64,000 nt of DNA, taken from NCBI GenBank assembly GCA_040954595.2, contig CM082592.2, positions 1,922,001-1,986,000 of the forward strand. The letters are read 5' to 3'. Shown here in pieces: positions 1 through 64,000 of the stretch. A model generated the notes under the pieces. That model did no database searches. It was not told the DNA's origin and saw only the letters and a program-made list of their open reading frames with translations. The position numbers and the translations under genes are program-made. Source of the stretch: Balanoglossus misakiensis. Lineage: Eukaryota > Animalia > Hemichordata. Each line of letters starts with the position of its first letter. The first letter of the stretch is position 1.

Positions 1-2559
1 GCTGGAAAAGTAAACGCACCACAGCACGTTGGAACTATAACTAAATGGTGAATTTTACCGCAGAACGCACAAACTGCACGACGTACGGGAGAGGGGGGGG
101 GGAGTTGTGAAATTTAAGTTGACATCAATTTAGTCTGAAAAATAATGAGTCGCTCTCGCTGATATGTCCACCAACAAAAATCATTTACTTATTATTCATT
201 CTGGCGAATGGCGTGTCCGGCAGCATTTTCCGTGACCCAGACGACAAATCGATACTCACCTTGAGTACCGCCCTCAGCACGTGTAACCGTTTCACACCCG
301 CAGCCGCTTACCAAATTTCAGACCAATTTACTGAGATATCGATGATACACACAGACACTTCATGCAACGTAAGTTCGCATACGTGAGACTACGAGAGCTG
401 AATTGGATGGACCATATATCATCCGATCATCAATATGCACCTTTCGTATATCATTATAATGTGGGGGTGTCATTTTATCATATACCATGTAATGGGCATA
501 TATGGTGCATACAGTAAATAACGGGAATTCGCCTGCCAGCACATAGGCCGACTAATTTTGAGAATGTCGCTATAGCGGCGTAGTATTACAGATATTACAC
601 ATATGTTAGGATTAACCTACATCTATGATATACAATACCGTGATATGCAATATCTACGGATCCTGCGCAGGAAATAGTAATGGTAACCATGGTAATTACT
701 ATACATCTATAATAACCCAATTGCAAGTAAATACCACGCATCACCTATCGGAAGCATGCATGATTTCTCTAAGTGCCTAACGACACTCGTGCCAATTCCT
801 AATTAAAATTTCCCATGTGTGCTATGCTTAACTGTTTTCACATCGCATATCACTTGTATTATGTTTCCTATATGTGTATTAGTTTGGGGTAAGAATTTTG
901 CTCGATAAGACGTAATTTACGACTTTACCTTGGGTTCACCGCCGCCTGAGGGCGGCGTATTATCATGATTATGTTAGACAATGCAGACACGATGCCAAAG
1001 ACAAGGACACGACACGTATAGACAAATGTGTTTTACTTTTCACTTAATGTGTCATATTCCAAGTATACCTTTTTGCCATAGAGCTGTGTTTTTATGCACG
1101 TTGGAAAATTGTGTCAAATTAAATCGCAACTTCTATGTCGCGCAGATGGTATTGTGCGTGCCTTACAGGAACTGAAATAAAAATGTGTACCATTGTACTT
1201 CTTTTCAACATGTTTTTTTTTTTCAATTACTACGTCATTTACTTCTTCTACCCCCTGGGCTCAAATTTGTTGTTTCGTTCTGTAGACACTGTTCCAAGCA
1301 TCTAATACACCAACAAGATGTCGATGTCACGTACATGTATCGTCATGGTCGGTTTGAAGTATTTGTTGATTGCCGGGTTAGCTTGTCCGATTTATATTCT
1401 TTGCAAGGAGTCCATGACCGTACACAACTGTAGTGTCAACATAGCCCAATCTTTCATGTGTATTTCATGTGAGGACTTAATAATTATGAAAAGTGTTACA
1501 AAATCAATGAAACAAACGATTTGCGTCAATTTCACAACGGTCGTGTACCACACACACAATACAAACACACTGCAGTTGACAGACCCTTCCTTCAGTTTTG
1601 TGACCTTGGTAATTAATTATTTAATGAAATCTGAAGACATGTTTACTTGGATAACACAGCCCGGTATTGCTTTTGAAGTCGAACCGAAATCAATGACAAA
1701 CAGTGGACGCCCAAAACATTGAAACATACTTCGTGACAAACTCAGTCTTGGCCCTGTAAATGCTAGACCCCGGCCAACAGGTAAAAAAAACAATTACACG
1801 TTGGATTCATGCACGTGTGCGGAAATCGTGGAGCTGGTCACGAAGTGTAAATCACTACATATCATTTGCATTCAGAAAGTACTGGAAAGAAATTTTACCC
1901 TAAAACTTTTCTCTATCATGTTATATCGTATATCATGCTATACCACTGCGTCCGTAATGATGGTAACGGTGGGGATATAAGGGACTTGCAGGCATACATG
2001 TACGTCATCCTATATTTTCGCGGTACCGCCGGCAAGCAGACCAACTGCTTGGAAAATGATTAATTCCACGGTAAGTTTTGAAGATGAAAGCCACCCAAAG
2101 TTCCGTTGCGTGGCCGGGCGAAGAAGTATCAATTGTCGCCGCCCCCCCCCCAACTCAGTGCCATGGATATGCATTATGACACCATTTTCTCTGGATATGA
2201 AAAACGTGAAATTCGAGAGATATAACATCTCTATTGAGTAGCTGTTACCTTGAAGTACTTAATACAGGTACATGTAACAAATATTGACCAACCTTTCTAC
2301 TGAAAACGAATCAAGCGACTTCCATAAACGCTAATTGCTTCGCAGTATTTTTTCCTATAATTGTCGGGGCAGTCAAAGTGAGTAATTTAAGTAGGATTCT
2401 GACATTTCACGACCATTTCGCGTTACATGCATGTACAAACCAACTGCAATATCATCTGATTATTCTAAAAGAGAACGAGCAATTCCATTGGCACGTATAA
2501 CAACACCAGTCTATCCCTGGGGCTCTTGTCAATACTTATAGTGCCACGTTGCCAATTAA

Positions 2560-2907
2560 AGGGACAAAGTCTCTCTCTCGCTGCCTTTTTTTCCATTAAT
2601 TATGTTTGATACAATACACTGTTTATGTTAATGTACATGTGGATATATAGTGAATCAACGTTCAACCACACAAAACTTCCTTCCCACTTGTATGATATGA
2701 GAGTAAAAACTCGCCCAAAATGAATAAATGGTAAAGAACGATTATTCATTTTGGCGAGTTTTTTCACTCTCCTGTCTATAAGAGGTATGGAAGTTGTGTG
2801 TGGTTGAACGTTCATTCACTATATATCCACATGCAGAATAACAAACGGTGTCTTGTATCAAATATAATTAATGGAAAAAAGGGCAGCGAGAGACAGACTT
2901 TGTCCCT
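2560..2907. mobile_element. Kolobok-like non-autonomous DNA transposon (MITE)
   Basis: ~75-bp imperfect TIRs AGGGACAAAGTCTCTCTCTCGCTGCC... / ...GGCAGCGAGAGACAGACTTTGTCCCT, flanked by TTAA at 2556-2559 and 2908-2911. RR..YY termini with TTAA fit Kolobok. Confidence 0.8.
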
Positions 2908-3240
2908 TTAATAGCGAGAACTTCCAACAGAGGAAATAAAAAATGGGTTCAGTGTATGTCTTTTATATGTCAATGTGACCACACATTGTTCATGACGATT
3001 GGTATTATAAAAGTTGCATTTGTTATTTTCAAATGACATTCATCGCTGCATATATATCCTTGCTCAAAGTGTATCTATCTGTACTCGGTTTTGAATTGCC
3101 CACACTCGTTCTTAAATGTTGTATTTCATCTTGAAAGACATCATTACCATAAAGAGGTCACCATTTATGAGTAAAGAAGCATCACCCTCTATTTGCTCAC
3201 TTTTGAGATCCGCGCATGCGCGTGGCACGGAGGCCAGTAA

Positions 3241-4283
3241 GGGACCGTTCAGTTTTTACGGCCGGGGGGAGCGGCAAAATCCAGGGGGGGGGGTCACTTA
3301 ATTTTTTAAGTCCGAAAGGAGGGTCATCTGTATTTTTTAAACGTTTAGGGGGGGTCACATACTTTTGCCACCGAACTTTTGCTTTTGAGTCCACAAAATT
3401 GCAGTTTCGCGCCCCCTCCCACACCCACCCCCTTCATTCTCCGCCACATTTCGTTTTGGGCTGCTTTGTCTAGTGTACCAAGGCAGAGTGCTTGCCACCC
3501 TAACCCATATGATGATAATATTTAACAAAGTAAATACATAAAGGAGAATAAACCATTTCGCATAGCTGATAGTTTCGTGCTGCATCTTCTATATACTAGA
3601 AGTTTTATAAATGATGTCATGACGAAGATGACGCCAAATCTTCTAACTTTGAGTGGAGTGATAAAAAGTAAAATTGGTCCTCCCAAACATTGAGATAATT
3701 TGCTTTTGAGTTCATAAAAATGCACCCCCTCCATTCTTCGCCACATATCATTTATTCGCTGGTTTGTCTTGTGTACCAGGGCAGACTTCTTCCCACCCCG
3801 TCCCGATGCTTACTTTGAGTGGAGTGGCAAAATTAAAATTAGTCCTGCCTAACATTCAGTTAATTTGCTTATGAGTTCATTAAAATGCAACTTTGAGCAC
3901 CGTATTTTACAAAATTTTCTCTACCCCCGCCACTTTTCTTGTTTTACCAATTCTAGCAACTATTGTATTGAAATGTCATTTTATTTTGTTCATAGATTTC
4001 TTTATTGCAACGATATACTATTATATACTTCAATTACTTTAAGAAATTTATAATTGAGGTGTGAGGAGCCTCATTCCCTTTATTGCATACAGTGTACATG
4101 TAGGATCAGGCAGCGAAAGTTTTCAGCGTGGGGGGGGGGGGTCATCATATTTGTGGGTCTGTCAAATGGGGGGTCATCGTTTTTTGGTGCTGGGTGAAGG
4201 GGGGGGGGGTCGGCTTGATTTTGAAAAACGGTGACACAAACTTGCCGCCCCCCCCCCTCCAGCCGTAAAAACTGAACGGTCCC
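3241..4283. mobile_element. PIF/Harbinger-type MITE, family A (copy 1)
   Basis: TIR GGGACCGTTCAGTTTTTACGGC / GCCGTAAAAACTGAACGGTCCC; TAA on both sides (3238-3240, 4284-4286); related copies at 35213 and 50248. Confidence 0.92.
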
Positions 4284-6021
4284 TAATCACAATCACGACG
4301 AATTTTACCTCCGCAACCGGTCGGAAAAGAATGAAGACGTCAATGGCAATCTGTATGTGAAGAGAAAGCAACACAACGTACGCTCCGGAAACGCCGGGAT
4401 GAGACGCTGATCGAAATCGTACAGTCGGAAATCGGTATAGATAGAAGATAAAATCATAAATGCGAACCCCACCGATCCGTCCAACGCAAATACGCTCCCT
4501 TAATGAACCAACAACACCAGCGCAGAGAACTTCAAGGCGTCGGACAATAGCAGCACAATAATTACAAAGGTTCTTCCGATCCATTACCCCAAAGAAAAAA
4601 AACCCCACACATTAATCTACGCACACTTCTTTTGCTCGGGTCAAACGCGCTGTCAATATATCTTTATTGCAATGTTTATCCCAGTGTTCGGCTCCTCATA
4701 AGATGCACGCATTAATTCCGACACCAACTCACGTTTCCATATATCTTCTTTTCTTCAAATTTTCCTTTTGAAAGTACCCTACAGCGAAGGAACAATAACG
4801 TTTCGCGCCAGCAATGAGATACGTGATCGGTAGGGGCCTATGACATTTTTTTGACACTTGACACAATTTCCTAATTGTATCGCGTCCCCAGATGTCATCA
4901 TGTCCCTTTTGTGCTTGACTTCTCGTTATGCATGTTTTGTCGTAACCGTGTTAATCTTTGATTGTCACGATTTTTCTATTACTGCTTCGATTATAGCTAG
5001 GCCTGAACTGCACTGCCGAGAAGGTTCCCGCCCGCGCGTCCCTGAAGCGATTTGCGAATTTCACGTTCTAAATTATTACTGAAGCCTGTTTAGCGACCCA
5101 ACACGTACATATCCGTTGAAAGGTATCGATACTGAATATTTGAATTGGTGAAACGTGTCTATGAGATTCAGTATCCATACCATTTCATATAACGGAAAGA
5201 TTGACAGTACATAACCAAAGATTCTTTGTCTCAAGTTGTAGCTTAAATGAGCAGTGTTATTTTCCCTATTTCCCAAGCGACAAGTTTCTTCACTTGGACA
5301 CAGACAAAACCATTAAATGTGAGTGTTGATATTGAAAAGACTAAATCACAGCTGCATTTCGCAGAATCTATTCTGCGTTTTGCAGAACCCTGATCCAAGA
5401 TGGAGCCGTAAATGATACTATCTCCTAACTGCTCACAATAACCATATTAAAGTTGTAGATAATGGCCATTTTCCCCTTACTTCCATTTACATTGTGAGCA
5501 TTACCTTGGGTCCCGGAACACTAGTAATTTCAGGAAAAATGAGGTGACACGGATGCCCCATCTCATTATCTTGCAACCAGTGCCCACATGCCTTTGGCTA
5601 AGAAGTAAGCATTCAAAAATTTACCAGATATATTAAATATAATTCGTGCGCGTGAAATGGAACCTCGTTTGGGTCAAGGTAACAGAGGCGTAGAATACCA
5701 GCACTCCGGTCCATCTTGACTGATAATGTATAGTGGTAAATCATATATCTCTATGATTGGCATCGTCTTTGATAATAAATATGGCTTTGAAAAATCTATC
5801 TATGCAGCTCCACCCGATTGCTATACTAACATATAGGGGTATACTCCTCACTGCCCATGTATCACCGACTTGTACAGAGTCACAAATAATAGCTCTTTAT
5901 TTCCTATCGAGCAGCTGTGCGCGGAACCGCCTTGTCAAGTATTATCAAGGAATCCAAGTGATTTTTAGGTCCCATTGGTATAGGCATATATACCATGGGA
6001 CCTTATGGGATGGGTTGCGTC

Positions 6022-6110
6022 TGTATGTATGTATGTATGTATGTATGGATGGATGGATGGATGTATGTATGTATGTATGTATGTATGTATGGATGTATGT
6101 CTGTATGTCC
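6022..6110. repeat. (TGTA)n/(TGGA)n microsatellite
   Basis: Directly visible tetranucleotide repeat. Confidence 0.95.
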
Positions 6111-6146
6111 GTCCACATCAAAAACTCGAAAACCGCTGCGCGTATC

Positions 6147-8562
6147 TATGGGGTGAGATCCCCGCCAAAACTATAATAATTCGATTAATGCTTTTTGCTA
6201 ACTAGTATTATTGACAATTTTTATAATTATTTGCTAAACACTTTATATTTGCAGAGATAGGTGCTGATTATTAGCAAGTATGTGCTCAATTATAAGCAGG
6301 TAAACGATTTAGCGCTGAATTTTTCAAAGCTTTATGATTATGTGCCGCATTATTAGTAGGTAAAATATTTGATGCTGAATTATTTTAGCAGCGTTATGAT
6401 AAGGTGCCGCATTATTAGTAGGTGAAAAATTTGGTGCTGAATTATTTTAGCAGCTTTATGATTAGGTGACAAATTATTAGTAGGTAAAATATTTAATGCT
6501 GAATTATTTTAGCAGCGTTATGATTAGGTGCCGCATTATTAGTAGGTGAAAAATTTGGTGCTGAATTATTTTAGCAGCTTTATGATTAGGTGCCGCATTA
6601 TTAGTAGGTAAAATATTTGATGCTGAATTATTTTAGCAGCGTTATTATTAGGTGTCGAATTATTAGTAGGTGAAAAATTTGGTGCTGAATTATTAGCAGC
6701 TTTATGATTAGGTGCTAAATTAAAGTACGTTGATCTTGGCTTGGGCGCGGGCGCAACAAATCTCTGGCGATTTTTTCCTGAATTGTTTTGATGGGGTGTC
6801 GCTATATAGGCCCTAAGGCGTCTGTGGCCTTACATGACCTTTTGGCAAGTGCGTGATAGCCCAGGACCATGTGTTCTGAAGCATGGGGATTTCACCTAAC
6901 TAAAATCCCACCTAATGTTGAACCTAAAAAAAGGGCTTTTTAACAAAATCGTTCGACCATTTTTCCGTCATTACTTATGTTTTCCGAATGTTTTTATATT
7001 TAATTTGAATTGTTATTATATTAATACCGATTGAATATTATTTCCTCATTTTATAGCGCTTTTAGCTATTTTTTTAGGTTCAACATTAGGTGGGATTTTA
7101 GTTAGGTTAGATCCCCATGCTTTATAACACATGTTCCTGGGCTAGCACTCACTTGCCAAGAAAATGGCGGACAACACGGGTGTGCCAAGAGATTTCAGCG
7201 AAGCCATAAATTCATGTAAAAAAATGTTCACCAGTGCTTTTGTGAAATATTTAATTTTGATTCTTGTGTCTACGCTATTTTTGAGGATTTCGCCTGAAAG
7301 ATGGCGACCTAGATAGAGCATGTAGATCGAAGGTGTTCATCGAGAGCCAAGGTTTCTCAGTGACGGTGATCACCTGACTTGTCTAGATCACAGCGACACG
7401 CACCCCCAAAAGACATACATGTACATGTACTAGTATACTCAGTTAGACAGTTACATGTAAACAACGCCGTTGAAATTTGATGCGGACGCCCGGGAAGTAT
7501 ACAGGCACTTGAAATGGATGCCGCCCGCCCATGTCCTCGCCCCTCGCTGCTCCTAGCAGACCCCCCCCCATTCGCTCTCCCCTGTGACAGCACAAGTCCA
7601 CGAGCACCTGTGCCCTCGCTCTGCTATCCTAGCAGGCGAAATCCTAAAAAATAGCGTAGACGCCAGAATCAAAATTAAATATTTCACAAAAGCACTGGTG
7701 AAAAAAATTTTCTTGTTGACCTGGTAGCAAGTTTGACTCGTGCTTTCTTGTTTTGAATTGACGGGATATCCAAACAGCGTATTTGACCCCAAAATTTACA
7801 TTTGAAAAGAAAAGGTCGTGATTTTCTTAACAAAAGGCGGGGAAATGGGTGAGTGGCGCGGCTTTCCGGGCGCGTCATTGGTCAGATCGCGTTCTACATA
7901 TTAATGATTTGTTAATTTTTATGCTAATAAGCAACTCCTAATGTAGGTCACGACTGAATAATTTAGCACCTAATCATTCAGCACCAAATTGTTCACCTAC
8001 TAATAATGCGGCACCTAATAATAACGCTGCTAAAATAATTCAGCATCAAATATTTTACCTACTAATAATTCGGCACCTAATCATAAAGCTGCTAATAATT
8101 CAGCACCAAATGTTTCACCTACTAATAATGCGGCACCTAATCATAACGCTGCTAAAATAATTCAGCATCAAATAGTTTACCTACTAATAATTCGGCACCT
8201 AATCATAAAGCTGCTAATAATTCAGCATCAAATATTTTACCTACTAATAATTCGGCACCTAATCATAAAGCTGCTAATAATTCAGCATCAAATATTTTAC
8301 CTACTAATAATTCGGCACCTAATCATAAAGCTGCTAATAATTCAGCATCAAATATTTTACCTACTAATAATTCGGCACCTAATTATAAAGCTTTGAAAAA
8401 TTCAGCGCAAAATCGTTTACCTGCTTATAATTGAGCACATAATTGCTAATAATATATGCAAATATAAAATGTTTAGCAAATAATGATAAAAATAGTCAAT
8501 AATACTAAATAGCAAAAAGCTTTAATCGAATTATTTAATTTTGGCGGGGATCTCACCCCATA
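6147..8562. mobile_element. Long-TIR (foldback-like) non-autonomous DNA transposon, IS3EU-like termini
   Basis: Termini TATGGGGTGAGATCCC..GGGATCTCACCCCATA; 6-bp TSD CGTATC (6141-6146, 8563-8568); ~570-600-bp TIRs built of ~30/60-bp tandem subrepeats. TAY..RTA ends with a 6-bp TSD fit IS3EU. Confidence 0.8.
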
Positions 8563-8964
8563 CGTATCACCTCAATATTTGGTGTGTAGGTGCAGGCTGG
8601 GCTGTAGATGGGAGTTTGTCCAAACGAAGTTGCCAGGCCCAAAAATATGCAAATTAGCTTGTAAAATGTGAAATTGATCAAAACTCTGTAAGTCAACAAT
8701 TACTGGTCAGATTGCTTTGAAAATTGGTATGCATGTACCTTATGTCAACCTCACACCGACCTGTAAGTGTTAAGTTGATATCATGGATGTTTTTTTTTAT
8801 GAATTTTTTAGTCTTTTTATTAAATTTATACCTTTACTTATACCTCTGTGGTTAAGCTATGTCCACGGCTTATTGTGGAATTCTGGTCTGTGCAATAGTC
8901 CTGTACAGTGACTGTCTATTGGTCAGTGAGCACAATGGGGCCAAAATAAAAGGCAAATTTTTGG

Positions 8965-9865
8965 GCTCACCTGTAACACCTGCTTAACACATTAATTATG
9001 TGCATACCTAATTCCGGGCTAACTAATAGGGCTAGAGGTTTCGTTCTTGTGGGACATGGACCAGTATAGGTTAAAAATTTCTTGCCCAAATTTTGGGTGA
9101 CCTCAGGTGACCTTTGACCTACTTTACTATATCTCAGCATCCAGAGCAGGTACAGACTTGGCGTTTGGAGGGTTGGGACTAAAATTGAAAAGCCAAAATA
9201 TGGGTCACCTGTGACACCTGCATATCTCATTAATTATGTGCATACCTAATTCCAGGCTAACCAATAGGGCAATAGGTTTGGTTTTTGTTGAACATGGACC
9301 AGTATAGGGTCAACATTTCTTGCCCAAATTTTGCATGACCTCAGGTGACCTTTGACCTACTTTTCCATATCTTGGCATCCAGAGCAGGTACAGACTTGGC
9401 GTTTGGAGGGTTGGCACTAAAATTGAAAAGCCAAAATTGGGGGTCACCTGTGACACCTGCATATCTCATTAATTATGTGCATACCTAATTCCAGGCTAAC
9501 CAATAGGGCTATAGGTTTGGTTTTTGTTGAACATGGACCAGTATAGGGCCAAAATTTCTTGCCCAAATTTTGCATGACCTTAGGTGACCTTTGACCTACT
9601 TTACCATATCTTGGCATCCAGAGCAGGTACAGACTTGGCGTTTGGAGGGTTGGCACTACAATTGAAAAGCCAAAATTGGGGGTCACCTGTGACACCTGCA
9701 TATCTCATTAATTATGTGCATACCTAATTCCAGGTTAACCAATAAGGCTATAGGTTTGGTTTTTGTTGAACATGGACCAGTATAGGGTCAAAATTTCTTG
9801 CCCAAATTTTGCATGACCTCAGGTGACCTTTGACCTACTTTTCCATATCTTGGCATCCAGAGCAG
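8965..9865. repeat. 239-bp tandem repeat, ~3.8 copies
   Basis: GTCACCTGTGACACCTGCATATCTCATT recurs at 9204, 9443 and 9682, with a variant at ~8965. Confidence 0.95.
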
Positions 9866-9992
9866 ATATGCTTATTGCTATGTTGCTATGTGCTATGTCC
9901 TCAAATTGGACCACAGTGTCCTTGACGCTATTTTTAAGTTAATATTATCGAAGATTGTACCTGGTTTATTTATTGTTTGACCTAGAATGTTC

Positions 9993-9995
<3 letters not shown>

Positions 9996-10059
<64 letters not shown>
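9996..10059. repeat. (GAT)n microsatellite
   Basis: Perfect trinucleotide run. Confidence 0.97.
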
Positions 10060-10209
10060 TATTTCTATGGATATGGACTACCCCATGGGATCACTCCACG
10101 CAATTTTCACAAATTATCATTAAAAATTATAATTACAAAACTTATGAATGTGACATAATGGGAAATGTACAATATATTTAGGAAAGCTGGTACATTGATT
10201 TTTCTGATC

Positions 10210-11407
10210 TCAAAATATAGAATATAGTCTGAAGACTTTCGCTAAGTGCAAAGGTAGAGAAGGTTTCTCCAAAATACATATACTTGAAACAAATGTAAAT
10301 GTCACATGTGTATTTTCATCAGTGTTGATTACCGGAGTCCGCTCTACTTTAGGTAAACACCCGCCAGGTCCATTTTTATATATTACCGGCCTTACAGGAT
10401 TCATCCTGAAAGTCTTCAAGACGGCGAGCTGAAAACCACTGTCAGTCCACGCGTAGACGAAGGGGTTCAGTGCTCCATTCAGCAGATAGATGTACACTGT
10501 TATACGCTGCAATGTGACGTGTTCGTACCCGGGATCAATTGTGTACGCCACGAAGCTGGGTACATGGTTGACAACAAAGTACGCCACGATCGCGCCTGTC
10601 ACCTGCGCCAGCTTGATCTCTCTGCTCGGTAGAGTGGATCGCCTCTGCGGGATTACGGCGGACGTTCTCACGTTGTCGCCACGCGCAGTCGTCGTCGGTA
10701 GCACTCTCAGACGTTATGCCCTCACGTACGTGAAAATCTTGATGTAGCAAAAAGCGATGACAAACAGTGGCACTGGCAAGAACGTAAGCACAAGGAGAGC
10801 GACATACAGTGAACTCGGAGCCATCCACGTTGCAAATGTCCAGAGTGGAGTCGTACGCCCTCCTGCCAATGCCGCACGCTGTGAGGGTGTTGGGCAGCAG
10901 TATGGCGGTCAGCCAAACCAGCACCAGCTGGTGGACAAATTTGCGTCCACTGTACACTGAGCGATAGAAGGAAATCGTCTGGGTGATATGCACGCATCTG
11001 TTGACTGCGATCGCCACGAGTAGCAGTATTGTCAGGACGGCCAGCGCATGACTGACAGCGCTAAGCACCCTGCAGAGTACATCGGGAAAGGGCCACATGT
11101 CGAGGGATATGGCGACAACATCCACGGGCAGAACGCAGAAGCAGTGGATGAAATTGGCCAGCGCCAAGTTGGCAATGAGCAGTCTCACCTTTGTCCTCAG
11201 TGGCGTGTAAAAGGCAGTAGCATAGACGACCAGAGCGTTGCCAAAGCTACCCAGAATGGCCGCAAGCGACAGAAGCAATGCTTCGGGTATCCTTTCGCGT
11301 AAATCAACCATTTCTACCCGTTTTGTCGCATTGTTCATTGCTAATTCACCCTCTGCTAGGACCGAGCTCTGAATTTCACTTTCTTCGGACCAGTTGTGAG
11401 ATTCCAT
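10210..11407 (-). pseudogene. Intronless rhodopsin-family (class A) GPCR pseudogene, melatonin-receptor/Moody-Tre1-like NRx subgroup
   Basis: TM1 GN (FGNALVV), TM2 ANLALAN, WPF..C in ECL1, TM3 AIAVNRC and TM4 W in ORF 10535-11443. TM5 (LYVALLVLTFLPVPLFVIAFCYIKIF) lies in another frame after ~10815 and is followed by in-frame TAA at 10714-10716. TM6 and TM7 (LNPFVY) are in ORF 10210-10704. Confidence 0.88.
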
Positions 11408-13068
11408 ACTTCTTGCACCTAAACACCAAGATAGGGTTGCCAAGGTATTTTATGATTTAGTGCGAAAGCTTTCACGACGCTGGTTCCAACTGGCTCAAAG
11501 ATAAACTATGAAAATGTGAACAATAAATTAATTCCAAAAAACACGATGAAACGTTTATCACTTGATGTATCGCTCACTCGCGAATTCACTCACTCGTTCA
11601 TTCAAGCTGGTATACTTTCATGTATTTACGACAGAAGTAATCATTTTCAAGTTCAAGGCCAGGTTGACCTGCCACATGAAGCAACATGAATTGAGAGAGC
11701 AACTTGGAAAAGGAGAATACATACTCAGTCCCTTGCATTGGCTGAATGGATTTCGATGTTATTGTGACGCAAACAAAAGAGAGAAAACCAACATGTAGAT
11801 CGTAAGCAACGGGAACCTACCTTTCCCCGGTAACGATTGAGGCGAGCCGTGTGTACAGCTTCTCAGACTTTGATTCCAAGCATTTCGGCAACAGCGAACA
11901 TGTATATATCCGAACCTTGGGATAGTGACGTTGAAAATAATTCAAATACTAGTGTATTTGAATAATTCTGGCCGAATGGCGTGTTTTACCAGGGCGGTAT
12001 ATTTTGTACGGAAAAAGAAGACGTATTTTGTAAAGCGTATCCGTTGAGGGCGTCGTCTTTATCTCCCAAGCAACATTTACGCCAAATGATGATAATGTAC
12101 GCAAGGGAACTTATTAAAATGAGCCATAATTATACTAACATACAACAAAAATTATATTGTGATCGAGTTTGTTAAGGCAGCTTTTCTGAGACAATGCATG
12201 CGTGATTGTTTGAAAGAATTAAAGAAAAAAACAGCGATTGATTCGGCAATCTTATTCTGTCGTTTCTCGAGATAAATATAATACTAATTATCTCCAGATA
12301 TCGAGCCAAAAAATATAGATTACATAATTACATAAGCTAACATAATTATCTCAGGATAAAAATAATACATTACAGAAAGGAACAAAATTATCTCGAGATC
12401 TCAAGATAAAACATACTGGAAACGAACAAAATATCACGTGATCTTGACTCGGAGGAAAAAAATACATTACAGATTTACAGGAAACGAAACTGAATTAATT
12501 GCAGATAATTAGATTACTTGTTATAAGTACATAAATAATTGTCAGTAAAGATGTATGTCATCGCGTGCATCTGGTAAAATTGCTATCGGAAAACTTTGAG
12601 GCGCCAAACAGGCGCTGTTGGGCGCAAACTTGTCAAAATTGGTCGGTAATAGTGAACAGACGACTGAAGTCCGCCTGAAGCTAATGATTATTGAGTCGGA
12701 TATAAAAATCTCAAATCTCAAATGACGCTTGAAAATGTCACAAATACCAATATCTAGCAAAAATCGTGATAACAAGGTTAATTCGATCCATTTGAGATGT
12801 TGTTCGACCGTACGCGGACTTTAGCGCTTATCCAAGCGTCCTGCCCAGGTCGCATTCGGGTCAACGAAACGCGCCCCATTTAGATTTTGACCAGATATCC
12901 ATGGGGATGATAAACCAAAAACCCCACAATTTAGCAGCAACTCTAACGCTAGTACAGTTGGTGCGGTGACCTCGCTACCGCATCGATATCCTATCGATGC
13001 TGGAGCAATCGTGAGCAATAGAATAACACATAAGCCGCGATAACTGTAAACCGTGACAGTGTACAGAG

Positions 13069-13123
13069 ATGAAGTTAACACTGTCAGTCATGCTGTGGTA
13101 TATTGTTTTGATCATATTTGAAG
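13069..13123 (+). CDS. Ig-superfamily receptor exon 1 (signal peptide)
   Basis: ATG MKLTLSVMLWYIVLIIFE, then G|gtgagt phase-1 donor, in frame with the next exon. Confidence 0.75.
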
Positions 13124-13420
13124 GTGAGTTAAATGTGAACTTCAGTCTGATTTACACCAACTGCAAGCGCATCGTGCGCACAGCTGGTTTAGTTGTATGC
13201 GGGCTTTGGTATCGTTTTCCGCGGACCACCGGGGCACCACTACCTGACCCGTCGACTGCCTGAGAGAACAGGCAAAACGTAAAGAATTTGAGTCGATGAC
13301 GGTTTTCTAGTGTATTGTGTAAATTTAGTCCCTGCGAGCACAAACGTTAAGTGAACCCTCACCAAGCATCATCTATAACACGTGTGTTGTTGTTTTTTGC
13401 GTTGCTTGTATGTATTTTAG

Positions 13421-13732
13421 GGACACTGATTCCTTTGAGCTCGCCCCAAGTCACATTCAGGGAAACACCACAGGACACCATCGTCGCCGCTGACGACAAC
13501 GCGCAGCTCAACTGTAGCTTTGACAAGCTGGAGACCATTGTGGAATGGAGAGATTCGACGAACGGTATATCTTTGGGACGCACATCATTTAAGGAGAGGT
13601 TCGAGGTTGTTGGTGACGCCGGCGCCGATGAGTACCATCTCCGGATAAATGATACAATTCTTGATGACGATGACCAGTACGAGTGTGGAGTTTACGGTGG
13701 TGCCAAGGAATATGCATATCTCTATGTCCTGG
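13421..13732 (+). CDS. Ig exon 1 (V-type, nephrin/Kirrel-like N-terminal domain)
   Basis: ttttag acceptor and G|gtatgt donor; FRETPQD..LNC..VEW..EYHLRI..DDDQYEC. Confidence 0.88.
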
Positions 13733-13875
13733 GTATGTCTCCAGCAATTCAACTCGTTACTTTTTGCATCGTTGAGAACCTATAGGTATAAGTAAGCGAA
13801 TACAAATGGTTTACTGATGACATATATCTGCATATGCGTAGCTAATAAACGCCAATTTCTCCTTACACGACCCAG

Positions 13876-14154
13876 AGGGTGGACCAAACTGTACTGTCAG
13901 TCCAAGGATGACGGCAAGAGAAGGCGAGGAACTGGAGTTCGCGTGCGTCATAGACAAGGCTGTACCCCCAGGCGAGCTAGTGTGGGTGATGGACAAACAA
14001 GTCGTGTCTCGGGAAAATGAATCATTGGTGAATATATGGACGCACACATTCTATCGGCAGGACAACGGCGCCGTGTTGAACTGCAGTTTACAGCATCACA
14101 CACTACGACCACCTCCGCCGTCATGTGATGAAGATATCATCATTGAAGTCCAAT
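13876..14154 (+). CDS. Ig exon 2 (C2/CD80-like)
   Basis: ELEFAC..PPGELVW..DNGAVLNC..IEVQ, T|gtaagt donor; acceptor position uncertain (13870 or 13876). Confidence 0.85.
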
Positions 14155-14437
14155 GTAAGTTCATGATGCTGTGTGCGAGGAGTTCACAAAGAAAAATTCA
14201 TTCCCTTTTTTGTAGTTTTCACCTGTGTTCTTATCGCAAAATAGAGACATTTCCATGTACATGTAATTTGACAAACCACAATACATAAATTTGACGTAAA
14301 ATCGCCTTTATATTTAAAGAAACTCTTCAGTAGTACACATGAGTAAACTTTCATGATTAACTATACACGGTGGTGTGAAAATCCTCCCAGCAGATCCTTG
14401 GAAATACGTAACCCAAACGTTAATGTTAATTCTTCAG

Positions 14438-14719
14438 ATGAGCCCACGGTAACTATATCAAACGTGACAGGCAAGGCGGTAGTAGAGGGAGATAACTACG
14501 CTGCGCTGTGTGAAATAACAGAGGACGGAAATCCATCAGATATCGACAATATGTTCTGGACAGACCCTGACAACACCACGACTCATGAAGACAGCAACAT
14601 CCTAAATCTAGACAACGTCAATCGTTCCGATGCCGGCCAATACACATGCGTCATGTCCAACACTTTCTACGACGGGGAACCTGGGATCGGAAGAGCAACG
14701 GTCTATGTCGACGTGCAAT
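14438..14719 (+). CDS. Ig exon 3
   Basis: cag acceptor; ALC..GNP..FW..SDAGQYTC..VDVQ; gtaagt donor. Confidence 0.9.
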
Positions 14720-14880
14720 GTAAGTGTCTCGGACTTTTGGCCTCTTCTATCACCAGATGGCGTAATGCTTTAATTTTGAATATCTGCAGGTATTACCTAG
14801 TGCGAATAATGCTTTGTGTGTAACCCTGGAAACCAGTTAACCCATATTTGTTTCACACCAACCAACCAACCAACCACCTA

Positions 14881-14918
<38 letters not shown>

Positions 14919-15120
14919 TGGCGAAAATACACACACAGAAACAAGCAAACAAACAAATTAAACTCATAGCCTCGATCAAAACACCTTTAAAACCTCATGG
15001 AGATTTATGTTCGCATACAGAAAAAATAATCACGTGTTGTAACGGGGTTCTTTATTGTGCCCACCCAATGCCACTTTATATCTGACTTTATCATTATTCG
15101 TTTACTGTAATATATAACAG

Positions 15121-15402
15121 ACGCGCCTTTAGTTAGTATTTTCAATGTGACCTCAACGGTAACAGTGGAAGGCAGTTTCCACGCCGCTCAATGTGACATC
15201 GAAGAGACTGGAAATCCACCAGAAATTGACCGGCTTCTATGGGTGGACCCCAACGGGAACTTCATCAACTACAACAGCAGCACCTTGCAGATAGATGGCA
15301 TTGACCGATCACAGGGCGGGCAGTATACATGCGTCATGTCCAACACATATTTCAACGGAGAGTATGGTACAGGCACGGATGTCACACATATCGATGTACA
15401 GT
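15121..15402 (+). CDS. Ig exon 4
   Basis: aacag acceptor; AQC..GNPP..LW..GQYTC..IDVQ; gtaagt donor; close paralogue of exon 3. Confidence 0.9.
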
Positions 15403-15609
15403 GTAAGTGTATACTCTTACAACGATACCTGTTACCAAATAGATATGCCTTGTGTCAATGTAATTAAGAAGATGAAGGTATCCAAAAATGCAGTAGGCGG
15501 CTTTGGAATCGTTTACTTTTTGATGTCCTCTTCAAACGTCCGAAACCATACTTATTCAGTAACAAATACCTTGAAAGGGCAAATGTCACATTCTTTTGCT
15601 GAAATACAG

Positions 15610-15876
15610 ATAGACCGTATGTTGACATTGTGGACATCAGTGGTGCCAAGGTGATAGAATACGACACTTACCAAGCAAACTGCACGGTGGATGCCAACCC
15701 TACAGCGACCACAGTTTGGGAGTTCACAGCTGACGATGTGACTGTTGTCGATACGTATCTATCCATAGTGTCTGCGCAGAAACACCACGCTGGAATCTAC
15801 GCGTGCGAGTCCAACAACACATTCTACGACGGCCAGGTTGGATATGGAAACGATACAATCGACTTAGACGTACAGT
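15610..15876 (+). CDS. Ig exon 5
   Basis: ANC.VDANP..VW..AGIYAC..LDVQ with AG/GT boundaries. Confidence 0.9.
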
Positions 15877-16073
15877 GTAAGTCTAGCTTAATTATTCTCT
15901 TTGGGTCGTGCTATCTTTAAGATATAAACTGTCTGATAAACGCTGTAGTAGTCCACGGCACCATGTATAAATGTTGTTTCTCGGTCTCATAAATCAACGT
16001 CTATGACGGGTCCTTATGCACAGTATTTTCTTTACTTTCATGAAATCTTTGTACACTACACCTTTCTTTTCAG

Positions 16074-16331
16074 TTCCACCCACTGTCTCCACCACAGATA
16101 ACTTTGTGGAGGTCCAAGGCAGGTCGTTTTCGGCAGAATGTACCAGCGACGCCAACCCACCAGCAGACATCGTGTGGTTGGATGAAGATGGCGGCGTTGT
16201 CGGCGATCATGAACTAGCATTTGACGATTTACAAAGAACTGACGCTGGAAACTACACATGCCATGCCAGCAACACTTTTTGGGATTCCTCGACCGGCATA
16301 GGGACTGAAACACGATATCTCGATGTCCAAT
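16074..16331 (+). CDS. Ig exon 6
   Basis: AEC.SDANPP..VW..DAGNYTC..LDVQ with AG/GT boundaries. Confidence 0.9.
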
Positions 16332-16577
16332 GTATGTATACAAGTTGATGGTTAATATGGGCCAGCCGCTTACAGTGGTGGTCAGATGTGTCCCATTGGT
16401 AATGTGATTTGCTCAGTGGTTCCGTAGATCTGTAATGTGTTTACGAACCCAAAGAACGGCATCTATAGTTTATTTCTGCTAGTTTGTAGGTGTTAAATCT
16501 GTATTGATAATATGTGCAATACAACCACATGTGGAATCACCGTGAACATAAAAGCTACAGAAGTTTATTTCTCACAG

Positions 16578-16835
16578 ATACTCCGGTTATAGCAGATTCA
16601 GAGGAATATTGCATCGAGGGAGAAGATGTGGTGTTAAACTGTGTTTACGACGCAAATCCTGAACCGTACGCTTTCAACTGGACAAAGGATAACGAGGAAG
16701 TGTCCAACGACCAGACGTTTGTCATACCGTCGTGTCAGAGGGAAGACGCGGGACCGTACACCTGTACAGCAGTCAATATATTTCACGATGACACCGAGGG
16801 CGAAGGTCAAGGAACCACTTGGCTCGATATTCAAT
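16578..16835 (+). CDS. Ig exon 7
   Basis: LNC.YDANPEP..NW..DAGPYTC..LDIQ with AG/GT boundaries. Confidence 0.9.
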
Positions 16836-17145
16836 GTGAGATATATCAGATCTAATTATCATTGAGGAGGCTAAAGACCATGCATTAATGTTCAGAAACT
16901 CGGATCGGAGTCACGGTATTGTCTATAAAAGAACAAAGAGCATAATATTGGATTAAATTCTAAACGAAAAACTTCTTAGATGAATTTCGAAAGATTGTCA
17001 AGCTATTGATCTATGAATACACCGGGTGTTATAGCAATGAGCAGGAGTTTGAAAAATGAGACATAGCTGCAATGAAAGGTAAAACAAACCGTGTGCTGAG
17101 GACTTTATCTGGAAACATTGCACTTTATCGCTTTCTTTTCGACAG

Positions 17146-17403
17146 ACCCACCAGTTGTCGAGAGCGGTCTTGAATACTGCATCGAGGGGGAACCTGTTGA
17201 CCTCGTATGCCACGTGGATGCAAATCCTGACCCTCACAGCTTTACCTGGATGAAAGATAACGACGTTGTATCGAGTGAAAAGACCTACACCATTGACAAA
17301 TGCCACCGATCAGACTTTGGACTGTACGCATGCGTTGCTGTCAACGAACTCTACGACGGTAGTGAACACACAGGCAACGGGACAATTGAACTAATCATCC
17401 AAT
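17146..17403 (+). CDS. Ig exon 8
   Basis: LVC.VDANPDP..TW..DFGLYAC..LIIQ; close paralogue of exon 7. Confidence 0.9.
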
Positions 17404-17718
17404 GTAAGCACTGCTGTATTGTTATTCAATTCAAATATGTTGTCTTATTCTCCTTAAATTTCAGACATTGTCTGTTTATTAAATGAACTTGGTCACAAAA
17501 GTCAATTTCATTTGGAACAGTGATATTTTGTGAATTAAAATTCAACACAGAATAGACAATAATTATAGAACGTTAATAATCAAACCAATGCTGGCGTTAA
17601 AATCTGCTGACGCGTTATTATGAATTTCAGACTGAAAAATGCATTATATCCAGCGTTACTTCATCAGTGTGTTTGGGCGAATTTCCGAAATACTTCCTGT
17701 TTTTGTCAATATTCACAG

Positions 17719-17985
17719 ATCCGCCGAGCATTGAAACTATGCCTCTGGTGTTCGCCATGGAAACCGACGACGTCCTATTGAACTGCTCGGTTCTCGACGC
17801 CAATCCGCCTGACGTCAAGTTGGATTGGATTTTGTCGGACGGAACGACGGTTGAAGACACACCCACACTGTACCTTCCAAACGTCAACAGGGAAATGGAC
17901 GGCGTGTACACATGTGTAGGTACCAATGAGCTGTACGACGGAAGTGAGGGAACAGGGAGTAATACCACGGACTTAGATGTACAAC
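17719..17985 (+). CDS. Ig exon 9
   Basis: LNC..DANPP..DW..DGVYTC..LDVQ; gtgagt donor. Confidence 0.9.
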
Positions 17986-18237
17986 GTGAGTAACAGCTGG
18001 ATGCTTTACTGTGTCGTACATGTAATGAAGGCCCTTGTGAGAAGAAGAGAGGTTTTTAATGACAGTTCCGAGCCATTTGACTGGTTTGAATTCGGTTGCC
18101 TTCCTGTCAAATTTCTACTTCTTATCAAATGCTGATTATAATATAATTGCTTCATTATATCTATTTGTGAGCATCTGTAGTGTACATAATACCTTGTATT
18201 TACGAGAGTATTATCTCATTGATTTTCTTGCACACAG

Positions 18238-18552
18238 TTCCTCCGACGATCTTGTTCAAAGATGTCGTTGAAATCGCGGTCGAAATTGGAGCAAACGTCA
18301 CCCTTGAGTGCAAAGCAGATGCCAATCCCACAGCCACACTACTCTGGCGTGATGGCAACAGCGATTTGATCACAGGAGATGAACCGAACCGCCACATAAC
18401 AACTCCAGAGCCGGAAGGAACCATTTCAACCAGCGTTCTCAATATTCCAAACGTATAGGACTCTGACTATGGCGTCTATACATGCGAAGCATCTAACAGC
18501 ATCGGCGAGGATGACTCACATTCTGGAGAGATTACTAGATCAGTACCTGAAG
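18238..18552 (+). CDS. Ig exon 10, containing in-frame TAG at 18456-18458
   Basis: LEC.ADANP..LW..LNIPNV*DSDYGVYTCEASNSIG; the frame continues to a G|gtaagc donor. Confidence 0.85.
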
Positions 18553-19343
18553 GTAAGCAAAGCCCACTGACCCCAATGCAGGTTGTATATACTAATGATT
18601 ATCAATGAAGTTTGTTCAATATGCCTTTTTTGTAGAGAGAAATGTTGGCAATATCAGGTGAAAATGCAAACATTAGACTCCACAATGTTCATCGATCTAA
18701 TTGGTTGCGTAGCCGGATTTTCTTAGAAAAAATGTAGTGTTGCATTTTATGGAAACAAGAAACCAGGTGGACTATTGTTAAGTGTAGAAAAAGATAGGGA
18801 AGGGAGATTTTTAATTTATATAATTATCATAATTGGTATAATAGTAGGCTGGATTGCAACAGTAATTACTCCAGAAGTTAGTGATTTTGTCTTGGAAGAA
18901 TAATTGTTGGGTCTATTTTTCAAATGCAAATTTATAAGAGTGTATTCTTTACTAACAATCACGTGGTCTGGCCATGTGACCCACGGTATTGTCATTTCCA
19001 GGTGACGGGCAAGCAATATTTCGGCACCCAGTACACGTTTTTCCGAGTATGTTTTTACTTTAGAACCGCCAGAAACGTAACATGTATCAGGCATGGTGCC
19101 TCATCAGCCTCATGGAGTTTCGACTGCAAAGTCTTTGTCTTCACCTCGTTGCTGAACTTGCCCGTCATCTGGAAAATTTGAATGCCAACGTAACTGCGCC
19201 TGAGCACATCTGACGTCATTTGATATCGAAGAATATCAAAAATGACATTTTCTGAGACGAAGTTTCGGCATTTTCTTTACTCAGGCTGTCAACCCGTTTG
19301 AAATCATGATCAGTCGGATATGCCAGTCCAATACAGTAATGTA

Positions 19344-19420
<77 letters not shown>
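19344..19420. repeat. (GAT)n microsatellite (intronic)
   Basis: Perfect trinucleotide run. Confidence 0.97.
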
Positions 19421-19421
<1 letters not shown>

Positions 19422-19502
19422 CATGATGATAATTATGATGATGATTGTGCTTTATAGTTGTGATGTGCAATTCTAACCCTACACTATTTTCAATTTTCTA
19501 AG

Positions 19503-19628
19503 AATCGCTACTGGTTGGACTTCTGTTGCTCATCATAGTCCTGATAATAATACTCCTTGTTATCGCCATCATGTTACTTATCCTCGTTTTACGGAACAGA
19601 AAGAAAAGCAAAGGAAAAGACACTGTAG
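19503..19628 (+). CDS. Transmembrane exon of the Ig receptor
   Basis: ESLLVGLLLLIIVLIIILLVIAIMLLILVL followed by basic stop-transfer RNRKKSK; G|gtgagt donor. Confidence 0.88.
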
Positions 19629-20038
19629 GTGAGTGAGTTATGACGAATACCCTTGAAAAGGAAACCCGTTGTATTCAAATGAATACCCTTTGAAATAGTG
19701 GATTCATTGTCGCATATTTTTCTGTTACTAACTCATAACATTATAATGTTTTGCTTATATACCTTTCCTATTTTTTTCACATGGAAATATGTGTTTACAG
19801 ACAGAACATTGGAATATGACGTTTATGTAGGAACTTTGTAAATTTTACTATATGAGCAAATCTGTTGTTGTACGCCACAATCTTGTTTACAATCACGTGG
19901 TTTGAATAGTTTGTGGGTACTGACTGTATATGTTTTATATCTATATCTTTAATTGCTATGATATGATTGCCTAACGAGAACAACTGTTTTAAGGAATGTT
20001 ATTTTCTTTCTATTCTGCTTATTACACTATATTTACAG

Positions 20039-22038
20039 ACACAGTAGATTCGAGGTAGGTTTTATTTTGTCTGACAAATACCGCAAGCAATATACGGATA
20101 TATCAACAGCTGCATTAATTGTAAATGTTCTAAATGTACCAGGAATTTGCAACCGTTTGTTGTCTGTGGGTTTATCTTAATACGATAAATGATCTCGTTC
20201 GGGTATATTTGATTTTAGCCGTTGTAATACTCGCTTTAACGTGAAATCGATTAAGATTGGTATAAACATGGTAAAAGTTAGTACAGGAAACAAAATTTAA
20301 CTCAGGCGATCCCATTGTTTTTAAGTGGAGTAATTTAAGCCTGACCCTCTCAGGACTAGATGTCACGTGCCTTTCATCACAATTGACAGTTTTCTGGTCT
20401 TATTGGACATAGGAAATGTGGTTGTGTTTTATATCTCAAATGTCACTGGTATGTGTCAATAGTATTGTATATCTCTCCTTGGATATTAATGTTTTTATAA
20501 TTTTCTGTATCTAGGGATTCACCCGAAGCACATCCCGCAATAAAGAATAACACGAAGCCCTACGGTAGGTCAAGTGAAATGATAATAACAGGAACTAGTA
20601 ATCGTGTAAGTTGGTCCTGGCGCTTTTTTTCCCATGATTCAAATTACAGTAAACGCCATATTGGAAATTCTGCCAACTTTCTGTCGTTTTTGCAAAAAAT
20701 TGCGCGACTTATACATGGCGAACATGTTTTTTTTTTCTGAAATAGTGGCTTCAAAGCTACCAAATTATGTAGAAATCAGCTGGACCGGATTTCCCCTTAA
20801 ATACAAGCAAAAATTAATCGTTATAACTTTGTAGTTGCCGTTTCGTTGTTGGACTTAAATAATAATGTTTTCTCGTCAAATCCCAAACAGACAACACCAC
20901 GCTATATCCCTTGTCCACCAAAAGGGCATTTCCTAAGCAGGTAAGTGTGTAAACTAGGTTTATGTGTTTCTACAATTTTGAAGGCAGAAGTAACTGCACG
21001 CGAGAATTATATCATACATACTACAGCAATGCTTGCTTTTTCTATTCCCAGGAGAAATTCTCTGCGTATTATGCAGCACAAAGGTCAAAAGGTAACTTCG
21101 AGATTTCACATCTTCAGTGATTCATAAGTGACGTTAATCTTAGGTTGTATTTCAAGGTCAGTGTGAATTATTCTTATGGCGTCACAATGTCGTAGTGTGT
21201 TTGCGTCCAAGAGATGGAGGAGAATGAGCTGAGGGGAACCAGAGAGAGGGGGAGACAGGCAGACAGAATTAACCGCACACAGGTTTGAAGTTGCCATGTT
21301 ATTTCAATTTAGAAAAGGGTTTTCAGCTACTTTGTGCATGAGAACAGGTCTAATAGTTTATGACACTTTTCATGTCTCCTTGCAGAGGCAGAAAATAAGA
21401 AACAGGCAGAAAGTAAGAAAAAGGAAAACAAAAATGTTACTTTCAGTGAAAATACAACGGTCTACGTTTTGTATGAGGAGCTCAAGAAATCTTCTGGTTA
21501 TGAACTGGTAAGTGGCGCAATTCGTTGTTGTAATCATTAAATGATTTTAGATTCCATTCCCATAGCTTGTATTACATTTTTTCTATATTTTAACACGTCA
21601 GTCACACACGCGCGCGCCTACGCACACACACACCCATACCAACAGACAGACAGATAGACAGACAGACGCTCAGACAGACAGACGTACATGCATAGTTAGC
21701 TGGATATGTTTAGCAATCAAATTTGTGAATACATGCACAGGAATTAACCTTGTTTCATGTCCAATCTAAATGTAGGAGTCTGCGAACATGAATACGGAAG
21801 GCACTGGAGTTCAATCGGGTAAGTGCATTTTGTATTAATTTTAACATTGTTTAGGATATATTGTGTGTTTTCCACCATTATATACAGTTTAGTGGTAAGT
21901 TTACTGACGTTTCATTTTTCGATTGTGTAATTCCAGGAAATCAAACCATTGAATGATTTACCACCCCCAAAGCACACATGGGTACAACAGGCACATGGTC
22001 CAGGGCCGATCGACAGGAGAACCGCCACAATGAAATAA
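20039..22038 (+). CDS. Cytoplasmic-tail micro-exons (20039-20054, 20515-20564, 20891-20940, 21052-21091, 21386-21507, 21776-21818, 21937-stop at 21956 or 22038)
   Basis: Each has a pyrimidine tract/AG and a GT donor. Phases chain 1-2-1-0-1-0 to give DTVDSRDSPEAHPAIKNNTKPYDNTTLYPLSTKRAFPKQEKFSAYYAAQRSKEAENKK..VYVLYEELKKSSGYEL. The frame of the last two exons is ambiguous. Confidence 0.65.
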
Positions 22039-24033
22039 CATTCCACTAAATAAAATATCACACTCCGTATATACAAGCTCTCCATTCATTAAATAAGTCT
22101 TCGATAGTTTTAGTGTCGCCTGATGAAATTATGCCCACGTCACGACTCTGGGGACCAGTGCTAATAAATTCGACATTGTAGCTGAGATAGCGTTGGTGGG
22201 CATGGTCAACATATCCGATACCATAGTGGGCAATGAGGGTAGAAATAACCAAGTTAATCGCGATTTCGTTCAATTTAGGCCTACTACGATAACTATATAC
22301 ATTGTATGTACTGTGAATTTAGAACAGTTAAAACGGTTTCCCTTGGTTACAGGATGTTTGCTTTCATGTGACCGACGCCCTCTCAAAAAGATAAGGTTCT
22401 CTTGTAACGGACTTTGATAGTATTGATTAAAATGTCGGATTGGTGGGAAATGGAAAAATCCATATATTGAGTATTCTCTTACTTAATTCGGTCTATAACC
22501 TTGTCTTATAGCATTAATCACGATATAAATACATGCAATTCGATGCAAGTCGCACAGTTTTATTGTATAGAGTTGTGAGGTGGGACGGTAAGGAAGAGCC
22601 GGCCACCATAGCGTGTCTATACCATGGGCTTCGTAGATGCCCTATCCTGATATCAGCGAAGAGCACTGTACCCGATTTGCACGCACGGGGGACTTTTGGT
22701 GATAACACCAAACTCTGCATGAACTTTACACCAATGAAAAAAGATCGCCATTTCCAAGAGAGTACATGGCACGGCCGGAGATTATTACGTTGTTCACTGC
22801 CATGGGGAAAATAGTCAATTTGGATATAAAAAAAGGCACAGACTTGGCACTGTTAAAGCGCGTAGCTCATCTCACAGGCATATTCCAGCTGTAGCCGCTG
22901 GTTACAGGCGTTTAGTGAACAGTCAATCCCATGAGGCTGCTCTGTCGTAACGACAGAGAAGATGGCGGCGCCCATAATCTGTGTCGGAGATCGTGAAAAG
23001 ACACCAGCTTGGGTGAAAAGGAGGGACAAAACCAGAATCTATACTTATACGGTGCGCATGAAAAATGGAAGGAAGCGAAGGCAGTCCACTATTTGAATGC
23101 ATCGAACGGAAAATTGGCTGGGAAGTTACGCGCATGCGCGTGAGACAAGACACACAACACAGACAATCCCCCAAATTTAAATCCCCGGGGACACAACAGA
23201 GGTACAGGTACAAGATGCTGACTTATTTGTACAAAATCGATGCAAACGTTAATTACATGATAAAATTCCACCTTGGGGATTCTGATACATTTCAACGAAA
23301 CACCTTTCCAACGTTAATCAGAATAAAACATTTAAAGTGACATTCCATTGATTATACCTTAATGACGTCATGAGAAATCTATTGACTTTTCCATAGCAAC
23401 AATATCTCCACCCCCGCCTGCCTTGTAACATGCGATAGGTTATATCTTTGGTATTTATTTATTCATTGCTTATTTATCTTTCTCGTAACACTTGATTGAT
23501 CGACATACATTGTAAGTTGTACACCTTGCTGTATCTGTACATTCCAGCCATATTTTTCACTACAGGTTGTAAATTTAAATTTATCAAAACAGTCTTCTGG
23601 TGTTTTTGTGAGCCGAATGAGAAGCTGACTACGCATGCGCCACGATGTTTTTTGAAATGTTATCACATACATTAGAATCATATTCATTCACTCGTTTGTG
23701 AAATGTAAAAGGCCATGCATTCCGAATGCCTTTTCACTATCTGACATTTTGTTTAATATCTCTCCTAGAATCACCCCCCCCCCAAAAAAAAAATCTCTTT
23801 AGACTTAAATGATGAAAACATACTGGTCTGAATGCTGCACATGCGCGATGAACGGCAGTGTGGCGTTTGGATTAACACTGAATAATTTACTAACATAATT
23901 TTGACCCGTAGCGATTACAGTCCACACCACGTGGAAGTAGGGTATATGATAAAAAGGGCACAACACCCTGGTTTTTATAAAGGGTCAAAGTCCTGAAATA
24001 TTGTCCTTGTTCACATTCGTTACTATGATTAGG

Positions 24034-24064
24034 TAGTAGTAGTAGAAGTAGTAGTTGTTGATGA

Positions 24065-24107
<43 letters not shown>
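24034..24107. repeat. (GTA)n/(GTT)n microsatellite
   Basis: Directly visible; length variant in the duplicate at ~32485-32567. Confidence 0.95.
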
Positions 24108-24109
<2 letters not shown>

Positions 24110-25509
24110 CAATTAATTACAAAACAGCTGCAGCATGAATCGCTATGAAATTGATGAGTCATATGCCCATGGCTGTTAGTATAAATAATTGAAACAAAAT
24201 GTCGAATCGTTAAATTTATTGTGGTACTAAATGGATTTGCATGACATGCCAATTTTGTAAATGTTCATGATGGAACTCGTATGTGTTCTTGGTCAAATTC
24301 GCGACGCACAATTCTCTGGAGGGTTTTTTTTTACACAGAAGAAATGAACAACACCACGTGTAGAGGGCGCCATGTGTTGGAGAAGCAGTGACTAGTGCGT
24401 TCTAGTCAGTTGTTGCCGTGTTACCGCATGGGGTGTAATCTCAAGCCAGATTCTGAATAACGCATGGTTTTCGATTGGCGGTACGTAGCTTTGGTAAACG
24501 ATGGTTAATAGCAGAAATGCTGCGTTGTTATGACAACAGACCAGTACAAGGAATAACCCGGAACTGTTTTCTGTTTAATCTAGGTGGGAATAATATGGCA
24601 GACATTTCACATAATACCCATCGTTTTATTTCATTGTCACTAGTTTTTGTTATGTTCCATTTCCTAAAACAACATCATTGCGTGTGAAGTTGTAAGAGGA
24701 AATTGCTAATTATACATTGGATTGTGAAAGTGTTAAACCAAAACGTGCAAGGAGACGCCATTACAAGTGCCTCATCTCACTAGCCATTATAATTAACCAT
24801 ACGAATATCAGGATGGTAATCCTTGCAATAGTAGTGGTCGCGTTCGTCACATCGTTGGAAAGAGCAGTATTGAACCGGGCTTGAAAATGTCACTTTTCGG
24901 CCTGTTGGACCACAGTACAAACCGTTGGCAAGGCGGTCCGGACACTTTAATATTAAAAATACAACGCCATATTAAGGTATAGGATGCTATGCAGGAATTG
25001 AGATCTCTTTATTAATAATGGAACTCAATACGTATTGACTTGTATTTTATAACGCTATTATTCGTCACGTAAACCTACCATGTTTAAAAAAATACAACTT
25101 ACGTTTTAGGGGAGTTTTTAAGCATACTAAACGTTAATTGGATTTCTCAAGCAATTTAACAGCTTATATCATGTCGATTCATGCAAACTACACTGTTGTT
25201 CACTTCTTGAAGACAGAGAGGGATGTTAAAGATACGACATACAAAAATCGTTTACTTACATCAACTGAACTACATATGACATGTAAGATATCGTCCTCAT
25301 AAAATTCTAATGTACATTCTAAACACTCCTCGCTCCTTTCTTCTTCTAACAAGTGTCCCTGAAATGAAAAATGTAACTCCTTATAGCATTATTTTTAAGT
25401 TCATGTTATTTTCGATAAACGATAACAACATTCAGTTACTAGACAGAGTCAAATGATATCCACACACTCTGATCGAGGTGACCAACAAGCACTCAGCGAC
25501 GGACGTACA

Positions 25510-25534
25510 TACAGACAAGACAGACAGGCAGAGT

Positions 25535-25594
<60 letters not shown>

Positions 25595-25730
25595 GGCAGG
25601 CAGGCAGAGTGACAGACAGACAGACAGGCAGAGTGACAGACAGACAGGCGGACATGCAGGCAGGCAGAGTGACAGAAAGACAGACAGACAGGCAGAGTGA
25701 CAGACAGACAAACAGACAGACAGGCAGAGT

Positions 25731-25770
<40 letters not shown>

Positions 25771-25952
25771 GGCAGGCAGGCAGGCAGAGTGACAGACAGA
25801 CAGACAGGCAGAGTGACAGACAGACAGGCGGACATGCAGGCAGGCAGAGTGACAGAAAGACAGACAGACAGGCAGAGTGACAGACAGACAAACAGACAGA
25901 CAGGCAGAGTGACAGACAGACAGACAGACAGACAGAGGGACAGACAGACAGA
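25510..25952. repeat. (GACA)n/(GGCA)n compound microsatellite with a 180-bp higher-order duplication
   Basis: Blocks starting at 25621 and 25801 are nearly identical; a shorter version lies in the duplicate at ~33950-34146. Confidence 0.95.
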
Positions 25953-27598
25953 AACAATGTGACTAGTTCTCTTTTACTTTGGCTACGCTTAAAGGAAGAC
26001 ACACATACAGACCACATCGATCTTGTCCACTTGATCCACCAGCACGGACATCAGCCTAAATGTATGTGTCGGTCTAGACTCTCTCACAACCCCTCTCGCC
26101 GTCCGTGCAGGCTTATGGTCTGATTGCATGTGTGCCCGGCAGGGGGTGGGGGCGACTCATGAACGCTGCCCTCTAGTGGCTACTAAATTGACCAACCAGA
26201 GTGCGGCATTCTGGCTCACTCATATGCGCGTCTTGTCGACAGTAAAGGCTCGAAAAACCCGTTTTTTGAACAGAATGTGATCATCGAAATAAATCACGAT
26301 CACAAATTTAGAAAGTTGCATTATGTGTGGAACACCAGACATTTTTTCCCGTATGATACTACAACCGATCATTTTCACACTTTGTCGGCCGATAAACGTA
26401 GTGCCAATGTAGGCTGATAAACACCAGTGCCGAAAGGCGGTTTTCAAACTACCGATCATTTCAAACTCTGTCGATCTTTTCATAATAAGCCAAAGAGCGT
26501 ACATGTAGTGCAGTACCGTACCGAAAGGCCGTTTTCAAACTACCGATCTTTTTCATAATAAGCCGATATGACGTGACCGACACACGATGGAGCTCCGTTT
26601 GAGCCAGACAATAGTCCCGGACACCAATACGACAAGTAGACAATTGAAAATCACAAAGAAAATATTTTTTTGGGGGGGTCAGAACCTTTGTAAAAGTAAG
26701 GCTTCGAGGTATGAAAAGCGATATCACATCAACATGTCACGAAAATTCAGTTCACCCACGAGGAGACGCTCACGCTACGTATACTGCATCATACGAAGGT
26801 TCAGGAGCTATGCACTAGTCAGGCGTATGCGCTATACTATACATGCTATAGAACGGAATTGTTGCACTTGTAATCAGGGGCGATTTTGCAAAGACCCATG
26901 GGGGTACACACACCATTTTTCTAAAATAGTCAGAATATATATTGAAATTACCAAAAATCGTTTCAAAATGTTACAATTATTTTTTATAAGAAAGTGCTAC
27001 ACATCTTAAAACACTATAAATTCGATGTTTATTATTTTTCCAAATTTCGGGTCACTGTAAGTTTTATCAGTTTTTCGCAAGGTTTATCAAGATATTTCGG
27101 TAAAATGTGTCGTCTAATAGCTTAAACTACAAACTATCGATAAATGGTGAAAATGACTGGTAAAATACGATTATTCCGACGTAAATAAGCTTAGAAAATT
27201 ACGCGGGAAATCAGCACACCACTTCCGCATTTGAAAACAAGATAACGTTGGGGGCGCTACAAAGTTTAGAAAACACCGTGATTAACGGTCATTTGCATTT
27301 TGACGAGCTAGCGTTCGCACTGATATGCGAGGTAAGATTTTGACTCAGACGTGGTTTCAAATTGGAATCAGCCTTAATTTCTGTAGTAGAATACACGAGT
27401 TTTATCTTGGAAAAACAGTAAAAACCTCAAAAAATAATATGCACACTGAAGTTCTGCTTTCGATCAGAAATTCCTTTCCATTCCGTTCAAAATCCGTGTG
27501 GTGATAAAAGCAAAACGTGGAACATTTTTTGGATTTGGAGAAACTATTTTTTATTTCGTGTGGCTATTCCGTTCCGTTCCGTAAGCCTCACAAGAATA

Positions 27599-29526
27599 GA
27601 GAGGTTCGGCTACACGTTATACGCGAACGTGAACGCGCAACGTCAACGTCAATAATCTTTACGGCCCTGATACGGGTTTTGCGGCCCGAGGTCGTACGGC
27701 GGAAGCGCCCGACCGCAGTGAGGGCGCGAATCGCCGTACGACCGAGGGCCGCAAAACCCGTATCAGGGCTGTAAGGGTTTTATCATATGCCTTATTGAAC
27801 CACAATCTACAAGAAATTAATAAAAATACACATTCTGTAATTTTTGGAAAGTAGAAATTACGTATTTATCTGCCGTTTTGAAATGATCAATCGCGTAGCA
27901 TAGAGCCGTATTCCTCCAGCTCTTGCGGATTGATATGCATGACGTCATTTGTTTACATTTTATACAGACGCGCTCGAGCTCACCCAGCCGATCGCGAGGG
28001 AGATATTAATTTTTTCCTCGCGACGATCGACGGCGACAGTCACACATTAATCAGATCAAAATTCAAATCATCAATATTACTAAGATATCATATTTGATTT
28101 TCCTAATAAAGCTCTACAACATGCAGGGATTACGGGAGAGGATGGGATCGGAAGCCATACACAGCCAACACTCAAGTCACTGACATCAGACAAATGGCAT
28201 TCAGAACGTAGCAATAACAATTTTAATGAACATTAAAATATTTTAGAAGAACATTAAAACAGCAAAGGTGAAAAAACGCAATTCAGTCTCTCAAAATTAA
28301 TAACAAAGTGTTCGATCGCGGCCCCCATCACCGGCGGTGCCCCATACCCGGAAGTCTCGCTAAGACTACTCGCTATCCGAATCAAACATCACAAACGGAC
28401 GCGGACGTTTCCTTGCGGCTCCAGCTTCAGCCGTCGATGGCATGCACATATGTATAGTGCAGTTGTTAAAAACTGTGGCTGGAGCTGCTTGTTGTTTGAA
28501 TGGACCGGGTTTTGTGTCTTCAGGAGTGCTACTGCTGGGCTTGCTTAGAATTGCTGAAATGCGCCGGTGATCCTCAATCGAAACGGTGTCGTAGTGTTGT
28601 AGACTGGTGACGTTTTTGTGTCCGGTTATTTTTATTATCTGCTGTGGTGGGATTCCTGCCTTCGTCTGTGTTTGAACGGTTGTCTTCCGTACAGAGTAAT
28701 TTGTTTTTCGCCCACCAAACTTCATTGCAGCTGCAGCTCGTGGCATAAATGAGGCGATTTTATTTTTCCCCATCGGTCGATCGAAATACCACACGAGTGA
28801 GTTGATGTCGACTGCGGGTATCGGTTGCAGATAGAATGGGCTGTCCAGGGTACATTTTTCGATCGGGCGGTGTTGAACGTGCTCGCGATAAATTCTGATA
28901 GGGTTTCTGGTAGAATCGGCAACAGAGAAAATGCGAGGTGGTACGGCACGACGATCTCCATATGTTCCATCGCGTGTTTTGGTATCGCGTTCCCGGAACT
29001 CTAAAAAATCGAGGCCAGAGCTATCCCTTTGGATAGTGATGTCTCCGAAGCACAGTTTTCTGTGCTCGTCCCGACCGCGTAGACCGAAGTGCTTCGTGAA
29101 TAAATACCACAGAGTGAAATTCAAGGTGTCACCGTCAGCGCTGCCAAGTTTGCCTTCTTTCCACATTGCCTCCTCTTCTTCTGGAGATATAGCTTCACTA
29201 GCATGACTGCCAGAGCCCATGCCAGACTTCTCGCTCAGTCGTACGAACCGTGCTCGGTTTTCTTTGCGATTTGATGAAATCGTTCACACTTGCCAAATCA
29301 TCTTCACCAACTGTTGCCTCGCTTTCTCCTTCGAGTCCGAAAAGTAAAACATCTAATTCGTCTTTTGGAATTTCTTCCATCCACCGGATAATATCGTCCG
29401 CAGCCATAATTTATCGTACTCAGCGCAGTGAAGTGGAGCAGACGACAACTTTCGAATCTCGCGCAATAAAAACAAAAGTAGATCCGGATATTGAACGCGT
29501 CTTCCAAATATGGTCACCGGGCCGGG
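27599..29526 (-). mobile_element. Crypton-type tyrosine-recombinase DNA transposon, internally deleted and truncated
   Basis: YR ORF plus a long subterminal hairpin at 27659-27774; occupies exactly the interval between the two duplication copies. Confidence 0.85.
28366..29407 (-). pseudogene. Crypton tyrosine recombinase (DUF3504/KCTD1-ZMYM-QRICH1-like domain), disrupted
   Basis: ORF 28366-29220 has AISPEEEEAMW..GKLG, HFGLRGRDEH, PFYLQP, PMGKNKI, TNYSVRKT, ITGHKN and LQHY. The N-terminal piece 29198-29407 (..QRKPSTVRTT) is out of frame and abuts it directly. Confidence 0.88.
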
Positions 29527-32500
29527 GCGTATTATGCAGCACAAAGGTCAAAAGGTAACTTCGAGATTTCACATCTTCAGTGATTCATAAGTGACGTTAA
29601 TCTTAGGTTGTATTTCAAGGTCAGTGTGAATTATTCTTATGGCGTCACAATGTCGTAGTGTGTTTGCGTCCAAGAGATGGAGGAGAATGAGCTGAGGGGA
29701 ACCAGAGAGAGGGGGAGACAGGCAGACAGAATTAGCCGCACACAGGTTTGAAGTTGCCATGTTATTTCAATTTAGAAAAGGGTTTTCAGCTACTTTGTGC
29801 ATGAGAACACTTTTCATTTCTCCTTGCAGAGGCAGAAAATAAGAAACAGGCAGAAAGTAAGAAAAAGGAAAACAAAAATGTTACTTTCAGTGAAAATAGA
29901 ACGGTCTACGTTTTGTATGAGGAGCTCAAGAAATCTTCTGGTTATGAACTGGTAAGTGGCGCAATTCGTTGTTGTAATCATTACATGATTTTAGATTCCA
30001 TTCCCATAGCTTGTATTACATTTTTTCTATATTTTAACACGTCAGTCACACACGCGCGCGCGCGCGCACACACACACACACACACCCATACACACAGACA
30101 GACAGATAGACAGACAGACGCTCAGACAGACAGACGTACATGCATAGTTAGCTGGATATGTTTAGCAATCAAATTTGTGAATACATGCACAGGAATTAAC
30201 CTTGTTTCATGTCCAATCTAAATGTAGGAGTCTGCGAACATGAATACGGAAGGCACTGGAGTTCAATCGGGTTAGTGCATTTTGTATTAATTTTAACATT
30301 GTTTAGGATATATTGTGTGTTTTCCACCATTATATACAGTTTAGTGGTAAGTTTACTGACGTTTCATTTTTCGATTGTGTAATTCCAGGAAATCAAACCA
30401 TTGAATGATTTACCACCCCCAAAGCACACATGGGTACAACAGGCACATGGTCCAGGGCCGATCGACAGGAGAACCGCCACAATGAAATAACATTCCACTA
30501 AATAAAATATCACACTCCGTATATACAAGCTCTCCATTCATTAAATAAGTCTTCGATAGTTTTAGTGTCGCCTGATGAAATTATGCCCACGTCACGACTC
30601 TGGGGACCAGTGCTAATAAATTCGACATTGTAGCTGAGATAGCGTTGGTGGGCATGGTCAACATATCCGATACCATAGTGGGCAATGAGGGTAGAAATAA
30701 CCAAGTTAATCGCGATTTCGTTCAATTTAGGCCTACTACGATAACTATATACATTGTATGTACTGTGAATTTAGAACAGTTAAAACGGTTTCCCTTGGTT
30801 ACAGGATGTTTGCTTTCATGTGACCGACGCCCTCTCAAAAAGATAAGGTTCTCTTGTAACGGACTTTGATAGTATTGATTAAAATGTCGGATTGGTGGGA
30901 AATGGAAAAATCCATATATTGAGTATTCTCTTACTTAATTCGGTCTATAACCTTGTCTTATAGCATTAATCACGATATAAATACATGCAATTCGATGCAA
31001 GTCGCACAGTTTTATTGTATAGAGTTGTGAGGTGGGACGGTAAGGAAGAGCCGGCCACCATAGCGTGTCTATACCATGGGCTTCGTAGATGCCCTATCCT
31101 GATATCAGCGAAGAGCACTGTACCCGATTTGCACGCACGGGGGACTTTTGGTGATAACACCAAACTCTGCATGAACTTTACACCAATGAAAAAAGATCGC
31201 CATTTCCAAGAGAGTACATGGCACGGCCGGAGATTATTACGCTGTTCACTGCCATGGGGAAAATAGTCAATTTGGATATAAAAAAGGCACAGACTTGGCA
31301 CTGTTAAAGCGCGTAGCTCATCTCACAGGCATATTCCAGCTGTAGCCGCTGGTTACAGGCGTTTAGTGAACAGTCAATCCCATGAGGCTGCTCTGTCCTA
31401 ACGACAGAGAAGATGGCGGCGCCCATAATCTGTGTCGGAGATCGTGAAAAGACACCAGCTTGGGTGAAAAGGAGGGACAAAACCAGAATCTATACTTATA
31501 CGGTGCGCATGAAAAATGCAAGGAAGCGAAGGCAGTCCACTATTTGAATGCATCGAACGGAAAATTGGCTGGGAAGTTACGCGCATGCGCGTGAGACAAG
31601 ACACACAACACAGACAATCCCCCAAATTTAAATCCCCGGGGACACAACAGAGGTACAGGTACAAGATGCTGACTTATTTGTACAAAATCGATGCAAACGT
31701 TAATTACATGATAAAATTCCACCTTGGGGATTCTGATACATTTCAACGAAACACCTTTCCAACGTTAATCAGAATAAAACATTTAAAGTGACATTCCATT
31801 GATTATACCTTAATGACGTCATGAGAAATCTATTGACTTTTCCATAGCAACAATATCTCCACCCCCGCCTGCCTTGTAACATGCGATAGGTTATATCTTT
31901 GGTATTTATTTATTCATTGCTTATTTATCTTTCTCGTAACACTTGATTGATCGACATACATTGTAAGTTGTACACCTTGCTGTATCTGTACATTCCAGCC
32001 ATATTTTTCACTACAGGTTGTAAATTTAAATTTATCAAAACAGTCTTCTGGTGTTTTTGTGAGCCGAATGAGAAGCTGACTACGCATGCGCCACGATGTT
32101 TTTTGAAATGTTATCACATACATTAGAATCATATTCATTCACTCGTTTGTGAAATGTGAAATGCCATGCATTCCGAATGCCTTTTCACTATCTGACATTT
32201 TGTTTAATATCTCTCCTAGAATCACCCCCCCCCCCAAAAAAAAATTCTCTTTAGACTTAAATGATGAAAACATACTGGTCTGAATGCTGCACATGCGCGA
32301 TGAACGGCAGTGTGGCGTTTGGATTAACACTGAATAATTTACTAACATAATTTTGACCCGTAGCGATTACAGTCCACACCACGTGGAAGTAGGGTATATG
32401 ATAAAAAGGGCACAACACCCTGGTTTTTATAAAGGGTCAAAGTCCTGAAATATTGTCCTTGTTCACATTCGTTACTATGATTAGGTAGTAGTAGTAGAAG

Positions 32501-32528
32501 TAGTAGTTGTTGTTGTTGATGATGATGA

Positions 32529-32570
<42 letters not shown>

Positions 32571-33976
32571 CAATTAATTACAAAACAGCTGCAGCATGAA
32601 TCGCTATGAAATTGATGAGTCGCGTATGCCCATGGCTGTTAGTATAAATAATTAAAACAAAATGTCGAATCGTTAAATTTATTGTGGTACTAAATGGATT
32701 TGCATGACATGCCAATTTTGTAAATGTTCATGATGGAACTCGTATGTGTTCTTGGTCAAATTCGCGACGCACAATTCTCTGGAGGTTTATTTTTACACAG
32801 AAGAAATGAACAACACCACGTGTAGAGGGCGCCATGTGTTGGAGAAGCAGTGACTAGTGCGTTCTAGTCAGTTGTTGCCGTGTTACCGCATGGGGTGTAA
32901 TCTCAAGCCAGATTCTGAATAACGCATGATTTTCGATTGGCGGTACGTAGCTTTGGTAAACGATGGTTAATAGCAGAAATGCTGCGTTGTTATGACAACA
33001 GACCAGTACAAGGAATAACCCGGAACTGTTTTCTGTTTAATCTAGGTGGGAATAATATGGCAGACGTTTCACATAATACCCATCGTTTTATTTCATTGTC
33101 ACTAGTTTTTTTTATGTTCCATTTCCTAAAACAACATAATTGCGTGTGAAGTTGTAAGAAGAAATTGCTAATTATACATTGGATTGTGAAAGTGTTAAAC
33201 CAAAACGTGCAAGGAGACGCCATTACAAGTGCCTCATCTCACTAGCCATTATAATTAACCATACGAATATCAGGATGGTAATCCTTGCAATAGTAGTGGT
33301 CGCGTTCGTCACATCGTTGGAAAGATCAGTATTGAACCGGGCTTGAAAATGTCACTTTTCGGCCTGTTGGCAAGGCGGTCCGGACACTTTAATATTAAAA
33401 ATACAACGCCATATTAAGGTATAGGATGCTATGCAGGAATTGAGATCTCTTTATTAATAATGGAACTCAATACGTATTGACTTGTATTTTATAACGCTAT
33501 TATTCGTCACGTAAACCTACCATGTTTAAAAAAATACAACTTACGTTTTAGGGGAGTTTTTAAGCATACTAAACGTTAATTGGATTTCTCAAGCAATTTA
33601 ACAGCTTATATCATGTCGATTCATGCAAAGTACACTGTTGTTCACTTCTTGAAGACAGAGAGGGATGTTAAAGATACGACATACAAAAATCGTTTACTTA
33701 CATCAACTGAACTACATATGACATGTAAGATATCGTCCTCATAAAATTCTAATGTACATTCTAAACACTCCTCGCTTCTTTCTTCTTCTAACAAGTGTCC
33801 CTGAAATGAAAAATGTAACTCCTGATAGCATTATTTTTAAGTTCATGTTATTTTCGATAAACGATAACAACATTCAGTTACTAGACAGAGTCAGATGATA
33901 TCCACACACTCTGATCGAGGCGACCAACAAGCACTCAGCGACGGACGGACATACAGACAAGACAGACAGGCAGAGT

Positions 33977-34016
<40 letters not shown>

Positions 34017-37000
34017 GGCAGGCAGAGTTACTGGCGGACAGGCAGGCAGAGTGACAGAAAGACAGACAGACAGGCAGGCAGAGTGACAGACAGACAAACA
34101 GACAGACAGGCAGAGGGACAGACAGACAGACAGAAAGACAGACAGAAACAATGTGACTAGTTCTCTTTTACTTTGGCTACGCTTAAAGGGAGACACACAT
34201 ACAAACCACATCGATCTTGTCCACTTGATCCACAAGCACGGACATCAGCCTGAATGTATGTGTCGGTCTAGACTATCTCACAACCCCTCTCGCCGTCCGT
34301 GCAGGCTTATGGTCTGATTGCATGTGTGCCCGGCAAGGGGGGGGGGGGGGGCGACTCATGAACTCTGCCCTCTAGTGGCTACTAAATTGACCAACCAGAG
34401 TGCGGCATTCTGGCTCACTCATATGCGCGTCTTGTCGACAGTAAAGGCTCGAAAAACCCCGTTTTTGAACAGAATGCGATCATCGAAATAAATCACGATC
34501 ACAAATTTAGAAAGTTACATTATGTGTGGAACACCAGACATTTTTTCTCGTATGATACTACAACCGATCATTTTCACACTTTGTCGGCCGATAAACGTAG
34601 TGCCAATGTAGGCTGATAAACACCAGTGCCGAAAGGCGGTTTTCAAACTACCGATCATTTCAAACTCTGTCGATCTTTTTAATAATAAGCCAAAGAGCGT
34701 AGTGCAGTAGCGTACCGAAAGGCCGTTTTCAAACTACCGATCTTTTTCATAATAAGCCGATATGACGGGACCGACACACGATGGACCTCCGTTTGAGCCA
34801 GACAATAGTCCCGGACACCAATACGACAAGTAGACAATAGAAAATCACAAAGAAATATGTTTTTTGGGGGGTCAGAACTTTTGTAAAAGTAAGGCTTCGA
34901 GGTATGAAAAGCGATTACACATCAACATGTCACGAAAATTCAGTTCACCCACGAGGAGACGCTCACACTACGTATACTGCATCATACGAAGGTTCAGGAG
35001 CTATGCACTAGTCAGGCGTGTGCGCTATACTATACATGCTATAGAACGGAATTGTTGCACTTGTAATCAGGGGCGATTTTGCAAAGACCCATGGGGGTAC
35101 ACACACCATTTTTCTAAAATAGTCAGAATATATATTGAAATTACCAAAATCGTTTCAAAATGTTACAATTATTTTTTTATAAGAAAGTGCTGCACATCTT
35201 AAAACACTATAAGGGACCGTTCAGTTTTTACGGCCGGGGGGGGGGGGGGCGGCAAAATCCAGGGGGGGTCACTTAAATTTTGAAGTCCACAAGGGGGGGG
35301 GGTCATCTGTTATTTTTAAACGTTTAGGGGGGGTCACATACTTTTGCCACCGAACTTTTGCTTTTGAGTCCACAAAATTGCAGTTTCGCACCCTTTATTT
35401 TACAAAATTTTCTAATGTGGGAGGGGCACACCCCCTCCCGCACCCACCCCCTTCATTCTCCGCCACATTTCATTTTTTGCTGGTTTGTCTAGTGTACCAG
35501 GGCAGAGTGCTTGCCACCCCAACCCCACCGATGATAATATTTAACAAAGTGAATACATAAAGGATAATAATTGTTTAAACCATTTTGCATAACTGATAGT
35601 TTCGCGCTGCATCTTCTATATACTAGAAGTTTTATAAATGATGTCTTGACAAGATGACGCCAAATCTTCAAACTTTGAGTGGAGTGGCAAAAAGTAAAAT
35701 TGGTCCTCCCAAACATTGAGATAATTTGCTTTTGAGTTCATTAAAATGCAACTTTGCGCTACATATTTTACTAAATTTTCTTATGTGGGAGGGGGACACC
35801 CCCTCCCACACCCACCCCCTCCTTTCTTCGCCACATTGCATTTATTCACTGGTTTGTCTAGTGTACCAGGGAAGACTTCTTGCCACCCCACCCCCATGCT
35901 TACTTTGAGTGGAGCGGCAAAATTAAAATTTGTCCTCCCTAACATTGAGTTAATTTGCTTTTGAGTTCATTAAATTGCAACTTTGAGCACCGTATTTTAC
36001 ACAATTTTCTTATGTGGGAGGGGGACACCCCCTCCCACGCCCACACCCGCCACTTTTCTTGTTTTACCGATTCTAGCAACTATTGTATTGACTTGTCATT
36101 TTAATTTGTTCATAGATTTCTTTATTGCAATGATATACTATTATAAACTTCAATAATACTTTAAGAAATATATAATTGAGGTGTGAGGAGCCTCATTCCC
36201 TTTATTGCATACAGTGTACATAGGATCAGGACGGCGAATGTTTTCGGCGTGGGGGGGGGTCATCATATTTTTGGGTCTGTCAAATGGGGGGTCATCATTT
36301 TTTGGTCCGGGTGAAGGGGGGGTCAGCCTGATTTTGAGAACCGATGACACAAACTTGCCACCCCCCCCCCCCTGCCGTAAAAACTGAACGGTCCCTAAAT
36401 TCGATGTTTATTATTTTTCCAAATTTCGGGTCACTGTAAGTTTTATCAGTTTTCCGCAAGGTTTATCAAGATATTTCGGTAAAAATGTGTCGTTTAATAG
36501 CTTAAACTACAAACTATCGATAAATGGTGAAAATGACTGTTAAAATACGATTATTCCGACGTAAATAAGCTTAGAAAATTACGCGGGAAATCAGCACACC
36601 ACTTCCGCATTTGAAAACAAGATAACGTTGAGGGCGCTGCAAAGTTTAGAAAACACCGGTCTTGACTCCACTGTCTTGCAGGAACCCTCATTTGCTCATT
36701 GCTACATATTCACAACATACACAACATACATGTAAACAATAAATTTATGATGATGAGACTAGAGCCAGACCATAGAGCAGTCAGACCCGTTTATTCGAAG
36801 CAAGGACAAAGTGCACTATATGCTGAGTAACGCCTGTAGGTTATTAAACTGCAGCTTTGCCTGCGGCGTGTGTGGTAATAAATCCTGTCGGCACCCTATC
36901 AAGCGAGTCACGAAAAAACAGAGGTAAACCTTTTTCAGAAAATACTCTGAAAACCTGCATCCATTTGCCATGCAAGATAGGGCTCGAGGAGTGGTGTTGG

Positions 37001-37753
37001 ACCTCACCTGGTTACCACCAAACTTTAAAAATGTAAACATGGTTTACTCACTGAAACCTTTACAGTTGCTGGGAAATACTACAAAAACAATGTTTTACCT
37101 TTTAACCAAGAATTACATGTCAATAAAATAGGAAGCACAATCACACTTGTTATCTAAAACATTGCTGAAAATATCTAATTAATGCTAGTGAGAAAAATAA
37201 CTTTGATGAACAAGGTCCAATAACTGCACTGCTCGAAGATCGGCCTAGAAAATGCTGAGAAATACCTCAACACGCACATGGCATTCTCCCCACTATGCCT
37301 CATTGGTCAATGCAACATTTTGACACTTTCCTATCCAATAAGAATACAGCAAAAACTTTGAGCACGCATTAAACACTGCTTGTGTACGTGACATCAAGAC
37401 AATGATTTCGAGACTTTACTGTCGAAACGCGCGAAATCATATTGATTAACGGTCATTTGCATTTTGACGAGCTAGCGTTCGCACTGATATGCGAGGTAAG
37501 ATTTTGACTCAGACGTGGTTTCAAATTGGAATCAGCCTTATTTTCTGTAGTAGAATACACGAGTTTTATCTTGGAAAAACAGTAAAAACTTAAATAATAT
37601 GCACACTGAAGTTCTGCTTTCGATCCGAAATTCCTTTCCATTCCGTTCAAAATCCGTGTGGTGATAAAAGCAAAACGTGGAACATTTTTTGGATTTGGAG
37701 AAACTATTTTTTATTTCGTGTGGCTATTCCGTTCCGTAAGCCTCACAAGAATA
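29527..37753 (+). repeat. Segmental tandem duplication, copy 2 (extra MITE and ~785-bp extra segment); carries duplicate 3' exons of the Ig receptor at 29527-30490
   Basis: Colinear with 21064-27598 apart from 35213-36398, 36659-37442 and small indels. Confidence 0.95.
35213..36395. mobile_element. PIF/Harbinger-type MITE, family A (copy 2)
   Basis: Same TIRs as copy 1; TAA TSD confirmed by the empty paralogous site ACACTATAAATTCGATG at ~27011-27027. Confidence 0.95.
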
Positions 37754-38202
37754 TTACGAGAGCCTGTGGTGTGAACAGAATTGAACGCGCAAAGGGCCAT
37801 GACCTCGTTTGAACTCTCGCATTGAGTATTCAAAAACGCAACCAGGGACAGACCACAAAATGAACGAATTCCCCATAAAATTATTTTCTGTCATACTTAG
37901 TGGACGTAGACTATCGTCAGCCGCTTGTGTCGCTTGTAATATTATTTCCATGGCAATGTTCCGCGTCTCTGACGCTCGACCCAGAGGTCGCGCGCGACTT
38001 CAGCCCTCTTTGGCTGCCATAGCTGGTGATCATCCTCTGTGTACCTGTGTGTACCAGAACAGAAATCACGTGACGCGTGTCTGGTGAAAATAAATTTTCC
38101 CCGTAGTACAATGTTTACTGACAATGGTGGCGTAATCGAACCCAGAACTTGGAATAACCGCGAAAAATTGTGTCGAGTGGTCAGGAAATACGTACCACAC
38201 GC

Positions 38203-38447
38203 TGACTTCCAAATGTCTCTACATTTTGATGTTTGTGGCAGTACACACATGATGTCTAAACTGGCGACACAGTTACAATTACTCCGTGTATGGTCCCCAA
38301 AACTGTCAGTTTCCTCCACAATACTGAATGAGTGAAGAACGTACACATAAATCATGAGCCTACTAAGGGGACTGGTCGGTTTCTTCAGCCTGGGGGGAGG
38401 GGTGGATTATAGGGGAGGAAGTCACCCTGTTTTGGAATTGGGTGATG
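38203..38447. repeat. Dispersed repeat, inverted copy of 45471-45727 (includes one TIR of Harbinger family C)
   Basis: Reverse-complement similarity, e.g. CATGAGCCTACTAAGGGGACTGGTCGGTTTCTTCAGCCTGGGG versus CCCCAGGCTGAAGAACCGACCAGT..CCCTTAGTAGGCTCATG. Confidence 0.85.
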
Positions 38448-39899
38448 TCATCTCTGGTGCTGGTGTCTATCCTCCTGTACTTTGCAAGGCTAACTTTATT
38501 CCCCATCTTGCTAAAACATTCATACGTTCGACATGTGTGTGTTTTAAATGATCATCCTCAACTGCTTCAATCTTTTGCCACCCTTTGCGACCTTTGACCT
38601 GTCATAGTTCAAAATAGCAGATTTGAATAAGGCTCGCTATTTCTACTGTTCATGATTTTTTGTTTTGTTTTGTTTTGCGAAAGAAGGGAAAATGAGCTTT
38701 GCACACAACGTGAAGGATCAACTAGGCCAACATAACTCCATGAACCCGTCCACATACGGCCCGGATTTTATGTCGGCCCTGATCCCCCTTTCCGAACGCG
38801 ACCAAACTAATTCAGCCCTGTGCCCACTTAGCGTGTCCAAATTGGTTTTTCTATACCGCCCCAGGCCCAGCACTGATGCTACACCGCCATAATGAGTATG
38901 GTGTGACCCCCAAGTGTTTTGCCCCCATTGCATCACATAACAAAGTTTTAAGCTTCTCTTTGTAAGTCGTCCTGAAGAGGTAAAATCACAACAGTGAACT
39001 TTCTATTTGAATTGTGCAATATGCCTGGCTTTGAATCGCATAAAATACAAGTAAATTGTCTATCTTGAGATGGAAGCACGGCTGGTGGACAGCAATTTTC
39101 CTGGGGTTATCTTTCGCGGAGTTAAGCACTGGAATCATGTGAAAAGTGGGCAAGACGAGTAGGGTAAGATTGAGCCCCTAACAGAAATGATGCTTTTTAA
39201 AGATTGAACAAAGTAAGAACTTAAAAAATGAATTTGGAATAAATTGATTCACTATATATGAACAATAATGAAGATTAATGTTAAAACCCTAGGCATCGAC
39301 AGAGTCGAACTGTCAATGTGGATACATTCTCCAAGAACACCTCTTGCGGGTAAATTAATTTCATTATTTGTTCATTATATAGTGTAGCTAAGTGTGGCTA
39401 GGTGGCTAACTGCTGATGTAATAAATCTTGCATACCCATTTGAAACATGTCACAGTATTCAAATTGAAATGATGAGCAAAAAAAATATCTGCTCATCATA
39501 TTGATAGAAAGTGCCAAAATAGTTTGTTGACGGTGCACACAATAGCTTTTGGCTTTACCCTGGTTAACTATTATTATTTTTATTATTTTTAAATTTAATT
39601 AAGTGCCTAATGGGTAAAGACCAAAAGCTTCTTGGTCCCATCTCTCCCCCATATAATTTTGGTTCCTTTTTTGATGCAAGATAATTACATTCTGTGTGAT
39701 AACCTAGTCTTTTTTTACACGCCTAAAGGGCAGTGAAAAAACCTTGAGCCAAATATAAATGAGGAAAAACTGCCCTCTCCCCCATCGTTCGATGCAAATA
39801 TTAAAGGCTAACCCGAATCGTCTTGCTGGCTTTTAATTTTTTTAATGAATTACGATGAACGAGCGAATTGTGTCGAGGGACGAAGAAAACACGCAGTGT

Positions 39900-40168
39900 A
39901 TGGCGACGAACACGGCGACGAGTGACGAAGGAAATGCGGACGAGCGAATGGCACCGAAGGACACGTTGGCGACGAACGAATGGCGACGAGCGACGAAGGA
40001 AATGCGGACGAGCGAATGGCACCGAAGGACACGTTGGCGACGAACGAATGGCGACGAGCGACGAAGGAAATGCGGACGAGCGAATGGCACCGAAGGACAC
40101 GTTGGCGACGAACGAATGGCGACGAGCGACGAAGGAAATGCGGACGAGCGAATGGCACCGAAGGACAC
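39900..40168. repeat. 68-bp minisatellite, ~3.7 copies
   Basis: GAAATGCGGACGAGCGAATGGCACCGAAGGACAC recurs at 39931, 39999, 40067 and 40135. Confidence 0.95.
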
Positions 40169-40349
40169 AATCTCGGGGAAAGTTGCGAAAAAATCCACGG
40201 ACGAATCTCACGAGCGCATAGCGAAAATAATTTCTATAAAAGAAAAAAGAACATGTTAAACATACATTTATATAATCATTACACAATTGAATTACAACTA
40301 CATTACACACCTTTGTCTGCATTACCCTTTACAACCTGTACACGTTTAA

Positions 40350-40745
40350 TTTGACCATGTGGCATTACCGGTTACACCTTTTTGTCACTACACTTTAAAC
40401 CCATAACACACCAACTCATTATTATTAACCCTCTGTACAGAATTAATGTAACCACGTGGCATAATTTAATTAATTTCCCTTTATTCATTGTTTTCACTAG
40501 ACCATAAAACCAAACACCAGTCATATTTATATACCCTTTGTTAACACTTTACCACGTGACATAACCCGGCAGTTACACCTTTTTATCACTATAGTCATAT
40601 TAACCCTCTGTACAGAATTATATGTAACCACGTGATATAATTACCCTTTTGTACACATTTGTTTCACTATACCATAAAACCATTTAACCACACACTTGTC
40701 ATTTATATACCCTTTGTTAACACTTTACCACGTGGCATAACCCTC
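40350..40745. repeat. Degenerate ~175-180-bp tandem repeat rich in CCACGTG
   Basis: ATTAACCCTCTGTACAGAATTA and ATTTATATACCCTTTGTTAACACTTTACCACGTG each occur twice, ~175-180 bp apart. Confidence 0.8.
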
Positions 40746-41329
40746 GATTTTACAGTACATTACTCATCACAACTTTGAAACCAAAATATTATACCCATGC
40801 AAACATTTGTATTTCTCAAAGTACCCTTGTTTGTTTGTGCACAATGTTTACATGGCGCGCCGGTTGCAAAGAAAAACGGTGACAAGACGATACAGCACAG
40901 CGCATACAATCAACAAAACACAGAACAATGTCACCATATTCGCAGCGTTACACTCTGGGACCAATGCCGACCACTCCATTTTACCATTTCCACCGCGTAG
41001 TTTTACCAGAGATCAGCCGCCGTCCATGTTTCCAAACTGAAAGACAAAGAAATGATGCCGTCTGCGAATTCAAATGCCACTAACGGACAGAGTGGCATCA
41101 TGCGAGTATGATAATTAGCATCCAGAAAAATCCAGAATAAACCCACTGCGCATGCACTCTAGCCTTTAATTAGACAAAATATTCAGTTCAACGCAACACG
41201 CCCTGGTTGGGATTATAATAACAAAAGAAAGAATTATCAGTTCGGCAAGATTTGAATAACACCGAAAATTCACTGCAGTGGCAACGCGCGTCTAAATTAA
41301 ATGAGACACCTGATTTTATCAGGCTGATT

Positions 41330-41389
41330 CCACAGGTCGCGCGGTAGTTGAGAGCGCTTGAGCTCTCAACAGCGCAGCGCGACCTGTGG
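41330..41389. repeat. Short palindrome/hairpin, probable transposon remnant
   Basis: CCACAGGTCGCGC..GTTGAGAGC / GCTCTCAAC..GCGCGACCTGTGG. Confidence 0.7.
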
Positions 41390-42862
41390 CTGATATAATG
41401 GGCATGTAACAAGATTTGCAACATTGTTGATGCTTATGCAGACATTATGCTTGAAGAAATTTAAAACTCAAACTTTGTAGCCTTTATGAAGAAAACTCGG
41501 CAAATTGTGCGTGTCATTTTTTTCCGTTACCATGCATTAATTTTACTGACACAGAACACTCCAAGGAAAGATACAGTACACGTCCAAGGACCGCCGATTA
41601 CATGCACAGGTGGTTACAATGAATGTTGATAAAACTTTTCTGGAACTGTTTCCATACAGTCAGTTGGACTTGGAAATACACAGGCCCCTATTATGCGACA
41701 AGTGACATCATTTCGTTTCTGATAAAACGTATCATCGAGCAGTGGTTTTCCACGACAAAACGAGCGTCCACTCAATTTCACTTCCATGTTTCCCACAATA
41801 AACTTGTGCAGTTGTGATATAAAGTCAGTCATCGGACAAAGCTTAGAGTGTTCGCTCTCCGCGTAGAAACAAGCCCATTTTGTTGGATACTGTGACTATG
41901 CCCAAACTTAATAACCATGTTGGGACATCCGTATAGAGTAATTACTTGACAGTGAAATGAAAACCATGGAATATTATCTATATATAACAGATTATGATGT
42001 TTCACAGAGCTGTTTTGGAATGTGTAAAGGTGAAATTCGTTCTCGTTCTGACTTCATACCTGACCCACCCATTAGTAAAATGTTGAGGGTCCTTCCACTC
42101 GGACAAGCACGCGGCTTTGTGGAAGCTAGCCGACAGTTATCGCCGGGTTGTCGGATTTGTTGCCGAATTTACCCGATGATCGTACATTCGGCCATGGAAT
42201 CAGTCTCCAAGTGGAACATGTTTTCTTGTTTACATAAACCTAGATCTGCTGAAATATCGATCCGATTTTGAAGAGCAGGGCTTCGCTGTAGACCTGCGTA
42301 CTACATTGTGGAGGCCGTGTAACTATAACTCCAGAAACACGTCGCTGTGCTAGACTTTGCTATTTTTATTACGGAAAGTAACCTTCCTAAGTTCAATCCT
42401 GAACGATCTAGTCAGCGAAACTCACAAAGGGGAGATTTTGTACGGTATTGACAATGTGTCCACCCCACAATTGAATGATCACCAGAAACCGAAAGGGGAG
42501 CCCTGGTAATGCAGGAGCGAGTCGTAAATTAAAATATCTCTAAAAAAACGTTTCCGATCTCCACGGGATTATACGTAGTCGTAGTCATCGCCAGTGAATA
42601 AAAGTACAGCCCAATTGTAAGAAGGCAATGGCGACGAAATAAACCGAGTTTCAGAAATAACGCGAAGCCCCACCCCACCCCAACGGTACAGCTGCGTACC
42701 ACAGCTAGCTCGGAGCGAGAGTTTCGGTACCGAGTTGAGTTACAAATTTGGCCTGAGCTGATGGTTTGGGTTACGCGATCCCATGACTTGGTACACGTTC
42801 ACACACGCTAAGCTTGTTAAGAAACTATTTGGACAGAATAACGGTCAAACAAATATCACATA

Positions 42863-43761
42863 CCGTACTTGCCCGGGTAAGAACCCCTGCTCGGACAAAC
42901 GCCCCCCCCCCCCCTGGTTTTAGGGCCCATTTGAAGATCGAGGTCATATCCGGTCTAAAGCCCCCCCCCCCCCCCCCCCCCGGCCGAATATCCATTAAAT
43001 TCTTGGAAATTTAATAAAGTGCAATGCAAAAAAGGCGGATTTTCATCCCCAAAGTCACTAAAAGTGAACAAAAAATGTATGATGATTTACTTTCGCGCTA
43101 ATTATCGTACCCACCGCGGCCGACTGGCCACGCTGAGTTATATATAGCCGCTGTAGAAAACATGACCTCAGACAGGTCCCTCGGGACCGTGCCTCGAATT
43201 CAACGATCACGTAGATGGACGCGCTGCCGCGTATGAGGTCACCGGGGAGCTTTCCAAAGCGGCCGCGTGGAGCTGCTTCAGTCCGTCCTCGACGCGAAAC
43301 ACCCAAAATTGGAAGATCCCGACTTGGACTCGGAGAATGAACCACTCAAAAATTCCGGTAGAGAAAGGCATGATTGCCACGATTAAGATAGATGTATTTA
43401 CGTGCGTCCGTCCGTCGACGTCAAAGTATTAAATGCATGGGTGGGATCGACCATTTACCAATGTCCCGGTTAAACGGGATGTTTTGTCTGCGCCCATGGT
43501 GTCCCGATTAAACGGCGGCGACTGTAATATGTTTTCTGTATTTGATTTATGGGTAAAAAAAAATTTATTATTTAATAAATACATTGTTTGACCGTGAAAT
43601 TTTTGGCCATGTTATTTGCATCATTATTCACCCCTTCCTCGTGTCCCTAGACCCTCATTTGCATAAATGTCGAGGTTGCGTCCGGGCTAAAGCCCCCCCC
43701 CCCCTGTTTTTTCGCTAATCTATGGGCCCAGCACCCGGGGCTCTTACCCGGGCAAGTACGG
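42863..43761. mobile_element. Tc1/mariner-pogo-type MITE, with a nested end of a second pogo-like MITE at ~43460-43526
   Basis: TIR CCGTACTTGCCCGGGTAAGA(A/G)CCCC at both ends with TA TSD; internal TGTCCCGATTAAACGGCGGCGACTGTA terminus. Confidence 0.88.
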
Positions 43762-45046
43762 TACACACAAATTATTCATTAAATAATCTTATTTAAATAA
43801 CTCGAAAAATATAAAATGAATAAGTACAACCATTGAAAGATTCTTTTGTCTAACGGTGACCAATTAAACGACCAACAGAAAATACAACATTCCACCAAAA
43901 GATAATAGACTGACAATTAATAGTACTGGGATTTGCATGCAATAATTCTATAGCTAGCGTTAAAGTTTTCAAGGAACAGTCACGTATTACCTCACAATAT
44001 TGTCCTGACGAGTTAGAAGAAGAAAAACTCCATGAAATTTCCAGCTCGAGGGTGGCGTAATCGGGGATCCATAAATAAGGGCAAATTCAAGTTCTCGAAA
44101 TTCTAGAATAGACCACACAGAATACCCAAAGACCGGATCCAGGACGCCGGGTTCACATGTGGTGTACTCACGGAACTTCAATGCTCCAAGAACACTACTT
44201 TCTTGAAAGACCGCTGGAACATACGACAAGAATCCTTGATGATGGTGACGGGACGACATGTAAGGTAGTAAAGCACGAGGTCGGATGGAAACTGGTCAAT
44301 GTGGCCGGAGACAACACGTGGCATAGTAACCTTTTAGAAATAACGGCGAGGCAACGTGGCAATGTACGTTTTTTATACGACTAAAATAAATAATTAATTA
44401 ACACCTGGATACGCGGTGTGTTGAACAAAGGAATAAAAGTGAGGTTCACCTGGTCATTGAACCATTGGACACATGGACAACATAACACGCTAAAAAAGCA
44501 AAACAAAACAGAACACTATTTACTTGATAACAAATCATGGCTTACACTTAGTTTTCTAGTTGCTGAATACGAGAAATGACTTAAAAATCTAAACACATGA
44601 AGCAAATCTAGCCATATGCGTAACTTTCGGAAAATGTACAGGACGTAAGACAGAAATTGGTACATAAAAACAAAAGCACAATTTGTTCGACGCTTGTGGT
44701 CTTCCTGCGCTTGGCGCACAGTGCGCCCTCATGCGACCGAATCGAATCATGGGAATGGGAACATGGTGACTGTCGCTTATTTTGGTCTAACGTAACCATG
44801 GTTTCCTGTCGTGAAACCTTATGTTCTACACATTGTTGTTCGTGGGAGTGGCATCAGTTTGCGTTCAGGTGAGAATTGTTTGCTCTGCCTCCGCGTATGA
44901 TTCGAAAAACGCGTTTACAAAGCAAAACGGATATCGATACTTCCGGTTTGTAATGTGCGATCGCTTATACACGGCTAGCTCTGCGTACTGTACGCAGAGC
45001 TCCTATGTTTCAAGTCTCTGTGTTCGGACCAATCATTACCTCATTA

Positions 45047-45553
45047 GGGACTGGTCAGTTTCTTCAGCATGGGGGATTGATTCTATGTTGTGGATATCAA
45101 AAGTGAGTGACACCCCCTCCCATGTCAACTTTCACAAACTGTAATTATCCCCCCCCCCCCCAGCGATTTTGTGATTTGTTTGTAAAATTCAGAGCTCAAA
45201 GCTGAATTTTAATGAACTCAAAAGCAAATCAACTCAACAACGTTGGGGAGGGCAAATTTTACCTTTGCCCCTCAAACTCAACATATGTAGGGGGGGGGGC
45301 AAGTACCCTGCTCTGTACTGCCTGCTAAAGAATCAGGGGGGTGGGTGTCCCCTCCCACATTAGATAATTTTCTAATTTAAGAGCTCGAAACTGTATTTTT
45401 GTGGACTCAAAAGCAATGTTTAGTCCCTAATTCAACATTTCCAAAACAAGGTGAGCCCCCCCCCCCCTCTCATCACCCAATTCCAAAACAGGGTGACCCC
45501 TCCCCCCCCCCCCCCCCCCCAGGCTGAAGAACCGACCAGTCCAGTCCAGTCCC
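45047..45553. mobile_element. PIF/Harbinger-type MITE, family C
   Basis: TIR GGGACTGGTCAGTTTCTTCAGCATGGGG / CCCCAGGCTGAAGAACCGA(CCAGT)3CCC; TTA on both sides. Confidence 0.82.
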
Positions 45554-46392
45554 TTAGTAGGCTCATGACTTTAATGTGAAGTTAAAGACAGGTATACATT
45601 CTTCAGTATTGTGGAGGAAACCGACAGTTTTGGGGGACCAGACACGGATTAATTGTAACTGTTTCACCAGCGAAGACATCAATGTATAGTGCTACAAACA
45701 TCAAAATGTAGTGACATTTGGACGTCAATAAAATCAGCATTTTTTCCCTTCCACCAGACCCAGACCCAGTTCAACGATGCAAGGTGAAATAGATTGTGTC
45801 CATCAAATCCTGACAACAACCAGATGCTTAGTATCTACATAGGAAATGTATTTGCAGAACAGTGGTGAGTTTTTGGCTGAGGCCTATGGCCAGCAAATAG
45901 TTAAATAATAACACATGTTTTATAACAAGGGCAATATCATGATTTTTAGCCTGCACGCAAGGGGTGGTGATCTCTGACCATAATATTGATGATGCCCAAG
46001 CAGAGAGCACCAGCCTGAGGGCAGGCAGGAAATCATGATGTTTCCCGAGCATTTTGAGTTATCCATTTTCTTACACAGAATATTTGGTACATGAAGCATA
46101 GAACATTAAATTTAGAGTTGTGTGTCCAGGGTCGTTAATTTTTGGAGAACTGTAGCTGTAGGCCTACTTTCAACACCGAGAATTTTGAACAACTGTTGGT
46201 TAAAATTCTGATGTGTTTACTATCCATTTGCAGTAAAATATCATCGAACTGAATAGGTTAAGGTGTGTTGGTCTTTGAAGCCATAGATGCCGGAGATTGA
46301 GATTGATTCTAATGACAATTTGTCATGTGCAGAAAAGATGCACACTACAGAACTTGAAAATCATCCCCAGTAGACTGTAACCCCTAGCTACC

Positions 46393-46705
46393 ATGTTTTT
46401 CTTTATGCTCCCCACACACGGTCTAGTAATTTGGTTTCTATTTTTGAAATTTTTGCAAGTTAAAGGACTCTAACCGTGGCAGCGTAGGTCAATGCTTACC
46501 ATGTGATCATGTACATTAGAAGTCATTATACAACCTGATCTACTACTGATTGACTGAATTAATGAGCAGGGGTGTTGCTCAATATCAGTGACCTTAAGTT
46601 GCCATGGCTGGAGTCCTTTGACAAGCAAATAGGAAATGTAGCAAAATTTCAAAGATGGAGACCAAATTGCTAAACCCTGTGTGGAGCATAGCATAAAAAA
46701 ACACA
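46393..46705. mobile_element. Old, degenerate palindromic MITE
   Basis: Imperfect ~100-bp inverted arms (TATGCTCCCCACACACGGTCTAGTAATTTGGTTTC versus GAGACCAAATTGCTAAACCCTGTGTGGAGCATA). Confidence 0.55.
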
Positions 46706-47302
46706 GGAGTCTGGATTCTAGACAATAAACTTACAGGAATGCAATTAGCGTACAGTACAGATTTCAATTTCCCTTCATTGTACATGTACCTGCTGCACCA
46801 CAGCAGTAAATCTTTGAACTACAACTGTGCGTTTGATCTCTGATTTTATGCTTTTATTTAAATTTTCTCTCCAAGGTCATGGTGATATTTGTGGTGACCT
46901 TGATTTGTGCTGTGTGTATATGTTGGTGAACTTGCTGGCTGTTGACCCATGGTTGTGTATAAAGAGAGGCTTTCCGAAATCCCAGCCATTGCAGACGGTA
47001 GGTTGCAGTGAAACTTGTGTTGTTCATTTTCAACAAGGTACATTTTTTTATGTGATCTTGTAAGTGTTGCTGTTAGATGTTATAGCATCATAAAAGCTAG
47101 TTGGAAGGTTGGAGGAAAAATTGCTGACACACTTTTGAAGGATGTTTTATACCAAGATTTGTTAATTTCAACCAGAAATTGTGCATTGTTTTTGCAAAAT
47201 GGAGTCAAATAAGATTTTTGTAAGATCCGCAAAAGTGCTGTGTAAAATAACAGCTGTCTACTGTATACGATCAGCATCAAGTATATCTGGGCTTTAAGAA
47301 AA

Positions 47303-48112
47303 TATTATTATACATCTGGCACCGAGAACAATAGAATTTAGCGTGCGCTAAAAAAGCCGTACGGAACGGTACGTACGGAACGCATGTTAAATAAGTCTTC
47401 AGTTTCAAGGCGCCCCAACTCACCGTGTACAGGTATGCGTTGTTATGCGAATGGTTTCAAGACACCCCCACTCCAACGCACGCGCACGTACGTAAACAAA
47501 AAAGAAAGATGGCTGCTCACTGAGTCAACTGAGCGGTTTTCGATCGATTGTATCGGCATTTTGGGCGTTTTGGAAGCCAAGTAACATGCAACGCAAGAAC
47601 TAACGGAGATGTAAGATGTATAATAATAAGGTTATTACGAAAATACCGCAAAGTATGCACTCGGACATTAGCGCAGCGCATCGCCCTCCGCTGCGCGTCG
47701 GGCGATACTTGGCGCTAATGTCCTCGTGCATACTTTGCGGTATTTTCGTAATAACCTCATATTATTATACATCTAGTGCCGAGAACAATAGATTTTGGCG
47801 TGCAATAAAAAGCCGTACGGAACGGTACGTACGGAACGCGCGTTAAATAAGTCTTTAGTTTCAAGGCGCCCCAACTCACCGTGTACAGGTATGTGTTGTT
47901 ATGCGGACGGTTTCAAGACACCCCCACTCCAACGCACGCGCACGTACGTAAACAAAAAAGAAAGATGGCTGCTCACTGAGTCAACTGAGCGGTTTTCGAT
48001 CGATTGTATCGGCATTTTGGGCGTTTTGGAAGCCAAGTAACATGCAACACAAGAACACAACGGAGATGTAAGATGTATAATAATAAGGTTATTACGAAAA
48101 TACCGCAAAGTA
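47303..48112. mobile_element. Non-autonomous Crypton-type palindromic element, partial head-to-tail dimer (457-bp unit)
   Basis: TATTATTATACATCT..CCGAGAACAATAG repeats at 47303 and 47760; ~160-bp hairpin at 47614-47774. Confidence 0.7.
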
Positions 48113-48667
48113 GTTTCTTAAAACTGATGACGTATCTTCCCCACTTCCCTCTTTTGAGGGTCCAGATTATCACAGAAAACAATGGATTTGGACAAAACCA
48201 TGGTGGTGAAAGGGTTTTTCTGCACCGCATGGAAGGCTATTCAGTTCCTGAATGAAATATCCATGTTCTTCTTTTCTCGTTTGTAGGAGATTTTCACTGT
48301 CACTCCACGGCGACGGTCTGGAGGTAACTTCTTTCGCTTCGGTTCGGCCCAGCTATACTGGAAACACCAGGTGCAGGAGCAGAAGAGAAATGTCTTTGAC
48401 AGACACGCCATGTTTAGTTGAAGAGTTGCACCCTTGTCTTTGATCTGCCATACTCAGTTGAAGGCATGTTCTTGTGTCTTTCAAAAGAGCAGTAAATTAT
48501 GGCAGACAGTTTGCTTAGACTTTGATATTGTGTTACCCTGTACTGCTTGTTACTTCCACTGGACATTTCCCACAATTCAGTCTGACAATGATTAAGGTTA
48601 GGGATGGGGATGTTTTCTGACATTTCTGAATTCCACTATGGAATTGTTGTAGCATGAGCATTATGTA

Positions 48668-48843
48668 TTTCATGAAACCTGTCCTTTCAGACACCTCCGT
48701 AATCAGAACACATCTCAATTTAATAAGGACAGATTTTTCAAGACAAAAGCTACAATTTAAATACCTTTGTATTACCTACATGCACCTATCTGTTAAGGGC
48801 AGATTTTGTCTTGAAGGTGTCCTTAATAGACATGTGTCACTAT
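48668..48843. mobile_element. Degenerate Tigger/pogo-like MITE
   Basis: TGAAACCTGTCCT.. and ..TGTCCTTAATAGACATGTGTCACT resemble CAGTGAAACCTGTC-type TIRs. Confidence 0.45.
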
Positions 48844-49905
48844 ATGTTCAGGTTAAAAGCATCCATTTATTAGCCAGCATATCTGTGACCTACAAAACAA
48901 TGCATGCTATATCTTGTACTCACAGACCCTCAGGGTAAAAAAATGTATGATAAGGCAGAATATATTCTTTATTTGAGCAAAAAAGCCACATTGGTGTTCC
49001 AAATAAAAACTGCATTGGTATCATTCTAGTTCTGTGATGCTGGTACCTCTGTGTACTATATATTGAATCATTCCAAAATCTTCAACCATGCAAACTTAAA
49101 ACAGATGGAGAAATATATTGGGTTGTCATGTTTTGTGGTATGGCCACATATCTGTATGTAAGTTGTGTAGTTATTTTTGTGTCGGTCAGTGTCCCTGTAC
49201 TGGATTGACACAAGTTATATTTGTGATGTCATCACTTGAATGTCAGGTGACAGTGTCTTCCCAGATCTAAATGCAAAACTGTGAGTGTTAAAAAACAAAA
49301 GGGTGTTGTCGTTTAGCGACAATCATAGCAAATTGGCTCTTTTGGATTGGATATGGTTTAGTGTTAGGGTTCTGTATGTTGGAAATGATTGATAATAAAT
49401 TCATTGGAAGTAATCAATGTACCTTTATAGACTAGAAGACCTAATCAGCACAAATATAGCATGTATATATTGTTTCATATTTTGTGCTGATACGTTTCTA
49501 CTTCTAGAGTTAGTATTGGAGTATATAAATATTTTATCTTGTGAGAAGGGTTTATTTATGTCAGGAATTTCTGCCATATTACATGTTGTGTTGTAATGAT
49601 ATATTTAAAAAAGCAATATAGTAAAATGAATACTGTGTTTAGATGATGTGTGTTTTTTTCGTATTAAAGCCCAAAAATGAAATTGTATCAGATACCAAAG
49701 TTGATAAATCTGTATCACTTTCCCTGACCATTCAAGCACTGATCGCCTTGGAAACAAGTGAGGAACTTTGCTGTATTTTAACATGAACATTGGTTTTGCC
49801 GGTTGCCTGTATCTAGTCCCCCATACATTTCCATCATGCACTTCACATATTGATATTGGACTTGAATTAGTTGATATCACAAGAGAAAGTTATTTGCTAA
49901 ATGAG

Positions 49906-50030
49906 AATCTGTCACCAGTTCTTTGTAGTCTCCATTGCTTGCCAGTTGACAAAGACTTGACTGCAAATTTATACAAAGCTATCAACTGTCTTGCCCCAGT
50001 CTGCATTCAGGATCTGATCACGCTGTATTA
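49906..50030 (+). mobile_element. Fossil L2/CR1-group LINE ORF2 C-terminal fragment
   Basis: NLSPVLCSLHCLPV..LYKAINCLAPVCIQDLI matches the HITPVL..LHWLPV..YKAL.GLAP.YL.DL motif. Confidence 0.7.
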
Positions 50031-50247
50031 TCACAGGGGCGCTACCTCCATGTTTTTATTGTGTTTATGTGTGTGTTTGTGTGGGTGTGTGCGCACGCTC
50101 GTGTGTGTGTGTGTGTGTTGTTATTGATTGGCATAATAAAATGTTAGGGTATCTTCAAATGTTTGTTTGGTGTTATTGATTGGCACAATAAACATACAAT
50201 TATGGTCACGTTTGTTTGTTGACATTTTACGGTATATTAAACAGTTA

Positions 50248-51199
50248 GGGACCGTTCAGTTTTTACGGCCGGGGGGGGGGGGGGGGGGGTGCGGCAAAAT
50301 CCAGGGGGGGGGGGGGTCACTTAAATTTAGAAGTCCAAAGGGGGGGGGGTCATCTGTTATTTTTAAACGTTTATGGGGGGGGGTCACATACTTTTGCCGC
50401 CAAACTTTTGCCTTTGAGTCCACAAAATTGCGGTTTCGCACCCTTTATTTTACAAAATTTTCTAATGTGAGAGGGGGACACCCCCTCCCACACCCACCCC
50501 TTCATTCTCCGCCACATTTCATTTTTTTCCTGGTTTGTCTAGTGTACCAGGGCAGAGTGCTTGCCACCCCAACCCCACGGATGATAATATTTAAACAAGT
50601 AAATACATCAAGGAGAATAATCGTTTAAACCATTTCGCATATCTTGATGGTTTCGTGCTGCATCTTCTATATACTAGAAGTTTTATAAATGATGTCATGA
50701 CGAAGATGTCGCCAAATCGTCTAACTTTGAGTGGGTGGTAAAAAGTAAAATTGGTCCTCCCAAACATTGAGATAATTTGCTTTTGAGTTCATTAAAATGC
50801 AACTTTGCGCTACATATTTTACAAAATTTTCTTTCACGCCCACCCCCGCCACTTTTCTTGTTTTACCAGTTCTAACAACTATTGTATTGACTTGTCATTT
50901 TATTTTGTTCATAGATTTCTTTATTGCAACGATATATATACGGGTACTTCAATTACTTTAAGAAATTTATAATTGAGGTGTTAGGAGCATCATTCCCTTT
51001 ATTGCATACGGTGTACATAGGATTAGGACGGCGAATGTTTTCAGCACAGGGGGGGGCATCATATTTTTGGGTCTGTCAAAGAGGGGGTCATCATTTTTTG
51101 CTCCTGGGTGAAAGGGGGGGGGGGGTCGGCCTGATTTTGAGAACCGATGACACAAACTTGCCGCCCCCCCCCCCCCAGCCGTAAAAACTGAACGGTCCC
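50248..51199. mobile_element. PIF/Harbinger-type MITE, family A (copy 3)
   Basis: Same TIRs; TTA TSD at 50245-50247 and 51200-51202. Confidence 0.92.
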
Positions 51200-51681
51200 T
51201 TAGGTTAGGGTGTATTCAATGGTTAGGATTAGTGTTGGGATATTTTCGTGGAGCACACACAATAAAAGCATACAGGGAACGCCCCCTGTGGTATTATTAG
51301 CCTCGAGATCTAAGTCAAAGAACCAGTTGTGTAGACCAAACAGACTCAAAATATGGTGAACGTGCCTGTATCGTTGTGCCACAACTTTGAAATTCTCTGG
51401 GATCTGCTATTCAACAGGCTTCTGGAATTAACATCTTCAAACAAAAACTCTGTTAATTAAAAGCTTTATATAGCTGAAAAATTCATGGAAATTTGTTCAC
51501 ATTCTATAATGGTATCTATGATTTGAAGTTTGTTGAAAGTGTTGTAATATTAAACATTTACTGGTGAAAGCTTAAGCATACAGATTTATGGATTTCGCCC
51601 AATGCCTTGTCAATATTAGTCAAGCAAATGCACATAGCTTTTCGGATGGCAATTTTTAAGGGGAAGATTTTCTAACATTTA

Positions 51682-52489
51682 GGCTGCATTCACAAACACC
51701 TCTGGAGGGGGGGGGCGGGAGAATTCAATTTTTTTCACCGCTAATTTTCACATGCCCCCCTTCCGAACTGCCAATATTTTCAAATCCCCCCCCTTCCGAA
51801 CTGCCAAAATTTTGAATTCCCCCCCCCCCATTTTCTTTCACAGAGCAAAACACATGACCTATCTTGTAAAAAGAAAAACAGCGCTCCCATGAAAAGAATT
51901 TGAAACTGATGTTTCCCCTCATCAGTGGGTATTAAAACTGAACATTGTTTTGATTTTTTAAGTACATATATTTGTATTCTGTGTTGGGAGACATTGTAAA
52001 CCAAGAATTGAAGGGGGTGGGTTTGGGAGGGGGTGTCCCCCTCCCACGTAAGAAAATTTTCTAAAATACAGAGCTCAAAGCTGCATTTTAATGAACCCGG
52101 CAAAAGCAAATTAACTCAACTACGGGTATGTTGGGGGGGGGGGGGGACAAATTTAACCGTCGCCGCTGAAAGTTATCATGGGGTGGGGCAAGTCCCCTGA
52201 TCTGGGACACTAGATAAACCAGTCAATGATTGAAAGGTGTTGATGAATGGAGGGGATGGGTGTGGGAGGGGATGTCCCCCTCCCACATCAGAAAATTTTG
52301 TAAAATAAAGGGCGCGAAACTGCATTTTTGTGGACTCAAAATAAATATTAAGTCGTTAAAGTTTTCAAGTCCCCCCCTTTCAGTCCCTAAATTATTTCAA
52401 ATCCCCCCCTTACATACCCTCAATTTTTTCAAATCCCCCCCTCAATTCTCCTGCCCCCCCCCCCTCCAGAGGTGTTTGTGAATGCAGCC
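51682..52489. mobile_element. PIF/Harbinger-type MITE, family B
   Basis: ~44-bp TIR GGCTGCATTCACAAACACCTCTGGAGGGGG..GGAGAATT; TTA TSD on both sides. Confidence 0.9.
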
Positions 52490-53836
52490 TTACACTTGTA
52501 CTCAAGCACTACAATGCAGAAATCTCCTTTACTCTGGGATGGGTTCAAAAAGAATGCGCACAACACACCGTCTTTTGTTTCTCAGAGCAAGTGACATGGA
52601 TATGTAAAGATTGCATCAAAGTCCTTTCAGTCTGTAGTGGGACCGTTCCCCGTATAGACGTCATGGAACAACATGATATGACCACTCCATGATATAACAG
52701 ACGTAGCTTCACCGTAACGCCCTCAACGACAGAAGAATATATTATGTTGTTGTTTTTCGGCGAGAACGTGAACTGCAGTCATGATCGACATACCACTTGT
52801 ACATTTTCACCAGGAGAATATCTTCTTTCTGCTGTTTTTTTCCGGTCCGCTGTCAAGACGTTGATGTGGTTCAGCTGGACGTTCAAATGTGCGAACGAAT
52901 GTAGTTATCAACTGCCAGAACTGAAAGCTGATGGCGCCATCTACAACGAAAGATGAAGTTCAGTGTCCATGCTTGTATTACAAAATCCAAAATAAAACAA
53001 GATAGCGATAATCGAACACCTTAGTAGTCATAAACAACGACAGTGTTCTTTAACAAGGTTTTCGCATTAAATGTCAGCATATTAAAATCATAACCGACTT
53101 GGGTGCTCGTGTATACATGTGCCTGTTAAATATATCGAGAAAGTTAAATACTACGTCCATGGGTCTTTTGGATCAGTCAGCTATCATGATACATGTATTT
53201 ATGGTTTAGAATGTCACTTGTTGCACGTTACAAAGCTACACTATTCACCATTCATGGACTTTGCGACCATCACATGCGTATGGGTTGGGTTTCCAGTATT
53301 TTCTGATATGATACAGCATATTTCCACTGATAATTAAAAATACGCGTTGTAAGTTTCACCGTCCGAACAAATGCACAGAGGTCAAACATACAAGGTTCGT
53401 GATGGCCTCGCGGCGTGTTTAGGTTCCAGTATCCGTCCAGACCAGAAACCAGAAAAGTTGGTCGCTTGAAAAGACAAGAGATTCAAGTACTTCAAACGTA
53501 TACCTTTGCGACAACAAATTGATTTAGAAGATTTGGTGTACAACCTAAGTATACACCGATAAAATTGTTTTCCACAAAATGTAGAAACGCAACATGCGGA
53601 CTGATCACTGATGTGGGTCATTGTATTGTAAAAGAGTCAACCATGACCTATATTTCGATGGCATTGTATCTCAGTATACCTTTTACCCGCAAACGCTACT
53701 ATTGATCCATGTCAAGTTTCGTCAAATTTGACGCAAGAACACTAAATTAACAAGATTCACTGCACGAATTAAGATTTTACTCAAATTATTCAAAAATTAC
53801 AAAAATAACATGACGGAGCTAAAAGTCTTCTAGTTA

Positions 53837-54089
53837 GGCCAAATAAAAAATATGTTCTGTTCCGATTACCCGACCTACCCTAATTTTAGCCCTCCGACCC
53901 TAAACTTTTTAGAGCTTCGTAAACCGGAAGTAAAACAATGATGCCAAATATACAAAATGTATGAATAGCGAGAATCACGCAAGAACTATGACGCCATTAT
54001 TCTATACTACGGCGGCCGAAGATATAACCTACCATATTTTTGAAAACCATGTAATCGGAACGGCACATGTTATTTTTGGGGAGGGGGCC
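53837..54089. mobile_element. PIF/Harbinger-type MITE, family D (degenerate)
   Basis: GGCCAAATAAAAAATATGTTCTGTTCCGATTAC / GTAATCGGAACGGCACATGTTATTTTTGG..GGCC; TTA on both sides. Confidence 0.65.
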
Positions 54090-54391
54090 TTAGCACATAC
54101 CGTCGTCAGATAAGTCTGATAGCCTATACATGTACATCACTGATAAGCAAAGTGTATTACATTTTGAAATTTGCAGTTTACTGATCCGATAGTGCAGCAT
54201 ATGGAGAGGTTAATACCGTACGCCGATGAGGCGGACTGAGTGTGTGTACTAAAAAGCTGTCAAAAAAGTTGACATTACACAGTTTTATACCAGTTTACCA
54301 TGGTCAATGTGTACCCGGATTCTAGGGAGTAAGGAAATGACACCGTTTGTGCTCACTAGGCACTGTTAAGGTTGAAGAACTGGTGTGAAAT

Positions 54392-54487
54392 TTGCCTCTC
54401 CAGAGGGCGCCGTCAATGACCTTTGGCTCTTCAGAGATGCGTCTCTGAAAAGCCAAAGGTCATTGACGGCGCCCTCTTGAGAGGCAA
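54392..54487. repeat. ~96-bp near-perfect palindrome
   Basis: TTGCCTCTCCAGAGGGCGCCGTCAATGACCTTTGGC.. / ..GCCAAAGGTCATTGACGGCGCCCTCTTGAGAGGCAA, two arm mismatches. Confidence 0.9.
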
Positions 54488-54619
54488 GTGTGACATCTGA
54501 CTTCGTTATTCATTTTCACTTACAGTACTGAAGTTTACCGACGCCCTTTAAAAACCCTCAGTTCATAGGCGGAATTGACTATGCGGAGGCTTAATGAGGT
54601 CACAGAAGTAGTTTTTTTA

Positions 54620-54772
54620 TTTTATACCTGTAATTTTTTTTCATGCCTGTAATAAAAATTTCATACCTGTAATAAAATTTCATACCTGTAATAAAAATTT
54701 CATACCTGTAATTAAAATTTCATGCCTGTAATTTTTTTTTTTTACTTTCGTGACCTTTGAACCTACAAGATC
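54620..54772. repeat. ~20-bp tandem repeat (TTTCATRCCTGTAATAAAA) plus TGACCTTTGAACCT motif; related inverted and direct copies at 57512-57665
   Basis: Directly visible. Confidence 0.8.
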
Positions 54773-55509
54773 TGCTCAGCTCAGCTGAGTTCAAGTGTGA
54801 TATTGCGGTCAAAATTCAGCATAGACCTTTGATATCAACATTCAGGAAGAGAGTAGAAAATACAAACAGAGGTGTCATAACTTGAGCAGGTTCCAGCGAC
54901 ACAGAGTAAGCTGACTAAGTATTCAAAGCCGCATCACCTCGCTCATGGATATGCCTATTGTTAAAGGAATGGGTCCGGGCTTTTGGAGGCGCATCCATGG
55001 CGAAGTGTGTAAAACTCTTATATTCGAAAAAAGTGGGAGGGCGGGTGGGAATATATTCGCAAAGGATTTTACCGAGGGGGCTGGTCATATAAAATCCCCA
55101 CCCTGTCCCGTTTACGCACATAGCCCTGCTCTCTTGGCCTATTGCAAGGGAGGGATATACTGTACGTTGCTCGTTGCTTTTATACTTCGGCTTATTTGCA
55201 TATGGCGGATGGATATCGCTCTGTGCCGCGGTTTTGAATAACTAAGTATTCAAAGCCGCATCACCTCGCTCATGGATATGCCTATTGTTAAAGGAATGGG
55301 TCCGGGCTTTTGGAGGCGCATCCGGACGCAAAGCCTATTCTCCTCGTGCTTGAGCCCATTATTACCGAGTTGGGTATCCCCCCAATCCTTAAAATACAGT
55401 CAAACCAAGTAACAAACAAGTTACCACTACAAACACACCCACAACAAAAGCCTTTGAAAATCCAATTAAATCATTGAGGTTCTCATATCTTTTTGTGTTC
55501 TGCTTTTCG

Positions 55510-55660
55510 TCGTTCCACACCTCCCTGTGCTTATGAATTCCCCCGGCGACAAATTCATGTGGGTTTCTAAATGATAGTAGTGCGGGCGACACTTTCTTGT
55601 TGGATTTACGAACCTCATCGACATTGATAACGGGTCTCCTGTCGAGGGGCGCCCTCAAGA
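55510..55660 (-). pseudogene. Relic of the N-terminus of a DIRS-order reverse transcriptase ORF
   Basis: LSFRNPHEFVAGGIHKHREVW resembles the ..AG.L....W motif that begins DIRS-group RT ORFs; the rest appears deleted. Confidence 0.55.
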
Positions 55661-56335
55661 GATACCCATGTGTATGACTTTCTGGCGACTGGAAGTTCCT
55701 CAGGGCCGATTTCCCATGCGTAGGGAGTGAACAGAAAAGAATACATAAAGACTATGGGCTACTAAATGTAAAATGTTTTCTTGAGGGAGCCCCTAGACAG
55801 GACCTCAGTAAGGCGAGTTTTAGTCCTCCCTGCGTTCGGGGCGATGTTTGGTGTATGATAAACACGGGATATCCGCTACTGGTTGAGTGGGGTCAATCTA
55901 GGAAGGCGAGATATAAAAGCATTTTTTTTTTCTTTCTTTCTTTTATTTTATTCTCAAGACAACCTTTTAATTGTCACGGAAGGTTGTAAGCAAACCAGAC
56001 TTTTCGTACATTTCAAGTTATCAAAGCATCACAGCAAGTTCTTAAGTGTGGGTGTCCGTGTAGCGTTTGCTCCATCTGAGTTGCTCAGGCATGTTTTGTG
56101 CGTCTGTATTTATATGCGTGAATGCGTTCCGTCTATGGTGCGAGCGGTTGGTCGAAAGTATGCGATTGTGTGGGTGTGCATGAAGGCGTCTATTAGTGTG
56201 CAGGCGACCGAGAGAAGTATGCGTGTTAGTACAGTGTGCATGCGTGTACGTGGATGAGTAACCCATGTTTTACTTGCTGTGACGAATAAATATAAACGAG
56301 CAAAGAGAGAGAAAAAACACAGCAATGTGGGTATA

Positions 56336-57372
56336 CTACTTTCTTTTTGGGCAGGCTCTGGCAACATGCCCTTTCTCACCGCAGACAAAGCATGTGACTA
56401 GTTCATCCTTATTTCTTTTCTCAGTGCGGCGATGCGGTTTCTGTCAATTCTTGCAGTTTTTTTTTTTTTTACCTGGCTTCTTTAGGTTCTCCAACTCCCT
56501 TTTCTGCAATACAAGTAAACGTACACATACAATAACTTCTCTGCCCATTACCACGGGTGGAAAGTATACTTGCTCTCCCGTACTGAAGACTCCCCTTTTG
56601 TTTACAGGGCGAGCGCCTCATTACATAGGCATCAGCAAATTCAAGGCGAACATGCGTCTGCTACGTAAATGACCGCTCACATTGCTCCTCCCTCGAGCCT
56701 ATGTATTTCCTTTGGCCTCAGCCACAATAATTCGGCGCTCTCGCAGTCATCACCGGATGAACTGCCTGGCCGGTCTCCTTGGCACTCATGGGTATAACCC
56801 ACCCAGCTCTATTTAACAAACAAATGTTGGCGCTCTCGCAGTATATCACACTGCCTGGCCTGCCGCTCACTCCTGTAACTCCAAGTATTCGACGCATATT
56901 GCATAGAAAATAAAATTCAATCTCCATTCAGTTCTACCATGCCTGTTACGTAGGGGAAAGGAATCGTTTTTTTTTTTTTTTTTTTTTTTTCAATTGGCGA
57001 AACAGGTGGTGTCAGGCCTAACAGGTGGCGGAATTTCAAATTGGTGATTTGGCCTTCCACCTGCACTAAGAAAATTCGAAAGCCGAAAAACAACGCGAGG
57101 GGAGAAATGTGGTGAACCGTAGTGCATAAAAAACAACAACAGGGGACCGAACTGCAAATCAAAACCGAAATGACCGGAGGCATACAAGGGGGAAAACTAA
57201 CCCTGGTTACACTGCTGCTGACGCCTGTTGCCTCTCCACTTGCTGGTTTTGGTGCAGCATTTTGCTGGGGTGTGGCACCACCGGGACCGGGTCTTGGATG
57301 GCGACCGGATAGTTGTGCGGAGTCCTGGTGTGAGTCCACAAAAGCTCGAACTGCGGAACCAGTTTGAGCCAT
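56336..57372 (-). pseudogene. Fragmented gag-like ORF ending in a CCHC zinc knuckle
   Basis: ATG at 57372 just inside repeat A1 (MAQTGSAVRAF..); - strand 56430-56336 reads HRRTEKRNKDELVTCFVCGEKGHVARACPKRK* (C-X2-C-X4-H-X4-C). Confidence 0.75.
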
Positions 57373-57827
57373 GGTTCGTGCTGTCGTGGCCTATTGCAAG
57401 GGAGGGACAGACTGTACGTTGCTCGTTGCTTTTATACTTCGGCTCATTTGCATATGGCGGATGGATATCGCTCTGTGCCGCGGTTTTGAATAAGCCAGTC
57501 ACTCTACATGCGATCGTAAGTTGTAAGTTCAAAGGTCATGAAACTAAAAAAAAGAAAATTACAGGCATGAAACACTTCACGTCATCAGATCATGCCTGTA
57601 TTTTTTTTTACTTTAATGACCTTTGAACCTTATACATCATCTTGTGACCCTTGGCTCAGCTCAGTGAGCAACAGGCCAAATTTAGCATCAACCCATACAA
57701 GGCAGTCAGTAGAGAATGCAGAAAAAGTCGAACCAGCTATATACCGCTTGCTATGAACTGTTTTGACAGCACTAGTCATTTGTGGTGAATGAGCAGGCCC
57801 CGGCAATACATCGTAACTTGCAGCTTA

Positions 57828-58115
57828 GGGACGGTTCAGCTTTTACGGCTGGGGGGGTGTTGTAAGTTTGGGTCATCTGTTTTCGAAAACAGGCAGACCC
57901 CCTTCACCCTGGACCAAAAAATGACGACTCCTCTTTGACAGACAACAAAATATGATGACCCCCCCCCCCCCGAAAACATGACACAACTACTTGTGGAGGA
58001 AAACGGTTTCTTTCCAAGAGCCTGCTCGCCGTCCTGATTTTATGTTTACTGTATGTAGTAAAGGGAAAGAGGCTCCCCACACCTGAATTATAAATATCAT
58101 TAAGAAATTTAGAAT
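57828..58115 (-). mobile_element. Diverged one-ended fragment related to Harbinger MITE family A
   Basis: TTA+GGGACGGTTCAGCTTTTACGGCTGGGGGGG, followed by sequence matching the reverse complement of the family A right end. Confidence 0.7.
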
Positions 58116-58477
58116 TGGGGTGTATATCGAGCCAATGAAGTTTGGCTTTCCTCGAGCCCGCGCCTATAAACAAACGTTAATGGTCAGGGCGGAGTCAGTC
58201 ATTTCCATTATATCACCAACGAACTCAAGAAAACCGTCAAAAATTACGAAATGTCCCACGCAAATGAATATAGGGCCCCGGAACTTGTGTTACGCAAAAT
58301 GTTGTATTCACTGAACTGTATGCTAATATTACTATTCAGATTTTCGGGCATGTAAACAAACCATTACTGAGTATTTGTGGTCAGTGACGTCGTTCATCTT
58401 GACCAATTAAAATGCGACGCACAGGCCATGGTAATATAATAGTTAATAGTATGGCGTTGCAATAAAGAAATTTATAA

Positions 58478-58856
58478 TATACCTCATGCTAATACTGTGC
58501 CGTGATTCGCCAGAATCCGTCACGTGATAGGAAAATAGAATCGACTATGAACCGCTAGGTAAATAGCAGAAAAAATATAAACCGGTCACGTGACCAACGT
58601 GGTCACGTCAATCAGCGTCGTGTCGTCTGACACAATGGCCACCGCTGAAGATGTCGTCTGCCAGCCTCAAGAGAGAATTGCAAGATTTTCCCAGCTGTTA
58701 GCATGAGGTTTATATTCGGGCAATAGCAGCCGTTTTTACCCCCTCGTGACTGTGAGTTACCAGAATCATATGCTATTTCCCTCGGCCTGCGGCCTCGGGA
58801 AATAGCATATGATTCTGGTAACTCACAGCCCCTCGGGTGTAATAAACGGCCGCTAT
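58478..58856. mobile_element. Non-autonomous Crypton-type palindromic element
   Basis: Inverted repeats ACCTCATGCTAA / TTAGCATGAGGT (~58481 and ~58698), followed by a ~134-bp hairpin at 58723-58856. Confidence 0.65.
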
Positions 58857-59127
58857 GGCCCTCATGGCCAGGCAATAGGTGTTCAATATGAATAAATTAT
58901 AATGCTACACCATTGAGCGCATAGCCCGACTTGGCCAATTTTTGTGGGTAACCGATCGACCTTTCATAGCTTATAAGGCAAGTGGGATGAAAACAATGTG
59001 GTTTGTTTTGTTCTGCAAAAAGTGGTTTTAAAATTCAGACATTTGCAGAAAAGGGAAAAAACGGAAACTTGCGACAAAAAATAGTATCTATCAGGCTACA
59101 CTTTAATGGAAAAATTGTGAAAATATT

Positions 59128-59247
59128 AAGCCTACAGCACGTAGTATTCCCAGACGGTCTCCCGTCCAAGTACTAACTACGCCCAACGCAGGTTTGCTTC
59201 GGTGATCAGACGAGAACCGGCTTATTCTACGTGGTATGGCCGTAGGC
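59128..59247 (-). rRNA. 5S rRNA (variant type), copy 1
   Basis: GCCTACGGCCATACCACG..CTCGTCTGATC..TTAGTACTTGGACGGGAGACCGTCTGGGAATAC..GTGCTGTAGGCTT, 120 nt; helices I-V pair; T4/T5 runs just downstream. Confidence 0.93.
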
Positions 59248-59307
59248 GAAGGATTGTTGAAATTCTCCTGCTATGAACCCGAATGCTACACCATTGAACA
59301 CGTATCC

Positions 59308-60375
59308 CTACTTGGCCAATTTTAGTGGGTAACCGATCGACCTTTCATAGCTTATAAGGCAAGTGGGATGAAAAAAAATGTGGTTTGTTTTGTTCTGCAA
59401 AAAAAGAGGTATACCAAATAATATCATTAGAATTCTATCTGTTGTGTTAAACTTATTTACATTACAGGCACTGTAAATATACCCGAAAACAAGTTGCCAC
59501 AAGGATTGAATTGTCTGGCAGCACACAAGCAAATGATACACGTCTTCGGGGGGAAATGTGCAGAAGTCACAAGTAGGACTAAGGATTTTGCCTGCTTTGT
59601 AAAGACGAAGGTTACAAAAAACTGCGTTGTGACAAATGAGATAATCCAGATCACCCAGGTAGTTATCCTTGAAATTTGTGTAAACCTTACTAAAATCAAA
59701 GTTTGGCAGGTGGAAAAGCCAATACTGAACACCCGTGGGCACTGTTTTTCTCAGATGTCGAGCAATTGTAGTAATGTGTCTAACTTTAAGAGAATGGAAA
59801 GGAACACGTTGATTATGAGCATTAACAATAAAGAGAGACGGGTTTTTGTCCACTTTGTTATAATTTTTGTAATTACTCTGCAGAATATCATGCCACTTTT
59901 GAGGAATTGAATTGAGGATAATATGGTACTGCTTCTCAACAGTATTGCTTGTGGGAGTGTAGGGATGGGCCAATGAAACCATGTCACGAATTGCATCAAC
60001 AGGTAGGAACCCAGGAATGACCTCGTATAACAAATCTCTGATTTCAACAATGCCAGCTGAGCTGAACAGTTTTATGATCGGCAGAGGGCGCCCTTCAACA
60101 CTTGTAATGAAGGGGTTGTGAAACATGGGTTCATTGATAATTTCATCGTAGGAAATTGGTTGTGCACGTGAATACCTGAAAAGATGCGACCAAGACTGAA
60201 AAAGTTCCCTGTAGAATGTAGAACACTGGCGTAAGTTGGCAGTATAAAGTAACATTTTAAAAGTGTCAACACCACAATTGAGATTGAGATACTTATTTAA
60301 GTTGTAGGTGACAAACAACTTGAAAAAATGTGGTTTGTTTTGTTCTGCAAAACAGTGGTTTTGGAATTCAGACAT
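59308..60375 (-). CDS. 355-aa chimeric ORF: L1/Tx1-clade LINE ORF2 post-RT fragment (zf-RVT region) fused to 5S spacer sequence, unit 1
   Basis: FY..L..SW, EPMFHNPFI, SIPQKW and CDFC..PEDVYHLLVCC..LW..ILFG motifs. The LINE-derived part is ~59403-60322; start and stop come from the spacer. Expression is unproven. Confidence 0.75.
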   Translation of the reverse strand: MSEFQNHCFAEQNKPHFFKLFVTYNLNKYLNLNCGVDTFKMLLYTANLRQCSTFYRELFQSWSHLFRYSRAQPISYDEIINEPMFHNPFITSVEGRPLPIIKLFSSAGIVEIRDLLYEVIPGFLPVDAIRDMVSLAHPYTPTSNTVEKQYHIILNSIPQKWHDILQSNYKNYNKVDKNPSLFIVNAHNQRVPFHSLKVRHITTIARHLRKTVPTGVQYWLFHLPNFDFSKVYTNFKDNYLGDLDYLICHNAVFCNLRLYKAGKILSPTCDFCTFPPEDVYHLLVCCQTIQSLWQLVFGYIYSACNVNKFNTTDRILMILFGIPLFLQNKTNHIFFHPTCLISYERSIGYPLKLAK

Positions 60376-60460
60376 TTGCAGAAAAAGGAAAAAACGGAAA
60401 CTTGCGATAAAAAATATTACCCTTCCGTCTACACTTTAATGGAAAATTGGGGAAAATATT

Positions 60461-60580
60461 AAGCCTACAGCACGTAGTATTCCCAGACGGTCTCCCGTCC
60501 AAGTACTAACTATGCCCAACGCAGGTTTGCTTCGGTGATCAGACGAGAACCGGCTTATTCTACGTGGTATGGCCGTAGGC
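60461..60580 (-). rRNA. 5S rRNA (variant type), copy 2
   Basis: As copy 1 except G68A. Confidence 0.9.
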
Positions 60581-60640
60581 GAAGGATTGTTGAAATTCTC
60601 CTGCTATGAACCCGAATGCTACACCATTGAACACGTATCC

Positions 60641-61708
60641 CTACTTGGCCAATTTTAGTGGGTAACCGATCGACCTTTCATAGCTTATAAGGCAAGTGGG
60701 ATGAAAAAAAATGTGGTTTGTTTTGTTCTGCAAAAAAAGAGGTATACCAAATAATATCATTAGAATTCTATCTGTTGTGTTAAACTTATTTACATTACAG
60801 GCACTGTAAATATACCCGAAAACAAGTTGCCACAAGGATTGAATTGTCTGGCAGCACACAAGCAAATGATACACGTCTTCGGGGGGAAATGTGCAGAAGT
60901 CACAAGTAGGACTAAGGATTTTGCCTGCTTTGTAAAGACGAAGGTTACAAAAAACTGCGTTGTGACAAATGAGATAATCCAGATCACCTAGGTAGTTATC
61001 CTTGAAATTTGTGTAAACCTTACTAAAATCAAAGTTTGGCAGGTGGAAAAGCCAATACTGAACACCCGTGGGCACTGTTTTTCTCAGATGTCGAGCAATT
61101 GTAGTAATGTGTCTAACTTTAAGAGAATGGAAAGGAACACGTTGATTATGAGCATTAACAATAAACAGAGACGGGTTTTTGTCCACTTTGTTATAATTTT
61201 TGTAATTACTCTGCAGAATATCATGCCACTTTTGAGGAATTGAATTGAGGATAATATGGTACTGCTTCTCAACAGTATTGCTTGTGGGAGTGTAGGGATG
61301 GGCCAATGAAACCATGTCACGAATTGCATCAACAGGTAGGAACCCAGGAATGACCTCGTATAACAAATCTCTGATTTCAACAATGCCAGCTGAGCTGAAC
61401 AGTTTTATGATCGGCAGAGGGCGCCCTTCAACACTTGTAATGAAGGGGTTGTGAAACATGGGTTCATTGATAATTTCATCGTAGGAAATTGGTTGTGCAC
61501 GTGAATACCTGAAAAGATGCGACCAAGACTGAAAAAGTTCCCTGTAGAATGTAGAACACTGGCGTAAGTTGGCAGTATAAAGTAACATTTTAAAAGTGTC
61601 AACACCACAATTGAGATTGAGATACTTATTTAAGTTGTAGGTGACAAACAACTTGAAAAAATGTGGTTTGTTTTGTTCTGCAAAACAGTGGTTTTGGAAT
61701 TCAGACAT
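60641..61708 (-). CDS. 355-aa LINE-fragment ORF, unit 2
   Basis: Translation identical to unit 1. Confidence 0.75.
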   Translation of the reverse strand: MSEFQNHCFAEQNKPHFFKLFVTYNLNKYLNLNCGVDTFKMLLYTANLRQCSTFYRELFQSWSHLFRYSRAQPISYDEIINEPMFHNPFITSVEGRPLPIIKLFSSAGIVEIRDLLYEVIPGFLPVDAIRDMVSLAHPYTPTSNTVEKQYHIILNSIPQKWHDILQSNYKNYNKVDKNPSLFIVNAHNQRVPFHSLKVRHITTIARHLRKTVPTGVQYWLFHLPNFDFSKVYTNFKDNYLGDLDYLICHNAVFCNLRLYKAGKILSPTCDFCTFPPEDVYHLLVCCQTIQSLWQLVFGYIYSACNVNKFNTTDRILMILFGIPLFLQNKTNHIFFHPTCLISYERSIGYPLKLAK

Positions 61709-61793
61709 TTGCAGAAAAAGGAAAAAACGGAAACTTGCGATAAAAAATATTACCCTTCCGTCTACACTTTAATGGAAAATTGGGGAAAATATT

Positions 61794-61913
61794 AAGCCTA
61801 CAGCACGTAGTATTCCCAGACGGTCTCCCGTCCAAGTACTAACTATGCCCAACGCAGGTTTGCTTCGGTGATCAGACGAGAACCGGCTTATTCTACGTGG
61901 TATGGCCGTAGGC
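61794..61913 (-). rRNA. 5S rRNA (variant type), copy 3
   Basis: Same sequence as copy 2. Confidence 0.9.
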
Positions 61914-62010
61914 GAAGGATTGTTGAAATTCTCCTGCTATGAACCCGAATGCTACACCATTGAACACGTATCCCTACTTGGCCAATTTTAGTGGGTAACC
62001 GATCGACCTT

Positions 62011-63042
62011 TCATAGCTTATAAGGCAAGTGGGATGAAAAAAAAATGTGGTTTGTTTTGTTCTGCAAAAAAAGAGGTATACCAAATAATATCATTAGAAT
62101 TCTATCTGTTGTGTTAAACTTATTTACATTACAGGCACTGTAAATATACCCGAAAACAAGTTGCCACAAGGATTGAATTGTCTGGCAGCACACAAGCAAA
62201 TGATACACGTCTTCGGGGGGAAATGTGCAGAAGTCACAAGTAGGACTAAGGATTTTGCCTGCTTTGTAAAGACGAAGGTTACAAAAAACTGCGTTGTGAC
62301 AAATGAGATAATCCAGATCACCTAGGTAGTTATCCTTGAAATTTGTGTAAACCTTACTAAAATCAAAGTTTGGCAGGTGGAAAAGCCAATACTGAACACC
62401 CGTGGGCACTGTTTTTCTCAGATGTCGAGCAATTGTAGTAATGTGTCTAACTTTAAGAGAATGGAAAGGAACACGTTGATTATGAGCATTAACAATAAAG
62501 AGAGACGGGTTTTTGTCCACTTTGTTATAATTTTTGTAATTACTCTGCAGAATATCATGCCACTTTTGAGGAATTGAATTGAGGATAATATGGTACTGCT
62601 TCTCAACAGTATTGCTTGTGGGAGTGTAGGGATGGGCCAATGAAACCATGTCACGAATTGCATCAACAGGTAGGAACCCAGGAATGACCTCGTATAACAA
62701 ATCTCTGATTTCAACAATGCCAGCTGAGCTGAACAGTTTTATGATCGGCAGAGGGCGCCCTTCAACACTTGTAATGAAGGGGTTGTGAAACATGGGTTCA
62801 TTGATAATTTCATCGTAGGAAATTGGTTGTGCACGTGAATACCTGAAAAGATGCGACCAAGACTGAAAAAGTTCCCTGTAGAATGTAGAACACTGGCGTA
62901 AGTTGGCAGTATAAAGTAACATTTTAAAAGTGTCAACACCACAATTGAGATTGAGATACTTATTTAAGTTGTAGGTGACAAACAACTTGAAAAAATGTGG
63001 TTTGTTTTGTTCTGCAAAACAGTGGTTTTGGAATTCAGACAT
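62011..63042 (-). CDS. 343-aa LINE-fragment ORF, unit 3
   Basis: One extra A in the homopolymer at ~62037-62045 changes only the spacer-derived C-terminus. Confidence 0.7.
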   Translation of the reverse strand: MSEFQNHCFAEQNKPHFFKLFVTYNLNKYLNLNCGVDTFKMLLYTANLRQCSTFYRELFQSWSHLFRYSRAQPISYDEIINEPMFHNPFITSVEGRPLPIIKLFSSAGIVEIRDLLYEVIPGFLPVDAIRDMVSLAHPYTPTSNTVEKQYHIILNSIPQKWHDILQSNYKNYNKVDKNPSLFIVNAHNQRVPFHSLKVRHITTIARHLRKTVPTGVQYWLFHLPNFDFSKVYTNFKDNYLGDLDYLICHNAVFCNLRLYKAGKILSPTCDFCTFPPEDVYHLLVCCQTIQSLWQLVFGYIYSACNVNKFNTTDRILMILFGIPLFLQNKTNHIFFSSHLPYKL

Positions 63043-63127
63043 TTGCAGAAAAAGGAAAAAACGGAAACTTGCGATAAAAAATATTACCCTTCCGTCTACA
63101 CTTTAATGGAAAATTGGGGAAAATATT

Positions 63128-63247
63128 AAGCCTACAGCACGTAGTATTCCCAGACGGTCTCCCGTCCAAGTACTAACTATGCCCAACGCAGGTTTGCTTC
63201 GGTGATCAGACGAGAACCGGCTTATTCTACGTGGTATGGCCGTAGGC
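63128..63247 (-). rRNA. 5S rRNA (variant type), copy 4
   Basis: Same sequence as copy 2. Confidence 0.9.
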
Positions 63248-63307
63248 GAAGGATTGTTGAAATTCTCCTGCTATGAACCCGAATGCTACACCATTGAACA
63301 CGTATCC

Positions 63308-64000
63308 CTACTTGGCCAATTTTAGTGGGTAACCGATCGACCTTTCATAGCTTATAAGGCAAGTGGGATGAAAAAAAATGTGGTTTGTTTTGTTCTGCAA
63401 AAAAAGAGGTATACCAAATAATATCATTAGAATTCTATCTGTTGTGTTAAACTTATTTACATTACAGGCACTGTAAATATACCCGAAAACAAGTTGCCAC
63501 AAGGATTGAATTGTCTGGCAGCACACAAGCAAATGATACACGTCTTCGGGGGGAAATGTGCAGAAGTCACAAGTAGGACTAAGGATTTTGCCTGCTTTGT
63601 AAAGACGAAGGTTACAAAAAACTGCGTTGTGACAAATGAGATAATCCAGATCACCTAGGTAGTTATCCTTGAAATTTGTGTAAACCTTACTAAAATCAAA
63701 GTTTGGCAGGTGGAAAAGCCAATACTGAACACCCGTGGGCACTGTTTTTCTCAGATGTCGAGCAATTGTAGTAATGTGTCTAACTTTAAGAGAATGGAAA
63801 GGAACACGTTGATTATGAGCATTAACAATAAAGAGAGACGGGTTTTTGTCCACTTTGTTATAATTTTTGTAATTACTCTGCAGAATATCATGCCACTTTT
63901 GAGGAATTGAATTGAGGATAATATGGTACTGCTTCTCAACAGTATTGCTTGTGGGAGTGTAGGGATGGGCCAATGAAACCATGTCACGAATTGCATCAAC
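63308..64000 (-). CDS. LINE-fragment ORF, unit 4 (partial; 5' part outside the window)
   Basis: Translation matches the C-terminal 224 aa of unit 1. Confidence 0.7.
   Translation of the reverse strand, partial: VDAIRDMVSLAHPYTPTSNTVEKQYHIILNSIPQKWHDILQSNYKNYNKVDKNPSLFIVNAHNQRVPFHSLKVRHITTIARHLRKTVPTGVQYWLFHLPNFDFSKVYTNFKDNYLGDLDYLICHNAVFCNLRLYKAGKILSPTCDFCTFPPEDVYHLLVCCQTIQSLWQLVFGYIYSACNVNKFNTTDRILMILFGIPLFLQNKTNHIFFHPTCLISYERSIGYPLKLAK

What the first reader, a model, noticed from the sequence alone, without database searches (positions are those of the whole stretch)
58901..64000. 5S rDNA array in which every full unit carries an open retrotransposon-derived 355-aa ORF
Seen: each 1333-bp unit is a 120-nt 5S gene plus a spacer holding ~920 bp of LINE ORF2. 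Only the post-RT/zinc-finger region is present: no endonuclease, RT, 3' UTR or poly(A). It lies on the same strand as 5S, and the ORF starts ~85 bp downstream of the preceding 5S gene. The frame is open throughout and picks up an in-frame ATG and a stop from the spacer. The two substitutions I found between units inside the ORF (59656 C vs 60989 T; 59833 G vs 61166 C) are both synonymous Leu changes. Known: Tx1-group LINEs include elements specific for multicopy RNA genes (e.g. Mutsu for 5S rDNA), and 5S arrays undergo concerted evolution. Inference: either a passive fragment amplified with the array, or a domesticated multicopy module, such as a small-RNA trap against the parent LINE or a nucleic-acid-binding/dominant-negative ORF2 C-terminal protein. 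Two SNPs are far too few to show selection.
Basis: partly seen in the sequence, partly recalled or inferred. Interest (0 to 1): 0.82.

Follow-up and report, generated by a model that had tools for sequence, protein, structure and literature searches.

The report
LINE fragment hitchhiking in 5S array
A broken middle piece of a jumping gene sits between 5S ribosomal RNA genes and is repeated along with them; its reading frame is likely still open because it came from a working element, not because the animal uses it, which makes this an ordinary, known kind of event.

Summary
The array is real, but only 2 of 3 full units give 355 aa; the third gains one base in the spacer and gives 343 aa. The insert matches residues 907-1214 of a full 1304-aa L1/Tx1-type ORF2 (79% identity), cut at both ends and with a 4-codon deletion. 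Two public DNA runs (one sample, possibly the window's source) hold the same 3' junction, so it is no assembly artefact. By rough depth, filled units are a small minority (about 0.5-8%) of 5S units. Differences among filled-unit variants are 7 non-synonymous to 3 synonymous, as expected without selection. Five Pol III T-runs precede the ATG, and there is no poly(A) signal. One result is unexplained: fragment versus parent family is 13 non-synonymous to 19 synonymous. A sister-subfamily donor would account for it, but I did not find one. Best reading: one non-canonical LINE insertion, spread by unequal exchange. TE pieces in 5S spacers are in print, and this scan noted a similar case in another genome.

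The parts
58903..59128 (.). Empty spacer at the array edge; one copy of the 30-bp motif (about 58991-59020); no insert
   Evidence: 95/108 and 111/118 identical to the two halves of the filled spacer; its ATG at 59042 is followed by a stop at codon 5
59129..59247 (-). 5S rRNA gene (G at position 68)
   Evidence: Rfam RF00001, 98.8 bits
59308..60375 (-). 355-aa chimeric ORF of unit 1: 17 spacer codons, 304 LINE codons, 34 junction and spacer codons
59373..59402 (.). 30-bp direct repeat, copy at the LINE 3' junction (likely target-site duplication)
   Evidence: 30/30 identical to 60323-60352
59403..59412 (.). 10-bp junction segment that does not match the parent family; resembles both LINE and target
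   Evidence: parent-family contig stops aligning at 59413
59413..60324 (-). LINE ORF2 fragment, equal to residues 907-1214 of P0001 (wrist-like region and zinc knuckle), with a 12-bp deletion near 59681
   Evidence: 79% identity to P0001; zf-RVT E=5e-4, below the curated cut-off; L1 ORF2p is the best fold match; deletion table 4
60323..60352 (.). 30-bp direct repeat, copy at the LINE 5' junction; 2-nt overlap with LINE sequence
60376..60461 (-). 86 nt between the 5S 3' end and the ATG, with five runs of 4-6 T (Pol III terminator-like)
60462..60580 (-). 5S rRNA gene with G68>A (breaks a base pair)
60617..61949 (-). Filled unit 2 (355-aa ORF 60641-61708; 5S 61795-61913)
61950..63283 (-). Filled unit 3, 1334 bp; extra A at about 62037 gives a 343-aa ORF (62011-63042); 5S 63129-63247
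63284..64000 (-). Filled unit 4, cut by the window end

Best explanation
A 912-bp internal piece of an L1/Tx1-type LINE ORF2 sits in a 5S spacer between 30-bp direct repeats; it was likely inserted once and then copied passively with its 5S gene, and its frame is likely open only by inheritance from a working LINE. Shown: the empty and filled sites, the duplication, truncation at both ends inside ORF2, and identical junctions in all units. Inferred: (1) a staggered break at the T/A-rich spacer site was filled by copying LINE RNA from an internal point (internal or twin-priming-like reverse transcription, or templated gap repair), which explains the missing 3' end and poly(A); (2) unequal exchange and gene conversion amplified this unit into a minor 5S class; (3) the donor was a sister subfamily of the family seen in the runs; (4) the ATG and stop are chance spacer codons and the ORF is not made into protein.
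For: Empty edge unit with one motif copy against filled units with two exact copies. The parent family continues past both ends in runs X1/X2 (loose ends at 59413 and 60324; read by hand, they match P0001-P0003 beyond the break). The fragment lacks ORF2 residues 1215-1304, which hold 7 columns conserved in at least 60% of 62 homologues and three predicted helices. Among filled-unit variants there are 7 N: 3 S changes; neutral expectation is 21-28% synonymous, omega 0.6-0.9, and P(S<=3 of 10) is 0.02-0.08 if omega were 0.2. Unit 3 is frameshifted in its tail, and X2 lists single-base deletions at 59526 and 59551 at low depth. The 12-bp deletion removes a column that is W/Y/F in 56 of 62 homologues, and F>L hits a column that is F in 49 of 62. 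Only 4.3% of single changes make a stop, so a frame stays open through 10 substitutions with probability 0.64. There are five T-runs before the ATG and no TATA or AATAAA in the unit; the stop is 60 nt from the next 5S gene. The same scenario is in print (PMC10946416 sections 8-9).
Against: Fragment versus parent family is 13 N: 19 S, omega about 0.2, P<0.001 against neutrality. Amino-acid changes fall on both branches, so part of this constraint lies on the fragment's branch. A near-identical donor subfamily would explain it, but none was visible in the contigs. The among-unit sample is small (omega 95% interval about 0.15-5; Fisher test against 13:19 gives P=0.15). The only fixed indel is in frame. 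All four zinc ligands are kept, and the ORF model is confident (mean pLDDT 85, driven by its alignment). The spacer frame upstream is open in filled units but has a stop in the empty unit. The 30-bp duplication is longer than the 7-20 bp of the published twin-priming loci and there is no 14-39 nt poly(T), so the exact insertion route is unsettled. No RNA data were available.
Confidence: 0.82

Rival explanations
1. The fragment was domesticated: the array expresses a 355-aa ORF2 wrist and zinc-knuckle protein that binds nucleic acid or interferes with the parent LINE.
For: 13 N: 19 S against the parent family with no donor found; in-frame deletion; zinc ligands intact; confident model; an in-frame spacer ATG whose frame is open only in filled units.
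Against: 7 N: 3 S among filled units; 1 of 3 full units frameshifted; the last 90 residues and a conserved aromatic are lost; Pol III terminators upstream and no poly(A) signal; no relative of similar length passed E<=0.001 (weak), and the only relative above 55% identity among the 150 listed of 532 is the full-length ORF2.
Confidence: 0.06
2. The filled array is kept as a small-RNA source: read-through or bidirectional transcription gives piRNAs or siRNAs against the parent LINE, with no need for the frame.
For: About 96% DNA identity to a family that is abundant in X1/X2 (about 40 differences in 912 bp), enough for pairing (inference). piRNAs against 5S-resident Mutsu exist in zebrafish (PMC5340908 section 9).
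Against: The fragment is sense to the LINE relative to 5S read-through, so primary read-through RNA could not pair with LINE mRNA; five T-runs should stop Pol III first. Making some small RNA would not show selection for it.
Confidence: 0.06
3. A target-specific Tx1 element (Mutsu-like) inserts repeatedly at this spacer site, and each unit is an independent insertion.
For: Target-specific Tx1-clade elements exist (PMC4640811 passages); the parent's own 3' flanks were not seen.
Against: All units share both truncation points, the junction segment and the 12-bp deletion; independent insertions would differ at the 5' end and keep the natural 3' end.
Confidence: 0.02
4. The tandem of filled units is an assembly artefact of one copy.
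For: Units are 99.85-100% identical; no record spans a whole unit.
Against: Units differ at 3 sites; junction and fragment-type contigs have depth 333-659 in X1 and 1520-3630 in X2, close to that of the multicopy parent family.
Confidence: 0.02

Closest known systems
TE fragments in the 5S non-transcribed spacer spread by homogenisation of one insertion (Garcia et al. 2024, PMC10946416; sections 8 part 2 and 9 read): Allium schoenoprasum long-spacer family, Musa copia fragments, LINE pieces in fish such as Diplodus sargus
   Same: A TE piece in the spacer creates a second, longer 5S unit class beside the short one; identical insertions across monomers
   Different: Here the piece is pure coding sequence with an open frame, and the empty site and duplication can be read base by base; the review names only fish among animals for 5S spacers, and this genome is likely an invertebrate (other notes of this scan, unchecked)
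Mutsu, the 5S-specific non-LTR element of zebrafish (PMC5340908; passages and sections 5 and 9 read)
   Same: LINE with an APE endonuclease type ORF2 residing in 5S arrays
   Different: Mutsu is about 5.5 kb with two ORFs and inserts about 20 nt inside the 5S gene, disrupting it; this is a 0.9-kb doubly truncated piece in the spacer with the gene left whole
Twin-priming variant L1 insertions lacking a 3' poly(A) (Meyer et al. 2010, PMC2837659; abstract, passages and section 6 read)
   Same: Truncated LINE piece between target duplications, T-run on the 5' side, no poly(A), short filler at a junction
   Different: Their duplications are 7-20 bp and their poly(T) 14-39 nt; here 30 bp and only a T6 run inside the repeat
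Human LINE-1 ORF2p post-thumb region (PDB 9hdo, 9hdr, 8uw3)
   Same: Best fold matches for both models; best sequence match for the parent's EN-RT part (E=1e-79)
   Different: Weak for the fragment (E=3e-3, TM 0.28) and stronger for the complete parent tail (E=1e-4, TM 0.46-0.49); 11-14% identity

Membership tests
TE fragment homogenised in a 5S spacer | TE-derived sequence inside the spacer, 5S gene uninterrupted | tested here: met
TE fragment homogenised in a 5S spacer | Identical junctions in all units (single origin) | tested here: met
   3 of 3 full units share both junctions; partial unit 4 shares the one it holds
TE fragment homogenised in a 5S spacer | Coexists with an empty, short-spacer class | tested here: met
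   empty edge unit; far higher depth on 5S and spacer than on the insert in X1/X2
L1/Tx1-type LINE ORF2 (parent) | APE endonuclease, RT and C-terminal zinc knuckle in one ORF | tested here: met
   P0001: PF03372, PF00078, PF13966; L1 ORF2p best PDB hit. The fragment itself holds only the last part
Tx1 clade as opposed to L1 clade | Placement with named Tx1 elements in an RT tree | not tested
Mutsu | Insertion about 20 nt inside the 5S gene | tested here: not met
   Insert lies 109 nt beyond the 3' end of one gene and 125 nt before the next
Mutsu | Family-wide target specificity for 5S rDNA | not testable with these tools
   No genome held; contigs did not show the parent's 3' flanks
Canonical TPRT insertion | Natural 3' end with poly(A) or tail | tested here: not met
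   Ends at ORF2 codon 1214 of 1304
Canonical TPRT insertion | Target-site duplication | tested here: met
   30/30 bp
Domesticated TE gene | Purifying selection after insertion | tested here: inconclusive
   7 N: 3 S among filled units (neutral-like) but 13 N: 19 S against the family, unpolarised
Domesticated TE gene | Expression as mRNA or protein | not testable with these tools
   No RNA holder listed; sequence shows no Pol II signals
Domesticated TE gene | Conservation in other species | tested here: inconclusive
   No similar-length close relative; the databases cover such animals thinly

The most novel reading that the evidence does not exclude
A minor, sequence-distinct 5S gene class has captured the ORF2 wrist and zinc-knuckle region of a LINE, and purifying selection has kept it open as a multicopy protein-coding cassette, amplified by rDNA concerted evolution, that restrains the parent LINE.
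Probability: 0.06. Interest if true: 0.8.

Novelty: new member of a known kind. Interest (0 to 1): 0.2.

Why it matters
As read here it is a clean example of a known process: one retrotransposon accident becomes a new 5S unit class. It also shows how an open 355-aa frame can arise in an rDNA spacer without selection, a trap for annotation. If the novel case held, it would be a protein-coding TE domestication that uses an rDNA array for copy number; my literature searches showed no such case, though they cover only open-access text.

Tried and rejected
No whole genome is held, so array length, donor copies and target sites could not be read. No RNA holder was listed; this says nothing on expression. 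Run X3 laid no contig. A scan of JGI metagenomes for outgroup DNA gave 74 pattern matches and 0 confirmed, so synonymous changes could not be polarised. The near-length protein search gave 0 of 546 candidates. Cluster names gave no clade label. The identity of the two repeat copies (30/30) is too short to date the insertion. Depth is not a copy number: no single-copy calibration was made, 5S contigs like human DNA may be dropped, and GATC-type joints suggest proximity-ligation libraries (inference). Rejected: Mutsu membership, canonical TPRT, independent insertions, assembly artefact. Searches of earlier findings by sequence, near this place, and for 5S in this genome were empty. No supplements were read; those of PMC10946416 or PMC5340908 might list closer cases.
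Full report
Observation. Rfam finds four 119-nt 5S genes on the minus strand at 59129-59247, 60462-60580, 61795-61913 and 63129-63247, spaced 1333, 1333 and 1334 bp. Units 1 and 2 carry the 355-aa ORF. Unit 3 has one more A in a spacer run at about 62037 and gives 343 aa with another tail. Unit 4 is cut by the window end. So the title holds for 2 of 3 full units, although the LINE-derived part is open in all three. The two SNPs are synonymous as stated.

The array begins with a 381-bp empty unit (58903-59283) that has one copy of a 30-bp A/T-rich motif. Each filled unit has two exact copies (59373-59402, 60323-60352) around a 920-bp insert. This is an empty site against a filled site with a likely target duplication. 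The empty spacer is 88-94% identical to the filled one, so it is a sister spacer and not the direct ancestor.

What the insert is. The only close relative found is P0001, a 1304-aa ORF2 with endonuclease, RT and zf-RVT, whose best solved relative is human L1 ORF2p. ORF residues 18-321 match P0001 907-1214 at 79% with a 4-residue gap. The first 17 and last 34 codons come from spacer and junction. The fragment therefore ends 90 codons before the end of ORF2. Those residues hold 7 conserved columns and three predicted helices. Models of the ORF and of the parent tail both match L1 ORF2p best, the ORF weakly. Whether the parent is Tx1 or L1 clade was not tested.

Public runs. Three DNA runs of one sample were listed; two hold 56-58% of the words, and they may be the window's own source. 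In both, a contig joins the 30-bp motif to the LINE at the 3' junction (depth 463 in X1, 2582 in X2). The 5' junction is supported only indirectly. Other contigs run on past 59413 and 60324 as LINE sequence; translated by hand, the 3' loose end matches P0002/P0003 at 9 of 10 residues, and the 5' loose ends show at least two subfamilies. The parent has 12 bp at 59681 that the fragment lacks. At six flanking positions the window's allele makes up 0.45-6.6% (X1) and 0.7-24% (X2) of summed depth; at four of them, 0.45-0.9% and 0.7-7.9%. The tool warns that depth is no copy number, so the safe statement is that filled units are a small minority of 5S units.

Selection. One search listed 40 of 42 substitution sites. 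From the contig table I assigned 8 to differences among filled-unit variants (window, X1, X2) and 32 to fragment versus family, and added the 2 window SNPs; each change was classed singly against the window codon. Among filled units: 7 non-synonymous, 3 synonymous; neutral expectation is 21-28% synonymous; omega 0.6-0.9, with a wide interval (about 0.15-5), and omega 0.2 is disfavoured at P 0.02-0.08. Fragment versus family: 13 to 19, omega about 0.2. Judged by P0001, at least five amino-acid changes arose on the family side and at least three on the fragment side, so the visible family is not the direct donor. The constraint is expected if the donor was an active sister subfamily. I could not find that donor, and this is the main result against my reading. 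Changes on the fragment side include the deletion of a column that is W/Y/F in 56 of 62 homologues and F>L at a column that is F in 49 of 62. An open frame needs little explanation: 4.3% of single changes make a stop.

Expression. Between the 5S end and the ATG lie 86 nt with five runs of 4-6 T. The unit has no TATA box or AATAAA on this strand, and the stop is 60 nt from the next 5S gene. Pol III stops at T-runs and gives uncapped RNA (established knowledge), so 5S read-through is an unlikely mRNA source. The same ATG exists in the empty spacer, followed by a stop at codon 5. No RNA run could be examined.

Mechanism. Shown: double truncation, duplication, shared junctions, a 10-bp junction segment unlike the parent. 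Inferred: a staggered break at the T/A-rich site was filled by copying LINE RNA from an internal point. Meyer et al. (PMC2837659; abstract, passages, section 6) describe truncated L1 pieces between duplications without poly(A), but with shorter duplications and longer poly(T), so the route is only partly matched. Unequal exchange then amplified the unit.

Comparison. Garcia et al. (PMC10946416; passages, section 8 part 2, section 9) call TE insertions in the 5S spacer relatively frequent, cite a second long-spacer family made this way in Allium and LINE pieces in fish, and name homogenisation of one insertion as their first scenario. Mutsu inserts inside the gene (PMC5340908; passages, sections 5 and 9), so membership fails. 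PMC4640811 was seen as passages only. Other notes take this genome for an acorn worm (unchecked); a search for 5S rDNA, hemichordate and spacer found 0 papers.

Verdict. A real feature and a new member of a known kind: passive co-amplification 0.82, domesticated protein 0.06, small-RNA source 0.06. Interest 0.2.

Noticed in passing
window 60513, 61846, 63180 (5S position 68): The three 5S genes inside the filled array carry G68>A, which breaks a base pair (Rfam marks it; fold energy -50.2 to -44.8 kcal/mol) and lies in what I recall as the intermediate element of the internal promoter. The edge gene has G68, as do nearly all contigs of X1/X2. These copies may be drifting.
   Followed up: partly
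window 59129-59247 and the other 5S genes: The window's 5S type (C84, T94, T4 terminator) is a minority in X2 (4-8% of depth at those sites); the common type has T84, C94 and another spacer. A rare long-spacer class beside a common short one recalls the somatic and maternal 5S types of zebrafish (PMC5340908 section 5). Untested.
   Followed up: partly
window 58733-58845: 113-bp palindrome (55-nt arms, 85% complementary) about 60 bp outside the array edge; possibly a small mobile element.
   Followed up: no
window 57527-57628: Inverted repeat with 27-nt arms, related to the 39-bp tandem repeat at 54619-54733.
   Followed up: no
window 28366-29283 (-): 305-codon open frame with DUF3504 (E=1e-22); I recall this domain from tyrosine-recombinase (Crypton-like) elements.
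   Followed up: no
window 10535-11449 (-): Rhodopsin-family GPCR frame (7tm_1, E=7e-16, residues 70-212); the match covers only the first 144 of 260 profile positions, so it may be spliced or frameshifted.
   Followed up: no
window 21386-25952 and 29830-34146: The same series of microsatellites occurs twice, about 8.4 kb apart, which suggests a segmental duplication or two copies of one element.
   Followed up: no
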